Part shown: positions 1 through 64,000 of the stretch, piece after piece
Position numbering within the stretch: position 1 is the first letter of the stretch
How the letters are laid out: each line of letters starts with the position of its first letter
Virus record (IMG/VR): IMGVR_UViG_3300042371_001161
Coordinates: 32,001-96,000 of that record
Strand: one strand, 5' to 3'
Length of the DNA: 64,000 nt
Origin: a virus
Made by a program: the position numbers and the translations under genes
The notes under the pieces: model-generated
Told to the model about the DNA's origin: nothing
Database searches by the model: none
Seen by the model: the letters and a program-made list of their open reading frames with translations, nothing else

Positions 1-1403
1 TGAATGGTTCGCCACTCGATTACTTCATTTTTCTTGTTTCTTACCACAAAAATAGGGCGATTATAAAGGTCAAGATTTCCCGTAATTATTAGCGAATTAT
101 AATCATTGGTGCTTGCTGGCATCGGCCCTTTTTCCGCTGCGTACGTTCTAGATATGTTCGCGTAAGGCATTTCTGGATATCTATACACATTGTTCGCATC
201 GGGCAAATTTGCTCCAGTAATTCTTTTATCAGCAAAGGAGAATTTTATTTCCGGCATGTTTAATATTGCATTTTGCTCAGCAGTCGTCTTTATTTTTTCT
301 CCTGCTATAAATGTTTGCTGATAAGTGACGCCAATCGGCAGTAGCTCAATTTTTTCTTTTTCTTCGTCACGTGTCAATGTTCTGAAACCTACAGACACGG
401 GGTCTGGCGTCATTTCGTTAAATGACACAGATTCAACAATGTAATACCCAGACATGTCAGGCACATTGCCAACATAGGCGGTCATTCCTGGCCGTATTTG
501 TGTGCCGTTGAAACGCTCGACCGAGCAACTGCCTTCTGCCGCATACGGGTCGTTGGCTTTTTTTGTAATGGTTGGCCGTTCCATCAGTCTAAAATACCCC
601 GATTTCCCGACGTAATCCGGTCCGCTATTTGGCCACTGGAGCGGTATGAATCTCAGGGTGAATGGTGTGCTTTTTGTTTTCTTGGCCTTTGGGTCAAATC
701 CTGAAAGGTCTACCGTAGTTGTACTTGTCCCCCACTTACTTAGTAAATATTTCTCAGAAGCAAATACTAGAATTCCGTCCACTTCAAACAAAACAAACTT
801 TGCGTCACCAGCCATTCTTGTCATGACATCCCATAGGGATTCGGTTTGTTTCGAGCCGCTTGCCTTGGTCGTGCCTTTTCCTTTGGCCGTTTGCTCGCAA
901 TAAAAATCTAATCCATATTTTTTTGCAGCATTAATAATATATTGACTACCGCTTCCCGGTATTGAGCCAGGCTGCTTGTCTCGTTTCATTTGCTGTATGG
1001 CCTTGGAATAGCACTTCAATGAGTACACGGCGCTTCCACCCGGACCCTGAGATACGCTTACATCGGATATTTCAAAAAGCTGTTGTATCGGCTTAATGCC
1101 CCCTGTGCGTGCGTTAATCTGGCCAAGCGTTTGTGTCTCGTAAATGACGTCGCGCCCAAGTATGAAGTAATTCTTTTTAGCCATCTGCAAATCAACATCT
1201 ATGACATCAAAAGATAATTCAGATGCCATAGAAATTGAATAATTAATACTTGCTCTAGTTACTCGTGACGATACGTCGTCGTAAGCTTTATCCGAAAGAC
1301 TTGCAATAATTATTTTGCGTTTATACCTGTCCGGCGACCTAGATATTCTGCCGTATTCATCTGTGGCCGTCTGAGGGGCAAATATTGTATCTGGCGTGTT
1401 CAT
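1..1403 (-). CDS. Putative baseplate hub / late-control-D-like tail protein (partial, runs off window start)
   Basis: Not in the ORF track. Manual translation from ATG at 1403 (MNTPDTIFAPQ...) is open to position 1 in the segments I translated (>=467 aa). It starts 1 nt after the stop of the 1405..2958 gene and lies downstream of the tape measure gene. Contains LWDVMTRMAGDAKFVLFEVDGILVF and IRPGMTAYVGNVPDMSGYYIVESV, which resemble gpD/gp44-type hubs. Confidence 0.6.
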   Translation of the reverse strand, partial: MNTPDTIFAPQTATDEYGRISRSPDRYKRKIIIASLSDKAYDDVSSRVTRASINYSISMASELSFDVIDVDLQMAKKNYFILGRDVIYETQTLGQINARTGGIKPIQQLFEISDVSVSQGPGGSAVYSLKCYSKAIQQMKRDKQPGSIPGSGSQYIINAAKKYGLDFYCEQTAKGKGTTKASGSKQTESLWDVMTRMAGDAKFVLFEVDGILVFASEKYLLSKWGTSTTTVDLSGFDPKAKKTKSTPFTLRFIPLQWPNSGPDYVGKSGYFRLMERPTITKKANDPYAAEGSCSVERFNGTQIRPGMTAYVGNVPDMSGYYIVESVSFNEMTPDPVSVGFRTLTRDEEKEKIELLPIGVTYQQTFIAGEKIKTTAEQNAILNMPEIKFSFADKRITGANLPDANNVYRYPEMPYANISRTYAAEKGPMPASTNDYNSLIITGNLDLYNRPIFVVRNKKNEVIEWRTI

Positions 1404-1404
1404 G

Positions 1405-2958
1405 TTACAAGAAGACTATGGGATAGAGCGCAGACCAGTTAACCTGGCTTCCCTTACAGGCCGAAGGTGGAATTTTAAAGCCTTTGCCAAGTTCGTCGGT
1501 AGCTCTTCGAATGCATAGCTCTAAGTCGGTAGGTTTCCGAGGCGGGGGCGTTGGGATGATGGGGTCTTTCTTGAGTAGTGGCATAAATATTAATTGGTCC
1601 TCATTCATCCTTACTTCTTGAATTGTTATACTCACTGTTGCTCTACTAATGCTGCCTTGAGCGCTGTCACTAGAGCTCGAGCCGCCAGGGGTCCTTTGTA
1701 TTGAGTTGAATGACATCTCGGCAATCGCCCACTGGCGATATTTGACAGTAGAACTATTTGTTATTCCGCTAAATAGTGAATCGAAATTAGTAAATACGAC
1801 CAACTCTGGTGTTTCTGCCATTTGTTTAAGCAACCTGAGTTTATGTTCGCAAGAATCATAAAGACTTGACACGTAAGAAGGTTGACTGTCGACGACAAAT
1901 TCAAACGATATTTTCATAAGTTTGTTGTTTTTGTAATCGACAAGAGGGAAGTTCGCAACTCTTTCAATGTCAGTCCATGTTACGCCTATGTTCGAATAAG
2001 AAACATTATTGGGCTTTAAAGTAAATTCATACGTAAGAGCAGTTGTATTATCGGCCGTTCGTTGAATCATCGTAGGAAGGTTTTCGGGGGCTGTGGTGGC
2101 GATGGCGGCTTGTCCGCTGCTCACTCGTGCCCCGACATTCATGGAAGTAACGACAGTCGCCCTGCTTCTTTGTCCAAGTACATCTCTGTAACCATTGCTA
2201 TTTTGTGCACCAGAAACGACGCTGGATGATTGATTAATAGAAGAACCCGATATTGCCTTCTTGGTGAGGGAGGCAATGGTGGCCTCTGCTGCCTTGGTAG
2301 ACAATCCCGTAGATTGAAGTAACTTTATTTGTGCAAATGTAAAGTTTTCAAGATTCATATCTTTTGCATCGCCGATAAATTCATTCCAGCGCGACTGTGA
2401 GGGTTCGTCGAAGTCTGGCAGTTCCTGTAATGTTGGCGTATTTTCAAGGAGAAAAAATCTACGTAAAAGTGGGTGATACCAGTACTGCACCCAGTTGACG
2501 CTGTCCGTATCGTCAAACTTGCGCCACTTCGTTATTCTTGTTGACTTATATGGGTTCAGGGATAGGTCCGAGACGAGCTCATACCAGTCAAAAGTGTATG
2601 TTGTCGCTACGTATATTGTATTACCCCATACGATTTTTTCCCCAGATGGGACACTGTCATATTTTGCTGTTCTGGGGTTGGAATAAGATATCTCTTTTGC
2701 GCGAACCTCTTGGTCGTCGGACCACCCAAATTCATCACTTACCTCATATGGAATGAAATCGTAATCCGACACAGCCACGCCCTGAAAGGGAAACCAATAT
2801 GTGTCATCCGAAACTAAAACAAAATCTGCTGGAAAAATTGGATATTGAGTATTCGTAATTTGCTTGTATCTTTTTTTTATTGGATAGTTTTTACGTAAAC
2901 TACTATTACTAGAGTCCGTGTATCCCACTGTATGATAGTGAATGCTTCCTACTGCCAT
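1405..2958 (-). CDS. Tail/baseplate protein with C-terminal tube-initiator (gpU/CIS-tube-like) domain
   Basis: 517 aa, directly after the tape measure gene. The C-terminal segment FTLKPNNVSYSNIGVTWTDIERVANFPLVDY...ISFEFVV...WAIAEMSFNS resembles tail-tube initiator domains. The N-terminal half is unrecognised. Confidence 0.5.
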   Translation of the reverse strand: MAVGSIHYHTVGYTDSSNSSLRKNYPIKKRYKQITNTQYPIFPADFVLVSDDTYWFPFQGVAVSDYDFIPYEVSDEFGWSDDQEVRAKEISYSNPRTAKYDSVPSGEKIVWGNTIYVATTYTFDWYELVSDLSLNPYKSTRITKWRKFDDTDSVNWVQYWYHPLLRRFFLLENTPTLQELPDFDEPSQSRWNEFIGDAKDMNLENFTFAQIKLLQSTGLSTKAAEATIASLTKKAISGSSINQSSSVVSGAQNSNGYRDVLGQRSRATVVTSMNVGARVSSGQAAIATTAPENLPTMIQRTADNTTALTYEFTLKPNNVSYSNIGVTWTDIERVANFPLVDYKNNKLMKISFEFVVDSQPSYVSSLYDSCEHKLRLLKQMAETPELVVFTNFDSLFSGITNSSTVKYRQWAIAEMSFNSIQRTPGGSSSSDSAQGSISRATVSITIQEVRMNEDQLIFMPLLKKDPIIPTPPPRKPTDLELCIRRATDELGKGFKIPPSACKGSQVNWSALYPIVFL

Positions 2959-5900
2959 TATCGACGCTCCTTTTCTGAACGTTCCCTATCCTGTAATTTT
3001 GCCATAACCATCTGAGCTATAGCTTCTGGCGAGCTATTTCCGCCGTTTACCTCGATTGAGTAGTAGTTGTTAGTACTACCTCCACCGCTAGTAGCGGATG
3101 AGATTGGTCGCGCGACTGACGTGTCTCCGACTCCAGGGCCGGGAACGACGTGTAGATGGCGGTTTGCCGCACTTCCGTGGAACTCTGCGAATCCACCATT
3201 TGCATGAACCAACTTCGAGTATTGTCCAAGATTTTGACCAACAAGGTCGTACGCCGAGCCAGTGGCATGGTCGGAACTTGGTGAACCAAGAGCATAATTT
3301 CGCAAGCTAGACGTAACTGTTCTCTTGCCAGTTAGCTGGCCATTCATGGCGGCATGTCGGCTCATTGTTTGAGAAAGTTTGCTTGTGGAAGTATCTCCGA
3401 TAGCGCCTCCGCGAGGGGTAGAGGTATCGGGTGGAGCGAGGGTCTTTCCATCGTCGCTCATAACTAGGCCGTTCCTCCACCAGTCCGGCATTTCGCCTAG
3501 CGGAGCCGTAAAGAAACCTTCCATATTCGTATTAAATATTTTGATTGCCTCTTCCAGTCCTGTCGCCGCGGTGCCCATGTTTGTAGCCGCTGTTGCAATG
3601 TCGTCCAATGCAACCGTGTTTTCTTTTGCCAAACCTAACTCACCCATCCCATAGCCAGACAATGCGCTTTGGGCTCCGAGCGCCGGATTGTAGGCGCTTT
3701 CCAACCCTAATGTTCCGGTTGGAATCGCCCCTGCCCCGCCCTTGGGCGCATTTAGCAATCGTTGACGTAAGCCATCTTTGTCGTCGTAGGTTAAATCATA
3801 GTCCTTAATATCACCTAAGAGTTTAAGGAATTGTTCTGGGTTATTTTGAAGTAGCGTTGTTAGTTGCGACTCCAAAACCCCTTCTTCAATTTTCAGATTT
3901 CCATGCTCTTCGCTTGACAGAATGGTTCGAAGTTGCTCCGAGGCTGCACCTACCGCTCCTTTTTCCATGTCTCGCACCGACGCCTGATATATCGGGTCAT
4001 TTACGAATGTTTCGCCTTGTCCAGCGAGCTCAGCACCGGGAGCAAATATTTTCCCATCGGCATTCTTTCCGCCAAAAAGGTCAATGAATCCTTGGTACGC
4101 CATGATGCCGTCACCACCGGCAACTTGTAATAATTGATTAAATGCAGGCTCCATATGCGCACGCATTGCGGTTGTTTTTTCGTCAGCGGTCGTACTAGGG
4201 TCCCTCATTATGTCGCCCAGTTGCCTCAAATTTGAATCAAGAGCGTATGTTGCCTCTTCCTTCTCTCGTTGCGTCTTGAAGGCGTTGGCGCCAGAAAGGA
4301 CAATATCAGCTATTAGGTCGTTTAATTCTGCTCCGGTCTTTTTCAGGGAGCCTGAGAACTTTAAAAGAAGGTCGTTGTATTTTATTGTTGGGTCATACAG
4401 GTCGACGCCAAGCGTTTTTGCCAGCTGCTCTAGCTCTGCTCCGCTCTTACCCGTAGCTCGTGATAATGCGCCGATTCTTTCGGTGTTTTGTTTGTCTATT
4501 CTCGACAACTGCGCTTCGATGAGCGGGTCTGATGTTTTCATGATATGTCGGATAGAGTTGGTTGCTCTGGCTTTTAGAGCGTCTCTCTCCTCTGATGTTA
4601 ATTTTTTACCTGAATCTGTTTTGAAGTATTCGTCGAGTATGCCTTTGGCGTCATTAAATTCTGTTTTCCCATTACTCTCGTAACTTCCGCCACCAGCTGC
4701 AATGGCTGCCGTAATATCCCTATTAAACTGACCTAAAGTTTTTCCAAAGCTTGTCCCCAGGCCCACCATTGCGGCATCTCGGCCCTTGAGGCTTCCGCCA
4801 CCTTTTACTGTTTCTGCATTTCTCTGAAACTGCCGACCCGCTTTCTGGAGGTCAATCATGAAGAAGCTAGCCATGCTGGCGTCTATAATCTTTTTGGCCT
4901 TTTTTAACTTCTCTTTACCAGCATTCACCGCACCCATAATGCCTCCAACAAGAAGGCCCACTCCAGCACCTATCGCCGCGCCATAAGGTCCGAACATTGC
5001 GCCTGCGGCTGCTCCACCGGCTGCTCCAGCGAGTGCTCCAGCCTTCACTGACGTTGCCTTGAGCGCGGAGCCGATTCCTGCAACGGCAGCACCCAACATG
5101 GGGTTCACTTGCGCAACCATTCCGCCTAGCGCAATTGCTCCTTGCATTTCTTCAGGGGCGTATTGGCTTGCCAGTCCTAGTCCCATACCGACGCCCATTT
5201 TCGCGCCCATACTGTTGTTAAACTTTTTTACTCCTCCGCCAAATTTGCTATCATTTCGTGAAATTCTGTTCATATCGCGACGATAAGACAGTCTTCCTCC
5301 AAGCTTCTTTAGGCCTCCTTGCTTATCGCTTTCGCCCCTTCTGGCTAGCAAAGCCCCACGTGCCGTACCTAAATCCTTGTACTCGCCCTTCTCTGCATCC
5401 CATGCCCCAGAGTTCATCTGAGCGAAACCGCCGCGAATGGCGCCAAAGCCACGTCTAGCGAGGTATTGCCCCCTATCGGCGACTCCTACGGCCTTTAGCG
5501 CGCCACGCTTTGCGCTGTTGGCAAGACCTTGCCCGATGCTTACCGTACGACCGTCATTCTTGAATTCTGCGGTCGAGCCTTTCTTCGCCATTATTGCTTT
5601 GACTAGTAGTTTTCTATCGGCGAAAGTATCACTCATTCTGGGTGCACCTGGTCCTTGCTGACCACCCCCCATTACTCCGCCGATTTGAGTACCAACAATC
5701 CCTTTTTGTGTAGCTATTTGTCGCAGCTCATCCATTGAGCGGGCATTGAGAGATTGAGTGGCCCTAAATTTTGCGCTCAGTGGGAGGTTGACATTAGGAT
5801 TGACCGGCTTGGTCGTGCCGTCTGGATTTGTTATCTGACCCCTGTCCGCGTAAGGGTCTCTAGCGCGAGCTCCAGTGGCCGCATATACAACCCCACGGCC

Positions 5901-7817
5901 AATTCTGCTATCTATTTCTTTGCGTTTTACAATTCTGCCATCTATTCCGCTAAGAGCAACCTGATGTCGACTACCAGCTTTTGCGCTTCCAAAAAACTTC
6001 GAGTTCGGGTCGTTTGAAATAGCACGGAATTTTGAACCAGTGACCGACCCAGGCATGATTACTGGACTCGTCGCCGGATATCCGCTAGAAAGGGCCCCTC
6101 CGCCGCCCCCACCACGACCTGAGGCCAGCGATGACGTTGGGCCAGCCGGACCAAGATTTTTGCCACCAATAGAAACATTTTGAGCGTTAACGCTCATGGT
6201 CTTGACAGTTTGAACCCCTGGCATTAAACGGCCCTTTACGCCGCTCATTTTTTTACCTATAATCGAGAATGCCAGCAATGGTGCAAGGGCCGAAGCTAGT
6301 CCTCCGCCAGCCCCACCACTAAACATTTTGGAAATCATATTGAAGACGCTTGTTAGTCCAGATACTAAGTCACTCAAAAAGGGGAGCATATCCATGAACA
6401 TCTTTTTAAGATTCATGAAGAATTTTGATAAAGAATCGATGAGCTCCCCAACACGTTCGCCGAATTCTGCAACTTCATTTTTGTTTTCAACAAGAAGGTC
6501 CTTGAATAAGGTCAGGTTTCCGGCACCTCGTTTAATTGCCTCCCACACTGGAGTAAAAGCTTTATAAAGCACCTTTGCGCCATCTATGAGTGGGCGAGTT
6601 TGCTCAAGGACCATATCCCAACCACGCTTGAATTTAGAGAACCAATCTCCAATTCTGTCGAACATGCCTAACGCGCCAGGGAGGTATTCGCGAATCATTT
6701 TCACGAGCCAATTAGATGCTTTTTCTATTCCGCCAGCAAAGCCGTCGATTATGCCCGTCGCCCCAAAACTATATGAAATAGCGCCCATTATGCGCTGCAA
6801 GTCTCTGCGTATTGTCCCGAATACCCTCTCAAATGAAGCCTTGAGTGGCTCCAAGAACTGGTCGCCAAAATCAGCAAACTCGCCACGCAATCGACTAAAG
6901 TAGCCCTTCATCTGGGAGATTAAAGTACCGTTTACGGCTTCAAACTGACCAGCGACACCGCCTTTGTCCGCCAACTGCCCGGACATCAGAAGTTCTTTAA
7001 ATTGTTCCTTGGTTTTTATGGTTGTCCCTTTTAGGGCTTTTTCCATTTCTGGGCCAAGTTTTTTAGCTTCTGTTATTACGTCAGAAATACTCTTTTTACT
7101 GTTAGAAAGATTTTCGATAACAATAGATACTTGTTCTAGGCCCTTTGCGGGGTCTTGGCCCGCTGAACCAAAGTCCATCAAAGCCTTGATTGATGCACCG
7201 CTTTTATTTATTTGTGCGGTATTCATCGACTTGGACATGGTTCCGTAAGCCTTGTTGAGTGCTTCGACTCCGAGAGTCGCCAGACTTGCGTCGCTCTGTA
7301 GGTTCCGCATGCCCATTCTTGTCTGATTCATCGCTGAACCAAATGCAGGGGCTCCCTTGCCTCTGTAGGCATAAATGGCGGCCTGCTGCTCCCTGATAGC
7401 GGCGCTCGCTGCCGATATTGCGACGACTACCCCCGCCGCACCAGCAGAAAGCATTTGCATCGCCCCCCTATATGCTTTGACAAGTAATTGCCCAGCTGCA
7501 AATAGTGCGTGGACTCCTATCATCGCAGCTCCAAGGGCTGCCATTTCTATAACGACACCCTTGATAGCCATACCGAGGAACTTAGTGAGCCCTTTTCCTG
7601 CCATTTTGGCGCCAGCATCTATGGCGTCGAAACTGCGTTTCCAGCCTTTTGTGGTATTTGCTAGTTTACTACCCGATTGTTGAGCGAGAGCTTCGCCCCT
7701 GCCGCTGGAAAGTTTTTTTACTCTTTTTTCTAGTAATGAAAGCTGAGCTATTGCTTTAGTGAGCTCCCTAGTTTGGGCCTCAAACTTAATTTTAATATCA
7801 ACTATTTCATCAGCCAT
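2958..7817 (-). CDS. Tape measure protein with C-terminal M15-like Zn peptidase motif
   Basis: 1619 aa, Ala/Gly-rich and helical, with AGAAGG hydrophobic tracts. Follows the tail chaperone gene. C-terminal SDHATGSAYD...HLHV motif. Confidence 0.9.
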   Translation of the reverse strand: MADEIVDIKIKFEAQTRELTKAIAQLSLLEKRVKKLSSGRGEALAQQSGSKLANTTKGWKRSFDAIDAGAKMAGKGLTKFLGMAIKGVVIEMAALGAAMIGVHALFAAGQLLVKAYRGAMQMLSAGAAGVVVAISAASAAIREQQAAIYAYRGKGAPAFGSAMNQTRMGMRNLQSDASLATLGVEALNKAYGTMSKSMNTAQINKSGASIKALMDFGSAGQDPAKGLEQVSIVIENLSNSKKSISDVITEAKKLGPEMEKALKGTTIKTKEQFKELLMSGQLADKGGVAGQFEAVNGTLISQMKGYFSRLRGEFADFGDQFLEPLKASFERVFGTIRRDLQRIMGAISYSFGATGIIDGFAGGIEKASNWLVKMIREYLPGALGMFDRIGDWFSKFKRGWDMVLEQTRPLIDGAKVLYKAFTPVWEAIKRGAGNLTLFKDLLVENKNEVAEFGERVGELIDSLSKFFMNLKKMFMDMLPFLSDLVSGLTSVFNMISKMFSGGAGGGLASALAPLLAFSIIGKKMSGVKGRLMPGVQTVKTMSVNAQNVSIGGKNLGPAGPTSSLASGRGGGGGGALSSGYPATSPVIMPGSVTGSKFRAISNDPNSKFFGSAKAGSRHQVALSGIDGRIVKRKEIDSRIGRGVVYAATGARARDPYADRGQITNPDGTTKPVNPNVNLPLSAKFRATQSLNARSMDELRQIATQKGIVGTQIGGVMGGGQQGPGAPRMSDTFADRKLLVKAIMAKKGSTAEFKNDGRTVSIGQGLANSAKRGALKAVGVADRGQYLARRGFGAIRGGFAQMNSGAWDAEKGEYKDLGTARGALLARRGESDKQGGLKKLGGRLSYRRDMNRISRNDSKFGGGVKKFNNSMGAKMGVGMGLGLASQYAPEEMQGAIALGGMVAQVNPMLGAAVAGIGSALKATSVKAGALAGAAGGAAAGAMFGPYGAAIGAGVGLLVGGIMGAVNAGKEKLKKAKKIIDASMASFFMIDLQKAGRQFQRNAETVKGGGSLKGRDAAMVGLGTSFGKTLGQFNRDITAAIAAGGGSYESNGKTEFNDAKGILDEYFKTDSGKKLTSEERDALKARATNSIRHIMKTSDPLIEAQLSRIDKQNTERIGALSRATGKSGAELEQLAKTLGVDLYDPTIKYNDLLLKFSGSLKKTGAELNDLIADIVLSGANAFKTQREKEEATYALDSNLRQLGDIMRDPSTTADEKTTAMRAHMEPAFNQLLQVAGGDGIMAYQGFIDLFGGKNADGKIFAPGAELAGQGETFVNDPIYQASVRDMEKGAVGAASEQLRTILSSEEHGNLKIEEGVLESQLTTLLQNNPEQFLKLLGDIKDYDLTYDDKDGLRQRLLNAPKGGAGAIPTGTLGLESAYNPALGAQSALSGYGMGELGLAKENTVALDDIATAATNMGTAATGLEEAIKIFNTNMEGFFTAPLGEMPDWWRNGLVMSDDGKTLAPPDTSTPRGGAIGDTSTSKLSQTMSRHAAMNGQLTGKRTVTSSLRNYALGSPSSDHATGSAYDLVGQNLGQYSKLVHANGGFAEFHGSAANRHLHVVPGPGVGDTSVARPISSATSGGGSTNNYYSIEVNGGNSSPEAIAQMVMAKLQDRERSEKERR

Positions 7818-7882
7818 TTGGCACTCCGTGTGAGTTTTAAGTCACGTGAGTGTAAGGCTGCCAAGCTATGGGGGCTCCACCC

Positions 7883-8073
7883 CTAAGTCTTCGGCTTGCG
7901 CTCTTGCTCTTCGCGGTCGTTACTTATAACTTTAGCACAGGCAAGAAGTAGTAACCAGTCATTATCGTCTACGTCCATTAATTCCAATGGACTAACGTGA
8001 AATAACTCGCCTAATCTTGCCGCAGATATAAGTGTGGAATCTTCAACTAGTTCGTCGAAGACTCCTTCGTAGG
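7883..8073 (-). CDS. gpT-like C-terminal extension of the tail assembly chaperone (probably via -1 frameshift)
   Basis: The -1 frame is open from about 8110 to TAG at 7883-7885 and reads PYEGVFDELVEDSTLISAARLGELFHVSPLELMDVDDNDWLLLLACAKVISNDREEQERKPKT. It has no ATG near its start and overlaps the chaperone stop. The location matches the G/GT arrangement. Confidence 0.7.
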
Positions 8074-8598
8074 GTCCACAGCAGCAACCGTGTCTGAGTA
8101 TCCAGCGGAGTCAAGGATTGCCAAAGCTGCGGATTCAACATGTGGGTCAACGCCAAACATCGCCCGAACTGCATCCGGAACCGGCTTCATCGACTCGGTC
8201 ATTTCGAGAATTTGAGGATGGGCAAAATTGAGATTATTGCCGTTTTCGTCAAAAATCTCTTCATCATCAATGCAGATACCTATGGTGGTGTGGCCGATAA
8301 CTAGACAAGCAAACTTGAGCGAGTCAAGTCCATTTCTTGAATCTTCACCAGCATTTTTGCGCCAGTTCTTCATCTGCGATTGAGTGATATTGGGGCTCAC
8401 TTTGAGGCTTACACCCGGGCGTTCTGTCACCTGAATGTGGACTACGGACCGCTCAACCTTTTTCTTGACAATGTTTCTCAGCTTTTCAAGCTGGGTCTCT
8501 TCCTTGGCGGCAGGCAACAAGGAATCACGATGAGTTGACTTCTTGTTGCTTTTTCCGTCGTCGGCTTCTTCAGTTACGTATAGTGAATTTTCGCTCAT
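8047..8598 (-). CDS. Tail assembly chaperone (gpG-like)
   Basis: 183 aa, between tail tube and tape measure genes. Ends VDPTKESSTN, with an overlapping -1 ORF. Confidence 0.75.
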   Translation of the reverse strand: MSENSLYVTEEADDGKSNKKSTHRDSLLPAAKEETQLEKLRNIVKKKVERSVVHIQVTERPGVSLKVSPNITQSQMKNWRKNAGEDSRNGLDSLKFACLVIGHTTIGICIDDEEIFDENGNNLNFAHPQILEMTESMKPVPDAVRAMFGVDPHVESAALAILDSAGYSDTVAAVDPTKESSTN

Positions 8599-8605
8599 AG
8601 AGCAA

Positions 8606-8640
8606 AAACTATCACATAATTAACCGACTCTATGCAACTA
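8606..8640 (-). promoter_or_regulatory. Conserved TAGTTGCA-N21-TAGTTT promoter-like element
   Basis: Minus strand reads TAGTTGCA, 21 nt, TAGTTT, 7 nt, ATG. The same architecture recurs upstream of the sheath, protease and capsid genes. Confidence 0.55.
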
Positions 8641-9141
8641 GCTTAAAGTTGGTGCGTTTACGTCCGAGATAGCAAAGGTCAAGGCGAATGTCGCCGGAGC
8701 ACCCGAAGAAGAGTCACCTTCTGGTTCGGTCATTCCCACCAACAAAGCATTGGAGTAAATTCTGTCGTTTGTGGGGTCTTTGATGTCGCAGCTATAAACA
8801 GATACCGTAATGTTGTAGTAACCGGTACCTACATATTTGCGCAGGCCCTGCAGCTTGGCGCCAATGCCAGCAGCAGTATCGGCGCTGGTCATATCGTCGT
8901 CGTAGTGTGCCGTCAGTGTAATGTCGCCTATTTCAGATGGAGCGCAGAGAACTGTAGGTCGAGCACTGCCACCTTCGTAGATTTTTTCTACAGAGGCGGT
9001 GATTTCTCCACCCGACACCTGGGCAAAGCGAAGATTACCCCACTTGGGAAGGTTCACCTGCACGTTGGTCTGCTGCTTGCCGTTAATGAAAGTGCTTGGA
9101 ACTATTGTTGCAAGTACTTGTCTCTGTGATACTTTTGCCAT
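8638..9141 (-). CDS. Tail tube protein
   Basis: 167 aa, immediately downstream of the sheath gene. Contains FAQVSGGEIT...YEGG...EIGDITLT and EPEGDSSSGAPATFALTF, typical of myovirus tube proteins. Confidence 0.85.
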   Translation of the reverse strand: MAKVSQRQVLATIVPSTFINGKQQTNVQVNLPKWGNLRFAQVSGGEITASVEKIYEGGSARPTVLCAPSEIGDITLTAHYDDDMTSADTAAGIGAKLQGLRKYVGTGYYNITVSVYSCDIKDPTNDRIYSNALLVGMTEPEGDSSSGAPATFALTFAISDVNAPTLS

Positions 9142-9157
9142 TAGCTACTTCCTTCGA

Positions 9158-10621
9158 TTAAACCACTGTTGAAGTGAGGTTAGACTTTACGATATCGATT
9201 TCAATTCTGTCACCAATGCTGCTGACACGGACACCGACTCTGGCTTTCACCAAACCATTTGCCAACTGTGAGGTTGGGTTGATTGAGGAATCGCACTTCA
9301 CGATGTATCCGTTATCTAGCTCACGGCCGTTGGCATCAAATGCTGGGTAAAGAGCACCGAGGTTGCGCATTACCGACAGGATTGACACAAGGCGTGACTC
9401 GATGTCAGCGAAAATGGTGTTTCTTCCATCGATTGAGCTGAACACCACATCTTCAAGCGACCGGTAGCACTCTGTAACGATTGAGTTAACAACATCCTGT
9501 TGCGTGATATAGCGGAAGTTGTCGTTATCGGAAGAGAGCGAACGGGCTCCATACACGCGAATCGTGTTTTGAATCACTCGAATTGCGTTTACGTTGCCTT
9601 CGTCAAGGTCGTCACCGACAACCTTGCTAATGTCAGTCTTGATGCCGGTCACAAACTTGGCCGCTGAAACAATTCCTGCGGCTGGAAGATGTGGTCCGGT
9701 CCCATTATGGGCAACGGCGCGCTTTGCAGCGATATATCCAACTGGTGGAATGAATCGTCCTATGCCAGGCACGCTAGTGGGAACTAAAACCCACGGATGG
9801 TACAGTGCCGCATGCTCTGAGCCTTCTCCCGTTTGAAGTGAGAGTGCCTTTTCCTTCATGGCGGTAGCAGTTGCGTCTTCTGTTCCAAACAAAATTGCGA
9901 TTCTGCTATTTGCGTTTGCGTGGTCGATGAGGGCTTCAGCCACAGTGTCGCCGCTATCCTCTGGGCAAACAACAGCGCCCGAGCCGAGAGCGTCATTGAA
10001 CAACGTAAGCTGAGCGATGTATTCAGCAGAAGTTACGGTGTCATTGTTGTCGTCGCCTGTTCCCAACGCCGTTTCTGCAAGTACTACCGGCTTCAGGGCC
10101 GTACCACCAGAAGCAACCGCTGCTGTCACATAGCGAGCAGCAACCGCACTTAGGTTAATTCGTCCGACTGCCTGTGATACTGTCGTTACGCTTCCAGTTG
10201 TGTATTTCAAAACGCCGTCGTAGTAAATATCAACTTTGAAGGTTGTTGCGGTTGGGTGCGTTACAGCAACTCCGACGTCCGCGCTCCAAGCGCCTGCGCC
10301 ATTTGCCGTCAACGTAATTGCGGCGGCGGAGGCTGGACCATTCAAAGTCAACGAGCCGACTGTTGCTGATGCACCAACGGCGCGCGCAATGAAAGCTCGC
10401 GTTCCACCTTCCTCGAAAAATGTCTCCACCGTTGGGTGGGTGTACGAGGACGTCAGAAATCCACCGAAAATGTCTTCGAAGTCACTAAGACTCTCGACAA
10501 GTACGGCTTCGTCCGATGGACCACGCTCTGTTTTGCCAACAATGAACAGCTGCGAAGATTCGCGCACCGTTGCCGTTGATGGACCAGTTCTAACTGAAGT
10601 TGAAATGACTACGCCAGGCAT
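9158..10621 (-). CDS. Contractile tail sheath protein
   Basis: 487 aa. Starts MPGVVI; contains VGKTERGP, FFEEGG, LYHPWV, PPVGYIAAKR, VNAIR, VYGARSLS and FRYI sheath-family motifs. Confidence 0.95.
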   Translation of the reverse strand: MPGVVISTSVRTGPSTATVRESSQLFIVGKTERGPSDEAVLVESLSDFEDIFGGFLTSSYTHPTVETFFEEGGTRAFIARAVGASATVGSLTLNGPASAAAITLTANGAGAWSADVGVAVTHPTATTFKVDIYYDGVLKYTTGSVTTVSQAVGRINLSAVAARYVTAAVASGGTALKPVVLAETALGTGDDNNDTVTSAEYIAQLTLFNDALGSGAVVCPEDSGDTVAEALIDHANANSRIAILFGTEDATATAMKEKALSLQTGEGSEHAALYHPWVLVPTSVPGIGRFIPPVGYIAAKRAVAHNGTGPHLPAAGIVSAAKFVTGIKTDISKVVGDDLDEGNVNAIRVIQNTIRVYGARSLSSDNDNFRYITQQDVVNSIVTECYRSLEDVVFSSIDGRNTIFADIESRLVSILSVMRNLGALYPAFDANGRELDNGYIVKCDSSINPTSQLANGLVKARVGVRVSSIGDRIEIDIVKSNLTSTVV

Positions 10622-10664
10622 AGAACCTCACTGTTTCGCATAGGGAATCCTGTTTGTGATTTCA

Positions 10665-10700
10665 ATTGTACAGATGGGATTCTATTATTTTGTGCAACTA
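10665..10700 (-). promoter_or_regulatory. Conserved TAGTTGCA-N22-TACAAT promoter-like element upstream of sheath
   Basis: Minus strand reads TAGTTGCA-caaaataatagaatcccatctg-TACAAT in the intergenic region. Confidence 0.6.
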
Positions 10701-10726
10701 TGAATTGAACTTTTAAAACAATATTT

Positions 10727-11335
10727 TCAGTAATCAAGGGACGGCATCTCCTGACCAACACCAGTAGGGGTGGTCTCGACCTCTACTTCTGAGACAACAC
10801 CCAATGCTTCTCGAGCGACAACCTCGTCCATTTCTAGCGTGTAGGCAATGTATGCCCCTGCCATCATTCGGTCGCCCTTGAGTAGGGTTATGTCTGAATA
10901 CTCTTCCCGGAAGCTATTTTCGCTGATAAGAGCCCTAAAAGACGTTCGTGAGTCGTGGGCCTTGAGGCAAGGGTAGTCAAGAAGGGCGCTCCTAGTTACC
11001 GTCGTCAATCTATCTCTCATTAAAGTTGTTGCTTCGTTTCCTTCGTCTCGCACCCATAGATAGGTCCGCATGGAGTAGCTGACGCGATAAAGAGGGTCGG
11101 TTTGGTCGTAACCTATTCTTTCAAGTCCATTCATGGAGAGCGCGACGGTAATAACCGAGGGCCATTCATCTATCGCCATTGGCTCGTAACCTATGTACTG
11201 ACCGGGGTCCGGAAGCTTTGTGCTATCGAGGTTCCAGCCGTTTCTGTACCGAATGAGGCGAATCGGAAGGTCGGCGGTCAAATAGTCATTGACATATTTT
11301 TTAGCAAAATGCGAGCCATTCATTAAGTAGGTCAT
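10727..11335 (-). CDS. Putative tail completion / tail terminator protein
   Basis: 202 aa, between neck and sheath genes. Assignment rests mainly on position and beta-rich character (EWPSVITV, YRVSYSMRTYLWV). Confidence 0.55.
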   Translation of the reverse strand: MTYLMNGSHFAKKYVNDYLTADLPIRLIRYRNGWNLDSTKLPDPGQYIGYEPMAIDEWPSVITVALSMNGLERIGYDQTDPLYRVSYSMRTYLWVRDEGNEATTLMRDRLTTVTRSALLDYPCLKAHDSRTSFRALISENSFREEYSDITLLKGDRMMAGAYIAYTLEMDEVVAREALGVVSEVEVETTPTGVGQEMPSLDY

Positions 11336-11832
11336 GCCAGCTTGCTCCCCTGGACGATGTACTGCGTTGCTTTTTTATTAATGTCTTTGTCAAAACTATT
11401 GGGAACGAACAGTATCTTGCGAGCAGGCATGTCCTGGGTTCCATACTGATGAAATTTTGCAATTGGGCTATCAACCACAAAAGTTGCTTCCATGTCACTA
11501 ATTGAGTTCTTGGGGCTAGACCCAATGCCGGCAACGCTGCGAAACAGCTTTCCAGTTAATACCAAGGGCGGAGCCCCAGGTGCGTTACGGAACTTCCACG
11601 ACTCATACTCTTCATCAAGTGGTGGCCATGCACCCTTGAGCATCGCCTTGGCGGAAAGGGCACCCATGGTGGTGAAATTCTTAGAATATGCTCTTTCTAA
11701 ATAACCCTTAGCCCAATTCAAAACAGGCCGCATTGATTTAGCCCTGTCTTTCATGTTTCCTAAGCGGTCCTTTGCGTCCTCGCCGTGGAAATCAGTATCT
11801 CCAATATAAACTACTATGCCGCTTCTGGACAT
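11332..11832 (-). CDS. Virion morphogenesis / neck protein (Mu gpG / tail-S-like)
   Basis: 166 aa. Contains WPPL...PLVLTGKLFRSV and PIAKFHQYGTQDMPARKIL. Confidence 0.7.
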   Translation of the reverse strand: MSRSGIVVYIGDTDFHGEDAKDRLGNMKDRAKSMRPVLNWAKGYLERAYSKNFTTMGALSAKAMLKGAWPPLDEEYESWKFRNAPGAPPLVLTGKLFRSVAGIGSSPKNSISDMEATFVVDSPIAKFHQYGTQDMPARKILFVPNSFDKDINKKATQYIVQGSKLA

Positions 11833-11834
11833 AA

Positions 11835-12479
11835 TTAAGCCCGAACGCGACGGTATTTGCGCAATGAAGAAAGTTCCGAATCAAGGAAGCCCGTAACAAG
11901 CGGACCGGTATTTCTTGTTGTGATGTCTTTGACTCCAACCACGTCATCGTGCATGTTTTGCATTTCACGTGATGCTGCTCTAAGTATCATTAGCTTGAAG
12001 ACGGGTATTGATGGACCATCCAATCCAGCGGTATACGTAATGGTTATTAGGTCATCCGAATATCCGTGGTAGTAATCAATCCCGTATGTTCGCGTAACGT
12101 AGTCGGTATCTTCAATAAGTACTCTTTCCGTGCCAAAAAGTGGCTTTACCTTAACCTCTGATATTGAAGCAATTGGGGTATTTCTAAAGTAAATAGCGGG
12201 TGGCGGTGTCGCCCACGCAACTATGTCGGTGTATGAACCTTTAGTGAAAGAAGAATTATAACTGGTGTTGTCTGCTGTTAAAAATGTCCCCATTGGGGTG
12301 CCATTGTGATTGGAGTCCAGACGGTGCTCTTCTACATATTCGCCGACCTCTATCGGGCGACGTAGGAATGATTCGAGCTCGCTTTGAAGACCGGCGAGGA
12401 CCATGACGGCGGCATCTTCCTGACGTGCCGACAGCTTGATATCCATATATACCTTGACATCATTAACTGAGACAATCAT
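11835..12479 (-). CDS. Head-tail connector/adaptor (gp6-like)
   Basis: Contains VSVNDVKVYMDI...LESFLRRPI...ITITYTAG...LRKYRR. Start moved from 12509 to ATG at 12479, which has a GGGAG RBS. Confidence 0.75.
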   Translation of the reverse strand: MIVSVNDVKVYMDIKLSARQEDAAVMVLAGLQSELESFLRRPIEVGEYVEEHRLDSNHNGTPMGTFLTADNTSYNSSFTKGSYTDIVAWATPPPAIYFRNTPIASISEVKVKPLFGTERVLIEDTDYVTRTYGIDYYHGYSDDLITITYTAGLDGPSIPVFKLMILRAASREMQNMHDDVVGVKDITTRNTGPLVTGFLDSELSSLRKYRRVRA

Positions 12480-12563
12480 CGTCACTCCCGTGATAAAGCG
12501 ATTTTGCAAATAAATGCTTCATCAAATTCTAACACCTAGTTAACTTGTGGGAGGAGAGAAGGG

Positions 12564-12592
12564 TTGACCGAGCAACGGAATTGGTGTAGATT
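12564..12592 (+). promoter_or_regulatory. SigmaA/70-type promoter TTGACC-N17-TAGATT, leaderless geometry
   Basis: -35 at 12564-12569, -10 at 12587-12592, ATG 6 nt later at 12599. Confidence 0.6.
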
Positions 12593-12598
12593 CATGCC

Positions 12599-12901
12599 AT
12601 GTCGGGAAAAAGTAAATTCGATACAATTATTGACATTAAGGGAGATGACCTTAAGTCAATAAATATGGAGATTCTTGGAAGAATAACTAGGGTTATTTTT
12701 TTCCTGTTCATGCCCGACGGTCAGCCAATGAGCGACTCGGACATAGATGAACTGATGGACGAGTCTTTTGGCCTTGCCTCGCTCTTGATGGCCGTGGCAG
12801 GGATGCGGGTGGTTGGGGAGAATATTAACGGCGACTACGTTGTGAAATTCAAGCCATATAAGTCACTAGAACACTTTGAAAAGGAGAATGAATCCAAATG
12901 A
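12599..12901 (+). CDS. Hypothetical acidic protein, paralog A
   Basis: 100 aa. Aligns by eye with 12898..13308. Confidence 0.65.
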   Translation: MSGKSKFDTIIDIKGDDLKSINMEILGRITRVIFFLFMPDGQPMSDSDIDELMDESFGLASLLMAVAGMRVVGENINGDYVVKFKPYKSLEHFEKENESK

Positions 12902-13308
12902 AAACAGAAATTACGATTACAGAATATTTTTCCAACGAAGAAACCAAGCGGGCAGCAAATGTTGAAGTTTTGCAAAATGTCCTAAAGGTCCTTTTTTTCT
13001 GGGTAAACGAAAGAGAAGAAAACATCTTTGACGAAGAAGGCGAAGTCAATGAGGATGCAATGAGTGATTACACGGATTTTCTATGGTCCATCACTTGCTC
13101 CATGATGGCCGCTACAGGTATGAAGATTATTGGTAAAGACGAAACGGGAAAGTACGTAGCAACGCTAGAACCGAGACCGTCCGTCAAAGAGTTCCTCATT
13201 AAGGAAGATATTGCCACAGAAGAAGACATTCACTGGGATGACATCCTGGAAGACTTTGAGCCAGATAGTGGCTTCGAAAGACATGATGACTATTTAATGA
13301 GGAACTAA
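12898..13308 (+). CDS. Hypothetical acidic protein, paralog B
   Basis: 136 aa. Overlaps the paralog A stop by 4 nt. Confidence 0.65.
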   Translation: MKTEITITEYFSNEETKRAANVEVLQNVLKVLFFWVNEREENIFDEEGEVNEDAMSDYTDFLWSITCSMMAATGMKIIGKDETGKYVATLEPRPSVKEFLIKEDIATEEDIHWDDILEDFEPDSGFERHDDYLMRN

Positions 13309-13324
13309 ATCGGCGCGAAGAAGT

Positions 13325-14071
13325 TTATTTCTTCTTGCCTTTTTTGCTTCCGCCTTTTGCAAGTTTGTCAGCTTCACGCCTGCCCGCGGCTGCTCGTTCC
13401 GCTGGAGTTTTTGCCCGTTGCGCCGCCTTTTGGTTTGATTTAGCCTTAGGTGGACGAATTGGTCCACCTACACGCTTAATGCGACCTGCAGCGGCCTTCC
13501 CTCCTCTTGGTCTGTTGAGAATATCGCTGCTGCCTTCACGCGTTCTTGCTATGTTCAATTTATCAACCTGAGATAAGAAGTTGCCTGGCTTTGTGGTCCC
13601 CTTTGCAATGGGGTCTCTGCCAAACTTTGCTCCATTTTTATTCATTCTTCTTTGAGCTCGGCCTTCAAGTTCCCGGAATCTCTTTGACCTGGTGCGACCC
13701 GCGTACCATGAATCGGCTGGGGCGCCTACGCCACCAGGCTTGCGACCACTAGTGTCGCCACGGTCTGCAAACTCTTTACTGACGGACTTTTTCATGGTTC
13801 CGCCAGTTCTCCAACTTTTTGCAGCCTTGCTTCGTGACTTGGAACCACCGTATCTGGCCATTTCTGCCAAATCGCCAAGCTTGCCTTTATCGAAGTTTTC
13901 GGGCTTTACACCAAAAATGTCTTCTGCAATCTGTTTATATTTATCAAGTTTTTTGCGGTCCCGGGTGTCTACCTTCACTCCCTTGCGCAGCTTTGCTTGC
14001 GTTTCCTTGACAAAATCGGTAATATGTGCGGCGTCATCACTAATGTCTGGGCCGTAGCGTACTCCTGGCAT
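13325..14071 (-). CDS. Highly basic (Lys/Arg/Gly-rich) hypothetical protein
   Basis: 248 aa, about one quarter K+R, GGAG RBS upstream. Confidence 0.7.
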   Translation of the reverse strand: MPGVRYGPDISDDAAHITDFVKETQAKLRKGVKVDTRDRKKLDKYKQIAEDIFGVKPENFDKGKLGDLAEMARYGGSKSRSKAAKSWRTGGTMKKSVSKEFADRGDTSGRKPGGVGAPADSWYAGRTRSKRFRELEGRAQRRMNKNGAKFGRDPIAKGTTKPGNFLSQVDKLNIARTREGSSDILNRPRGGKAAAGRIKRVGGPIRPPKAKSNQKAAQRAKTPAERAAAGRREADKLAKGGSKKGKKK

Positions 14072-14118
14072 AAAAGCTCCTATAGTCTTTGTTCAAATAT
14101 ACCAGAAAATACTTTTAT

Positions 14119-14676
14119 CTATCTGTCGGAATTGGGTGGTCTTTCTATTGAAAGCACTTCTGGGGGCACAGAATTCGGAGGAGCCTCTATCGGAACCCAT
14201 GCTCTAGCGTAATTGTGTTCTTTTATTTTTCTGACTTTGAACAGATTTCCGTCAAGCATTAATGCAAGTTCTTCTGCTCGCATGCAGAGAATGTCCTGGA
14301 AATCGGATGCGCCGTACTTTCCGGAACGCCTGACGGACCTGATGATTTTAGAAGCTTTCTCCGCAATCACGTGTGAATGCCCTCGATTTAGGCGAAGGTG
14401 CATCATCATCGCGTCAACCTGGTCGACGTCATGAAAAACTACTGGAATTTTCCCCTCGGTCTTTTTTAAAATCTGCGGAATACTGGTTGCCAAAATAAAA
14501 CGCTCGGAACCATCAATTATCTCCCCGGTAGATAAGCGAGCATGTATCGGTTGAATGAATCCAAGCTCAGATAGCGATGCTGAAATTATTAACATCTCCG
14601 GACGCAGGGTGTACGTAGCTCGCCACTCAGGAGTAGATAAGCGCGATGGCTCTACGTATTCAATATTAATATTCAT
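14119..14676 (-). CDS. IbrB/YbdM-like ParB-fold protein (degenerate motif)
   Basis: Contains PEMLIISASLSELGFIQPI...IIDGSERF and MHLRLNRGHSH. Overlaps the IbrA-like gene. Confidence 0.7.
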   Translation of the reverse strand: MNINIEYVEPSRLSTPEWRATYTLRPEMLIISASLSELGFIQPIHARLSTGEIIDGSERFILATSIPQILKKTEGKIPVVFHDVDQVDAMMMHLRLNRGHSHVIAEKASKIIRSVRRSGKYGASDFQDILCMRAEELALMLDGNLFKVRKIKEHNYARAWVPIEAPPNSVPPEVLSIERPPNSDR

Positions 14677-15805
14677 ATATGTCTGCTCTCTCTAGTTCTA
14701 CTGCCCTGACAGTGTGCGCCTTTGTCTTGGGTCCAACTGGTGTTGGAGAGTTAACGTCAATGTCGTTCAGCATCAAATTTCTTATAAGCCAGCTAACTGG
14801 GTACCCGTGTGGGTCTGATAGGTGCTTTTTTCTAAACTTAGAAACATAAGCACGGGCTTCCGTTTGACGTCGTTCGCCCACCAAGTATTGTTCGATGAAA
14901 CTTGATGCACCATCAAATCCAAACTGAGAGTAGATATCAATCAGCTTCTCCGAGTCAAACTCTGGCCAAAGTCTGCGTTGTGCGTCTATGTATGGGAAGC
15001 ACTCGTAAAGCCTGTCGTAGAATTCTGGTTCCGTAGCAATAACGTCTCCAATCCGCCTTATTGCAGTCGCATGCAAGGGGATTCCAACTCGCGTGTTGCT
15101 TCCGGTGATTGTTGCGAGGTCATAGTACTTGCAGTATTCTGCGTCGTGTTCCTCGATGATGAATTTAAAAACATCATCCGTATTCCAGTCATATATGACT
15201 TTGGCGAACTTGAGTGGTATTCCCTTTTTTAACTTGTACGGCGTATTTATGTAATTCTCGTGAAGTTTCTGAACAATCGACCTGTATCTAACCATCGACT
15301 CGCTTGCTCTGACTCCAGTCAGAAAGGCAACATTTCCTTTTTTGCCCTGCATTGTGTAGTAATCGGTCTGTTCAGGCAATGAAACGCTGTGACTTAGTCC
15401 AAAATTCTTGCCGCTGATTGCCCATGGGGGCATCGGTCGCACCCACCTGCCTTGTTCAAATCTTTCTTGACTCCACAGGAGGGTCGTTATCCTGTAACCA
15501 AGAACCCAAATTTCTGCTGGATATGGCAAGCAGTACCACTCCATGTCAACCCAATCGTAGTTGCGGACCCTCTCTACGTAGTCCATGACGACAGGGCTCA
15601 CCATTTCTTCGTCGCGGAAAATCACCTTAACAGGGCCTAGGCCACGCTCTTCGTGGACCTCCTTGGCAAGGAGAAGAACGGCGGTTGAGTCTTTGCCGCC
15701 AGAAAATTGAACACACACCGTGTCAAAGGTGTCGTATACGTGACGTATTCTTTGACGAGCAGCGTCAACGCAGCTCATATCCAAGAACAGGCGTTGACGA
15801 GTCAT
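14666..15805 (-). CDS. IbrA/YbdN-like PAPS-reductase-family PP-loop protein
   Basis: Contains VQFSGGKDS, VIFRDEE, WYCLP, WVRPMP, LTGVRASES and IYDWNTDDV motifs. Confidence 0.8.
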   Translation of the reverse strand: MTRQRLFLDMSCVDAARQRIRHVYDTFDTVCVQFSGGKDSTAVLLLAKEVHEERGLGPVKVIFRDEEMVSPVVMDYVERVRNYDWVDMEWYCLPYPAEIWVLGYRITTLLWSQERFEQGRWVRPMPPWAISGKNFGLSHSVSLPEQTDYYTMQGKKGNVAFLTGVRASESMVRYRSIVQKLHENYINTPYKLKKGIPLKFAKVIYDWNTDDVFKFIIEEHDAEYCKYYDLATITGSNTRVGIPLHATAIRRIGDVIATEPEFYDRLYECFPYIDAQRRLWPEFDSEKLIDIYSQFGFDGASSFIEQYLVGERRQTEARAYVSKFRKKHLSDPHGYPVSWLIRNLMLNDIDVNSPTPVGPKTKAHTVRAVELERADIYEY

Positions 15806-16005
15806 TAGTTTTTGTGCATTTTGTTGAGGCGGAGTATTTCTGTCCTGAGTTCGTTATTCTCATTTAGAGCTCTCTCGGCAACAGCCTTCCAATATGCGGA
15901 GTCCGCTATGTGCTTGTCCATGATGTCCAATATCTTCGGACAGTCATTCTTGGAGACCCTAGCCACTTGTAGTAGATGTCTGTATACCTGTTCTTGTTGG
16001 TCCAT
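15805..16005 (-). CDS. Small hypothetical protein with C-terminal coiled coil
   Basis: 66 aa, tightly packed between the ParB and IbrA-like genes. Confidence 0.55.
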   Translation of the reverse strand: MDQQEQVYRHLLQVARVSKNDCPKILDIMDKHIADSAYWKAVAERALNENNELRTEILRLNKMHKN

Positions 16006-16006
16006 A

Positions 16007-16888
16007 TTAAACCTCTATGTGTTGATTAATAAAATCTATCAGCTTCTCAGCGGTAGTTGCTCCGACTACTGCGGGGTCGGATTTTATCCACTTCAAAAAT
16101 TCATACCATCTAGCCTGCTGTGTCGTGTCGTCAAATACAATTGTGCACTGAACGACGGCTCGTGGGGCCGAACCCGGAGAGACGGTCGTCGAGCCACGTT
16201 TGACGGCATCATTTTGGTCGAAGCCTGAACGTATTTCAATGTGTTGCTTGCCATCTTCCGTATGGGTAACGTTCACCATATTACGGTCTAGTTCTGGCGC
16301 AGTAGGTGATGCGTTTGTGCTTGTTTTGTTCTCTCCATAATTGTCATAGTCGTCATAACTGTCAAATTTTGCAACAACAGTAAATCCGTTGTCTGAAGAC
16401 CCAGTGATAGTCGGTGGAATAAATCCAGCCCCAGGCTCTATTACTCTATTGTCCTCACGAATGAGTTTTTGTTCTATTTCGGCAGTGTAAAATTCATCCC
16501 ATCCGAGTCCGTTGATGAGCTCCGGGTAGATATCTGCCAGTTCAAGTATTACTTCATTCAATAACTCTGGCTCGGTATATCCAAGCTCCATCGTTCTGTT
16601 GTCTGCAAGTGCAAAGGCAATAGCTCGCTCGCCATCAACCGCAAAGCTGACGGCTGCTATTTTGTCCCAGCCCAACCTTTTTGCTGCCTCTAGCTGGTGA
16701 TTTCCAGCGATAACTGTCGCCGTTCCATCATCGTTGGGTCGAACAACTATTGGTTTGATTTGTCCAAATTCGCGATACGAAGCCATAATTGCTCCTACGT
16801 CACCGCGTCTGGGGTTTGATTCTAATGGCAGCAGCGTCTCGATGTCTACGGCCATTTGAATGAGTGATTCGTGAATTCCATGAGTCAT
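16007..16888 (-). CDS. ParB/Sulfiredoxin N-terminal domain protein
   Basis: Contains LESNPRRGDV...EFGQIKPIVV...VIAGNHQLEAAKRLGWDKI...ALADNRT. Confidence 0.85.
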   Translation of the reverse strand: MTHGIHESLIQMAVDIETLLPLESNPRRGDVGAIMASYREFGQIKPIVVRPNDDGTATVIAGNHQLEAAKRLGWDKIAAVSFAVDGERAIAFALADNRTMELGYTEPELLNEVILELADIYPELINGLGWDEFYTAEIEQKLIREDNRVIEPGAGFIPPTITGSSDNGFTVVAKFDSYDDYDNYGENKTSTNASPTAPELDRNMVNVTHTEDGKQHIEIRSGFDQNDAVKRGSTTVSPGSAPRAVVQCTIVFDDTTQQARWYEFLKWIKSDPAVVGATTAEKLIDFINQHIEV

Positions 16889-16892
16889 AGTT

Positions 16893-17228
16893 CTATACCT
16901 GATTTCTAACGTTGGCGTTTAGTGTTCGTATTGCATCCATGGATGAGCGAACGGAAAGAAGCTTTTCTCTTTTAGATTTAACAAGAGCTTCGGCACACTT
17001 GTATTCAAAGTACTCCTGGTCAAGCTTGTAATCCGCCCACGCTTCTCTCTCTTTTATAGACCCCTTGGCAGACAGATATTCGCGAGCCCAATTGGCTTTA
17101 TAGAGAGCTTCTTTTTTTGCCATATCCATAGATAGAGATTCAAATTGCTCTGTCTCTTCTTCAAGCATATCCATCAACCGGAGCAACTCCTGCTCAATAT
17201 CAATTTGGCTAATTGGCGTTGTTCTCAT
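16893..17228 (-). CDS. Coiled-coil hypothetical protein (possibly UvsY-like)
   Basis: 111 aa, all-helical, ends MDAIRTLNANVR. Adjacent to ruvC. The UvsY resemblance is weak. Confidence 0.45.
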   Translation of the reverse strand: MRTTPISQIDIEQELLRLMDMLEEETEQFESLSMDMAKKEALYKANWAREYLSAKGSIKEREAWADYKLDQEYFEYKCAEALVKSKREKLLSVRSSMDAIRTLNANVRNQV

Positions 17229-17229
17229 A

Positions 17230-17757
17230 CTAAGAAACCTCTCTCATTCCCTCGATAGGGGACCAGTCTACTTTTATTAAAGCCTCTAATTGCTCTTTAG
17301 TCCAAGATTCCTTTGATTCTCCGATATAAGCAAGGCCCATCTGCCGGAGTATCCATGCATCGCATTCGTCATCTGCTCCAGCACCCAAAAAAGTGAGTCC
17401 GGTCTTGGCAGAAATAGCCGAAATAACCTCAGTCTTCCCGGCATTGCCCTTACCGGTGGCAAACTTCGCCCTACAGGTAGGTGGGACCTCTACATAGGGG
17501 GTTCCCATCTCCCACAACTTCATTCTCACAACGCCCCCCATTTCACCAATACTGTGTGCCTGGCTGTTGCGCGAGGCAAAAGAATAGCCCTCAATTATGA
17601 CTGCTTCTATCGAGTGGGTGGTAATTATTTTAATAATCTCGTCAGAAACCTTAGACAGTCTTTCAGCCCCTTTTAGCTTCAGGGCGATTATTCCAGTTTC
17701 TCCTTCTACACAGTAACCGGTAGATGTAAGAGAAAGGTCAAGCCCAAGCAAACGCAC
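17230..17757 (-). CDS. ruvC: RuvC-like Holliday junction resolvase
   Basis: Contains LGLDLSLTSTG, IIEGYSF, IGEMGGVVR, KFATGKGNAGK and DDECDAW. Confidence 0.85.
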   Translation of the reverse strand: MRLLGLDLSLTSTGYCVEGETGIIALKLKGAERLSKVSDEIIKIITTHSIEAVIIEGYSFASRNSQAHSIGEMGGVVRMKLWEMGTPYVEVPPTCRAKFATGKGNAGKTEVISAISAKTGLTFLGAGADDECDAWILRQMGLAYIGESKESWTKEQLEALIKVDWSPIEGMREVS

Positions 17758-17773
17758 AATTAGGGACTATAGC

Positions 17774-17818
17774 AAATACAAAGGCGGGCAGTGGCTCACC
17801 ATTGAACAACTACCCGCC
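17774..17818 (-). terminator. Intrinsic terminator-like hairpin
   Basis: Minus strand GGCGGGTAGT-loop-ACTGCCCGCC followed by TTTGTATTT, between the HNH gene and ruvC. Confidence 0.55.
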
Positions 17819-17874
17819 CGTGCACCTATTTGGGTCCTCAGGTAGCGATTTCTGAAGATAACTAAATAATACAC

Positions 17875-18228
17875 TCACTCCCATGAGTGTTTGGCCAACC
17901 CAAGCGAAAAAGCAAGGGCCGGTTCGTTGCCGATTCTTGAGTGACACTTTCTGCACACGGTAACGAGATTTTCTTCTTCAAGTATTGAGCCACCCTGCGA
18001 GCGACGAACGAGCTCATGCACATCGACACTATTGCGATGAATAAAAACATGCAATCCATCATTCTTGGCAAAAACTGGGCAGGCAAAACAAAGTGGGAAA
18101 TCAGACAGCATTCGAGCAACAATCTTGCGGCGCTCAACGTATATTTCTTCAGTTTTTTGGCTACGTTTGGCTATTTTCTTTGTACTGCGTTTGAGCGGCG
18201 TTCGTTTAATTGGCTTATTGGGCTTCAT
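17875..18228 (-). CDS. HNH endonuclease
   Basis: Contains CFACP...DVHELVRRSQGG...NLVTVCRKCH, with a basic N-terminus. Confidence 0.85.
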   Translation of the reverse strand: MKPNKPIKRTPLKRSTKKIAKRSQKTEEIYVERRKIVARMLSDFPLCFACPVFAKNDGLHVFIHRNSVDVHELVRRSQGGSILEEENLVTVCRKCHSRIGNEPALAFSLGLAKHSWE

Positions 18229-18245
18229 TAAGTATGAATATTACA

Positions 18246-18788
18246 TCATAAATTGTCATTATTAATGTCCCCGAAAGTCCATTTACCATCAAGGCAATCC
18301 CATAGCGAACGGTCGATGGCCGTATCTTCAAGGTCAAACTCTTCTAATAAGTTTTTGTGCGCAATGATTGCCCTGCGGTAAAAGTCAACTTCCTTCCACC
18401 CGTCGTTATTACTGGTTTCCCCTGTGTCAATCATTAGGCAGACGTCGTCAAGACGGCGGTCTACGTGATATTTGAATCTCTTGATTCGGGTTGCTTTTTC
18501 ACCATAGTAACGAAGTGCTTCCGTCGTTAGTTTCCCACCTTTGGCACCAAGAGAAGAATAACGCTGCTGGTCTGATTCACTATCTGCCTCTATTGAGTCA
18601 ATTTGTCTTTGTAGGTTGTCCGAAAGAGCTATAAGAGCACGCTTCCATCTATCCCAATGTTCTGGATTTTGAAGTTCTTCGCGTTCTTGAAGTGAAGTTT
18701 TGTTTTTTACTTCTTCGGCAACCATTCTTGCAAAGGCGTCGTCGTTCCATTTTGTATTCATTGTTTTATTAATCTGTGATGTCTCCAT
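18246..18788 (-). CDS. Hypothetical coiled-coil protein
   Basis: Track ORF is 18246..18884, but it overlaps the upstream gene. More likely starts are ATG at 18788 or 18761. Confidence 0.6.
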   Translation of the reverse strand: METSQINKTMNTKWNDDAFARMVAEEVKNKTSLQEREELQNPEHWDRWKRALIALSDNLQRQIDSIEADSESDQQRYSSLGAKGGKLTTEALRYYGEKATRIKRFKYHVDRRLDDVCLMIDTGETSNNDGWKEVDFYRRAIIAHKNLLEEFDLEDTAIDRSLWDCLDGKWTFGDINNDNL

Positions 18789-18801
18789 TAGGGCCTGCAA
18801 C

Positions 18802-19593
18802 TTATTTCCAGGCTGGGCAAATTGACTTGAAGCCGCACCAATTGCAAAGAATTGACTTGTTTGGCTCAAAATGACCCTGAGCAATTCTCAGGTCGATGCC
18901 GGCTTTAACCTCAGCAATGACAGAAGCAACATTTGCAATGTCTTCTTCGGTTACTCGTTTTTCAAATCTGACGCCGTCTTTTAGATAAAGCAATTCAATC
19001 TCAAAGTTTTTTGCCTCTATTCCGGCACTTCCTAGAAGTTGAGTGTAAATTATTAATTGGAAATACTTATCATCAACATACTGTTTTTTGGGAGTTTTCC
19101 CGGTTTTGTAATCACAAACCTTGGCCGTATCTCCATCCACATGAAGGCGGTCTATGTATCCGTGGAGCTTCACTCCAGAGATTTCCCCCTCTACATGCTC
19201 TTCAATCGCCCATGGCTGAACCTCCATAGGTTGCTCTAGGGCCCAAACATTTTCAACACACCACCAAGCGGTCCACCTAAAAAGTTTGATTTCTTTTTCT
19301 GAACGAATAATGGTTTTTACCATTTCTTCCCATTTTGACTCCCACAGGTCGCGAGCAATCAATCTCGCAGTGTCTTGAGTTCTTTGCTCAGGAGGAAGGG
19401 CGTACATTGTTTCGAGAATCTCATGCACGAAATTTCCAAGCATTGTGGATTCAGTGGGAGAATCTTGCAAGCCATCAATTTTAGTGAACTTAAACTTTAA
19501 TGGACACTGACGGAATGTTCCAATTGAAGACGGTGAAAGCATGTTTGGGGCTTTCATGACAACCGACTGTTCACTTGTCATTTGGTGACTCAA
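18802..19593 (-). CDS. PD-(D/E)XK RecB-like exonuclease with Cys cluster
   Basis: Contains LSPSSIGTFRQCP, LHGYIDRL, DYKTGK, FQLIIY and CNWCGFKSICP. Confidence 0.9.
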   Translation of the reverse strand: MSHQMTSEQSVVMKAPNMLSPSSIGTFRQCPLKFKFTKIDGLQDSPTESTMLGNFVHEILETMYALPPEQRTQDTARLIARDLWESKWEEMVKTIIRSEKEIKLFRWTAWWCVENVWALEQPMEVQPWAIEEHVEGEISGVKLHGYIDRLHVDGDTAKVCDYKTGKTPKKQYVDDKYFQLIIYTQLLGSAGIEAKNFEIELLYLKDGVRFEKRVTEEDIANVASVIAEVKAGIDLRIAQGHFEPNKSILCNWCGFKSICPAWK

Positions 19594-20269
19594 TAATTGT
19601 CGCTCCGAAAGATAAACGCATTGCTTCTACTATGAGAGCCTTAATTTCTTCTTCTGTCACTGTAGTGCGGGTCGGCTTTGGCTTTCCAGAAGAGTATTTC
19701 GCCCAAAAGTCATTTAGGGACTCTTTTTGCTCTTTGTCAAGAGTCTTTGTGACGCCTACAAAGTTGTTCCATTCTTCGTCCAATTCAGAAGATGGTTCAA
19801 TATTGGGGCTCGGCTCAACGTGAGGCATGGATGCGCCAATTGCGTCTTCGGCATCCATGGCATCGGAAGAGCGTGCTAGATAAAGTCCGACACCAAGTAG
19901 CTGTGCTGCTTTTTTAAGGGCATCCGAGACTGCTCCCTTGAAATCGTTGCCAAGGTCAACAGGCTTATTGTCTTTTCTCTGACGCTTTACTGACTGTCCA
20001 CCGAAGCCGTGCTTAGTTATCGTGCATCCATCAATCGTTGCCGTAAGGGAAACGTGCGCAATTATTTCGTCGGTATCGATTAAATCACGAGCAACAGAAA
20101 TGATTTCGAATGACCAGTTGCTCATTCCCAGCACCTTATTTAGGCGATTTATAACTTCACTAATTGGCAGATAAATTAACTCAACACCACTTTTTATGAG
20201 TGTTCGTTCCATTTCTTCTGGAAACGGCTCCGCCAAGAGACGGGCGATATCGTTGCTGTTCTGTGTCAT
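19571..20269 (-). CDS. Rad52/Rad22-family single-strand annealing protein
   Basis: Contains LIYLPISEVINRLNKVLG..NWSFEI...GFGG...FKGAVSDALKKAAQLLGVGLYL. Confidence 0.85.
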   Translation of the reverse strand: MTQNSNDIARLLAEPFPEEMERTLIKSGVELIYLPISEVINRLNKVLGMSNWSFEIISVARDLIDTDEIIAHVSLTATIDGCTITKHGFGGQSVKRQRKDNKPVDLGNDFKGAVSDALKKAAQLLGVGLYLARSSDAMDAEDAIGASMPHVEPSPNIEPSSELDEEWNNFVGVTKTLDKEQKESLNDFWAKYSSGKPKPTRTTVTEEEIKALIVEAMRLSFGATIIESPNDK

Positions 20270-20280
20270 TTTTCCTCTAT

Positions 20281-20775
20281 TCAGTTTTTCGGTTTACGGA
20301 CAATAATGCTGGTTTTGAGCTCGCCGACTTCGCTAAAGCTATCGGCGTTAATCCCAATTTTGTTCAGTTCTTTAATTCGCCAATACGAAGGGGCGCAGTA
20401 TGTAAGCATTTCTTCTGCTATTTGTTTTGGAGATTTTGTAACTTCGCCAGTATCCATATCAACCGACATTTTTACGATACGGTCCGCAACGGCAGAACCC
20501 AGGTCTAGGTGCTTCCAGCCCTTTCGGTCATAGGAAGATTTCTTTTCAATGGTTGTGCCATCTGGAAGGAGGAGCGTGTCAGAAGCGCCCATAATGTCAG
20601 CAAAAAGATTTGCAAATTGTTCGTAGACAACAGACATGTCTCGTTTGAGGAAGTTTAACTCTGCAAGAACTTCTCCAGCTTCTTCTGCTGTTGGGTCCCC
20701 TGCAAGGAATGACGAAACATGTCCGTCAAGCTCTAAAATAGCCGAACGGAGTTCCTGGATTTTTTCTAAGCTCAT
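20281..20775 (-). CDS. Hypothetical protein in recombination module
   Basis: 164 aa, co-oriented with the recombination genes, preceded by a strong promoter match. Confidence 0.65.
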   Translation of the reverse strand: MSLEKIQELRSAILELDGHVSSFLAGDPTAEEAGEVLAELNFLKRDMSVVYEQFANLFADIMGASDTLLLPDGTTIEKKSSYDRKGWKHLDLGSAVADRIVKMSVDMDTGEVTKSPKQIAEEMLTYCAPSYWRIKELNKIGINADSFSEVGELKTSIIVRKPKN

Positions 20776-20812
20776 ATTGGTCCCTTTAGTATGTGTCTAA
20801 TTGCTTGCTAGT

Positions 20813-22126
20813 TTAGAGGAGTATAGAAGCTTTCCTGCGTCTAGGCAACCCCAAGCCGGTAAGAAAAGTAAAAGCCCCAACAGCGGAGTCTACTTGGTCG
20901 TCGTGATTAGCGGACTCGGGGAAAGATGAAAATTCATCAAGGAAATCTGTGAGCCATGGAGCCCTAACTAGGCGAACATTCCCGTTTGCAGCAGATGCAG
21001 CGAATGGACGCGCTCTCGTGACCTTGTCTCCGGTTGGCCTCATAGCTCCAAAATCGTACCCAGGAACCACATATCTGGCGTACTGGTCAACTAGCGCCTT
21101 GCCAGATGAACCAGGCTCCTGCTCCATCCTGACGGCCACTCCGTATCCGTCCTCTGCCGCCGTCTGGGCAATTAGTTGTTCTACTTTCTCGCCCCTTACT
21201 CGTGCTTTTTTGATGTCAAGAATGTACGAAACGCCACCGTCGAACATCATGAGGGTTCCGACTGTCCAGTCAGGGTCAGGGTATGACGCGGTGGGCTCGG
21301 ATGCTGCAAGGTCCCAGAATCTAACGACTCTGGCAGAATTGGTTATGACGGGGATTTCGCTGGGGTCAATAATTATGAAAGATTCGCGGTCAAAAAGGCT
21401 ACCGAGGGTCGTCGACCACCAGTCGCCTTCTTCTAGACGTCGCCGTTCAACGGGGTCTAGGGCAGACAGGGCCTGCCTATATGAATCTGCATCAATTCCT
21501 GGGTTGTCTTTAAGCGTGGATGGAACAAAGACCCGTCCAGTCTCTCTGCCCTCTACGATGAACCGCTGACGAACCCAATTCGGAGCAGGGTTGGATGCCG
21601 CCCTCATCCGAAGCGGAATCTGCGCCAAAGGACCACTTGCGGGACGACGCAGACGAGAGAAAAGGTATCTATAGTCGGATTCTCGGATTTCTGTAACTTC
21701 GTCCATCCCTATGAACTGAAACTCAGAACCTTTGTATCTCAGATAGTCGTTAACGTTATTTAGGTAGCCGAATGAAATGCGAGCCCCAGATGGGAAGGTG
21801 GCCACGAAACTATTGTTATTCCAGTGAACATCGTCATAGTTACTCATCCACGATTTAAAGCGGTCCATCAAGGCACCTGGCAGAGAGAGGTCGGCAAATG
21901 TTCTACGGAAGAGGATTGCTGAATAGCCAGGGACATCCACATACTGTAGGGCGGCCATCAAAAGGGCTGAGGACTTGCCTCCACCAGCCGCCCCACCAAA
22001 GAGACCTTCAAGGCAGTTTGTCCTCAAAAAAACTTTTTGATTCAAAGATGGCTCTTCTGGGCAAAAAGGAGGCAGCTTGGGGCTCAGATACTCTAGAACT
22101 TCTTCCCAGTTAGATTTTGATGCCAT
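20813..22126 (-). CDS. terL: Terminase large subunit
   Basis: Walker A GGAAGGGKS, Walker B FIGMDEV, RAASNP, and nuclease motifs FWDLAAS, DPDWTVG and HDDQVDS. Confidence 0.95.
   Translation of the reverse strand: MASKSNWEEVLEYLSPKLPPFCPEEPSLNQKVFLRTNCLEGLFGGAAGGGKSSALLMAALQYVDVPGYSAILFRRTFADLSLPGALMDRFKSWMSNYDDVHWNNNSFVATFPSGARISFGYLNNVNDYLRYKGSEFQFIGMDEVTEIRESDYRYLFSRLRRPASGPLAQIPLRMRAASNPAPNWVRQRFIVEGRETGRVFVPSTLKDNPGIDADSYRQALSALDPVERRRLEEGDWWSTTLGSLFDRESFIIIDPSEIPVITNSARVVRFWDLAASEPTASYPDPDWTVGTLMMFDGGVSYILDIKKARVRGEKVEQLIAQTAAEDGYGVAVRMEQEPGSSGKALVDQYARYVVPGYDFGAMRPTGDKVTRARPFAASAANGNVRLVRAPWLTDFLDEFSSFPESANHDDQVDSAVGAFTFLTGLGLPRRRKASILL
20820..20848 (-). promoter_or_regulatory. SigmaA-type promoter TTGCCT-N17-TATACT inside terL 3' end
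   Basis: -35 at 20848-20843 and -10 at 20825-20820, pointing into the recombination genes. Confidence 0.55.
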
Positions 22127-22195
22127 AAGTTAACGTAACCAATCAAATAGCGCCCATGGTGCCCGAGGGCCAACTTCTGCGCTACTGTATCTTAC

Positions 22196-22462
22196 ATGCC
22201 ACCAGCATCAGAGAACATAAAAAAACAACGCAAAAAATCACCCGGAAGACTTAGGGTGGTATTATTATCTCCAGTTTTATTCCTCAAAAAAACAAAATCT
22301 TCACTAGCAGCCAAGGCGAACAGAGGAACTTTCGCAAATTTGTTAATGGTTTGCTTTATAATGTTCTGTAGTATTGGTACAGGTATGATATTCATGCCTG
22401 CCGGTTGGGTGGTTGCTGGTGTTTGTTGCGGACTTTTCGCTTTGTTATTGGGCCTCGGGTAG
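22196..22462 (+). CDS. Small membrane protein upstream of portal
   Basis: 88 aa, basic N-terminus and two hydrophobic helices. -10-like TACTGT lies 7 nt before the ATG. Confidence 0.6.
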   Translation: MPPASENIKKQRKKSPGRLRVVLLSPVLFLKKTKSSLAAKANRGTFANLLMVCFIMFCSIGTGMIFMPAGWVVAGVCCGLFALLLGLG

Positions 22463-22469
22463 GTAGCGC

Positions 22470-24581
22470 ATGCGTTGGAACCCGTCTCAAAATAAAAATA
22501 TAATCCCCCCGTCCCGCAAGGACCTGGGCTATGGAGCTCCGGTATCCATAAACCCGTCCCTAGCAGGGAAAGCGTATAAGGATGGATGGGACATTGAACG
22601 CGCCTATCGCGAGGGAATGTCCAAGATTACTTGGGTCAATAGATGTATTGATGCGATTGCTGGAAATCAGGCTCGCCTTCCAATTATTCTTAGGAAAGAC
22701 AACTCTAATCAGGGGGAAATAGTTCGCGGCCGCGAGGCCAACAGGTCTACCCTCTTAGAGCTCTTGAATAATAAGGCGAATGTAGGAGAAAACTCTTTTA
22801 TTTTCCGATACAGATTGTCGGCTCAGCTGATGCTCGGTACTCGAGGGGCATTCGTAGAGAAAATTAGAGGACGGGATGGGGGAATTATTGCCCTCAACCT
22901 TCTTCCACCTCAATCAACGGCACCAATACCGGACCCCAAAAAGTTCGTATCAGGGTACGAAGTACAAATGCCCTACGGAGAAAAGCAGTTCTTAAAGCCA
23001 GAAGATGTTTGCTGGATAAGGAGACCGCACCCTCTCGACCCTTATCTGTCCCTTACGCCACTGGAAGCGGCTGGGGTTGCCATTGAGATAGAAAACCTAG
23101 CCAAAATCTACAACCGCAACTACCTGCTTAATGATGGTCGTCCTGGCGGCATTTTGGTTGTTCGTGGAGAGATGGAAGAAGACGATAAGGAGGAGCTTAG
23201 AAATAGGTTCCGCGGCAATCTGGCAAGGGCTGGTCATACAACAGTTATTGCTGCCGATGACGGTGTTGATTTCGTCGATACTTCGGCCAATCCGCGCGAT
23301 GCGGCATATGTTCAGATGCGTCAAATAACAAAAGAAGAAATTCTGTCAGCATTTGGTGTTCCTGAATCCGTCATAGGAAACGCTTCTGGAAGAACATTCA
23401 GTAATGCCGGAGAAGAAATCCGTGTTTTTTGGATGGAAACAATGCTCCCCCATCTTGAGCCAATCGCCAGAGCTCTTGATGAACTCGATGACAAGTATTA
23501 TCTAGATTTTGACACGTCAGAAGTCCCAATTCTTATGCTCTACAAGCAGGAAAGAGACAGGTACCTGTTGCAGGAGTTCCAGACTGGCTTAATTAGTGCA
23601 AACGAGTATAGAATCGGTTCTTCTCGTAAAGAAGTTGAGGCAGACCTCGCAGACTCCTTGCTCCAGAACCCCAATCTCATTCCGATTGCTAACACCAAGA
23701 AGAAAATGGAAGAAGGCCAGACTGAAGTCCCAGGTATGCCAGGAATGCCTCCGGGAATGCCAGGAATGCCGCCGGGAATGCCGGGAATGCCTCCAGGTGT
23801 GCCAGGAATGCCCCCAGGACCAGTTCCGCCGGGCGGCGAACCTGTACCGCTGGACGTCAATACGATGGCTGGGGCACTTGCGGAGTCCGCAGCCAGTGGC
23901 CAGCTTGCGCAAACAACAACCCCACCAGAGGCCTTTGGAGGCGGCGTACAGGCTCCAATGCCCCCAGGACCTATGTCCGTGGCATCGTCGCCGGATAACG
24001 AGATACAGGTAAAGTCCACGGAAGAAAAACAAGAGACCAAAGACGCAATTGACCGCAATGAACAGGCGATAGAGCGATGGACGAACATTCTAGCTCGTGG
24101 CATGGAGAGAGTTATTGAGCGCCAGCAACGAGTAGTTCTTGAAAAGGCAAGCGGGACAAAATCAAGGAAAGCCCTAATGCACGGCACGCTTGATATTGAA
24201 TCCGTATTGTCAATAGATACGTGGAACAAGCAGTTCGATGAGGATATTCGTCCTGTTGTGTCATCAATTATTAATGATTCTTTTGAATCGAGAGTTAATG
24301 ACGCATCCACAAACGGTCTCAAAATCAAAGCCTTGCCAGCAAAAGATGTTCGAGCAATGGTTGATGCACATACATTGAGAATTAAGAAAATTAACGAGTC
24401 TCATTTCAATGAAATTAACTCTTTAATGCTCAAATCTTTCGTGTATGCGGATGAAGAAAAACGGTTTAGTTTCTTTCGCGATGGTCTCGTAGAAATGTTC
24501 ACGGATTTTTTTGCGCACCAACAAGAATTACTGGCAGAGCGCGAGACAAGGTCGGCATGGAGTTTCGGCCAGACAGTTTAA
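22470..24581 (+). CDS. Portal protein (HK97 family) with Gly-Met-Pro insert and C-terminal helical extension
   Basis: Contains WVNRCIDAIA, LSPLEAA-like LSLTPLEAA, YNRNYLLNDGRPGG, AFGVPESVIG and GLISANEYR. Confidence 0.92.
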   Translation: MRWNPSQNKNIIPPSRKDLGYGAPVSINPSLAGKAYKDGWDIERAYREGMSKITWVNRCIDAIAGNQARLPIILRKDNSNQGEIVRGREANRSTLLELLNNKANVGENSFIFRYRLSAQLMLGTRGAFVEKIRGRDGGIIALNLLPPQSTAPIPDPKKFVSGYEVQMPYGEKQFLKPEDVCWIRRPHPLDPYLSLTPLEAAGVAIEIENLAKIYNRNYLLNDGRPGGILVVRGEMEEDDKEELRNRFRGNLARAGHTTVIAADDGVDFVDTSANPRDAAYVQMRQITKEEILSAFGVPESVIGNASGRTFSNAGEEIRVFWMETMLPHLEPIARALDELDDKYYLDFDTSEVPILMLYKQERDRYLLQEFQTGLISANEYRIGSSRKEVEADLADSLLQNPNLIPIANTKKKMEEGQTEVPGMPGMPPGMPGMPPGMPGMPPGVPGMPPGPVPPGGEPVPLDVNTMAGALAESAASGQLAQTTTPPEAFGGGVQAPMPPGPMSVASSPDNEIQVKSTEEKQETKDAIDRNEQAIERWTNILARGMERVIERQQRVVLEKASGTKSRKALMHGTLDIESVLSIDTWNKQFDEDIRPVVSSIINDSFESRVNDASTNGLKIKALPAKDVRAMVDAHTLRIKKINESHFNEINSLMLKSFVYADEEKRFSFFRDGLVEMFTDFFAHQQELLAERETRSAWSFGQTV
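23730..23819 (+). repeat. Imperfect 21-nt coding repeat encoding (GMPGMPP)n
   Basis: ccaggtatgccaggaatgcctccgggaatgccaggaatgccgccgggaatgccgggaatgcctccaggtgtgccaggaatgcccccagga. Confidence 0.85.
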
Positions 24582-24639
24582 AGAAATTACTATTTCAGTA
24601 AAATAAATAATATTTTCTTTAAACAAATAACTTTGGTGA

Positions 24640-24675
24640 TAGTTGCACCGGACAGACTTCTAAATCGCTTATTAT
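24640..24675 (+). promoter_or_regulatory. Conserved TAGTTGCA-N22-TATTAT promoter-like element
   Basis: Intergenic, upstream of the protease-polyprotein ATG at 24708. Confidence 0.6.
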
Positions 24676-24707
24676 TTTCAATAGACACGACGTGAAGGGT
24701 CTATCGA

Positions 24708-27700
24708 ATGCCATCAGAATTGTTTGAATATAAGTCGTCTACGCTCGGGCACTCCGACTCCATCAATTTGGATGAAGCGCAGGGAATTGTCGAATGCTTC
24801 GTGGCTGGCATCGGCAACAAGGACTCTGTGGGCGACATCGTTGCCACTGGAGCATTCACGAAGAGCCTCCAACGCCGTAAGCCGCGCGTTGTCTGGGGAC
24901 ACAGTTGGAATGACCCCATTGGCAAGGTTCTAGAGATTTACGAAGTTCCGAACACGGATAATCGCCTTCCTATGAAAATGAAGATGGCCGGAATTGGTGG
25001 CCTGTTCGCTCGAGTTCAGTTCAATCTCAATTCAGAAAAAGGTCGCGAAGCATTCGCCATGGTCGCCTTCTTTGGCGAAGAGCAGGAGTGGTCGATTGGT
25101 TACAAGACACTTCGAGCTCAGTTTGACCAGAAATCCCAAGCAAATATCATTTATGAACTTGAGTTATATGAGGTATCTCCGGTTCTGCATGGCGCAAACC
25201 AGCTAACTGGGACTATTTCCGTTAAGTCCGAAGAGTTGTCCGGTGGAATCTTGATGTCCATGATGAACGAAGAAAACCCAATTGACAAGGCAGAGATAGA
25301 AAAGCAGCTTGCTGCAATTTTGGGCGCAAAAGTATCTTTAATGGAAGTTAACGACGAAGAGATTACGTTTGCGCGAAGAATGGACAACGGAGAAGTTGGC
25401 CGCTACAAGTGTGGATTCAGCAATAATCGCGGACATTATATGTTCGGTGCGCCGCGCCCCATTGTTGTAATGCCCGTGCGTAAGCCCATTGCTCCTGTAA
25501 GCGCAATGCCAATGGCGATGCCAGGTATGCCCCCAAATGAGCCACAAAGAATTGTTCGGCCTTCTCAAATGCCATCAATCCCAGTTGCTATTAAGCCAGG
25601 CGAAAACGGCAACCAGATAGTTCCTTTGCCACCAGTGCAATACGAAAACGATAATGGAAGTCGATTTGACCCAAGTAATCTTGACCAAGAAGAAGCTGAC
25701 TTAAGAGATGCTCTTTTAAAAATCGTAAAGCGTCACGGAAAGTTTAACGAAGATTCCGAGGGAGTATGGGCAGCGTATACCCCTGCTGCACAAAATGAAG
25801 TTGCCGGAATCGGCGTCAAGTGCTCCAACTGCGTCTTTTATCAGGGTGGAAGCGCCTGCAAGATAATCGACATGGAAGTAGAACCTGAAGGTAAGTGTCG
25901 TTTTGCCGTCATCCCAAAGGGCGTTGTCAAGGGAGCCGGCTCAAAAGCATATGAACTCGACGAGGAATTCGCCGAAGAAGATTACGTCGCTGACCTCGAG
26001 GTGAAATACCCCGGGGAATTAGCAGTTGCAGGACTTCGTGGAGTGGTCGGCAAGCGGAGAAAGAAGCGTCGGAGCTTTAAGTTCTTGAGTGAATTTGGTT
26101 CCAAGAGTGAAGATTTTGAAGACAAGCCATACTTACTTCCAGTTGTACCTCAGTTCGCGTTCCAAGTAAAACAAGTTCTTGACCCAATCTTTGATTACCA
26201 TGGTGTTGATTCTTACGTCGACACAAGCGGTATCTTCATGACTTCTGGCGTTACTTACGAATTGATTGAGGCAGTCGACAACGCTGTCGCAAATTTAAAA
26301 AAAAAATCCTTAAGTGAAAACAACCTAGAGTGGAAAGCAGCCGGGTATCGCCTCGGCAGAGCTATCAGCAGTCGATTAATTGACCGCCCAAACATCGGCG
26401 GAGGTCGTTCTCGCGGTCGTTTCTTCACATCTGTGGGTGCGGAAGACTTTGACCCATTCACTGCACGCGACTCCAACCTTAACGGCATCGTAGGAGAGGG
26501 ACTGTTCCTGCGTGGAGTTCCGCTTGCCGTAAATGACCCAACACCAGATGGTCCTGGCTCTATTCGTAACCCCAAGCCATCCCCCAGGCAGGTTGCGAAG
26601 CCGAATGCTGCAGCAATTTCTCGAGCGGAAATTCAAGTAGAGAAAATAACAAAACCTAAAGAGCGCCAGAAACTTTCCTCTGGAAGCGAGCTTGTAAATC
26701 TTCCGCGAATAGACGACCCGGATGTTGATTCGGCAGAAAAATATGGCGCAGCAGAGTCGCAGCGTGACGAGCTTCAAGGCGTTTTGGATGGAGCATCAGA
26801 TTCTGACCAAATAAAGAAGTTAAAGAAGGCCATTGCGGAAATCGACAAATACATGGAACGTGTCGAGAAGATGGCCGAAGGCGAAATGGCTGATACTGAA
26901 AAGCCAAAGAAAAAGCCCGTAAAGAAGCAGGTAGAAAAGACCAGTCAGGGTCTTTCAAGCGGCTACGGCAAGTATCTAAATAAGCCCGAGGCGAAGCGGA
27001 CGCAAGACGAGCGCCGCAAATATGACGGCCCCCTGTCCTCGCTTTCATCAGGAAAGTTGGCAGACAAGGCAGAGCTTCCCGAAGGCTCCAGCCAGCTTGA
27101 AGAGTTATACAAGGAAATGGCAAAAGATATTGTCGCTATTTTGCAGGAACTCGCCAACAATCCAGACGCATCAAAAAGATGGGAATTGCCATGGCGTAAT
27201 GCCGAGAATTATGCGCGGAATCCAACTAGTGACCGCATCTACCAAGGCATGAATCAGATGATTTTGTCCCTTACGGGCTCAGCTCGCGGCTACAAAATGA
27301 ATCGATGGGCCGGAGAGGGACAGTGGAAAAAGTTAGGCGGCAAAGTAAAACCGGGAGGCAGAAACAGGGGAGTGCAGGTTCTCGTTCCTCGTGAAGGACG
27401 AAGCTTTACTGATTCAACTGGCAAGCAAGTTGAAATGGGTCGCTACTATTCTGTTCAAACGGTATACAACGTCGATGAAATTGCAGGACTCCCAGAAAGT
27501 TTCTACGAGCTTGGTGATGTAGAAATAAACCAAGAGCAACGGTTGCAGGATATAGAAAATGTCATTAAGGAAATAGGTCCTTCTTTTGTCGAATCTCTAG
27601 GCTCGCAGGCTTTTTATCGCCCCGCCACCGACAAAATTCATATGCCTGCATTTGAACAGTTCAAGGATGCTTTGGCTTTTTATGGAACTGCAATGCATGA

Positions 27701-30700
27701 GACAATCCACTGGACATCGCATCCGAGTCGACTCGACAGAAAATTGGGGAAAACGTTTGGAGACGAAGATTACGCCTTTGAAGAACTTATTGCAGAAATA
27801 GGCTCCGCGTTTGCAATGGGCGCAATGGGCCTTGAACCAACGATACAAGAAAACCATTTGCTTTACCTAAGTAGCTGGATAAAGAAACTACAAAAAGACC
27901 CGCTAGCAATTCACCGGGCCATTCTGCAGGCGCAGAAAGCAAATGACTACATAATGGACCGCTCTGCCACAATGCGCAAGCTCGCAGGTATCCCTGACGG
28001 CGAACGCAAGGGCAAGGACTCGGGCTGGTTTGAAATACCAATGATTGCTGGATATCCGGGTGGAGAAAAAATAAAGTCACCAACAACAATCACGGGACCA
28101 ATGGAAGACCTGCTTGACATGGAGCAGTACGACGAACTTGTTCCGGATGCTCGAAATCTAAGTATCGAAGAGCGCGAAATGCGCTCCTTCCAGATTCATC
28201 CAAATGCTATACGCAGGAACAAAGACGGCGTAGTAATTACGCCATCTGGAGCTTTGGCAAGCGGCAAAAAGGCTGGCCCAATCAAGAGCAGGAAGGGCGC
28301 TCCCGACGTAGAGCGCACCGATGAAGATATTTCCATGAAGTTTGCGTTCGGCTTAAGTAATGAGCCAACAAACGAGCAGCGAGACATTATGGATGTTGTT
28401 ATGCGTCTTGTTCGTGAGAAAAACCCACAAATCATGTCTATTCTTGCTGGTGCAGGAACAGGAAAAACTACAACCCTGAAGAGTATTGCATGGGCGTTGG
28501 CTCGTGAATTCAACCTATGGCCAGAAGGCGACGAGCGTCGCAAAGAACAACTCAAGTATTTAGCAGATAGATATAAGATTGATTTTAGCAAGATGTCTTC
28601 AGAAGAAATTGCGTTAGCAGTAGCAAAACTTGCAAAAGACAACCCCATGGGCAATATGTATTACACGGTTTTTAACACAAAAAACCAGCATGAAGCCGAG
28701 AAAGAATTCCCTAAAAATACGGGTATAGCCACGACCGACAAGCTTTTTCTTTGGTCTCTAATGCTAGGTGGTGGCGACAAAAGATTTGGTCCTGCGTTCC
28801 GTAGAAAAATGGCAGTCCAGAAACTTAAAGCAGATAACTCAGCCGCCGGAAGCGGTAAAGATAATCCAAAATTTATAAGTAAAGAAAAAACTCCAGATGA
28901 ACCAAGGAGAATTGGTTCCGATTTTGTTCGCGAACATTTTGATGGCACGATTGAAACATTTGTAGGAGAGGAGCCTGGTTACAGGACCCTTGGTTGGCAG
29001 AGACTTGATGATGCCGTGGACTGGATTAAATTCCTTGGGATAGACAAATGGCCCGACCAGCAAACCAGAAGAAGAGACCGAGTACAGAAGGACTCCAAGG
29101 GCAGAACAGTCCGTGACGCCAACGGCAAAGAAGTTCGTGAACAATACGACGAGTCAATATTTATTCTCCCTGATGGAAGAGGAACAACACAAGTAACCAC
29201 TGAAGAAATGGCCGATATTCTCAGTAACGCTCTCGGAAGATGGGAAATATCAAAAGAAGAAAAAGCAGCAGCATGGATGTTTACGCCGTCGGCATATCGT
29301 GCAGAGGGCCGCACCACCCCTAAAGGCCAGGGAAAAGACATTCATGTCGTGGACACGGTCCTCACAGAGGACCAAGTACCCAAATTGTGGGTTGAGGCCC
29401 TCCAGCAAGCGATAGATGCAATGATGGACGGCAACAGCAACATGATTCCGCGAAGGGACTCTGTTCAAAAACTATGGCTACTTTCGAATCCGGACTTAAG
29501 AACCGACCCTGGCCTCATAACGCATTCTGAAAATCAAACAAGAAACAAAGTGCCGATACCGAATACATACAAAGTTGGAGACAAGTATGTTGACGAGAAC
29601 GGTGAAGAATGGATTGTGGCGGGAACCTCGCGAGATGGTTCAAGTAGCAAAGTAAAAGCAAGACTTGCCAAGCGGGTTGCCACTGTCGAGAATCCACTCA
29701 GCGCGTTCATGGTAGACGAGTCTCAAGACTCTAATGAAATTTTGGAAACCGTATTAGAAAACAATAGAAAAAATCTTCCAATAATTTTAGTGGGTGATGA
29801 TAGACAGGCTGTTTATGCTTTCCGCGATGCGAAGAACATACTTGATTCCCTTGATGCTGAATATTCGCTATCAATAACCGAATCATTTAGGTATGGACCA
29901 GTCGTCGCTCACTTAACCAACATGGCACTTGGTCGACAGAACCTCTACCTGAGAGGACAGGAAGTTCCGCAGTCAATGGACTGGAAGCATGTGAAGGGTC
30001 AGGCACAAGAGGTCATAAACATGTTGTTTGACCCAGTGCTTGCAAAAAAAGACAGAAAAGGCGCAAATCAAGTTCCAGAAATCAACGACAAAACACGCGC
30101 CCTGATTATCGACGATATTGAAAAAAGATTTTCAACACCAGATAAAAAAATTGAGATATCTGACAAGACCAGAGTTGCTCAGGATGCAATTCTAAAACAA
30201 CTACGCGACGAGCTCTACGATGAAAGAGAAGGAAAAATAGTCGACTTTGTTGAACTCGCCAATCAAGGCATCTTCCCAGACGCCATTTTAACAGGGACTA
30301 ATGCGGAAATTATAGACTGGGCCCTCAAGTTCATTGACCTAGTCATCAATAGGCCGAACGCCGAAAAAGACGAAAATGGATTCCCAAAAATACCAGAAGT
30401 AGTTATTCCAGCCAAAAAACATGAAGATTTGTTGGCATTTACTATTCAACTTGACTACATCATGAAAAGTCCAGAACAGCAAGCGGCATACGAAAAAATA
30501 TTTGGGGGACGTCCCCCTGAATCCCAGTGGCTTGGGCCAGTCTGGACACAGGGAAGACTTCAACAATTACTTAAACAATCCAGGTCCCAACAGCTAACCA
30601 CCGCATACAGACTCATAACGACAGCCCCACCAGGACAAGCGCCTCTTGGAACTCGCGGAATGCTCACCCTTCTTCGGGGTGAAAATATTGTTGAAGAAGT

Positions 30701-33371
30701 AAACGGCAAACAAAAAATTCGCACCGTTCCTGCGGTGCTATTGCCAGAAAGAAAAACTCAACAACTAAACAATTTTACTGGCGATGACTCAGACCCATCA
30801 AAAGGTGTCAGGGCAGTAGTTATGGGAATATCTCGCGGCACCAAAGCGGCAGAAGCAGAACAGGCGAGTGATAGTCAGCGTAAAAAAATAATTATAATTC
30901 CTCAACCAACTGGAGCCACCGATGGAAGGTCGGCTGTTTATGCACAGCTCGAAATTAATGGTGGTAGCAGTACGAAACCAGGAAAGCCAACCGGCAAAAT
31001 AATCATTACTGGAGATGGCGTTGATAGTAATCGGCCAAAAATCAACGATGATGGTTCTGAGTCAAGAAACAAGGCACCCAATCAAAGGGTTGGTAACGGT
31101 AGATTCAGAAGGAATCTCGAGAAAATAATTCAAAGATATGGACTTCAAGACAAGGTTAAGCCCAAAGAAGAGGCAGAGGGGGCCATGAAGGGAGGTTCTA
31201 AGCGTCGCCTGTATGACGGTTGGGTGATTGAAGGAGAAACTCTACAAGAAAGTTCGGACATATTGGAACTTCTCGGTCAGGCTCTTCGTGACGAAGCAAA
31301 GGAAGTTGGCGGAGATGTTCAAATAACCACGATGGCACTGAGCAAGGGGCGGGAATTCGACTATCTCGTTATGGCGGACGACATTGACGACCCTGATGAC
31401 TTATTGCCTCAAAGTACACCGAAGGGTGAGGCTTCCATAGGATGGATGCAGGCAACGAATCTCATACATGTAGGCCTTTCACGTGCTAAAAAAATGATAG
31501 ACCCAGGAGCAAAGACCTTTGCCTTTTATTTGCACGACCAGAAAACGAAGCCAGTTCGCGAAGCGATGGCTCAAGCCGTAAAAGATGGACACATCCCAGA
31601 AGGGCTCGACAGAGGAGCATTTGGCGATGAGGGCGGAATACCGCTGCCGGACTTCTATCAAAAACTAAACGCCATGCGCGTCGAAGATATCAATTTCGAC
31701 AACCTCCCTGCAAGGGGCGGCGCAAAACCAGACCCATCGACAGGCCTGTCAAGTGGAGCGGGTAGTGGCCCCAAAAATACACCAACTCGTCGCGACGGCA
31801 GACTCAATAGAAGAGGGTCGTCAGGCGGCAGTAGAATTTACGATGGCAGCGGAAGCGCACAAGAAATTGCTGGCATTCGCTTTAGGGGTGACTTAAAGTC
31901 GCCAAAAGAGCAAGCCAAGTTGAATTTCTCAATGAACGTGTGGAAGCGTTTCCGTGACGTCGGAATAGCAATAGATGTGGACGACGATGCATCAGAAACC
32001 GAAGCACGCAAATCTAAAAACGCTGCAACAATAAAGTCAGTTGGTGCAGAGATGAAGAAGCGCCAAAACCTCGTTCGTGTCGGCAGAGTGGGCGACAATA
32101 ACGTGAATGACGCTCCCTCGGCGCTGACATGGATGCTGTCCGTGGACAAACTTGCTGAAACTCTAAGAGTTCCGACCGAATTTGTTTCCGCCAATAGGGA
32201 CGGGAAGAGTTCGCTACAGTGGACTCAGACCCGCCCGGTTACACGCAAAGAGCTTGCAACACTTCTTGGCTTGAATGGTCCAGATACGGCAGCCCTGGAA
32301 GCGCCGGACGCCGGCATCAACCATGATGCTGTCAGACTGCTTATTGCCGAACTCGGCAAGCAACCAGAGCTGAGCGCATGGCGATACTTTTCCCCAGTTA
32401 GCGCCGAAGAAGTAGCAAAGATTATCCCGCCATCACCCAGTGGTGATGTTGAAGGATTCTCAAAGATAGACCTTGCTTTGGAAAATGTTGGTCGCGCAAA
32501 CATGCGTGACAGGTTCATAATCGAGACCTTCGGCAAGGACGCGTTCCCTCATTGGTTCGACCCGGAAGAGGGCGAGTCCATAACGCCAGACGAATACAGC
32601 AAGCTTGGCGAAATTAGCGCAGTGTCTAAATTCCGCGCAACTGGTCGCTTTGACCCAGAGGACCCGACCAAGGGCGACTCAGAGGCAGAATACGACCTCT
32701 ACGGAGAGCTTATTGATGGCGTTCTGCCTAGTGCGGAACCAGATGGTGAGATAATTAGTGGAGACAAAACAAGCAGAGAAGATTTTGAATTAGAGCAGCT
32801 TCTGAAATATCTAGGAATCGATAGACAAGAATGGAAGACGACCCTTAAAGAACGAATGTCTGCTGCTTTCGGAATGGATGCCGTCGGAGCATGGGACGAA
32901 TGGAAGAAAGACGGAATACCAACGGCCACGGTCGCTCACATGATTAGAACTGGGTTAATACCTAACGCCGCTTCAGTCTGGAAAGACGCGTCCACGGGCG
33001 AAAGATTTGACAACGAACTGAAGAAATCAAAATACGCCGTGTATGAAGCATTAAACGAATTTATTGACAAGAGTTTTCCTGATAGCAAGCTCAATAGCCA
33101 AGCCAGTCGAAACAAGATAACTGGAAGAACTGACATGGGTGTTGCGTTAAGAGATGCTGCGACGGCAAAAGGCTCGGCATGGTCTCCGAAAAAAGGAAAC
33201 GAAGCAAGATTCTCTGACTCAGAATTGCAATCAATAGTTGACAGATTTAATGAAGTGTTCGGAACCAATCACACCATCGATGACATATTTAGCGCCGAAC
33301 AACTGAGAACTGCCGCAGAAAGAATTGAGTCTGGTGAAACCTTGTCTGGCAAAAAGAGAAAAGTAAGTTAG
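24708..33371 (+). CDS. Giant fusion: HK97-type prohead protease (S78) + HiPIP-like Cys motif + ArdC-N/MPTase zincin + SF1 (UvrD-like) helicase + unknown C-terminal domain
   Basis: Protease: GNKDSVGDIV...VVWGHSWNDPIGK...EWSIGY...LYEVSPVLHGAN. ArdC: WELPW..RNPTSDRIYQGMNQ..YYSVQTVYNVDEI. Zincin: QAFYRPATDKIHMP..HETIHWT..YAFEELIAEIGSAF. Helicase motifs: AGAGTGKTT, VDESQD, VGDDRQAVYAFR, TESFRYGP, SKGREFD, HVGLSRAKK. Confidence 0.88.
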   Translation: MPSELFEYKSSTLGHSDSINLDEAQGIVECFVAGIGNKDSVGDIVATGAFTKSLQRRKPRVVWGHSWNDPIGKVLEIYEVPNTDNRLPMKMKMAGIGGLFARVQFNLNSEKGREAFAMVAFFGEEQEWSIGYKTLRAQFDQKSQANIIYELELYEVSPVLHGANQLTGTISVKSEELSGGILMSMMNEENPIDKAEIEKQLAAILGAKVSLMEVNDEEITFARRMDNGEVGRYKCGFSNNRGHYMFGAPRPIVVMPVRKPIAPVSAMPMAMPGMPPNEPQRIVRPSQMPSIPVAIKPGENGNQIVPLPPVQYENDNGSRFDPSNLDQEEADLRDALLKIVKRHGKFNEDSEGVWAAYTPAAQNEVAGIGVKCSNCVFYQGGSACKIIDMEVEPEGKCRFAVIPKGVVKGAGSKAYELDEEFAEEDYVADLEVKYPGELAVAGLRGVVGKRRKKRRSFKFLSEFGSKSEDFEDKPYLLPVVPQFAFQVKQVLDPIFDYHGVDSYVDTSGIFMTSGVTYELIEAVDNAVANLKKKSLSENNLEWKAAGYRLGRAISSRLIDRPNIGGGRSRGRFFTSVGAEDFDPFTARDSNLNGIVGEGLFLRGVPLAVNDPTPDGPGSIRNPKPSPRQVAKPNAAAISRAEIQVEKITKPKERQKLSSGSELVNLPRIDDPDVDSAEKYGAAESQRDELQGVLDGASDSDQIKKLKKAIAEIDKYMERVEKMAEGEMADTEKPKKKPVKKQVEKTSQGLSSGYGKYLNKPEAKRTQDERRKYDGPLSSLSSGKLADKAELPEGSSQLEELYKEMAKDIVAILQELANNPDASKRWELPWRNAENYARNPTSDRIYQGMNQMILSLTGSARGYKMNRWAGEGQWKKLGGKVKPGGRNRGVQVLVPREGRSFTDSTGKQVEMGRYYSVQTVYNVDEIAGLPESFYELGDVEINQEQRLQDIENVIKEIGPSFVESLGSQAFYRPATDKIHMPAFEQFKDALAFYGTAMHETIHWTSHPSRLDRKLGKTFGDEDYAFEELIAEIGSAFAMGAMGLEPTIQENHLLYLSSWIKKLQKDPLAIHRAILQAQKANDYIMDRSATMRKLAGIPDGERKGKDSGWFEIPMIAGYPGGEKIKSPTTITGPMEDLLDMEQYDELVPDARNLSIEEREMRSFQIHPNAIRRNKDGVVITPSGALASGKKAGPIKSRKGAPDVERTDEDISMKFAFGLSNEPTNEQRDIMDVVMRLVREKNPQIMSILAGAGTGKTTTLKSIAWALAREFNLWPEGDERRKEQLKYLADRYKIDFSKMSSEEIALAVAKLAKDNPMGNMYYTVFNTKNQHEAEKEFPKNTGIATTDKLFLWSLMLGGGDKRFGPAFRRKMAVQKLKADNSAAGSGKDNPKFISKEKTPDEPRRIGSDFVREHFDGTIETFVGEEPGYRTLGWQRLDDAVDWIKFLGIDKWPDQQTRRRDRVQKDSKGRTVRDANGKEVREQYDESIFILPDGRGTTQVTTEEMADILSNALGRWEISKEEKAAAWMFTPSAYRAEGRTTPKGQGKDIHVVDTVLTEDQVPKLWVEALQQAIDAMMDGNSNMIPRRDSVQKLWLLSNPDLRTDPGLITHSENQTRNKVPIPNTYKVGDKYVDENGEEWIVAGTSRDGSSSKVKARLAKRVATVENPLSAFMVDESQDSNEILETVLENNRKNLPIILVGDDRQAVYAFRDAKNILDSLDAEYSLSITESFRYGPVVAHLTNMALGRQNLYLRGQEVPQSMDWKHVKGQAQEVINMLFDPVLAKKDRKGANQVPEINDKTRALIIDDIEKRFSTPDKKIEISDKTRVAQDAILKQLRDELYDEREGKIVDFVELANQGIFPDAILTGTNAEIIDWALKFIDLVINRPNAEKDENGFPKIPEVVIPAKKHEDLLAFTIQLDYIMKSPEQQAAYEKIFGGRPPESQWLGPVWTQGRLQQLLKQSRSQQLTTAYRLITTAPPGQAPLGTRGMLTLLRGENIVEEVNGKQKIRTVPAVLLPERKTQQLNNFTGDDSDPSKGVRAVVMGISRGTKAAEAEQASDSQRKKIIIIPQPTGATDGRSAVYAQLEINGGSSTKPGKPTGKIIITGDGVDSNRPKINDDGSESRNKAPNQRVGNGRFRRNLEKIIQRYGLQDKVKPKEEAEGAMKGGSKRRLYDGWVIEGETLQESSDILELLGQALRDEAKEVGGDVQITTMALSKGREFDYLVMADDIDDPDDLLPQSTPKGEASIGWMQATNLIHVGLSRAKKMIDPGAKTFAFYLHDQKTKPVREAMAQAVKDGHIPEGLDRGAFGDEGGIPLPDFYQKLNAMRVEDINFDNLPARGGAKPDPSTGLSSGAGSGPKNTPTRRDGRLNRRGSSGGSRIYDGSGSAQEIAGIRFRGDLKSPKEQAKLNFSMNVWKRFRDVGIAIDVDDDASETEARKSKNAATIKSVGAEMKKRQNLVRVGRVGDNNVNDAPSALTWMLSVDKLAETLRVPTEFVSANRDGKSSLQWTQTRPVTRKELATLLGLNGPDTAALEAPDAGINHDAVRLLIAELGKQPELSAWRYFSPVSAEEVAKIIPPSPSGDVEGFSKIDLALENVGRANMRDRFIIETFGKDAFPHWFDPEEGESITPDEYSKLGEISAVSKFRATGRFDPEDPTKGDSEAEYDLYGELIDGVLPSAEPDGEIISGDKTSREDFELEQLLKYLGIDRQEWKTTLKERMSAAFGMDAVGAWDEWKKDGIPTATVAHMIRTGLIPNAASVWKDASTGERFDNELKKSKYAVYEALNEFIDKSFPDSKLNSQASRNKITGRTDMGVALRDAATAKGSAWSPKKGNEARFSDSELQSIVDRFNEVFGTNHTIDDIFSAEQLRTAAERIESGETLSGKKRKVS
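26294..26306 (+). repeat. TTT-A10 homopolymer / in-phase slippery sequence
   Basis: AAT TTA AAA AAA AAA TCC. This is the longest homopolymer I noticed in the window. Confidence 0.8.
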
Positions 33372-33402
33372 AGATGCTAAAAAATCAAAGAGAAGTATTG
33401 GG

Positions 33403-33437
33403 TGTTCCTAATTCACTCACGTATAGCGTGATAGGTT
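33403..33437 (+). promoter_or_regulatory. Variant of conserved element: TGTTCCT-N22-TAGGTT
   Basis: Intergenic, upstream of 33502. Same spacing as the TAGTTGCA motif but a weaker match. Confidence 0.4.
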
Positions 33438-33501
33438 ATAATTTAAATACATTATTGGTTAATGGTCTATCCGGTCATTTCCCTGCACTAACGGGAGCTG
33501 T

Positions 33502-35244
33502 ATGAAATACGACGAAAAAGTTACGCTAAGCATTGACGGTGGCGGCAATGTTCTTAAGTGCGCAAAAGGCGCTGTCGCAGATTGCGGCTTCGTCAAGGGC
33601 GCAGAACTATGTGCCAAGTGCGGAGCTATGCCCGTAGAAATGAAGATGGTGCCCGCTGTTGCTGAACCAGAAGCAGACGAGGAGATGGATGAGGAAGAGT
33701 TGTTGAATCCCACCTCTGCTTCCGTCAAGAAAAAAGGCAATAATAAAAAGCCTGGACATGCACTTCTTGAGATGGCCGACGAAGGTGACGAACCAGACAT
33801 GACGGAGGAAGAAATGGCCGCCGTTATGCCGAAGAAGAAGGGCATGGTCGCGCCCATGGAGCTCGAGGAAGAAGAAGTCGAAGAAGACGAAAAGATGATG
33901 CATGCAATGCCTAAGAAGAAAAAAGGCATGGGCATGGCCGTCCCAGCAATGGATGACGAAGAAGACGTCATGGAAGAAGACGAAGAAGACGAAGAAGACG
34001 AAGAATACAAGCAGATGATGCGAATGCGTCGCGCCGGCCGAAAGAACATGGAAGGCGCTATGCCAGTCATGGATGGCGAAGAAGACGACGAGGAGCTCGA
34101 GGAAGAAGAAGTCGAAGAAGAGCTCGAAGAGGACGAAGAAGTAAAGATGAATGGTCGTCGACACGTCAAGGGTCGCCGAAAGGGCATGGAAGGCGCCATG
34201 CCAGATATGGATGCCGAAGAAGAAGACGAAGAGCTCGAAGAAGACGAAGATGAAGAAGAGGAAGATGAAGAGTACGCAGAAATGGGTGCCAAGTCTTTCT
34301 CCCCGCTTCATACTGAGTGGGAAGAGATTCGTCGCGCTCGTATTGGGTCCATGGGACTGAAGGTCGCTGATATTGGTGCGACAGGCTATGTGTGCGCTAT
34401 TGAGCGCAAGGCCTATGGTGGCTCTTCGCCAGTTTGCGATGACTGCCCAGGAGGTTGCGTTGCCGAAAAAGGCATGCCAGGGATTCTTCATGTTGAAGGT
34501 CTCGCTGAGAAAATGTTTGATGGCGTAGTCGTTGATTCTGGTTATTCGCCAGATGCCGATATGTTCGTTGTGGATGTACAGGTAAAAGATGGTTCCGTAA
34601 ACGAAGTTTTTGTCGATGGTACCTCTGCGGAAATTCTTGGTTTCCACAAACTTGACATGACGGAATTCGATAAGAAATCAGACATCGGTAGTTTCAGACT
34701 AATTGACTTTACGGAAGCTGCTGAAATTGCTGTCAAATCAATTGATGGAACAGTAGTAGCGATTGAGCCCGATATATTTGAGGGCTTTGATTCGTATGCC
34801 GTTGAAATAGAAGGCTTTGATGGCAAGTCATATGACGTATTCGTGGCATTGGATGGAGAAGTCCTCGGCTACGACAAGTATGAATCCGACGAGATTGAAG
34901 GAATTGAAGCCGAAGCGGCAGAAATTGCGATGAAAAATGCGTTCTCGGAAGAGAGGCGCATGGACTTGGCAAAAGATGGCATGGCCATGGAAGACGGGTC
35001 TTACCCAATTGTCTCTGAAGGCGATTTGCGTAATGCAATTCAAGCATTTGGTCGAGCAAAAGACAAAGAGGCAACCAAGAAGCACATTATGAAACGTGCT
35101 CGCGCCCTCAAGTTAGAGAGCTTGATTCCAGCAAACTGGATAGCCGGTGGAGAAGAAAAAAGCAGCAGTAATTTAAGTGACGCAGAATTCATGGCGTCTC
35201 TTGTCGAGTTTCAGCTGCTCGAAGACTCCGTAGACGACAACTAA
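33502..35244 (+). CDS. Acidic scaffold-like protein with Cys clusters, two PepSY-like domains and C-terminal DUF6582-like domain
   Basis: Glu/Asp/Met-rich repeats. AAEIAVKSIDGTVVAIEPD...YAVEIEGFDGKSYDVFVALDGEVL is PepSY-like. MEDGSYPIVSEGDLRNAIQAFGRAKD...HIMKRARAL..IPANW is DUF6582-like (from memory of the family). Confidence 0.7.
   Translation: MKYDEKVTLSIDGGGNVLKCAKGAVADCGFVKGAELCAKCGAMPVEMKMVPAVAEPEADEEMDEEELLNPTSASVKKKGNNKKPGHALLEMADEGDEPDMTEEEMAAVMPKKKGMVAPMELEEEEVEEDEKMMHAMPKKKKGMGMAVPAMDDEEDVMEEDEEDEEDEEYKQMMRMRRAGRKNMEGAMPVMDGEEDDEELEEEEVEEELEEDEEVKMNGRRHVKGRRKGMEGAMPDMDAEEEDEELEEDEDEEEEDEEYAEMGAKSFSPLHTEWEEIRRARIGSMGLKVADIGATGYVCAIERKAYGGSSPVCDDCPGGCVAEKGMPGILHVEGLAEKMFDGVVVDSGYSPDADMFVVDVQVKDGSVNEVFVDGTSAEILGFHKLDMTEFDKKSDIGSFRLIDFTEAAEIAVKSIDGTVVAIEPDIFEGFDSYAVEIEGFDGKSYDVFVALDGEVLGYDKYESDEIEGIEAEAAEIAMKNAFSEERRMDLAKDGMAMEDGSYPIVSEGDLRNAIQAFGRAKDKEATKKHIMKRARALKLESLIPANWIAGGEEKSSSNLSDAEFMASLVEFQLLEDSVDDN
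33780..34275 (+). repeat. Degenerate coding repeats: (M/A)MPKKKGM / MEGAMPxMD followed by poly-Glu/Asp
   Basis: Repeated gagctcgaggaagaagaagtcgaagaag and ggcatggaaggcgc(c/t)atgcca units. Confidence 0.8.
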
Positions 35245-35257
35245 GAGGGGGCGCCAC

Positions 35258-38200
35258 GTGGCGAATACCCCAGCAATGCGGGAAAGAGTAATAGTTTCAG
35301 CACAACTCATGGTGCCGTCTTCGTGCTGCGGCGACTTCAATGAAAAGGCAGTTCTTTTCAGGCAGTCGATTAACTCGTCTCTGTCAACTGGAAAACTTCA
35401 GGCCGAGCTTGTCACAAAAACTATTACAGAAGGTTTTGGCATACGCGTAAAAGCCGATGTCGATACCGACGGGAAAAAACGAGAATTCACCGGAGACAGT
35501 CGACCTGGTGTCGAATCCAATGAATTTGGATATAGATGGGAAACGGGAGGAAAGTGGGAACCCGGTTCGAGGCTTGTCTTGAGCCCTCCTTTTCAATCTC
35601 GCGAGGGAATGGGCACAGAGCCCAACTTTGGCTGGTTGCCGCCGGAAGATAAGTCAACGACAACATTTGAAGAAATGCTTCGGGCCTATAGGGAAAAGCC
35701 AAAAATAAAGTTAAGCAAATACAAGGTAAATCCAAGGACAGATGAGGTCATACCTGATTCCGAAAAAATCATTGACCCATTCGGAATAGCGGCAGGGCTT
35801 AGCTATGAAGAAAAACAGCAAGCCTTACGTAAAAATGAAAAAAACACCCTAGAAGAAAAAAGATTACCGGGTCGCAGTCTTGAATCCAGAGTTCCAGGAG
35901 GCTCGCTCCTTTCGCGAGCTGCAGCCGTGTTTGGCATCCTTCGTGACGAAAACAATAAATTTAGATGTCCTCCAGGAACGCCTGCAGCAAATCAATTTAC
36001 AGACGCCACTGGAGCAAACTGTTTTGGATTCAGTGCATCGAAATTCTCTCGCTTTGCAGCGCGACAGGCAGCCAAGCTCACTGCCCAAGGTGAATATACG
36101 GGATTGCGCCAAAACGCCGCAGACTTCTTCAGATGGATACATGGCCCCAGGTCGAAAAGAGACCCTGCTCTTGCGGAAAAGTGCGCCTACTGGGGAATCA
36201 AAATACCGGAATGGCGAGACATCGCCGTCCCAGAGAATTTACGTTTATTTAAAAACGGAGCCATTCGTGGTCAGGATGATATTGCTCGTCAAAAAGCCGA
36301 AGTTGTGCGCATGTACGACGCATTGGGGATTGACGCCGACGACCCAGATGCTCCGGTTAAGGCGCTTAAAAAACTAAAAGAAATGCATTCGCAAACAGGC
36401 GGCACTGCTGGCTGGGATGTGCAAGTTCTTGATGTTTCCGGAAAAGGGGACGAGCTATTAACAGATGTAGAAATAAAAGAATTTGTAAAAACAAGACTCT
36501 CATCTACTCCTGGCTGGAACAGGCTCTCTAGTAAAGAACAAGAAAGACTATTGAAGTCTGATTTTGAGCGATACAAGACCACTCAACGAGCAATGCTTGA
36601 AACCTTACTTGACCAATTCATGACAGACCCAGGCAGCATGCGTGGGGTTGGTCGAATTGAATTCAACTTCATGACAGATGATGAAGCTGGTACGTCCTTC
36701 TATAGAACGCAAAATGGGATGAAAACGGCAATACACATCAATATGGGGATGATTAGTGCCAATCAAGAAACCATGCTTCCGAACATGGGCGGAGACGAGC
36801 GTTTAGCAATATCTGCTATTGGTGCTAGAAGCGAAGCAGAAGGACGACTTGCGGTTGCTGATTTCATGGTAAATGCAGACCATACGGCCAGAGGCATGGC
36901 CGGCCTCCTTGATGGCGTGTATGGATTTTCAAGTCATATCATGCTCCATGAAATAGCTCACCACAAACAATCTCAAGTATTCCTGGACAAAATACAGAAA
37001 GAAATTACAGAAAAAGGTTTCATTTCCGTTGCGGTCAGAAATAAAAAAGGAGCTGTTGTTGGCGAGCGTGAAGTTAAGAACATCAATAGCCTGACAGGCT
37101 CCGACCTTATGTCAATAATGACTGGCATTGCTGACTCAATCAATATTGAATCGCTAAATGACGCAATGACCAGAATCCAGGCAATTGCTCCATTGGCTGG
37201 GGCATACCCGCGTGATGGATACGCTGTAGGTTCGGAAGTATGGGCGCTGGAAGCATCTGCCGAGATTTGGGCACTACGCGAACGCGGAATTATCTTTGGC
37301 GACGATGTTGACGCTGCTCTTGAGTGGATGGACAACATGTCCTTCTCTGTGGCGGCAAGAGACCGAACGGCAAGTGATGACACAGATGGTCAGAGAAAAT
37401 TAGATGACGTATTTGATATTCCCGCGGACCCCGTTGACCCAGGTTCAGTATCAGATGAAGACATCGACGCGCGAGCTACCGCCGCAATCCGTGAAGAACT
37501 TAAGCGATTCAAAACAGAGTTCTCCAAATTTTCAGAAGAAGAAATGTTTGAAGAGGCAGCAATCATTGGCTCTCAGCGTGACGCCAGTGCCAGACGGCTG
37601 GAATTATTAGAGGTAGAAGAGATAGAAGACCCCTTTTTCCCGCTTACCACATCAGGAAAAATCGTTCGAGACATACTCAAGGCTGATGCAGTGCGGGAAG
37701 CCAAGAGAGAATTTGATTTTCACGCAAAACGATACGACGAGGCGTCAAAAATTTGGCGCAAGAAGTACGGTATAGGCGCTAGTGGTGAAAGAAAAAGATT
37801 TGATGATGAGGTCTACTCGATACGTAAGCGAGAAGGTCTGCTTGATTCAAAAGAAATGGCCGATATTGCTCGCAGGGCCGACCTCGATGATTTGCGCGAC
37901 AGAGTTAAATCAATGCCCGAAAAGAAAACTATCAGCCTCTTGGTTGACGACAAGGTAAGACTCTCGAAACTCGACTCTTCGTCTGATGAATTTAAGAAAT
38001 TGGCCGACGAGATTGAGGTCATTAGAGAACAGTACGTAGAAAATATGAAGTCCGCAGGAGATACGCGGACTAAAGCACAAATCAAAAAAGAACTTGATAA
38101 AAAAGTCAATGACATCATAAATCCACCATCGAAGCCTAAGAAGAAATTCAAGAGCGCTGATGAAGCTCGAAAGCACGGCGCAAAAGAGCGCGCCCGAGTA

Positions 38201-46979: not shown

Positions 46980-47668
46980 AAATTGGTTTCATAAAAGACG
47001 TATTTAGTGGAATGCCGCACGTTATGGCATCGATGGAAAATGAAGTTATTCACGTAAAATCGATTACTGAATTTGGTAAATCAATTATTGAAGATTTTGA
47101 TTTTGATGAAAAAAACATTGGTGCAAACGTGCCTGTTGGTTGCGTTTTTACTGGATTTTTTGCTGACAAAAATAATCTCCAAGTGCCAGAAAAAGAAAAC
47201 CAGGTTAAGCAAGAAAATTTTACATATGCCAGAAAATCAATAAATGACATATCGCATCGAAAAATTAATGCGATTGGACTAGAAATGAATAAGTTCACAA
47301 ACAGCACTAATAAAATTAATGCTATTGCATTCAAAGCTGAATCATTCAAGAATTCTGTGCGCAGGTCTAACTTCATCCGAAGAATACATAGCGGGAAGAT
47401 AATTTTTAACGAAAAAATGGGGCGGATTGAACTAAATCCAAAGTTTGCCTTTAGCAGTATCGAGAAAGAAGTTCTTAATTCTTCTTTCGGTAAGAGTTTC
47501 ATTAGAAAATCAGCCGATAAAGAAATAATGCAAAGTAGCGATAAGCGTAGAGTCGCACGCAGGGCAAAGGTCCTTCTTGGGCTAGTAGGCGGAGAACGTT
47601 CTCCTGAAAAACAACAAATTTCAGAACGAATAAACAAGGCTCGTAGGCAGGTCAAAAATGGCAAGTAA
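46976..47668 (+). CDS. Hypothetical protein in head cluster
   Basis: 230 aa, overlapping both neighbouring genes. Confidence 0.6.
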   Translation: MKIGFIKDVFSGMPHVMASMENEVIHVKSITEFGKSIIEDFDFDEKNIGANVPVGCVFTGFFADKNNLQVPEKENQVKQENFTYARKSINDISHRKINAIGLEMNKFTNSTNKINAIAFKAESFKNSVRRSNFIRRIHSGKIIFNEKMGRIELNPKFAFSSIEKEVLNSSFGKSFIRKSADKEIMQSSDKRRVARRAKVLLGLVGGERSPEKQQISERINKARRQVKNGK

Positions 47669-48320
47669 AAAAGATTTGGTAAAAAAAGCCGATGCTCTAC
47701 GTCTAGCCAAAGATATTGGCTGTTCTGGTGCCCACAAGGACCGCAAAGGAAATTGGATACCTTGTGAATCAATAGAGGAACTAGAAAGAATATCCAATAC
47801 TGCCGAAACATCAAAATGGCGAACCGTGGTTCCTGGTTCAAAATCATCAAAGGAACGTACCAAGGGGAAAAATAAACGCCGGCCTGACGGCTGGGAAAAC
47901 CTAAGAGAAAAGCCAATTCGTGGCATTGAGTCACTCTCTGGCGTGGGGCTCGTTTCAGGCTCTTCATTTAATTCAAAATCACTTAACTGCTGTGGCACGA
48001 AAGGGACCGGACCTGAATTCGTACGCGACAATGATGTCGATGTGTTCTTGGATGCAGACTCAGCGAGGGCTCGTTCCCGTCAAATCGGATGCATAGGTAT
48101 TAGTAGGCGAATAAGCAAGTCTGGGCGCACGGTTTGGATGCCATGTACCAATATGAGCGATTATTCAAACAGGACTGGTTCTACTGATTTAGGGCGCAGA
48201 AACATGCGGAATCGTCGCGAAGAAGAGACGCGACGTGCAGTAAGAACAGTTCTAAGAGAGACTTCTAAGCCAACTGTAGCGAGAAAAAGTTCGCTAGCAA
48301 AAGAACTACGTATTAAATAA
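47658..48320 (+). CDS. Basic protein with two DUF3721-like (GCxG...W(I/M)PC) repeats
   Basis: IGCSGAHKDRKGNWIPC and IGCIGISRRISKSGRTVWMPC. Confidence 0.65.
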   Translation: MASKKDLVKKADALRLAKDIGCSGAHKDRKGNWIPCESIEELERISNTAETSKWRTVVPGSKSSKERTKGKNKRRPDGWENLREKPIRGIESLSGVGLVSGSSFNSKSLNCCGTKGTGPEFVRDNDVDVFLDADSARARSRQIGCIGISRRISKSGRTVWMPCTNMSDYSNRTGSTDLGRRNMRNRREEETRRAVRTVLRETSKPTVARKSSLAKELRIK

Positions 48321-48359
48321 TACTTCATCTATTTACGTACTTTAATTGCAAAATATTAT

Positions 48360-48395
48360 TAGTTCCACTGGAGAGTGTAAATCATCTGTTATTTT
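48360..48395 (+). promoter_or_regulatory. Conserved TAGTTCCA-N22-TATTTT promoter-like element upstream of major capsid gene
   Basis: Intergenic, with the same spacing as the other copies. Confidence 0.55.
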
Positions 48396-48435
48396 TGATT
48401 ATACATAGTGCTGGGTGCTGACCTAAGCCTAGATA

Positions 48436-48478
48436 AACAACAACAACAACAACCCAACACTCAATCTCAACAGAGGAG
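48436..48478 (+). promoter_or_regulatory. (CAA)5 A/C-rich leader and GAGGAG RBS of capsid gene
   Basis: aacaacaacaacaacaacccaacactcaatctcaacagaggagaaacaaATG. Confidence 0.6.
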
Positions 48479-48484
48479 AAACAA

Positions 48485-49834
48485 ATGTCGCAAGACAATT
48501 CCCGTACCGAGGAGCTTCAATCAGCCCTCCGTCAGAAGATGGCAGACAACAAGACCATCGCTGACTCATTCAAGGTAGAAGACGGCACAGTAGTCGTCAC
48601 TACGGAACAGAAGACCGCGTTCGACAAGAACATGCGAGACATCAAGGAAATCAAGTCGCTTCTTAGTGACCTTGATACCATGAAGTCAGTCGACCAGTGG
48701 GGCTCACAGCCTGCAGGCGAATCAGCCGCAGCAATGTACGCTGCCGCTGCCGCAGACCTCAGTCACTTGTCTTCACGTGAAATCAAGAGCATCGGTCAGC
48801 TATTTCTTGATTCTCCGGAATTCAAGGCACTCAATGGTGGTCGCAATGGCGCAAACATGGTTGCCCCATGGACCGTCGCTGCTTCACTGACGACCCAAGG
48901 AATGTACAACGTCAAGGATGTCTTCTCGGCAACCCCGACCGGCACCCCTGGTTCGTTTGGAACGATTCAGCGTGACCCGATGGTGACCCCGCCGACCCGC
49001 ACAAAGCGCGTTCGCGACTTGTTCCCGGCCCGTAAGACCAATGCTGCTGTTATCGAATACTTCCGTCAGTTGGGTTTCACGACCCTACAGACGGGCCATG
49101 GTACGAACAGCGCCTCATCGGTTGCTGAGCGAAATAGCGGCAACACCGCCTTTGGCCTCAAGCCACAGTCGTCGTTCGCCTTCGTTGGTGAGCAAGCCCC
49201 AATTCGCACACTCGCACACTGGGAAGCTGCACACCGCAACGTTCTGTCGGACGAGCCGCAATTGCGTTCAATCATCGACAACGAACTCATGTACGGTCTC
49301 CGTCTCCTTGAGGATAATCAAATCCTCAATGGTGATGGCGTCGGCGAGAACTTGCTTGGTGTTTTGAATACCCCCAACATCCAGCAATACGCCTGGTCAG
49401 ATGGAGAAAACTCCCCGGTCGCAGATACAAAGGCCGATGCACTTCGTCGCGCCGCAACTCTCTCGTTCCTTGCTTACTACGAGCCATCTGGCGTCGTACT
49501 GCACCCGAACGACTGGGAAGACATCGAATTGACCAAGGATGCCAATGGCCAGTACCTCATCGCAGTTTCGGTTGCAATGGGTGGCGAGCCACGCGTCTGG
49601 AGAATGCCGGTAATTGATACCCCAGCAATGACCGCTGGCAAGGCCCTTGTCGGAGCATTCGGTACAGGAGCACAGTTGTACGACCGCGAAGAGGCGAGCA
49701 TTCGTATCTCTGAGCAGCACTCGGACTTCTTCATCCGTAACGCAATCGTGATTCTCGCCGAGCAGCGTTTAGCTCTCGCAGTGAAGCGTCCCGAAGCGTT
49801 CGTTGAGGTTACCTTCGACAACGAGCCAGCCTGA
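48485..49834 (+). CDS. Major capsid protein, HK97 fold
   Basis: Helical N-terminal delta-like domain. Contains RVRDLFP, IRTLAHW, LEDNQILNGDG.GENLLGVL, VVLHPNDW...KDANGQYL, RVWRMPV, FIRNAIVILAEQRLALAVKRPEAF. Confidence 0.96.
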   Translation: MSQDNSRTEELQSALRQKMADNKTIADSFKVEDGTVVVTTEQKTAFDKNMRDIKEIKSLLSDLDTMKSVDQWGSQPAGESAAAMYAAAAADLSHLSSREIKSIGQLFLDSPEFKALNGGRNGANMVAPWTVAASLTTQGMYNVKDVFSATPTGTPGSFGTIQRDPMVTPPTRTKRVRDLFPARKTNAAVIEYFRQLGFTTLQTGHGTNSASSVAERNSGNTAFGLKPQSSFAFVGEQAPIRTLAHWEAAHRNVLSDEPQLRSIIDNELMYGLRLLEDNQILNGDGVGENLLGVLNTPNIQQYAWSDGENSPVADTKADALRRAATLSFLAYYEPSGVVLHPNDWEDIELTKDANGQYLIAVSVAMGGEPRVWRMPVIDTPAMTAGKALVGAFGTGAQLYDREEASIRISEQHSDFFIRNAIVILAEQRLALAVKRPEAFVEVTFDNEPA

Positions 49835-49851
49835 TAACTTCTAGCTCTTAA

Positions 49852-49906
49852 GGGTTCCCCCCGGAAGTAGCCGCTTAAATGTGGTGAAACCGGGGGGTTT
49901 CCTTTA
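49852..49906 (+). terminator. Terminator-like stem after capsid gene
   Basis: CCCCCCGG (49857-64) pairs with CCGGGGGG (49890-97) and encloses a small inner hairpin; followed by TTTCCTTT. Confidence 0.6.
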
Positions 49907-49932
49907 TATCGACACATTTATGTGGGAAGATT

Positions 49933-50754
49933 GTGTATATGACAAACCCTATTGACGAAACCCAGAAGCTTTATGAAGAGCTACAGGCAATATCTGACCA
50001 AATTGAATCAGAAATAGTCCTTGAGCAAATTACCGAGCAATCCATAATCGAACTCAAGCGCCTTGAAATGCAACCCATGTTCGACGAGTACTATGGTTCC
50101 TCTGTCTTCAGTAAGATGATTGAAAAGAGCGTCAGCAAGCCTGTCTATCGTGACCCTAAGGGTGGACTGACCGCAGCCGGACGAGCGTATTTCCGCAGAA
50201 AAGAAGGGGCCAACCTTAAGCCGGGGGTAATGGGTGCTGCGAATACCCCAGAGAAAATGAGAAGAAAAGGCTCCTTTCTAACTAGATTTTTTACGAACCC
50301 CTCTGGACCCATGAAAGATGAAAAGGGAAGAGCAACAAGACTCGCGTTGTCCGCTGCCGCATGGGGAGAGCCAGTGCCACAAAACGTGGATGATGCCAAA
50401 AAGCTCGCAGCTAAGGGACGCCGCATGCTCCAGCGTTATCAAAAAACAAAAGATAAAACAAAATCATATTCCGAGTTCGATATCTTCAACAAAAATGCGT
50501 CTGAAAATTACTACTCAAATCTTGATTCAGAAGAAATGAAAGGCGTTTGCCCAACAGGTGGGATTTTTGATTATTCTGACATTGACGCAGACGGCGAACT
50601 GTCTCTCAGGATTGCGGCAAGACGTGAACTAGCGAGCTTGGTCCCATCCCTCAAGTCCTCTATGTCGTATATTCCGTCAGACGCAGACAAGGCCAAGAGA
50701 ATTGCTAGTGCCTCAAAAATGATGCGAAAGCGGAGAAAGCAAAAAAATGGCTGA
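49933..50754 (+). CDS. Protein with DUF6321-like basic domain
   Basis: Contains DPKGGLTAAGRAYF...NLKPG...RRKGSFLTRF...RLALSAAAW. Family assignment from memory. Confidence 0.6.
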   Translation: MYMTNPIDETQKLYEELQAISDQIESEIVLEQITEQSIIELKRLEMQPMFDEYYGSSVFSKMIEKSVSKPVYRDPKGGLTAAGRAYFRRKEGANLKPGVMGAANTPEKMRRKGSFLTRFFTNPSGPMKDEKGRATRLALSAAAWGEPVPQNVDDAKKLAAKGRRMLQRYQKTKDKTKSYSEFDIFNKNASENYYSNLDSEEMKGVCPTGGIFDYSDIDADGELSLRIAARRELASLVPSLKSSMSYIPSDADKAKRIASASKMMRKRRKQKNG

Positions 50755-51145
50755 ACAATTTTGGTATGCAGCAAAAGTTATTAAGGTGGTTGATGGGGAC
50801 ACGCTTGATGTTCTCATTGACCTCGGCTTCAATATTCATCATAAGGTAAGAGTTCGGCTCTACGGACTCAACACCCCCGAGTCAAGAACTAAGGATTTGG
50901 GAGAAAAAGAGATGGGACTAAAAGCCAAATCTTTCACTCAAGACTGGACCACTAGGCATCAAGTAGTTTTTCTTAAAACAATCGCAGGAAAAGATGACAA
51001 ATACGGCAGAGTTCTTGCACAGATTTATTCAGACAAGGACATAAAGTCAGAAAAAACAGCTTGTCTCAACCTTGACATTGTATCTGCGGGTTATGCTCGC
51101 GAATATTTTGGTGTGGGCGACAAGACATGGGAGGAATTCAAGTGA
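50747..51145 (+). CDS. Thermonuclease (SNase-like)
   Basis: Contains KVVDGDTL, VRLYGLNTPES, DDKYGRVLA and GYAREY. Confidence 0.9.
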   Translation: MAEQFWYAAKVIKVVDGDTLDVLIDLGFNIHHKVRVRLYGLNTPESRTKDLGEKEMGLKAKSFTQDWTTRHQVVFLKTIAGKDDKYGRVLAQIYSDKDIKSEKTACLNLDIVSAGYAREYFGVGDKTWEEFK

Positions 51146-51600
51146 GCGACAATACGTGGGCTTCTTATAATGGGCCAATCAAGGGTATTCGCATAGAGGA
51201 AAAAGCAGACGATTCCGCCAAATGCCCGACAGCAACAAAGGACATTTCTGTAAATCTTCAAAATCGTAAAAAGGCAATTGCCGTTGCTGATTATGGTCCA
51301 CTTAATCCAGGAGAGGAAAATGAAGAGTTCTGGTCAAAGCTTGCCAATGAGTGGGAAGTAAGTGCTGAAGAGGCCAAAAAGCAAAAATGTGGTAACTGCT
51401 CCGTATTTATTGTTACCCCGCAAATGAAGTCATGCATACAGGGCGGGCTCGTTGGGGAAGAAAAAAAAGATGAATGGGAAGCAATAGACAAAGCCGGCGA
51501 ACTAGGCTACTGCGAAGCGTTTGATTTTAAGTGTGCATCCAAGAGAACTTGCCGCGCATGGGTTGCTGGCGGACCGATAACTAGCGTCAAGCAAGACTGA
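51142..51600 (+). CDS. Protein with HiPIP-like four-Cys motif
   Basis: CGNCSVF...GYCEAFDFKCASKRTCRAW. GTG start at 51142 with GGAGG RBS and GTGA overlap with the SNase stop (track start 51127). Confidence 0.65.
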   Translation: MSDNTWASYNGPIKGIRIEEKADDSAKCPTATKDISVNLQNRKKAIAVADYGPLNPGEENEEFWSKLANEWEVSAEEAKKQKCGNCSVFIVTPQMKSCIQGGLVGEEKKDEWEAIDKAGELGYCEAFDFKCASKRTCRAWVAGGPITSVKQD

Positions 51601-51635
51601 ATCGACCATGAACAATATAAGTAGAGGAAAATAAA

Positions 51636-52343
51636 ATGGCAGCACAAAAAGGTATTGGAGTTGTTTTTCATTGTTCAGACTGTGACCCCTATGAGGTGAG
51701 GTCTTACGGCTGGGGTGGTGAATGGCCAGGTTCGGACTGCGGTTATCACGCACTTACCGAAAACGCCAGAAGGTACATTCACGCTCATCCCGAAGAGAAC
51801 CACACGTTTGAAGACATGGTTGCCTTGGAGGTGGGAGACGAAGTATTACCAGTACTCATTGATTTGGGAAATCAAATACAATCAGGCTATGAAGTAGTAA
51901 AAGATGGCGTAGTAGACGCATACGAATGGTTGGATAAGAACGCCTGCAACATAGCGGTGACTGCAGCAATCTCGGCCGGGGTTGTTGCCTATTTTACGCC
52001 AGCACAGCCCGCAGGAGCGGCAACATCAACCTCTCTATCAATTATGGCACAGCCGCTTCTTTATGTTGCAGATATGGCAACTAAGGCTGTAATAGTAACG
52101 GCAATGAGTGAAATCATAACGGAAGGATTTCTGCTAATACCATTCGTTAGCGAGAGCATTGACCACACACTATTGAAAAACATAATCTCAAACTGTTTAG
52201 CCAAAAGTTTAGATTCAGCAGCACTGTGGGCAACGCCAGCGGGTGTTGGCATTGCAATCGGAGCAGCGGTTGCGCCTGTTATTGCAGATTTGATATGTAC
52301 AAAAACCTGTCCTGAGGGATTTACCAAAGCGTTTAACGGGTAA
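51636..52343 (+). CDS. Hypothetical protein with hydrophobic, Cys-containing C-terminal half
   Basis: 235 aa, GAGG RBS upstream. Confidence 0.6.
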   Translation: MAAQKGIGVVFHCSDCDPYEVRSYGWGGEWPGSDCGYHALTENARRYIHAHPEENHTFEDMVALEVGDEVLPVLIDLGNQIQSGYEVVKDGVVDAYEWLDKNACNIAVTAAISAGVVAYFTPAQPAGAATSTSLSIMAQPLLYVADMATKAVIVTAMSEIITEGFLLIPFVSESIDHTLLKNIISNCLAKSLDSAALWATPAGVGIAIGAAVAPVIADLICTKTCPEGFTKAFNG

Positions 52344-52364
52344 AGAAGAATGCAGGACAAATAA

Positions 52365-52490
52365 GTGAAAAAGAAAATAACTAACGTCATAAACTGGATG
52401 GCAGCGATTGTTTCCACCATTGTCGTAGCAAGAATGGCTATCAAAATTAAAAAAGCAGCGGGTCACCCCAACCCTGAAATGTGGGAATGA
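52365..52490 (+). CDS. 41-aa predicted single-pass membrane peptide
   Basis: Manual translation: GTG-KKKITNVINWMAAIVSTIVVARMAIKIKKAAGHPNPEMWE-TGA. Shorter than any ORF in the track. Confidence 0.4.
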   Translation: MKKKITNVINWMAAIVSTIVVARMAIKIKKAAGHPNPEMWE

Positions 52491-52846
52491 ATTGTGTGCT
52501 CGGCGCACGAAACGTAACGCCTGCCAGATTCTTCCTCTTTGCGGGCGTATCCCTGTTCCCCACATCTTTCACATATAGTAAAAGAACTTTCTTCAATAGC
52601 AATAATCAATGAATTCACTTTCATGTAGCTATCCATGTCTGTGAGATTAAAATAAAACCGCAATCCACCCATCTTTTCTTTGACCTGTGCGATTGTGTAG
52701 TTTGGGTCTTGTGCGAATAAAATATCATCGCATTCCCTTATTAGGTTCGCCCAACCATACCCGCAGTCAATCGTTGCCGGTATCCCGTCAGCAAAACGGT
52801 CAAGGATGTTTTGAAAATCAGGGTCTGAGCCTATGTTGGTGTCCAT
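52463..52846 (-). CDS. Hypothetical protein (GW...QVKEK.GGLRFY...CExCG family)
   Basis: 127 aa, with a motif common among phage hypotheticals. Confidence 0.65.
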   Translation of the reverse strand: MDTNIGSDPDFQNILDRFADGIPATIDCGYGWANLIRECDDILFAQDPNYTIAQVKEKMGGLRFYFNLTDMDSYMKVNSLIIAIEESSFTICERCGEQGYARKEEESGRRYVSCAEHTIHSHISGLG

Positions 52847-52869
52847 AATTAAATCCTATACTCACGTTG

Positions 52870-52942
52870 CGCGCCGGGCAGGATTCGAACCTGCAATCGA
52901 CAGATTAGAAGTCTGTTGCCTTATCCCTTGGGCCACCGACGC
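52870..52942 (-). tRNA. tRNA-Arg(UCU), no encoded CCA
   Basis: GCGTCGG/CCGGCGC acceptor stem, ACAGA-CTTCTAA-TCTGT anticodon arm, GCAGG-TTCGAAT-CCTGC T-arm; 73 nt. Confidence 0.92.
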
Positions 52943-53445
52943 TAGGGGTTTTGCTTGTTTTTTCTAGCATGATACAGATTTCTTTGCCGTTCATTTTGCT
53001 TCTCTTTGTTTTTTAGACGGTACTCGCGCTTGCATTCTTTACAAACTCTGTATTCTTTACCAATTTGTCTGCCTTGCTTCTTTACATAGACAAGAGGTTC
53101 AAACTCTTCAAAAGAGTGACCCTTCTTGCAGCCATCTTTCTTCCTATTAGAAGTTCCTTGTCTGTTTTTGTTAAACATGTCCCTTGAGTTGGCAGAATAG
53201 GTGTCGGCCCACAGGTGCTCTGGATTGACACATGCCGGAACATCGCAGGTATGACAGATTATTAAACCATCAGGGATTTCACCCTTATGGATGATATAAG
53301 AATAATGGTGGGCCGAGGTTGTCTTGCGGTTTACCGCGAAAGAACCATACCCGCGAGAGTTTGGCGCTCCAGTCCATAACCAACAGGAATCAGTCTTGTT
53401 TACCTTTTGGAAAAAACGTTCTTCGAGGGACATGTTTTTAGGCAT
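52942..53445 (-). CDS. Free-standing HNH (homing-type) endonuclease
   Basis: Contains CWLWTG...GYG.F...AH..SY...ICHTCDVPACVNPEHL...NSRDM and a CKKGH...CKEC tail. Confidence 0.88.
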   Translation of the reverse strand: MPKNMSLEERFFQKVNKTDSCWLWTGAPNSRGYGSFAVNRKTTSAHHYSYIIHKGEIPDGLIICHTCDVPACVNPEHLWADTYSANSRDMFNKNRQGTSNRKKDGCKKGHSFEEFEPLVYVKKQGRQIGKEYRVCKECKREYRLKNKEKQNERQRNLYHARKNKQNP

Positions 53446-53449
53446 GTGA

Positions 53450-55375
53450 CTACTTTACCGGACAAGCTCCAGTTGCGCAATCGTCCATATCAATCTCTCC
53501 GTTGAACTTCTCTTGTACTAATGGAATGGAGAAGTCGATTTTAGAGACCATCTTTTCGTATAGTTCTTTTGTTATCTCTTCATATGGAGGGAGAACGAAG
53601 TTGTGGTCGCTGTGCAAGAGGAATGATACGGACTTCACGCTCTTGTCGTAGTTCTCAGTCAACCACTCCTGAATGCTTTTTAGCTCTTCTTTGCGGTAAT
53701 AGACCGTAACGGAAACAGCATTGTCTGCCCACTCGGTTTGAACTTTCTTTACCCACTCAAGCTGCTGCACTGCTGTCATTTCGCTTGCCAAAGTTGAGCC
53801 CTCTGGAGACATGCAGGGGAATTCCACAACATAACGCGTATGGTCTTCTCGGCCATCAATGCCGATATCCCATACGACCTTGTAGCCACGCTTGCGACAT
53901 GCGTCAACAAGTGGGTCTGCCGCTCCAAAACGAACGCGCCGGATGTAGTGAGGGGCAAAAGCCGGGTGAATGCCCGGAGTAACGCCTGGAAGCAGCGAGA
54001 GAGTGCCTGAAGGCTGAACCGTGGTCATTCTCACAGACTCAGGGAACCCCTTTTCCGCGGAATACTCCTTATCAAGGTCGCGTAAGTACTTGTACGCCGT
54101 ATCGAGCCACGAAACCTGCTGTTCAGTTGCCTGAAGAACTCCAGTAATGCTTTGACCAAGGCGTGCATTGGCCCTGACAATAGATGTCGTCTTCTCGTAC
54201 GGGTACGGGAGTCTGGTGATTTGCTTCTGCGTCATGTAAAGGAGACGCGAAAGTGACAAGAATTGCGGCAAAGATTCGATATTAGGAAGAAAAATTGTCG
54301 CGAGATTGCACGATTCTCCATCTGCAAGTGCAATTTCCGCACATGGATTAAAGCCCTCGATTGTTGCGTCTGGGCGTTTTTCGCCAAGGCGACCGTGAGT
54401 TCGTGCGAGCTTCCTATTAACTAGACCGTATGGCTCTCCCGAGCCGTCATATCCACGCCATAGTTCTGCTGGTATTTCTTCCCAGCCGTCGGCATATAGC
54501 GAATTGTTACTATTTGCTCGCCACCCAGGAATGTTTCCTGAACCCCAGTTCTTTGCTCGGAGGAAGAGAACATCGTCAGGGTCGCCCATTGCGATTTGCG
54601 CCGAACGCCTTGATGAACCGGAAACAACAATTCGACCAATGATATTGCAGATATCCAAAACATCGATTGACCTAAGCTTCTTGCCGACACGGTTATCTAA
54701 AACCTTGCAAATATCGCTAATACCATCAATGAGGGCTCCAGGTCCGGAAGCAGTACCGCCAAACGTCTTGAGAGGTGCACCAAACTCACGAATCAAAATG
54801 GTCGAATAGGTAAAGGACTTGCCGGTATCAAAGTACGACTTAAGAACGCTATGCAAAAGGCGACGCCAGCCAGTACGACTGTCTGGAACAATAATGTCAG
54901 CGTCGTTACTACGCTCCTGTGTAATAGTTACTCCACTCTTGATTCTGGGCAAGTCGTGAATCTTTGAACGCTCTACGGAAAAACCCACGCCACCGCCAAG
55001 CATCAGGTAGTCAAACAGCATTTCAAAATCTTCAACTTTTTCGATATTCGTGAAGTAGCAGTTGTTTAAAGACGCTCCGCCAAAACGTGCAACCATTCCA
55101 GTTCCTAGTTGCCACAAAGCACGCCCACTCATTGAGCAGCGCAGGTTATACATGTGGTCAAAAAGCTCTTCCGCTTCTTCGCGGGTGTAGGGAACGCCAA
55201 TTTCTATTGCACCATTGACAACACGCTGAATCGTTTCGGGCCATGTTTCGATGTTGCCGTTGTCTTTTGTGCGGCTATAGGTACGGAGAAAAACAATTTC
55301 TCCCATGCCATTGAAGCCCCATGGAACGGGACGATTGGCGTAAGAAGCAACGAATTTGTCATCAATGTGGTTCAT
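53450..55375 (-). CDS. nrdJ: Class II (B12-dependent) ribonucleotide reductase, monomeric RTPR type
   Basis: Contains RTYSR, SGRALWQLG, LNNCYF, LMLGGGVGFS, FNPCAEI, CNLATI, TVQPSGTLSLL and C-terminal CATGACPVK. No ATP cone and no nrdB seen. Confidence 0.92.
   Translation of the reverse strand: MNHIDDKFVASYANRPVPWGFNGMGEIVFLRTYSRTKDNGNIETWPETIQRVVNGAIEIGVPYTREEAEELFDHMYNLRCSMSGRALWQLGTGMVARFGGASLNNCYFTNIEKVEDFEMLFDYLMLGGGVGFSVERSKIHDLPRIKSGVTITQERSNDADIIVPDSRTGWRRLLHSVLKSYFDTGKSFTYSTILIREFGAPLKTFGGTASGPGALIDGISDICKVLDNRVGKKLRSIDVLDICNIIGRIVVSGSSRRSAQIAMGDPDDVLFLRAKNWGSGNIPGWRANSNNSLYADGWEEIPAELWRGYDGSGEPYGLVNRKLARTHGRLGEKRPDATIEGFNPCAEIALADGESCNLATIFLPNIESLPQFLSLSRLLYMTQKQITRLPYPYEKTTSIVRANARLGQSITGVLQATEQQVSWLDTAYKYLRDLDKEYSAEKGFPESVRMTTVQPSGTLSLLPGVTPGIHPAFAPHYIRRVRFGAADPLVDACRKRGYKVVWDIGIDGREDHTRYVVEFPCMSPEGSTLASEMTAVQQLEWVKKVQTEWADNAVSVTVYYRKEELKSIQEWLTENYDKSVKSVSFLLHSDHNFVLPPYEEITKELYEKMVSKIDFSIPLVQEKFNGEIDMDDCATGACPVK
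53452..53480 (-). promoter_or_regulatory. TTGCGC-N17-TAAAGT promoter in the last codons of nrdJ
   Basis: The -10 includes part of the nrdJ stop region. HNH ATG is 6 nt downstream. Confidence 0.55.
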
Positions 55376-55464
55376 GATTTCCTGTCAGGTGGGTGGATTG
55401 AATAGTAACTAGGAAACGAGTGTAGCGCACAGATGAATAAAGAAAAAGTCGAGAGAATATAAAA

Positions 55465-55800
55465 TTAATTTAAAAAGCCAAGTCTCCTGGCTTCGGCGAT
55501 AGAAATGTTTTTGCCTTTTTTATGGACAACTATTTTTGTAACAATACCTGGCGCAATTTCTCGCTCTTCGCAATAATCCTCTTGCATACAAAACGCCAAG
55601 GAGTCATCGAGAGAAGAGTGCGTGTTGTAGCCCCAAATATCTTCCGGCAACAAACTTGCAGAATTGCCCTCACAATCGCCAGTCGGGTGACCGCAAACGG
55701 GACACGGAAGCCTGTCGGCCCGAAGAATACTAAACCCAGAATGTTTATCTTCAAATATGGACATTTCGCCAAATCCTGGGCTATCGTAAAATGCATTCAC
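55465..55800 (-). CDS. Hypothetical protein with CPVCGHPTGDC motif
   Basis: 111 aa, GTG start. Confidence 0.6.
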   Translation of the reverse strand: MNAFYDSPGFGEMSIFEDKHSGFSILRADRLPCPVCGHPTGDCEGNSASLLPEDIWGYNTHSSLDDSLAFCMQEDYCEEREIAPGIVTKIVVHKKGKNISIAEARRLGFLN

Positions 55801-55814
55801 ATTAATAAGTTTAT

Positions 55815-56486
55815 CTAAATAATGCTCTGCATAATAAAACCAAAACTGGCTATTTTTGCAGCAGCATCGAGAAGGCTCTGGTCGTCGACCGATTCGCTGG
55901 GCCCCATTTGAAGAACTCTATTTAACATGTGGGGGTATTTTGTTTGTTTTGTATGGTGTTCTGCTTTTTCCGGATAAACCAGCACCTCTTTCCAGTGCAC
56001 CTTGCGCCCTAACGCAATCTTGTATGGGGCGGCAACCATGGATGTAGGCGTAATATGGCCATTTTCTTCGTCAATTGACGCATGGCTAACCGTCAGGCAT
56101 TCATATATGGGCAATTTGGGGTCCGAAAACGCCAAAGCTAGGTCCATATTCTTGGTTTTATGGGAGTCTAGGGAGCAGTAACCCTCCGAGACCATGGTGA
56201 TGGCCGTGGCCCACATATCCTTGCGGAGTACCTTGCACACCTCTTTGCATCTTTCAAAGCGTACTTCTGGGTCCAATTTCATTGTTTCAGAGTTCATTTG
56301 AGATATCGAAATCAGTCCGTCATCCATCCACGCTAGAAAATGGATGGCCAAATCCTCCCCAACCCCATGTTCCTCGACTGCCGTATCTTTCGCCAGCTGG
56401 GCCGATGTCAGGGCAAGAGCCATTTTACTAAAATCATCCATGTATTGGTCCACGAGGCATTTTAGACAAATATTCTTCATTTCCAT
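55815..56486 (-). CDS. Hypothetical protein
   Basis: Track ORF runs to 56528. ATG at 56486 is more plausible given the divergent gene. Confidence 0.6.
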   Translation of the reverse strand: MEMKNICLKCLVDQYMDDFSKMALALTSAQLAKDTAVEEHGVGEDLAIHFLAWMDDGLISISQMNSETMKLDPEVRFERCKEVCKVLRKDMWATAITMVSEGYCSLDSHKTKNMDLALAFSDPKLPIYECLTVSHASIDEENGHITPTSMVAAPYKIALGRKVHWKEVLVYPEKAEHHTKQTKYPHMLNRVLQMGPSESVDDQSLLDAAAKIASFGFIMQSII

Positions 56487-56544
56487 GGTAAACAAATAAA
56501 CCGCTTTTGCAACGGCCGACACACTCATGCGCTAAGGTTGCATC

Positions 56545-56865
56545 ATGACTGAAAGCATCAAAAAGAACCAAACAAAGACCCCCAAGAAGGCCGCCGTTAA
56601 AAAGGCTCCTGCAAAGAAAACCGCCCCCAAGAAGGCCGCCGCCAAGAAGTCCCCGGTGAAGAAGGCCGCTGCCAAGAAGGCTCCTGTGAAGAAGGCCGCG
56701 GAGAAGCAGCCCGAAGTTCAATTCGATATCTTGGATGAGCTTCGCGATGAGGTCATTGAATGGGCCGACGATTTTATTGCCGCAAATCCGAATGTAAAAG
56801 TAAATGGCAAGGTTGGAATTTTACAGACTTGGTTCCGTAAGTTCTTTAGTCGTCGCGCTAAATAA
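56545..56865 (+). CDS. Histone H1-like PAKK-repeat protein
   Basis: KTPKKAAVKKAPAKKTAPKKAAAKKSPVKKAAAKKAPVKKAAEK. Confidence 0.75.
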   Translation: MTESIKKNQTKTPKKAAVKKAPAKKTAPKKAAAKKSPVKKAAAKKAPVKKAAEKQPEVQFDILDELRDEVIEWADDFIAANPNVKVNGKVGILQTWFRKFFSRRAK

Positions 56866-56888
56866 CTGCGCGAGTTGCATCTTTCATA

Positions 56889-57302
56889 ATGACAACAGAA
56901 AGACGCAGAGCCCCACGTAAAAAAATAACATCTATCGAGAAGACCGGTAGGTGGGGTCATCTTGTTTATCATCACAAACTTGAATGTGGTCATATCGACG
57001 TACGCAAAAGAGCCGCAACATCTGATGAAATAGCATGCATGTGGTGCCTTAGGGCGGAAGAACAAGATGTTGAGATTAAAAAAATGTCTGCGCCTTTAGT
57101 TCAAAATGTTTTTTATGACGACAATCTAGCTGCAGAAGAAACGCGCATTGAAAAAACCAGAGCTGCAATTGCTGCACGTATTGGCGTACCAATGGAGGCA
57201 GTGGATATTTCTTCAGAAGATGTTGCTGGTTTGCTTGTGATTCGCAGCGCAGTCGTGTATCTTTCTGCACGCGACATAGTTCGCATTGCGGGGGGAATTT
57301 AG
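56889..57302 (+). CDS. Hypothetical protein with possible Zn-binding motif
   Basis: HHKLECGH...CMWC. Confidence 0.6.
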   Translation: MTTERRRAPRKKITSIEKTGRWGHLVYHHKLECGHIDVRKRAATSDEIACMWCLRAEEQDVEIKKMSAPLVQNVFYDDNLAAEETRIEKTRAAIAARIGVPMEAVDISSEDVAGLLVIRSAVVYLSARDIVRIAGGI

Positions 57303-57328
57303 CTCTCGCCCATACAACGGAGGTTCAA

Positions 57329-57652
57329 TTGGAATCAGTCAGTAGGGTGGACGTAATGCCGCGAGGCGGAAAATGCACGGGACATAATCCAAATATATGG
57401 TTCCCTATGGCTGACAAATCTCAGCCTGGTCAGTTTTCTGAAAATTACAGACAGGCCAGAGCAGATACTCAAATTGCTAAACAAATATGCGGAACGTGCG
57501 AAATTAAAATTGAATGCCTCTCGTATGCTCTCTATCATGAGATGTTTGGTATTTGGGGAGGGACATCCGAGCGCGAGCGTCATAGAATGCGGAGACAAAT
57601 GAACATCGTCCCCGTACCTAAGATACCATTCAACATACTCCTACCTCATTAG
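57329..57652 (+). CDS. whiB: WhiB-family Fe-S transcription factor
   Basis: C...WFP...AKQICGTCEIKIECLSYAL..EMFGIWGGTSERER. The true start may be ATG at 57356. Confidence 0.93.
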   Translation: MESVSRVDVMPRGGKCTGHNPNIWFPMADKSQPGQFSENYRQARADTQIAKQICGTCEIKIECLSYALYHEMFGIWGGTSERERHRMRRQMNIVPVPKIPFNILLPH

Positions 57653-57670
57653 AAAAAGAGCGATTAGCCA

Positions 57671-59515
57671 ATGCCTACTATTCCATCGCCAGAAACAGAA
57701 AACTTTCTAGGACTCTTGGATGGCGTGCGTAAGGCTGGCTCTGGCTGGATTGCGCGCTGTCCGTGTAGAAATGATGATTCAAATCCATCCCTATCCGTGG
57801 GACAAGGGGCGGACGGTCGTGTCCTTGTCACCTGTCATCGTGGCATGTCATGCAACGTTGACGACATATGCCAGTCTGTTGGCATTAGTGTTTCTGACTT
57901 GATGCCGAAAAAAGACGAATATGACAGGCCTTTTAAACAGGAGACGCGACAACTTCCAGCCGCAAAGAATAGAGAAACAAAAGATTTGAGTGAAAAAATT
58001 TCCCGACCACCCAAGAAACTCACCTTGACCAATACCTATGACTACACGGACGAGAATGGTCTACTTCTTTTTCAAAAACTCCGCTACATAGATGAAGACG
58101 GAAAGAAATCTTTCAGTCAGCGCAAGCCCGACGGCAAGAGTGGATGGGAATACAGCTTAGGTGATGTCCCGAAAGTCCTATACAACCTCCCTGGAGTTAT
58201 CTCAGCGCGAGCATTTGATGCAACCATATGGGTGGTCGAGGGGGAGAAGGATGCAGACACACTAATTGAGGCAGGTTTCGTTGCAACGACGATGCCAGGT
58301 GGGGCTGGTAAATGGCTCGAGATACACACCGAACCCTTGAGTGGGAGCGTTGTTGAAATAGTCGCAGACAATGACGAAGTTGGTATCAAGCATGCGCTTA
58401 ATGTTTGTGAGAAATTAATTGACGCTGGTTGTGACGCTCAGGTTTGGATATGTCCATCCCACAAGGACATAACCGACCACCTTTCTGCTGGAATGTCAAT
58501 TGATGATTTGGTCGCCTACGAAGCGCCTCCCGTGCTCAATGATTATTCAGTTTCAGAAAATGGGTTTACGGAAGTTGAACTAACGGGAATAAAAATTAAT
58601 GAGGATTTGTCGCCAGAGGACCTTGCCCTACAGAAGCTAAAGGAATTAATAGAAAGGGACGACCTCAATGTTAAGCAAAAAATTGCTAAAAGCAATCTCA
58701 TATTGGCCACAGCCACCGTCTCCTTTTCGCTTGATACTGGCCGCCTAGTTCACTGGAATGATTTCCTTAAAGAGACTGATGGAGACACCTACGATTGGGT
58801 CATACCAGGACTTCTTGAGAGAAGCGAGCGTGTCATAGTCGTGGCCGCTGAGGGTGTTGGTAAGACAATGCTCGCCCGACAAGTGGCGCTCCTCTGCGCT
58901 GCAGGAATCCACCCGTTCTCTTTTCAGCCCATGCCAGCCATAAAGACGCTCACCCTCGACCTAGAAAACCCAGACAGAATTATTAGACGTACTGGTCACT
59001 CAATTGCTATGCAGGCAATGGCTTCTGGCCGAGTGACTAGACTAAATGCAGAACTATTGACCAGGCCGTCCGGAATGGACCTGCTCAAGGCAAGCGATAG
59101 GGCATCACTTGAAGAGGCCCTAGACAGGGTGCGTCCTGACTTACTAGTCATTGGCCCGCTATATAAGGCTTTCCTTGACCCAGGCGGGCGGACCTCTGAA
59201 TCAATCGCCCTAGAAGTAGCAAAATATCTAGACACCATTAGGACTGTTTATAAATGTGCGCTATGGATTGAGCACCACGCCCCACTTGGCACAAGCATGA
59301 CCAGCAGGGACCTGCGGCCATTTGGTTCTGCCGTGTGGTCGAGGTGGCCGGAATTTGGCATATCCCTTCAGCCAGACCCAACAGCTCTCGGCGCATATGT
59401 TTACGATGTCCGTCATTTCCGTGGTGCACGTGACGAGCGCCAATGGCCGACTAAAATAAAGAGAGGCGTCAAATTCCCGTTTGAGGTCATTGACTGGTCT
59501 AAGGCTGTAACGTGA
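57671..59515 (+). CDS. Primase-helicase (Zn finger + TOPRIM + RepA/AAA_25 helicase)
   Basis: Contains WIARCPC...PSLSV...TCH, VVEGEKDAD, IVADNDEVG, AAEGVGKT, DLENP, IEHHAP, RPFGSAVW. Confidence 0.88.
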   Translation: MPTIPSPETENFLGLLDGVRKAGSGWIARCPCRNDDSNPSLSVGQGADGRVLVTCHRGMSCNVDDICQSVGISVSDLMPKKDEYDRPFKQETRQLPAAKNRETKDLSEKISRPPKKLTLTNTYDYTDENGLLLFQKLRYIDEDGKKSFSQRKPDGKSGWEYSLGDVPKVLYNLPGVISARAFDATIWVVEGEKDADTLIEAGFVATTMPGGAGKWLEIHTEPLSGSVVEIVADNDEVGIKHALNVCEKLIDAGCDAQVWICPSHKDITDHLSAGMSIDDLVAYEAPPVLNDYSVSENGFTEVELTGIKINEDLSPEDLALQKLKELIERDDLNVKQKIAKSNLILATATVSFSLDTGRLVHWNDFLKETDGDTYDWVIPGLLERSERVIVVAAEGVGKTMLARQVALLCAAGIHPFSFQPMPAIKTLTLDLENPDRIIRRTGHSIAMQAMASGRVTRLNAELLTRPSGMDLLKASDRASLEEALDRVRPDLLVIGPLYKAFLDPGGRTSESIALEVAKYLDTIRTVYKCALWIEHHAPLGTSMTSRDLRPFGSAVWSRWPEFGISLQPDPTALGAYVYDVRHFRGARDERQWPTKIKRGVKFPFEVIDWSKAVT

Positions 59516-60180
59516 GCGACGAAAAATCAAAACCAATTACTACTAAAGAGTTCCTCCACGAGCGCGATATGCGCATCTTCAAGATGAGGCAAGCCGGAAC
59601 TTCTGTTAATGAGATAGCCCGACGATTCGGCATATCTACTCAGTCGGTAGCACGCTCAGTTCAGCGTCAATTAGAAAAAATGAACAAGGAGGCCATTCTT
59701 GCGTATCCAGAAATTCTGAGAATGGAGCTCGAACGGCTAGATAATCTCCAGCAAGCAATTTGGCCAATGACACAACATAGACGTGTCTCAATGGACGACG
59801 GAACAGAAGTGCAGGTCGAGCCAGACCTCAAGGCAATTCAACAGGTCCTATCAATCATGGACCGAAGAACAAAACTACTCGGCATGGAGCAGACAAATGT
59901 TAATGTAAATGTTGACGCAAATATCAACTCTACAATTAGGGCAACCATTGCCGGACAGCCTGGTGTAATCATGCCTGCTTCCGGCTTTGACGCTGAATCA
60001 GAAGCCAGAAAACTACTAGAACTCATGGGTATAGCAGGCGTTCTACCTGCGGAAACAGTTTCATCTATTCTTGCAAAAAATCAAAAACCTGACGACGGCA
60101 TTATCGATGCTGAAGTAGTATCGGATTTAGAAGACAGGCCGATTTACAGGGATTTTGACAACAATGACCCAGGACAGTAA
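59512..60180 (+). CDS. HTH protein, probable terminase small subunit
   Basis: N-terminal HTH (GTSVNEIARRFGIS) followed by ELERLDNLQQAIW...AIQQVLSIMDRRTKLLGM. Confidence 0.55.
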   Translation: MSDEKSKPITTKEFLHERDMRIFKMRQAGTSVNEIARRFGISTQSVARSVQRQLEKMNKEAILAYPEILRMELERLDNLQQAIWPMTQHRRVSMDDGTEVQVEPDLKAIQQVLSIMDRRTKLLGMEQTNVNVNVDANINSTIRATIAGQPGVIMPASGFDAESEARKLLELMGIAGVLPAETVSSILAKNQKPDDGIIDAEVVSDLEDRPIYRDFDNNDPGQ

Positions 60181-60490
60181 CCCAGAAGAAGACAATATTC
60201 GTGCGGCAATGGACAAAGTGGCAGAAACAATAACGCCAACGGTCTCCCCGTTAATCAATGCTGCTGATGGCCCTGCGGATAAGCAGGTTTTAATCAGAAC
60301 CAACGATTATGAACGAAATAGATGGAAAGAGGCCGCAACGCTCGAACAGGTAACTCTTTCTGCGTGGATACGGAATACCCTCAATTCAGAGGCCAAGCGT
60401 CTTCTGGAGTGTGAACACCCGCTGAACATGATGCGCTTCTACCCGTGGGCAAAAATATGCACCAAATGCGGCGCTCGCCTCAAATCCTAG
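60155..60490 (+). CDS. Ribbon-helix-helix-like DNA-binding protein
   Basis: QVLIRT..ERNRWKEAA..EQVTLSAWIRNTLN, with a C-terminal CEH...CTKC. Confidence 0.55.
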   Translation: MTTMTQDSNPEEDNIRAAMDKVAETITPTVSPLINAADGPADKQVLIRTNDYERNRWKEAATLEQVTLSAWIRNTLNSEAKRLLECEHPLNMMRFYPWAKICTKCGARLKS

Positions 60491-60518
60491 GTTATTTACA
60501 ATGGTATTATTTAATTAA

Positions 60519-63500
60519 ATGTCTGTAGATAACAATGAGTTCCACATCCCCTTTGAGGAAACGCGTCGCGGTGTAGATTCAAACACCGAAGAAAAGGCCG
60601 CCCTCGGTCGGCTGGGGCGCTATTTGGGCTCCAGAGCCACAAACAGACCCACTATCGGCCAGAGGCGAAGAGGCAGGGGCGGTGGTCGAGGGGTCGAAAT
60701 ACCTACCGGCGGCAAGCCAGGCACACGAAACCCAACGGGCTCGCGAAGGGACGTCGATGGAGACGGCTGGGCTGACGAAGGAACCAAGAAGCCGGTATGG
60801 GTGGGGATGGGGAATACGGAGCCCGCATCAAAACCAAAGCCTCAAGCGCAAAGACAAACAGCGAAAAGAACCGAGACAGAAGTTGCCAAGAAGCTATCCA
60901 GTGGATTGGAGCAACTGTCGCCGTTAGAGCGTTACGACTATGGTCCAGTGGTTGCTGCCAAAAAAATCAAAAGCAAAGACACCGAATACAGGCTAGTCAT
61001 TAGGAATGACTTTGATATTGGCATCTATCTTGAATCAGATTTCAACAAAGCACGCGACGTTTTAGTCGAGAGATTCAACAAACTTGGAGCGAACCCCTTC
61101 AACGATAAGCCATCTCCATTGGGTCCGGAGGATATCGACGACAGGGATGTTCTGAGGTTCATGCTCGACAACGATAAGACCATAAAAACCATGTCGGCCA
61201 TGCAAGTATGGTCGCCCGGTGGCGGCAGTCGAACTGAAGTTTTTCAAATCAACACAAGACCCAAACACCAAAGACGTGGTCTCGCAGCAGAGATGTTCAA
61301 TACACATAGGGAAACTTTCCCTGAGTTGGACCTTCAGCACAGTGATGCGTTGAGCGAGGATGGTCGAGCATTTTCAAAAGCAGTACCGGCTACGTCCAAC
61401 ATGGAATCCCCAGATAGGCCGTCCAGTCTTTCGTCTGGAAAAAAATATCAAGAGCTTGTCGATGCTCAGCCAGAATTAACCGAAGAAAAGTTGCGTCAGA
61501 TAGACGAGCTTAATGAATTATTAAGAAGCGATTTACTTGATAGCGCCGACTCGTATAGTGAAGATACTGATGTATTTGGCACAGGAATAGATATTTTAAA
61601 TGATTCACCAGAGCGTGCAGCACAAAGAAAAAGAGTGCATGATTTATTACGTGAAATTTTTAGTGGAGAAATTGAGTTAGAGGAAGACATCATCGTCACC
61701 GCTACTAATGGCGAAAAAATAAATTTAGGAAAAACTGTTGTTGTTGATGTTGCTGAATCTTTCGAAGCCCTTGGCTGGCAGGTGGAGATAGACGAAGTAA
61801 GTGAAGAAGATATACAACTAGTCCAAGACCAAACTTTTGAACCATTTCTTTCAGCCGATTCAACCGGCATTGGCCTAGCCGCAAGATTTCAATTCAAACT
61901 AACCCCCACTGCCGATGCCGCAGAACGACTAACTGCAGCCGGGGTGCCAGATGAAATGATTTGGGATGAGATGATGTCGGTTGGGCCCGGCACCCAAGGA
62001 GAAGTGCAATTTGGTCGCTCCGCAAGAATGCTTTCGTATTTTCCTGGAGATAAACCAACGGCGACGATGCAGCATGAGACTTTCTTTCTGAATTCGGAGT
62101 CTCAAGGACACGGCATAGGAAGCGCATTCAATGCAAGAAATGAAAAAATATACGAAGCTATCGGTCAATTAAAAATATTTGCAGCGGGGACGTCCAATAC
62201 CGAAGAATCCATTGGGGCGACGCACTGGCCTAGAAATGGATTCACGTGGGCCGGGGAACCAGGGAAACAAACTTTTCTTGGGACAATCGCAGAAGCCCTC
62301 GATGATACTGAACAGAACTGGTTTAGTCCGGAAGAGAAATCCCGGATATCGTCATTAATACGGAAAAATCCTGATACGGGCTTATTTGAAACTGACTCAA
62401 CCCCAGAAAATCTTCTCAAATTCCAACGAGCAACGGAATTATTCAAAGAAAAAGAATTGTCGATTCTTTACGTGCGTGAAGTATCCAAGAGAAAGACTCC
62501 AGCCGGCGCACTTTCCAGTGGGCGCATCGGAACCGTAAAAACAGAACCAGTCGAGATGATGCGTTCAACGGAGTTTCCGAAACTAGGTACTAAATTAATT
62601 GATTCTGGCGGTACGCCCGACCCCACCTCTAGTCAAAAACAATATATGGAATTCCCGGTTTACGAAATTGACGGGAAAAAATTTGCGTTTGGCAATACTG
62701 ACTTGGGCCGATTCCAGCCTGAGTTCAATACCGAAGATATAGAGATAGTCCCTCTAAATCCTTACGCAATTGTCGGACTGCCCAAAACCTCCACCGAAGG
62801 ACAAGAGTGGGCGTTGAAAATGTTTCATGCGATTCAAGCAGTTTCTCTTCTTGACGACATTGAGGCTGGGCGTGTTGGCAATAGAAAAGTTGGCCTAGTC
62901 GCAGCTTTAACTTATGCTGCGAAGCGGGGAGATAAGCCTGCCCTAGAAGAACTGGAACGTTTGGCAAAAATTGGTGAGGAGCTTTTAGTAAACAACCGAC
63001 GAGATTTCGTATCGGCTGCGAAGGTGTACAACGAACAGATGTGGGACGTTGACGGCACCTATTGGGACGACACGCCAAATATGCAAGTCGTTCTTGGCCC
63101 GACAAGAACCAATGAATACGGCGACACCGTCCGCACAACAAGAGCACTAGGCATCGATGACATGTTTCTTGTTCACCAAACATCATATAAGCCTCAGTAT
63201 GATGACGACGGCAATATTATTCTTAAACCAACCGGGGATTTTATCCCAATTGACCCCAATACTGGCGAGCAATTATTGGACCCCATATCAGGCAAGCCAG
63301 TCGCCATGCCAGACCGCGATTCCATACATATGACCCTTAATCACATGGTCAAGGGTCATATGTGGAGAAATGAGCCCACGGAATCAACAAGCGTTATCAT
63401 CGTTCCACTAAGAGACGTACTTGACGCTAACCCCGGCTCCTTGGACAACCTTTTCGTAGTTGACACATTCCTCACACCAAAGCCAGGTGAAGGACTTGTC

Positions 63501-64000: not shown

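What the first reader, a model, noticed from the sequence alone, without database searches (positions are those of the whole stretch)
24708..33371. Prohead protease fused to anti-restriction ArdC module and a complete SF1 helicase
One 2887-aa ORF joins an HK97-type maturation protease (aa ~10-175) to ArdC-N plus an MPTase zincin (HETIH at nt 27696) and an SF1 helicase. The helicase motifs I can identify (I, II, III, IV, V, VI) look intact but are spread by very large insertions (about 420 aa between Walker A at 28446 and Walker B at 29711). An 540-aa unknown C-terminal region follows. Established: the protease is obligatorily inside the prohead, and ArdC binds ssDNA and counters restriction in conjugative elements. 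Inference: the fusion is a way to load anti-defence and DNA-processing enzymes into the capsid for co-ejection.
Basis: partly seen in the sequence, partly recalled or inferred. Interest (0 to 1): 0.8.

Follow-up and report, generated by a model that had tools for sequence, protein, structure and literature searches.

The report
Prohead protease anchoring swappable anti-defence cargo
An uncultured lake-water phage, like many of its relatives, encodes its only capsid-maturation protease as the front end of a 2887-residue protein that also carries an ArdC anti-restriction module, a UvrD-like helicase and an unknown domain, which probably serves to load exchangeable anti-defence enzymes into the capsid.

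Summary
ORF 24708..33371 (2887 aa) is intact. It holds Peptidase_S78 (aa 27-170), a complete ArdC (ArdC-N 799-907, zincin 948-1071, HETIH at nt 27696), a UvrD/Rep-type SF1 helicase with all motifs conserved, and a conserved C-terminal domain of no recognised fold.

It is not a chimera. Contigs from lake-water runs of 2020 and 2024 cover it without a difference. More than 180 database proteins and 79 IMG/VR loci share the design in the same terminase/portal/giant-ORF synteny.

New here:
- The first ~600 aa are always N-terminal and collinear, while the cargo is shuffled.
- Near-identical phages differ only by a swapped ArdC+helicase cassette.
- The modules are separated by positionally conserved L-S-S-G motifs (19 in four giant proteins against 0.37 expected). 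These are probably protease sites. Other first-stage notes on this genome also flagged the motif.
- A conserved A10 run at nt 26297-26306 has stops in both shifted frames, which predicts a short protease-only isoform as in Thermus dnaX.

The capsid-loading and co-ejection reading fits published 'polyvalent protein' ideas. It gains comparative support but remains unproven. I rate it a new variant of a known kind.

The parts
24708..33371 (+). Giant ORF, 2887 aa: protease-anchored polyvalent protein
   Evidence: Open frame. Covered without a difference by contigs of runs from 2020 and 2024. 39 of 41 complete relatives are giant and intact.
24786..25217 (+). Peptidase_S78 (HK97 gp4-type) prohead protease domain, aa 27-170. 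Catalytic His65 is nt 24900-24902 and Ser129 is nt 25092-25094.
   Evidence: Pfam 45.4 bits. H65/S129 align with HK97 gp4 H65/S114. Both are invariant in 20 relatives.
25677..25952 (+). Cys4 domain, HiPIP-like, aa ~324-415 (C372, C375, C384, C397)
   Evidence: The four Cys are invariant. The domain recurs in hundreds of smaller proteins, E down to 1e-56. Relatives give weak PF01355 HIPIP hits.
26297..26306 (+). A10 homopolymer in codons L530-K533: candidate programmed slippage site giving a ~535-aa protease-only isoform
   Evidence: An A9-A11 run is kept in 22 sequence variants, with stops 0-5 codons away in both shifted frames. L041 and L046 carry one A fewer at this run and are truncated there.
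26673..26684 (+). L-S-S-G site 1 (aa 656), end of the N-terminal module
   Evidence: 16 of 20 relatives.
26686..26951 (+). Lys-rich coiled-coil linker, aa 660-748
   Evidence: AF2 gives helices 675-730 at pLDDT ~80.
26952..26963 (+). L-S-S-G site 2 (aa 749)
   Evidence: 15 of 20.
27042..27053 (+). L-S-S-G site 3 (aa 779), left border of the swappable cassette
   Evidence: 20 of 20. The breakpoint lies at aa 766-779.
27102..27428 (+). ArdC-N ssDNA-binding domain, aa 799-907
   Evidence: Pfam PF08401 57.7 bits. Solved R388 ArdC 6i89 matches at E 5e-39 over aa 821-1091.
27549..27920 (+). Zincin metallopeptidase (MPTase-PolyVal), aa 948-1071, HETIH at nt 27696-27710
   Evidence: Pfam E 1.7e-39. 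HExxHW plus a downstream E[ED]L[IV]AE occur in 113 of 119 family proteins.
28254..28265 (+). L-A-S-G site 4 (aa 1183), between ArdC and helicase
   Evidence: 20 of 20; LSSG in 12, LASG in 8.
28305..31697 (+). UvrD/Rep-type SF1A helicase, aa ~1200-2330, with enlarged accessory regions
   Evidence: Motifs I, II, III, V and VI are invariant in 11 diverged relatives. The profile matches FBH1 at 8.5e-24 and UvrD, Rep, PcrA, AddA, RecB and GajB more weakly.
31746..31757 (+). L-S-S-G site 5 (aa 2347), right border of the swappable cassette
   Evidence: 20 of 20. Identity to L005 resumes exactly here.
31758..33368 (+). Conserved C-terminal domain, aa 2351-2887, fold not recognised
   Evidence: Conserved at 60-79% in close relatives. 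AF2 mean pLDDT 78. No significant match in PDB or BFVD.
22470..24581 (+). Portal protein, immediately upstream
   Evidence: Pfam Phage_portal E 1.3e-51.
48485..49834 (+). HK97-fold major capsid protein with a ~160-aa N-terminal delta-like region: the expected protease substrate
   Evidence: phrog_10. Pfam Phage_capsid covers aa 209-443.

Best explanation
The ORF is a real gene. It belongs to a large, so far undescribed family of protease-anchored polyvalent proteins in uncultured myophages.

Shown:
- The invariant N-terminal ~600 aa comprise an HK97-type S78 prohead protease with an intact His/Ser pair, a HiPIP-like Cys4 domain and a helical region.
- This module sits in the protease slot after the portal and is the only prohead-protease family found in the record.
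- The rest is cargo: a complete ArdC, a UvrD-like helicase with intact motifs and a conserved C-terminal domain.
- In relatives the cargo modules are reordered, expanded or replaced.
- The ArdC+helicase pair is exchanged as one cassette between otherwise identical phages.

Inferred:
- The protease module is built into the prohead, as HK97 gp4 is, and so carries the cargo inside.
- The modules are then cut apart at the conserved L-S-S-G sites, most likely by the S78 protease.
- The freed ArdC, helicase and C-terminal domain leave with the DNA and protect or process it on entry.
- Slippage on the A10 run yields a short protease-only isoform that sets the ratio of plain protease to cargo-bearing protease.
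For: Gene is real:
- Contigs from runs of 2020 and 2024 cover the ORF with no difference, and 21 lake-water runs hold its first 3 kb (24708-27708).
- 187 database relatives of 2300-4700 aa were found, nearly all with S78+ArdcN+MPTase and most also with a UvrD helicase.
- 79 IMG/VR loci show the same terL/portal/giant/o580/giant2 synteny.
- 39 of 41 complete ORFs are intact.

Anchor and cargo:
- The N-terminal 560-680 aa are always collinear at 45-67% identity, while the cargo changes order.
- aa 51-150 are 96% identical across relatives, against 27-65% in the cargo.
- L005, L006 and L026 are 96-100% identical to the window outside aa ~770-2347 and 40-60% identical inside.

Enzymes are intact:
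- H65/S129 align with HK97 gp4 H65/S114.
- The ArdC module matches 6i89 at E 5e-39.
- The helicase motifs are invariant.
- No S77, ClpP or S49 protease is present in the record.

Cleavage code:
- LSSG occurs 19 times in the four giant proteins against 0.37 expected. It is the top 4-mer, p 4.5e-26.
- The five sites are positionally conserved in 15-20 of 20 relatives.
- All 26 instances use a different 12-mer, so selection acts on the peptide.
- The most distant clade uses DGFASRG instead.
- Family members without a zincin keep the motif.

Slippage: with the precedent in PMC1088944.

Precedents for packaged giant anti-restriction proteins and motif-directed prohead processing: PMC9024508, PMC10052503, PMC5512222.
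Against: - There is no proteomic, biochemical or genetic evidence for encapsidation, cleavage or ejection.
- L-S-S-G also punctuates the tape measure and a 3305-aa protein with a DnaQ-like exonuclease. Neither is an obvious capsid-internal protein, so the responsible protease may act in the cytoplasm and need not be the S78 domain.
- The major capsid protein has no exact L-S-S-G.
- The DGFASRG clade and some L-S-S-G lineages lack the A-run.
- DNA contigs cannot show RNA slippage.
- The AF2 model of the N-terminal module was poor.
- ArdC acts on ssDNA in conjugation. Its role for an injected dsDNA genome is unclear.
Confidence: 0.6

Rival explanations
1. A cytoplasmic polyprotein that is not packaged. 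The giant ORF is only a co-expression device. A phage protease (the S78 domain, the ArdC zincin or another enzyme) cuts it at L-S-S-G in the infected cell. ArdC, helicase and the C-terminal domain then act late on replicating or packaging DNA, and only the protease module enters proheads.
For: - L-S-S-G also occurs in the tape measure and in a 3305-aa replication-type protein.
- Standalone ArdC genes are common in huge phages (10.1101/2025.02.27.640493).
- The slippery run already yields a cargo-free protease.
Against: - Anti-restriction is needed at entry, before any phage gene is expressed.
- The gene lies in the late head module between portal and capsid protein in all 79 loci.
- Cargo diversification and cassette swapping are typical of injected conflict proteins (PMC5512222).
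- P1 DarB shows that 250-kDa anti-restriction proteins are packaged (PMC9024508).
Confidence: 0.22
2. The cargo is packaged but not ejected. It works inside the head as an inner-body or scaffold-like mass or as a packaging aid, for example a helicase and ssDNA binder that organise DNA in the capsid.
For: - Giant phages hold large internal protein masses of unknown role (PMC10052503).
- The N-terminal module and the neighbouring acidic 580-aa protein look scaffold-like.
Against: - ArdC and UvrD-like enzymes have no known structural role.
- A cassette swap at 40-60% identity between otherwise identical phages points to host-directed diversifying selection rather than a structural constraint.
Confidence: 0.1
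3. An artefact: an assembly chimera or a decaying pseudogene in which unrelated genes were joined.
For: Two related contigs (L041, L046) are frameshifted at about aa 535-545.
Against: - Independent runs four years apart give identical contigs.
- More than 180 relatives share the architecture.
- Catalytic motifs are invariant across diverged copies.
- The two frameshifts lie exactly in the conserved A-run.
Confidence: 0.02
4. L-S-S-G is not a cleavage site. It is a linker or docking motif, for example a capsid-targeting or chaperone-binding tag, or a junction favoured in domain shuffling.
For: - The cassette breakpoints coincide with the motif.
- The capsid protein lacks it.
- No cleavage data exist.
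Against: - The 26 instances all use different codon strings, so the motif is not a DNA recombination signal.
- It is an island of conservation in otherwise variable, low-complexity linkers.
- It changes to another short motif in a clade with a diverged protease.
- Motif-directed prohead proteases are well known (PMC10052503).
Confidence: 0.25

Closest known systems
Polyvalent proteins of phages and conjugative elements (Iyer, Burroughs, Anand, de Souza, Aravind 2017, PMC5512222)
   Same: - Many unrelated enzymatic domains sit in one giant polypeptide.
- ArdC-N plus a zincin MPTase is the hub.
- The gene lies beside the portal/terminase genes.
- Domains are shuffled.
- Delivery with the DNA and proteolytic release of modules are predicted.
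   Different: - That survey reports the assemblin-like peptidase as rare and always C-terminal. Here the S78 protease is always N-terminal and is the conserved anchor.
- UvrD-type helicases were reported only in a few actinomycete plasmid proteins.
- No punctuating cleavage motif or slippery run came up in the sections and term searches of that paper that I read.
Phage P1 Dar system, DarB (PMC9024508)
   Same: - A ~250-kDa anti-restriction protein with a helicase domain is packaged in the head (~40 copies) through an N-terminal signal.
- It is encoded next to the portal and prohead protease genes.
   Different: - DarB uses a 30-residue targeting signal and helper proteins, not a fused protease.
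- It carries a methyltransferase and a different helicase, and no ArdC.
- It is not homologous here: no match was found in phage records beyond the ArdC region.
HK97 gp4 prohead protease (Peptidase_S78)
   Same: - 30% identity.
- The catalytic His and Ser align.
- The gene follows the portal.
- The capsid protein has a delta-like N-terminal region.
   Different: gp4 is 225 aa, with a short C-terminal tail that targets it to the prohead. Here that tail is replaced by ~2700 aa.
T4 internal proteins with gp21, and SPN3US/phiKZ ejection proteins with gp245 (PMC10052503)
   Same: The prohead protease cuts packaged internal or ejection proteins at a short consensus motif, often several times per propeptide.
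   Different: - Different protease family (S77).
- The substrates are separate proteins with N-terminal propeptides.
- The motif ends in Glu, not L-S-S-G.
R388 ArdC (PDB 6i89/6sna)
   Same: The whole two-domain protein aligns (aa 821-1091, E 5e-39), with HExxH and the third ligand Glu intact.
   Different: A stand-alone 297-aa plasmid protein moved through a type IV secretion system. Here it is one internal module of a phage structural-operon protein, always paired with a helicase in this lineage.
Thermus thermophilus dnaX tau/gamma by transcriptional slippage (PMC1088944)
   Same: An A run of nine or more in the sense strand, with stops close by in both shifted frames. The short product is made by slippage and the long one by standard decoding.
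   Different: A cellular replication gene. Here the run separates a capsid protease module from its cargo, which is functionally closer to retroviral Gag versus Gag-Pol. Slippage is not yet shown here.

Membership tests
Peptidase_S78 (HK97 gp4-type prohead protease) | Match to the family profile above the curated cut-off | tested here: met
   PF04586 scores 45.4 bits against a cut-off of 21; 51.1 bits in the genome scan; phrog_80 head maturation protease E 4.5e-26.
Peptidase_S78 (HK97 gp4-type prohead protease) | Catalytic His and Ser present | tested here: met
   H65 and S129 align with HK97 gp4 H65 and S114 and are invariant in 20 relatives. The identity of the gp4 catalytic residues comes from my own knowledge of the HK97 literature.
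Peptidase_S78 (HK97 gp4-type prohead protease) | Encoded in the head module next to the portal, with a cleavable capsid protein | tested here: met
   Portal at 22470..24581. The capsid protein at 48485..49834 has ~160 aa ahead of the HK97-fold core.
Peptidase_S78 (HK97 gp4-type prohead protease) | Incorporated into proheads and cleaves the capsid protein | not testable with these tools
   Needs virions or expression.
ArdC anti-restriction protein | N-terminal ssDNA-binding ArdC-N domain | tested here: met
   PF08401 scores 57.7 bits. The alignment to 6i89 starts at residue 24.
ArdC anti-restriction protein | C-terminal zincin with HExxH and a downstream Glu ligand | tested here: met
   HETIH at aa 997 and EELIAE downstream. 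Conserved in 113 of 119 family proteins.
ArdC anti-restriction protein | Protects incoming DNA from type I restriction | not testable with these tools
   Needs a functional assay.
SF1A UvrD/Rep helicase | Helicase motifs I, II, III, V and VI | tested here: met
   All were located and are invariant in 11 relatives at 28-64% identity.
SF1A UvrD/Rep helicase | Profile similarity to solved UvrD-type helicases | tested here: met
   FBH1 at 8.5e-24; UvrD, Rep and PcrA at 5e-8 to 2e-6; AdnB for the motif V-VI region.
SF1A UvrD/Rep helicase | Four-domain 1A/1B/2A/2B fold | not tested
The spacing implies that 1B and 2B are each enlarged by about 200 aa.
Polyvalent protein (PMC5512222) | Several unrelated effector domains in one polypeptide, encoded with phage packaging genes | tested here: met
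Polyvalent protein (PMC5512222) | Assemblin-like peptidase, where present, at the C terminus | tested here: not met
   Here and in 109 of 119 relatives the protease motifs lie in the first 220 residues. This marks a distinct architectural class, not an exclusion from the broad concept.
Polyvalent protein (PMC5512222) | Transferred into the host with the DNA | not testable with these tools
   Needs virion proteomics and ejection assays.
dnaX-type programmed transcriptional slippage | A or T run of nine or more in the coding strand, conserved in relatives | tested here: met
   A10 at 26297-26306. A9-A11 occurs in 22 variants although AAA and AAG are used equally in the ORF.
dnaX-type programmed transcriptional slippage | Stops close to the run in both shifted frames | tested here: met
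   Stops lie 0-5 codons away in all variants. The background chance of a stop within 3 codons is 0.18 and 0.24 for the two frames.
dnaX-type programmed transcriptional slippage | Heterogeneous mRNA and two protein products | not testable with these tools
   Only assembled contigs were available.

The most novel reading that the evidence does not exclude
A tailed DNA phage lineage uses a retrovirus-like Gag/Gag-Pol logic. The capsid protease-scaffold module is made in a short and a long form through programmed slippage on a conserved A10 run. The long form drags L-S-S-G-delimited, hot-swappable anti-defence enzymes (ArdC, UvrD-like helicase, an unknown domain) into the prohead. The same S78 protease then cuts them free for injection. 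The motif is a genome-wide cleavage code shared by all four giant proteins of the phage.
Probability: 0.3. Interest if true: 0.88.

Novelty: new variant of a known kind. Interest (0 to 1): 0.72.

Why it matters
- It would show a simple, general way for phages to load large enzymes into capsids: fuse them to the one enzyme that must be inside the prohead. This gives a natural blueprint for protein delivery by engineered phages.
- The family offers a ready-made comparative system. It has an invariant anchor, a short punctuating motif that changes with the clade, and cargo cassettes exchanged between otherwise identical phages in the same lake. With it one could study how anti-defence repertoires evolve.
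- The predicted cleavage code and slippage site are directly testable. If confirmed, they would add polyprotein processing and recoding to the expression repertoire of large DNA phages.
- The pairing of ArdC with a UvrD-like helicase as one unit hints at an unstudied counter-defence mechanism.

Tried and rejected
IMG/VR scans with them found nothing new. They may be gene calls that begin after a frameshift at the A-run.
- Megablast of 24 kb against phage records found nothing. tblastn found only the ArdC part in cultured phages.
- The AF2 model of aa 1-760 was poor (mean pLDDT 48) and was not used for fold search.
- The C-terminal domain model (pLDDT 78) gave no significant Foldseek match in PDB or BFVD. 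VIA-align gave only Z up to 4.5, to small HTH-like helical bundles, which is below any useful level.
- The profile search against PDB sequences and the ESM Atlas were empty for that domain.
- Complex prediction of the N-terminal extension with the capsid protein's first 200 residues returned no answer.
- Literature searches found no paper on L-S-S-G as a phage protease site or on N-terminal S78-ArdC fusions.
- RNA contigs cover only short pieces of the ORF, so neither transcription nor slippage can be judged.
Pfam gave no peptidase family there. The proposal is neither confirmed nor excluded.
- The second giant ORF and its neighbours share no similarity with this family.
Full report
**Observation.** The window is part of a 119,748-base IMG/VR virus record that CheckV estimates as 71% complete. 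ORF 24708..33371 on the + strand is open for 2887 codons.

Pfam places five matches:
- Peptidase_S78 at aa 27-170.
- ArdcN at 799-907.
- MPTase-PolyVal at 948-1071.
- AAA_19 at 1239-1264.
- UvrD-helicase at 1659-1710.

PHROGs agree. The solved R388 ArdC aligns over nearly its whole length (aa 821-1091, E about 5e-39), with HETIH and the downstream Glu ligand intact.

**Context.** The gene order is terminase large subunit (20813..22126, minus strand), an 88-aa ORF, portal (22470..24581), this ORF, a very acidic 580-aa protein, and a second giant ORF of 2849 aa without any family. Five further unknown ORFs follow before an HK97-fold major capsid protein at 48485..49834, which has about 160 residues ahead of the fold core. 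A tail sheath and a probable 1619-aa tape measure lie on the minus strand, so this is a myophage. No other prohead-protease family (S77, ClpP, S49) is found in the record. The S78 domain aligns with HK97 gp4 at 30% identity, with His65 and Ser129 opposite gp4 His65 and Ser114.

**Is it real?**
- Twenty-one lake-water metagenome runs from 2020 and 2024 hold the first 3 kb at all sampled words.
- A 30-kb contig of a 2020 run spans the whole ORF with no difference. This run may be the source of the record.
- A 10-kb contig of a 2024 run covers nt 24508-32744, and a second contig covers the rest, again with no difference.
- The protein search returned 187 relatives of 2300-4700 aa, nearly all with S78+ArdcN+MPTase and most also with a UvrD helicase, on contigs up to 180 kb.
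- A scan of IMG/VR with aa 1-650 gave 79 loci. All that reach far enough have the same terL/portal/giant/580-aa/giant-2 synteny.
- Thirty-nine of 41 complete ORFs are giant, 2913-3702 aa.
- No cultured phage has a full-length relative.

**Anatomy of the family.** BLAST of the window protein against 120 relatives shows that the first 560-680 residues are always at the N terminus and collinear, at 45-67% identity. The ArdC module, the helicase core and the C-terminal domain appear in different orders and with different inserts. Among 20 collinear relatives, aa 51-150 are 96% identical. The ArdC-helicase region falls to 27-65%, and the C-terminal domain rises again to 60-79%.

Within the N-terminal module, H65, S129 and four cysteines (C372, C375, C384, C397) are invariant. 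A profile of aa 176-650 searched against 1.84 billion representatives found 540 proteins. The Cys4 segment (aa ~324-415) recurs in hundreds of small proteins and in shorter S78 proteins of 800-1000 aa. Relatives give weak HiPIP hits.

**Cassette swap.** Loci L005, L006 and L026 belong to a phage that is 96-100% identical to the window in terminase, portal, aa 1-765 and aa 2347-2887. It is only 40-60% identical in between. The left breakpoint lies between aa 766 and 779. The right one lies exactly at the L-S-S-G of aa 2347. ArdC and helicase are thus exchanged as one unit. A 2024 run also holds a contig in which nt 28532-29250 (the helicase 1B region) is replaced by 726 other letters, so a second allele co-exists in the same lake.

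**Helicase.** In 11 relatives at 28-64% identity, the Walker A residues, DExQD, motif III, SKGxE and the VGxSRA arginine are invariant. The profile matches solved FBH1 (8.5e-24) and, more weakly, UvrD, Rep, PcrA, AddA, RecB, AdnB and GajB. Spacing between the motifs exceeds that of UvrD by roughly 200 aa in each accessory region. The helicase is complete at motif level. Its fold was not modelled.

**C-terminal domain.** The AF2 model has mean pLDDT 78. It has no significant neighbour in PDB or BFVD, in PDB sequences or in the ESM Atlas.

**L-S-S-G punctuation.** I found this before consulting earlier notes.
- The ORF has L-S-S-G at aa 656, 749, 779 and 2347 and L-A-S-G at 1183, against 0.07-0.17 expected.
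- These sites bound the N-terminal module, a coiled-coil linker, ArdC, the helicase and the C-terminal domain.
- Genome-wide there are 20 L-S-S-G against 1.4 expected. Nineteen lie in the four proteins longer than 1500 aa. There it is the most over-represented 4-mer, 19 against 0.37, p 4.5e-26.
- The five sites are positionally conserved in 15-20 of 20 relatives, although the surrounding linkers are the least conserved parts.
- All 26 L-[SA]-S-G instances use different 12-mers, with both Ser codon families, so selection is on the peptide.
- Family proteins carry 8.1 copies on average, usually as [KR]-L-S-S-G-[RK].
- The most distant clade has none and instead carries DGFASRG 7-24 times.
- Members without a zincin keep the motif.
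- The capsid protein has no exact copy.

Earlier first-stage notes on this genome report the same motif, and one proposes a different protease. The motif-directed cutting of head and ejection proteins by the SPN3US prohead protease is the nearest precedent (PMC10052503).

**Slippery run.**
- Codons 530-533 (L-K-K-K) are written TTA AAA AAA AAA, giving A10 at nt 26297-26306.
- Twenty-two distinct sequence variants among the loci keep A9-A11.
- The Leu codon always ends in TA and nearly every Lys codon is AAA. Yet the ORF as a whole uses AAA 118 times and AAG 103 times, and its other K-K-K is AAG AAA AAG.
- In every variant both shifted frames reach a stop 0-5 codons after the run. The background chance of a stop within three codons is 0.18 and 0.24.
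- Slippage would therefore end the protein at about residue 535, giving the protease module without cargo.
- The two truncated contigs (L041, L046) have A9 at this run. For L041 the closest relatives carry A10.
- This is the arrangement of Thermus thermophilus dnaX, where an A9 run and nearby stops give about 50% short product (PMC1088944).
- Some lineages and the DGFASRG clade lack the run.
- Contigs cannot show RNA heterogeneity.

**Comparison with what is known.** The gene fits the published concept of phage polyvalent proteins: ArdC-N plus MPTase as hub, a gene in the packaging module, and predicted injection with proteolytic release (PMC5512222). It departs from that survey in three ways:
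- That paper found assemblin-like peptidases to be rare and always C-terminal. Here the protease is N-terminal and is the anchor.
- That paper found UvrD-type helicases only in a few actinomycete plasmid proteins.
- The punctuating motif and the slippery run did not come up in the sections and term searches of that paper that I read, nor in my other literature searches.

P1 DarB (250 kDa, ~40 copies per head, N-terminal targeting signal, gene next to portal and protease) shows that such proteins can be packaged (PMC9024508).

**Verdict.** The capsid-loading interpretation is strengthened by comparative evidence but not proven. It is a new architectural variant of a known kind, with two additional testable predictions: a cleavage code and a recoding site.

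Noticed in passing
window 35258-43807 (+): A second giant ORF of 2849 aa lies directly after the acidic 580-aa protein. It has no Pfam family and only a weak phrog_2859 hit, carries three L-S-S-G and one L-A-S-G, is conserved in all related loci, and is unrelated to the first giant.
   Followed up: partly
window 33502-35244 (+): A 580-aa protein with a Cys-rich N terminus, a long Glu/Asp-rich repetitive middle and a folded C-terminal part. It is the best conserved neighbour (67-89% identity across loci) and matches no family. It is a scaffold candidate.
   Followed up: partly
window 60519-64000 and beyond (locus L083): A 3305-aa ORF next to a primase. It has ten L-S-S-G plus L-A-S-G and F-S-S-G variants, and its only recognisable domain is a DnaQ-like exonuclease (aa 2506-2697). 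It may be a replication polyprotein.
   Followed up: partly
window 2958-7817 (-): A probable 1619-aa tape measure downstream of sheath and tube genes. It carries L-S-S-G at aa 36 and 576 and L-A-S-G at 564, so the motif is not confined to head proteins.
   Followed up: partly
window 28532-29250: In a 2024 lake-water run, a 1141-base contig shares both flanks but replaces this stretch (helicase 1B region) with 726 other letters. Two alleles therefore co-exist in one sample.
   Followed up: no
window 25677-25952: The Cys4 segment resembles high-potential iron-sulfur proteins. It recurs in many small proteins and in fusions to ferritin-like, thioredoxin-like, DUF5824 and S78 domains. Its role in a capsid protease is unexplained.
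   Followed up: partly
locus L089 (phage HK97), gp5 residues 63-68: The HK97 capsid protein's delta domain contains K-L-A-S-G-A, the variant form of the motif seen here. This may be chance, or a hint at S78 protease specificity.
   Followed up: no
genome outside the giant proteins (for example upstream of the window): Collagen-like G-x-T repeats (GATG, GPTG) are hugely over-represented in other proteins of the phage, presumably fibres.
   Followed up: no
window 14666-15805 (-): A phosphoadenosine phosphosulfate reductase-like gene (phrog_2302, E 2e-76) sits among the structural genes.
   Followed up: no
genome position equal to window 81771 (outside the window): A T10 run is the only other homopolymer of ten or more in the record. 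It was not examined for recoding.
   Followed up: no
window 22470-24581: The portal's closest cultured relatives are actinobacterial phages (Brevibacterium Cantare, Gordonia GMA6 group, 44% identity). This hints at an actinobacterial freshwater host.
   Followed up: no

What the first reader, a model, noticed from the sequence alone, without database searches (positions are those of the whole stretch)
26294..26320. A10 slippery run at the protease/cargo junction: possible short and long isoform switch
The sequence reads AAT TTA AAA AAA AAA TCC, which contains in-phase T-TTA-AAA and A-AAA-AAA heptamers. The A10 tract is in the length range known to cause RNA-polymerase slippage. Both shifted frames stop almost at once (-1: ...KKKILK-TGA; +1: ...KNP-TAA), which would give a ~535-aa protease-only product. 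The run lies about 10 codons before EWK/AAGYRLGR, the leader module shared with the separate 60519 protein. By analogy with dnaX tau/gamma, slippage could set the ratio of plain protease to protease-cargo fusion (inference). I found no well-spaced stimulatory hairpin or SD, so transcriptional slippage seems likelier than ribosomal frameshifting.
Basis: partly seen in the sequence, partly recalled or inferred. Interest (0 to 1): 0.7.

Follow-up and report, generated by a model that had tools for sequence, protein, structure and literature searches.

The report
Conserved slippery A-run doses phage cargo
A run of ten A's inside a giant head gene of an uncultured lake phage is kept letter for letter in dozens of diverged relatives, and almost certainly makes the cell slip a frame, so that one gene yields both a bare capsid protease and a protease joined to about 2,350 residues of anti-defence cargo.

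Summary
A10 lies at 26297-26306, in frame as AAT TTA AAA AAA AAA TCC, in a 2887-aa ORF (24708-33371) that fuses a prohead protease to ArdC, a zincin and an SF1 helicase. It is the only homopolymer of 9 or more bases inside a long ORF of the 119.7-kb contig.

The run is far more than chance:
- NTA-AAA-AAA-AAA is invariant in 25 clusters of relatives, grouped at 90% nt identity, whose flanks are only 50-87% identical.
- Lys codons in these ORFs are 50:50 AAA:AAG, and every other KKK contains AAG.
- Both shifted frames stop within a few codons in nearly all clusters, through differing codons.
- One lineage, seen in at least 3 samples, has A9+G. Its cargo (over 2,000 codons) lies in the -1 frame without a start codon, yet has dN/dS 0.10 between two such strains. 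The cargo can then be made only by recoding at the run.

I read it as a programmed two-isoform switch, about 0.83 for either machine. RNA-polymerase slippage is slightly favoured (0.5) over a ribosomal -1 shift (0.33). No RNA reads cover the site, so nothing is shown directly.

The scan noted the same run before in related genomes. I found no published description.

The parts
24708..33371 (+). Fusion ORF of 2887 aa: prohead protease, C-terminal domain, A-run, leader, cargo
24786..25217 (+). Peptidase_S78 prohead serine protease domain (residues 27-170)
   Evidence: Pfam E 1.2e-11; PHROG head maturation protease E 9e-28; nearly invariant across 34 relatives
26115..26306 (+). Small C-terminal alpha/beta domain of the short isoform (residues 470-533); its last helix (517-532) ends at KKK
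   Evidence: AlphaFold2 model, pLDDT 82-93 in this part; conserved DPIFDYH motif
26295..26306 (+). Conserved 12-nt core TTA AAA AAA AAA (NTA-AAA-AAA-AAA in relatives); the A10 run itself is 26297-26306
   Evidence: third-position entropy 0 at four codons in 25 clusters
26311..26313 (+). TAA stop in the +1 frame; ends the product of a transcript with one A fewer (...LKKNP, 534 aa)
26315..26317 (+). TGA stop in the -1 frame; ends the product of a transcript with one A more, or of a -1 ribosomal shift (...LKKKILK, 536 aa)
26328..26423 (+). Leader module (E-x-K-A-x-G-x-R-L-G-R...IDRPNIGG) that opens the cargo
27102..27920 (+). ArdC-N (residues 799-907) plus MPTase-PolyVal zincin (948-1071) in the cargo
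   Evidence: Pfam E 1.7e-15 and 1.7e-39
28377..29837 (+). SF1/UvrD-type helicase region of the cargo (residues 1224-1710)
   Evidence: Pfam AAA_19 and UvrD-helicase
60588..60680 (+). Second copy of the leader, at residues 24-54 of a separate giant protein (3305 aa, runs off the window)

Best explanation
The A10 run is a programmed slippage site at the border between two units of one gene. The first unit (residues 1-533) is the capsid-maturation protease with its own C-terminal domain. The second is a leader-headed cargo polyprotein (ArdC anti-restriction module, zincin, SF1 helicase, unknown domains). Straight reading gives the 2887-aa fusion. A one-base slip on the run sends the ribosome into a frame that stops after 2-3 further codons, which gives a protease-only protein of 534-536 aa. 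I consider RNA-polymerase slippage on the run of 9-11 A's the most likely source of the slip, producing mRNAs with one A more or one A fewer. The two products would set how many bare proteases and how many protease-cargo chains enter each procapsid, in the manner of Gag and Gag-Pol. Related lineages with A9+G use the same site in the reverse sense: the short form is the default and the fusion is made by the slip. Shown here: the anatomy, the nucleotide-level conservation, the conserved stops, and the out-of-frame but selected cargo. Inferred: which machine slips, the ratio of products, and capsid loading with later cleavage.
For: (1): NTA-AAA-AAA-AAA is identical in 25 clusters (grouped at 90% nt identity) whose upstream 900 nt are 50-87% identical (matrix for the first 15 clusters). 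Third-position entropy is 0 bits at these four codons against 1.3-2.0 bits at the flanking codons. The residue before KKK changes (Leu, Ile, Val) but its codon always ends in A. (2): Lys codons in these ORFs are 1175 AAA to 1166 AAG, and every other KKK run contains AAG. The joint chance of the pattern, treating the first 15 cluster representatives as independent, is about 1e-24. (3): the -1 frame stops 3-4 codons after the run in 23 of 23 in-frame clusters (background P 0.34), and the +1 frame stops within 2 codons in 21 of 23 (background P 0.126). The stops are built from differing codons (AGT GAA, ACT GAA, AAT GAT, GAT GAC, TCT GAG). (4): the L029 lineage, assembled from at least 3 samples (L067 is 96.6% identical to L029), has A9+G. 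Its cargo frame of more than 2089 codons opens only 11 codons before the run and has no ATG or GTG for more than 60 codons; between two such strains that cargo has dS 0.53 and dN/dS 0.10; it holds intact ArdcN, MPTase and helicase domains. (5) For polymerase slippage in particular: 9 to 11 A's are conserved, not just a heptamer. Both shifted frames are closed. There is no conserved RNA structure (-0.37 kcal/mol, z 0.10) and no SD. Runs of 9 A/T make bacterial RNA polymerase slip efficiently, while A_AAA_AAA is a poor ribosomal shift site in E. coli (PMC5009743). An A11 run in tssM1 works this way (PMC4256274). (6): the run encodes the end of the last helix of a confidently modelled domain, so the short product ends at a domain border.
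Against: There is no direct evidence. The four RNA runs that hold parts of this gene have no contig across the run, and only contigs, not reads, were available. The phase of the run is fixed, always NTA + AAA AAA AAA, which gives in-phase A_AAA_AAA heptamers; a ribosomal mechanism needs this and a polymerase mechanism does not, although common descent also explains it. Both out-of-frame lineages have G after A9, making the classical A_AAA_AAG, and one of them (L071) has a stable downstream structure (z -3.3). Several clades of the same protease-cargo family have no run at the joint and stay fused, so a short isoform made this way is not essential to the family. The host and its RNA polymerase are unknown.
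Confidence: 0.5

Rival explanations
1. The two-isoform outcome is the same, but the ribosome slips rather than the polymerase. This would be a -1 programmed frameshift on the in-phase A_AAA_AAA (A_AAA_AAG in the out-of-frame lineages), or ribosome sliding on the lysine-coding poly(A) track.
For: The run is in phase in all 25 clusters. Both independent out-of-frame lineages (L029 group, L071) have G directly after A9, giving zero-frame A_AAA_AAG with the cargo in the -1 frame, whereas 0 of 23 in-frame clusters have G or C after the run. L071 has a stable structure starting 12 nt after the heptamer (z -3.31, 0 of 200 shuffles) that its in-frame sister L070 lacks (z -1.10). Ribosomes slide on iterated AAA codons in E. 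coli (PMC4363877, title and abstract as listed). A_AAA_AAG is the dnaX shift site (PMC5009743).
Against: There is no conserved downstream structure or upstream SD across the family, and none in the window (z 0.10, z -0.46). Ten A's are conserved, not seven. The +1 frame is also closed quickly, which a pure -1 shift does not need. A_AAA_AAA is much less shift-prone than A_AAA_AAG in E. coli. The L071 structure rests on a single 2.2-kb contig.
Confidence: 0.33
2. The run is a DNA-level contingency tract. Replication slippage changes its length in the phage population and switches the cargo fusion on or off heritably, without recoding.
For: L025 is identical to L012 over 9,215 nt except for A9 instead of A10. 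A9, A10 and A11 states all occur among relatives.
Against: In the A9+G lineage all assemblies from at least 3 samples read A9, and the out-of-frame cargo is under strong purifying selection (dN/dS 0.10 over 1323 codons, no stop in more than 2089 codons). An off state that is not translated would not show this. A10 versus A11 is not a switch, since both are in frame and the extra A belongs to the next codon. L025 may be an assembly error.
Confidence: 0.07
3. The run is a translational attenuator or pause site that lowers or delays synthesis of the cargo part. The truncated products are waste, not a functional isoform.
For: Poly(A) tracks reduce protein output (PMC4363877, listed). Quick stops in both frames would limit junk tails.
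Against: The truncation point coincides with the end of the protease-plus-C-terminal-domain unit that is conserved across the whole family. In the A9+G lineage the short form is the default product.
Confidence: 0.05
4. The run has no function. It is a chance or amino-acid-level feature (a KKK motif with a preferred codon) or a sequencing artefact.
For: Composition shuffles give A9 words at a rate similar to that observed.
Against: (see the best explanation). Five near-identical contigs from other samples and more than 50 more distant contigs read the same run.
Confidence: 0.02

Closest known systems
dnaX tau/gamma (Thermus thermophilus: RNA-polymerase slippage on a run of 9; E. coli: -1 ribosomal frameshift at A_AAA_AAG)
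   Same: One gene gives a long and a short product that share the N-terminal part. The slip occurs on an A/T run or an A-rich heptamer at a domain border, with a stop soon after in the shifted frame. Homologous genes in different lineages use different frame arrangements (PMC5009743).
   Different: Here the short product is a capsid protease and the long one carries cargo of about 2,350 aa. No stimulatory SD or hairpin is conserved. Nothing has been shown by experiment.
Citrobacter rodentium / Yersinia tssM1 transcriptional frameshifting on A11 (PMC4256274)
   Same: A run of 11 A's in a structural gene of a phage-tail-like machine gives two length variants, and both variants and their ratio are needed (abstract). 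The A9+G lineages here have the same default-short, slip-to-long layout.
   Different: In the window the default is the long form and the slip truncates it. The gene is a head protease fused to cargo.
Polyvalent proteins of phages and conjugative elements (Iyer et al. 2017, PMC5512222)
   Same: The cargo has the hallmark ArdC-N and MPTase-PolyVal domains plus a helicase in one giant chain. Such proteins are thought to be packaged and delivered with the DNA.
   Different: [quoted passage not shown] Here the protease is N-terminal and a recoding site separates it from the cargo. Gordonia phage DalanDe gp27 (1633 aa) has the C-terminal arrangement.
Gag / Gag-Pol of retroviruses and totiviruses; phage tail chaperone G/GT
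   Same: The logic is the same: a capsid-targeted protein and, by a frame slip, a fixed share of the same protein extended by enzymes. This is an analogy from established knowledge, not a test.
   Different: Those use -1 ribosomal frameshifting with a heptamer plus a stimulatory structure, and the extended form is the recoded one. In most lineages here the extended form is the default.

Membership tests
Programmed transcriptional slippage site (bacterial type, run of 9 or more A/T) | Homopolymeric A or T run of about 9 or more inside a coding sequence | tested here: met
   A10 at 26297-26306; A9 to A11 in relatives
Programmed transcriptional slippage site (bacterial type, run of 9 or more A/T) | Run conserved at nucleotide level beyond what the protein needs | tested here: met
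   25 clusters, entropy 0 at four third positions, AAA:AAG 50:50 elsewhere
Programmed transcriptional slippage site (bacterial type, run of 9 or more A/T) | Defined products in shifted frames (near stops, or a start-less ORF continuing in another frame) | tested here: met
   Stops in both frames; start-less -1-frame cargo in the A9+G lineage
Programmed transcriptional slippage site (bacterial type, run of 9 or more A/T) | mRNA population heterogeneous in run length while the DNA is homogeneous | not testable with these tools
   Only assembled contigs of RNA runs were available, and none covers the run
-1 programmed ribosomal frameshift site (dnaX / IS3 type) | In-phase X_XXY_YYZ heptamer | tested here: met
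   A_AAA_AAA twice in phase; A_AAA_AAG in the L029 group and L071
-1 programmed ribosomal frameshift site (dnaX / IS3 type) | Stimulatory downstream structure at 5-9 nt and/or an upstream SD-like element, conserved | tested here: not met
   RNAalifold -0.37 kcal/mol, 3 pairs; window z 0.10 and -0.46; only L071 has a stable structure (z -3.3, spacer 12 nt)
-1 programmed ribosomal frameshift site (dnaX / IS3 type) | Functional ORF or defined stop in the -1 frame | tested here: met
   TGA after 3 codons in 21 of 23 in-frame clusters and after 4 in the other 2; the cargo ORF is in the -1 frame in A9+G lineages
Polyvalent protein (Iyer et al. 2017) | Giant multidomain phage or plasmid protein combining ArdC-N, MPTase and other conflict domains | tested here: met
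   Pfam ArdcN 1.7e-15, MPTase-PolyVal 1.7e-39, UvrD-helicase 4e-11
Polyvalent protein (Iyer et al. 2017) | Assemblin-like peptidase, when present, at the C terminus | tested here: not met
   Peptidase_S78 at residues 27-170, which is N-terminal; statement in PMC5512222
Phase-variable contingency locus | Run-length polymorphism among otherwise identical genomes that switches the gene off without rescue | tested here: inconclusive
   L025 versus L012 differ by one A only, but the fixed A9+G lineage keeps its cargo under dN/dS 0.10

The most novel reading that the evidence does not exclude
A large group of uncultured freshwater tailed phages loads an anti-defence polyprotein into the capsid by fusing it to the maturation protease. 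It doses the polyprotein with a recoding site in the manner of Gag/Gag-Pol. Evolution has flipped the site between 'fusion by default, slip to truncate' (A10/A11) and 'protease by default, slip to fuse' (A9+G, with A_AAA_AAG), possibly with a change of slipping machine from polymerase to ribosome between sister lineages.
Probability: 0.45. Interest if true: 0.8.

Novelty: new variant of a known kind. Interest (0 to 1): 0.66.

Why it matters
Recoding on A-runs is known from dnaX, IS elements and tssM. A conserved site between a head protease and a packaged anti-restriction/helicase polyprotein has not, to my knowledge, been described; four library searches found nothing.

If it is real, it has four consequences:
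- It shows how a phage can fix the number of very large cargo molecules per capsid while still making enough free protease.
- It gives dsDNA phages a Gag/Gag-Pol-type strategy.
- It offers natural sister lineages with opposite frame states in which polymerase and ribosome slippage can be compared.
- It warns annotators that the A9+G genomes are not pseudogenes or split genes.

Tried and rejected
- Read-level test: the look-up of sequencing runs gave 16 DNA and 4 RNA runs, all kept as contigs. The four RNA runs laid on 25300-27300 cover only 25707-25927 and 26687-26856, not the run. No statement on transcription or heterogeneity is possible.
- blastn against cultured phages found no match. tblastn matches only the protease domain.
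- T_TTA_AAA heptamer: not conserved, so rejected as the shift site.
- Conserved RNA structure or SD near the run: none. No promoter-like site, and one terminator-like hairpin about 100 nt downstream, no more than the shuffles give.
- A pattern search for further copies of the L071 genotype found none.
- Foldseek of the short-isoform model against the PDB found nothing at E <= 0.001, only weak herpesvirus-protease rows (E about 0.09).
- The middle of the model (residues 255-418) has low confidence and was not interpreted.
- Other homopolymers of 9 or more in the genome (T10, T9, G9) lie in no ORF of 150 or more codons, so they are not further recoding sites.
- Literature searches for this arrangement returned nothing relevant.

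Full report
**What is there**

The window is part of a 119.7-kb IMG/VR viral contig. A portal gene (22470-24581) is followed by one ORF of 2887 codons (24708-33371). That ORF begins with a Peptidase_S78 prohead protease (residues 27-170). It continues through ArdC-N, an MPTase-PolyVal zincin and a UvrD-type helicase. The major capsid protein lies further on, at 48485-49834.

The run of ten A's is at 26297-26306 and is read as AAT TTA AAA AAA AAA TCC, giving N529-L-K-K-K-S534. One A more, or a -1 shift, gives ...LKKKILK and TGA at 26315-26317 (536 aa). One A fewer gives ...LKKNP and TAA at 26311-26313 (534 aa). The leader EWKAAGYRLGR... starts 8 codons after the run. A profile of this leader finds, at a significant score, only this site and residues 24-54 of a separate 3305-aa protein that starts at 60519.

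**Is it more than chance?**

Composition alone would allow such a run. However, it is the longest homopolymer in the window. It is also the only run of 9 or more inside an ORF of at least 150 codons in the whole contig.

The strong evidence is comparative. Searches of IMG/VR and JGI metagenome contigs gave more than 140 loci with a related protease. The loci that carry the run fall into 25 clusters at 90% nucleotide identity. The upstream 900 nt are only 50-87% identical between the first 15 clusters compared.

- All 25 clusters have NTA-AAA-AAA-AAA.
- The residue before the lysines varies (Leu TTA/CTA, Ile ATA, Val GTA), but its third base is always A, and no lysine codon is ever AAG.
- Third-position entropy is 0 bits at these four codons and 1.3-2.0 bits at the flanking codons.
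- In the same ORFs lysine is coded 1175 times by AAA and 1166 times by AAG, and every other KKK run contains at least one AAG.
- In a 190-nt alignment the only fully invariant block is TAAAAAAAAA.

**The stops**

In the 23 in-frame clusters the -1 frame stops 3 codons (21 clusters) or 4 codons (2 clusters) after the run. The +1 frame stops within 2 codons in 21 of them. At random positions of the same ORFs these distances occur with P 0.34 and P 0.126.

The stops are made from different codon pairs in different lineages: AGT GAA, ACT GAA, AAT GAT, GAT GAC, TCT GAG for TGA, and YTA followed by A or G for TAA/TAG. So they are maintained rather than merely inherited.

**The out-of-frame lineages**

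The L029 lineage reads TTA (or ATA) AAA AAA AAG TCC. That is A9 followed by G, in assemblies from at least three samples (L029/L075, L067/L148, L076, L150). L067 differs from L029 at 3.4% of 4.5 kb, so these are different strains.

In this lineage the protease frame stops 8 codons from the Leu codon. The cargo continues in the -1 frame for more than 2089 codons. That frame opens only 11 codons before the run and has no ATG or GTG for more than 60 codons. Between L075 and L076 the out-of-frame cargo has dS 0.53 and dN/dS 0.10 over 1323 codons. It contains intact ArdcN, MPTase and helicase domains.

A long, selected ORF without a start that overlaps the run is the classical comparative signature of programmed recoding. 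Here the slip makes the fusion and the default product is the bare protease.

A second lineage, independent on the tree, has the same layout: L071, a single 2.2-kb contig that is sister to the in-frame L070. L025, a third A9 case, is identical to L012 except for one A. It may be an assembly error or a population variant.

**Where the run sits in the protein and in the family**

An AlphaFold2 model built on 34 relatives has a confident small C-terminal domain (residues about 470-533, pLDDT 82-93). Its last helix ends at KKK. So the short product ends at a domain border.

On a quick maximum-likelihood tree of the protease part, all 27 rows of one well-supported clade carry the run. It also occurs in part of a second clade. 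Many deeper clades lack both the run and the insert of about 14 residues, yet are still fused directly to a leader and cargo. The fusion is thus old, and the run is a derived and strongly maintained addition.

Cargo is modular. The positions of the ArdC module differ between lineages. In L052-54 and L098 the fused cargo opens like the window's separate 60519 protein, with the same IPTGG...RRDVDGDGWADEGT opening.

**Which machine slips?**

In favour of RNA polymerase:
- Nine to eleven A's are conserved, not just seven.
- Both shifted frames are closed.
- There is no conserved structure or SD.
- Bacterial RNA polymerase slips efficiently on runs of 9 A or T, whereas A_AAA_AAA is a poor ribosomal site in E. 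coli (PMC5009743).
- An A11 run in tssM1 works by transcriptional slippage and gives two needed length variants (PMC4256274).

In favour of the ribosome:
- The run is always in phase.
- Both out-of-frame lineages have G after A9, which creates A_AAA_AAG with the cargo in the -1 frame, while none of the 23 in-frame clusters has G or C after the run.
- L071 has a stable downstream structure (z -3.3) that its in-frame sister lacks.
- Ribosomes slide on AAA tracks (PMC4363877, listed).

I put polymerase slippage at 0.5 and a ribosomal shift at 0.33. The mechanism may differ between in-frame and out-of-frame lineages.

**What it would do**

This part is inference. Prohead proteases are co-assembled inside the procapsid. 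A protease-cargo chain would therefore carry ArdC, the zincin and the helicase into the head. The recoding site would fix the share of bare protease to protease-cargo, as Gag and Gag-Pol do. Cleavage, perhaps at the repeated L-S-S-G peptides noted by another finding of this scan, would free the modules for ejection with the DNA. None of this was tested here.

**Comparison with what is known**

The cargo fits the polyvalent proteins of Iyer et al. 2017. That survey places assemblin-like peptidases always at the C terminus and mentions no frameshift. Gordonia phage DalanDe gp27 is such a C-terminal case. Recoding on A-runs is a known kind, and its use at a head-protease/cargo joint is a new variant. 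Four full-text searches found no description of it.

The scan itself has noted the same run in several related genomes, with the same reading. My conclusions rest on the tests above, of which the A9+G lineage analysis is the most telling.

**Limits**

- There is no RNA or protein evidence.
- The host is unknown.
- The tree is a quick search.
- L071 is a single short contig.
- Clusters are not fully independent, although synonymous sites between most of them are saturated.

Noticed in passing
L054:7716-7725; L052:4350-4358; L053:9832-9840; L054:8968-8976: In a clade without the junction run, L054 has its own A10 (DRKKKLG) 30 codons after the joint. L052, L053 and L054 share an A9 at LSSGR-KKK-GK inside the cargo, with stops soon after in both shifted frames. 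These may be further slippage sites at module borders.
   Followed up: partly
window 60519-63998 (ORF continues to about 70433 in the genome); L052-L054, L098, L099: The separate giant protein at 60519 (3305 aa) opens with the same leader. In relatives its opening (leader and IPTGG...RRDVDGDGWADEGT) follows directly on the protease, so cargo is swapped between 'fused' and 'separate gene' states.
   Followed up: partly
L025 versus L012 (whole loci): These are identical over 9,215 nt except for A9 versus A10 at the run. This is either a homopolymer assembly error or real length variation in the population.
   Followed up: yes
L149:5000-5008 (the same in L148 and L150): The A9+G lineage has a second A9 run (GCA AAA AAA AAT) 377 nt downstream, in the cargo frame.
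   Followed up: no
window 26076-26096 (GKRRKKRRSFK, residues about 457-467): A strongly basic K/R block about 70 residues before the run is conserved in all relatives (consensus RRKKRR). It might be a DNA- or capsid-binding motif or a cleavage motif.
   Followed up: no
window 26673-31757 (KLSSG, GLSSG, SLSSG, ALASG, GLSSG): L-S/A-S-G peptides recur between cargo modules, also in the 60519 protein and next to the A9 of L052-54. They are candidate protease cleavage sites and the subject of another finding of this scan.
   Followed up: no
genome G000:C1:113771-113780, 103853-103861, 114784-114792 (outside the window): T10, T9 and G9 runs lie outside any ORF of 150 or more codons. They are probably intergenic signals.
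   Followed up: partly
L147 (Gordonia phage DalanDe, ON755184.1 22424-27325): The annotated 'capsid maturation protease' gp27 is 1633 aa, with the protease domain near its C terminus. This is the mirror image of the arrangement here.
   Followed up: partly
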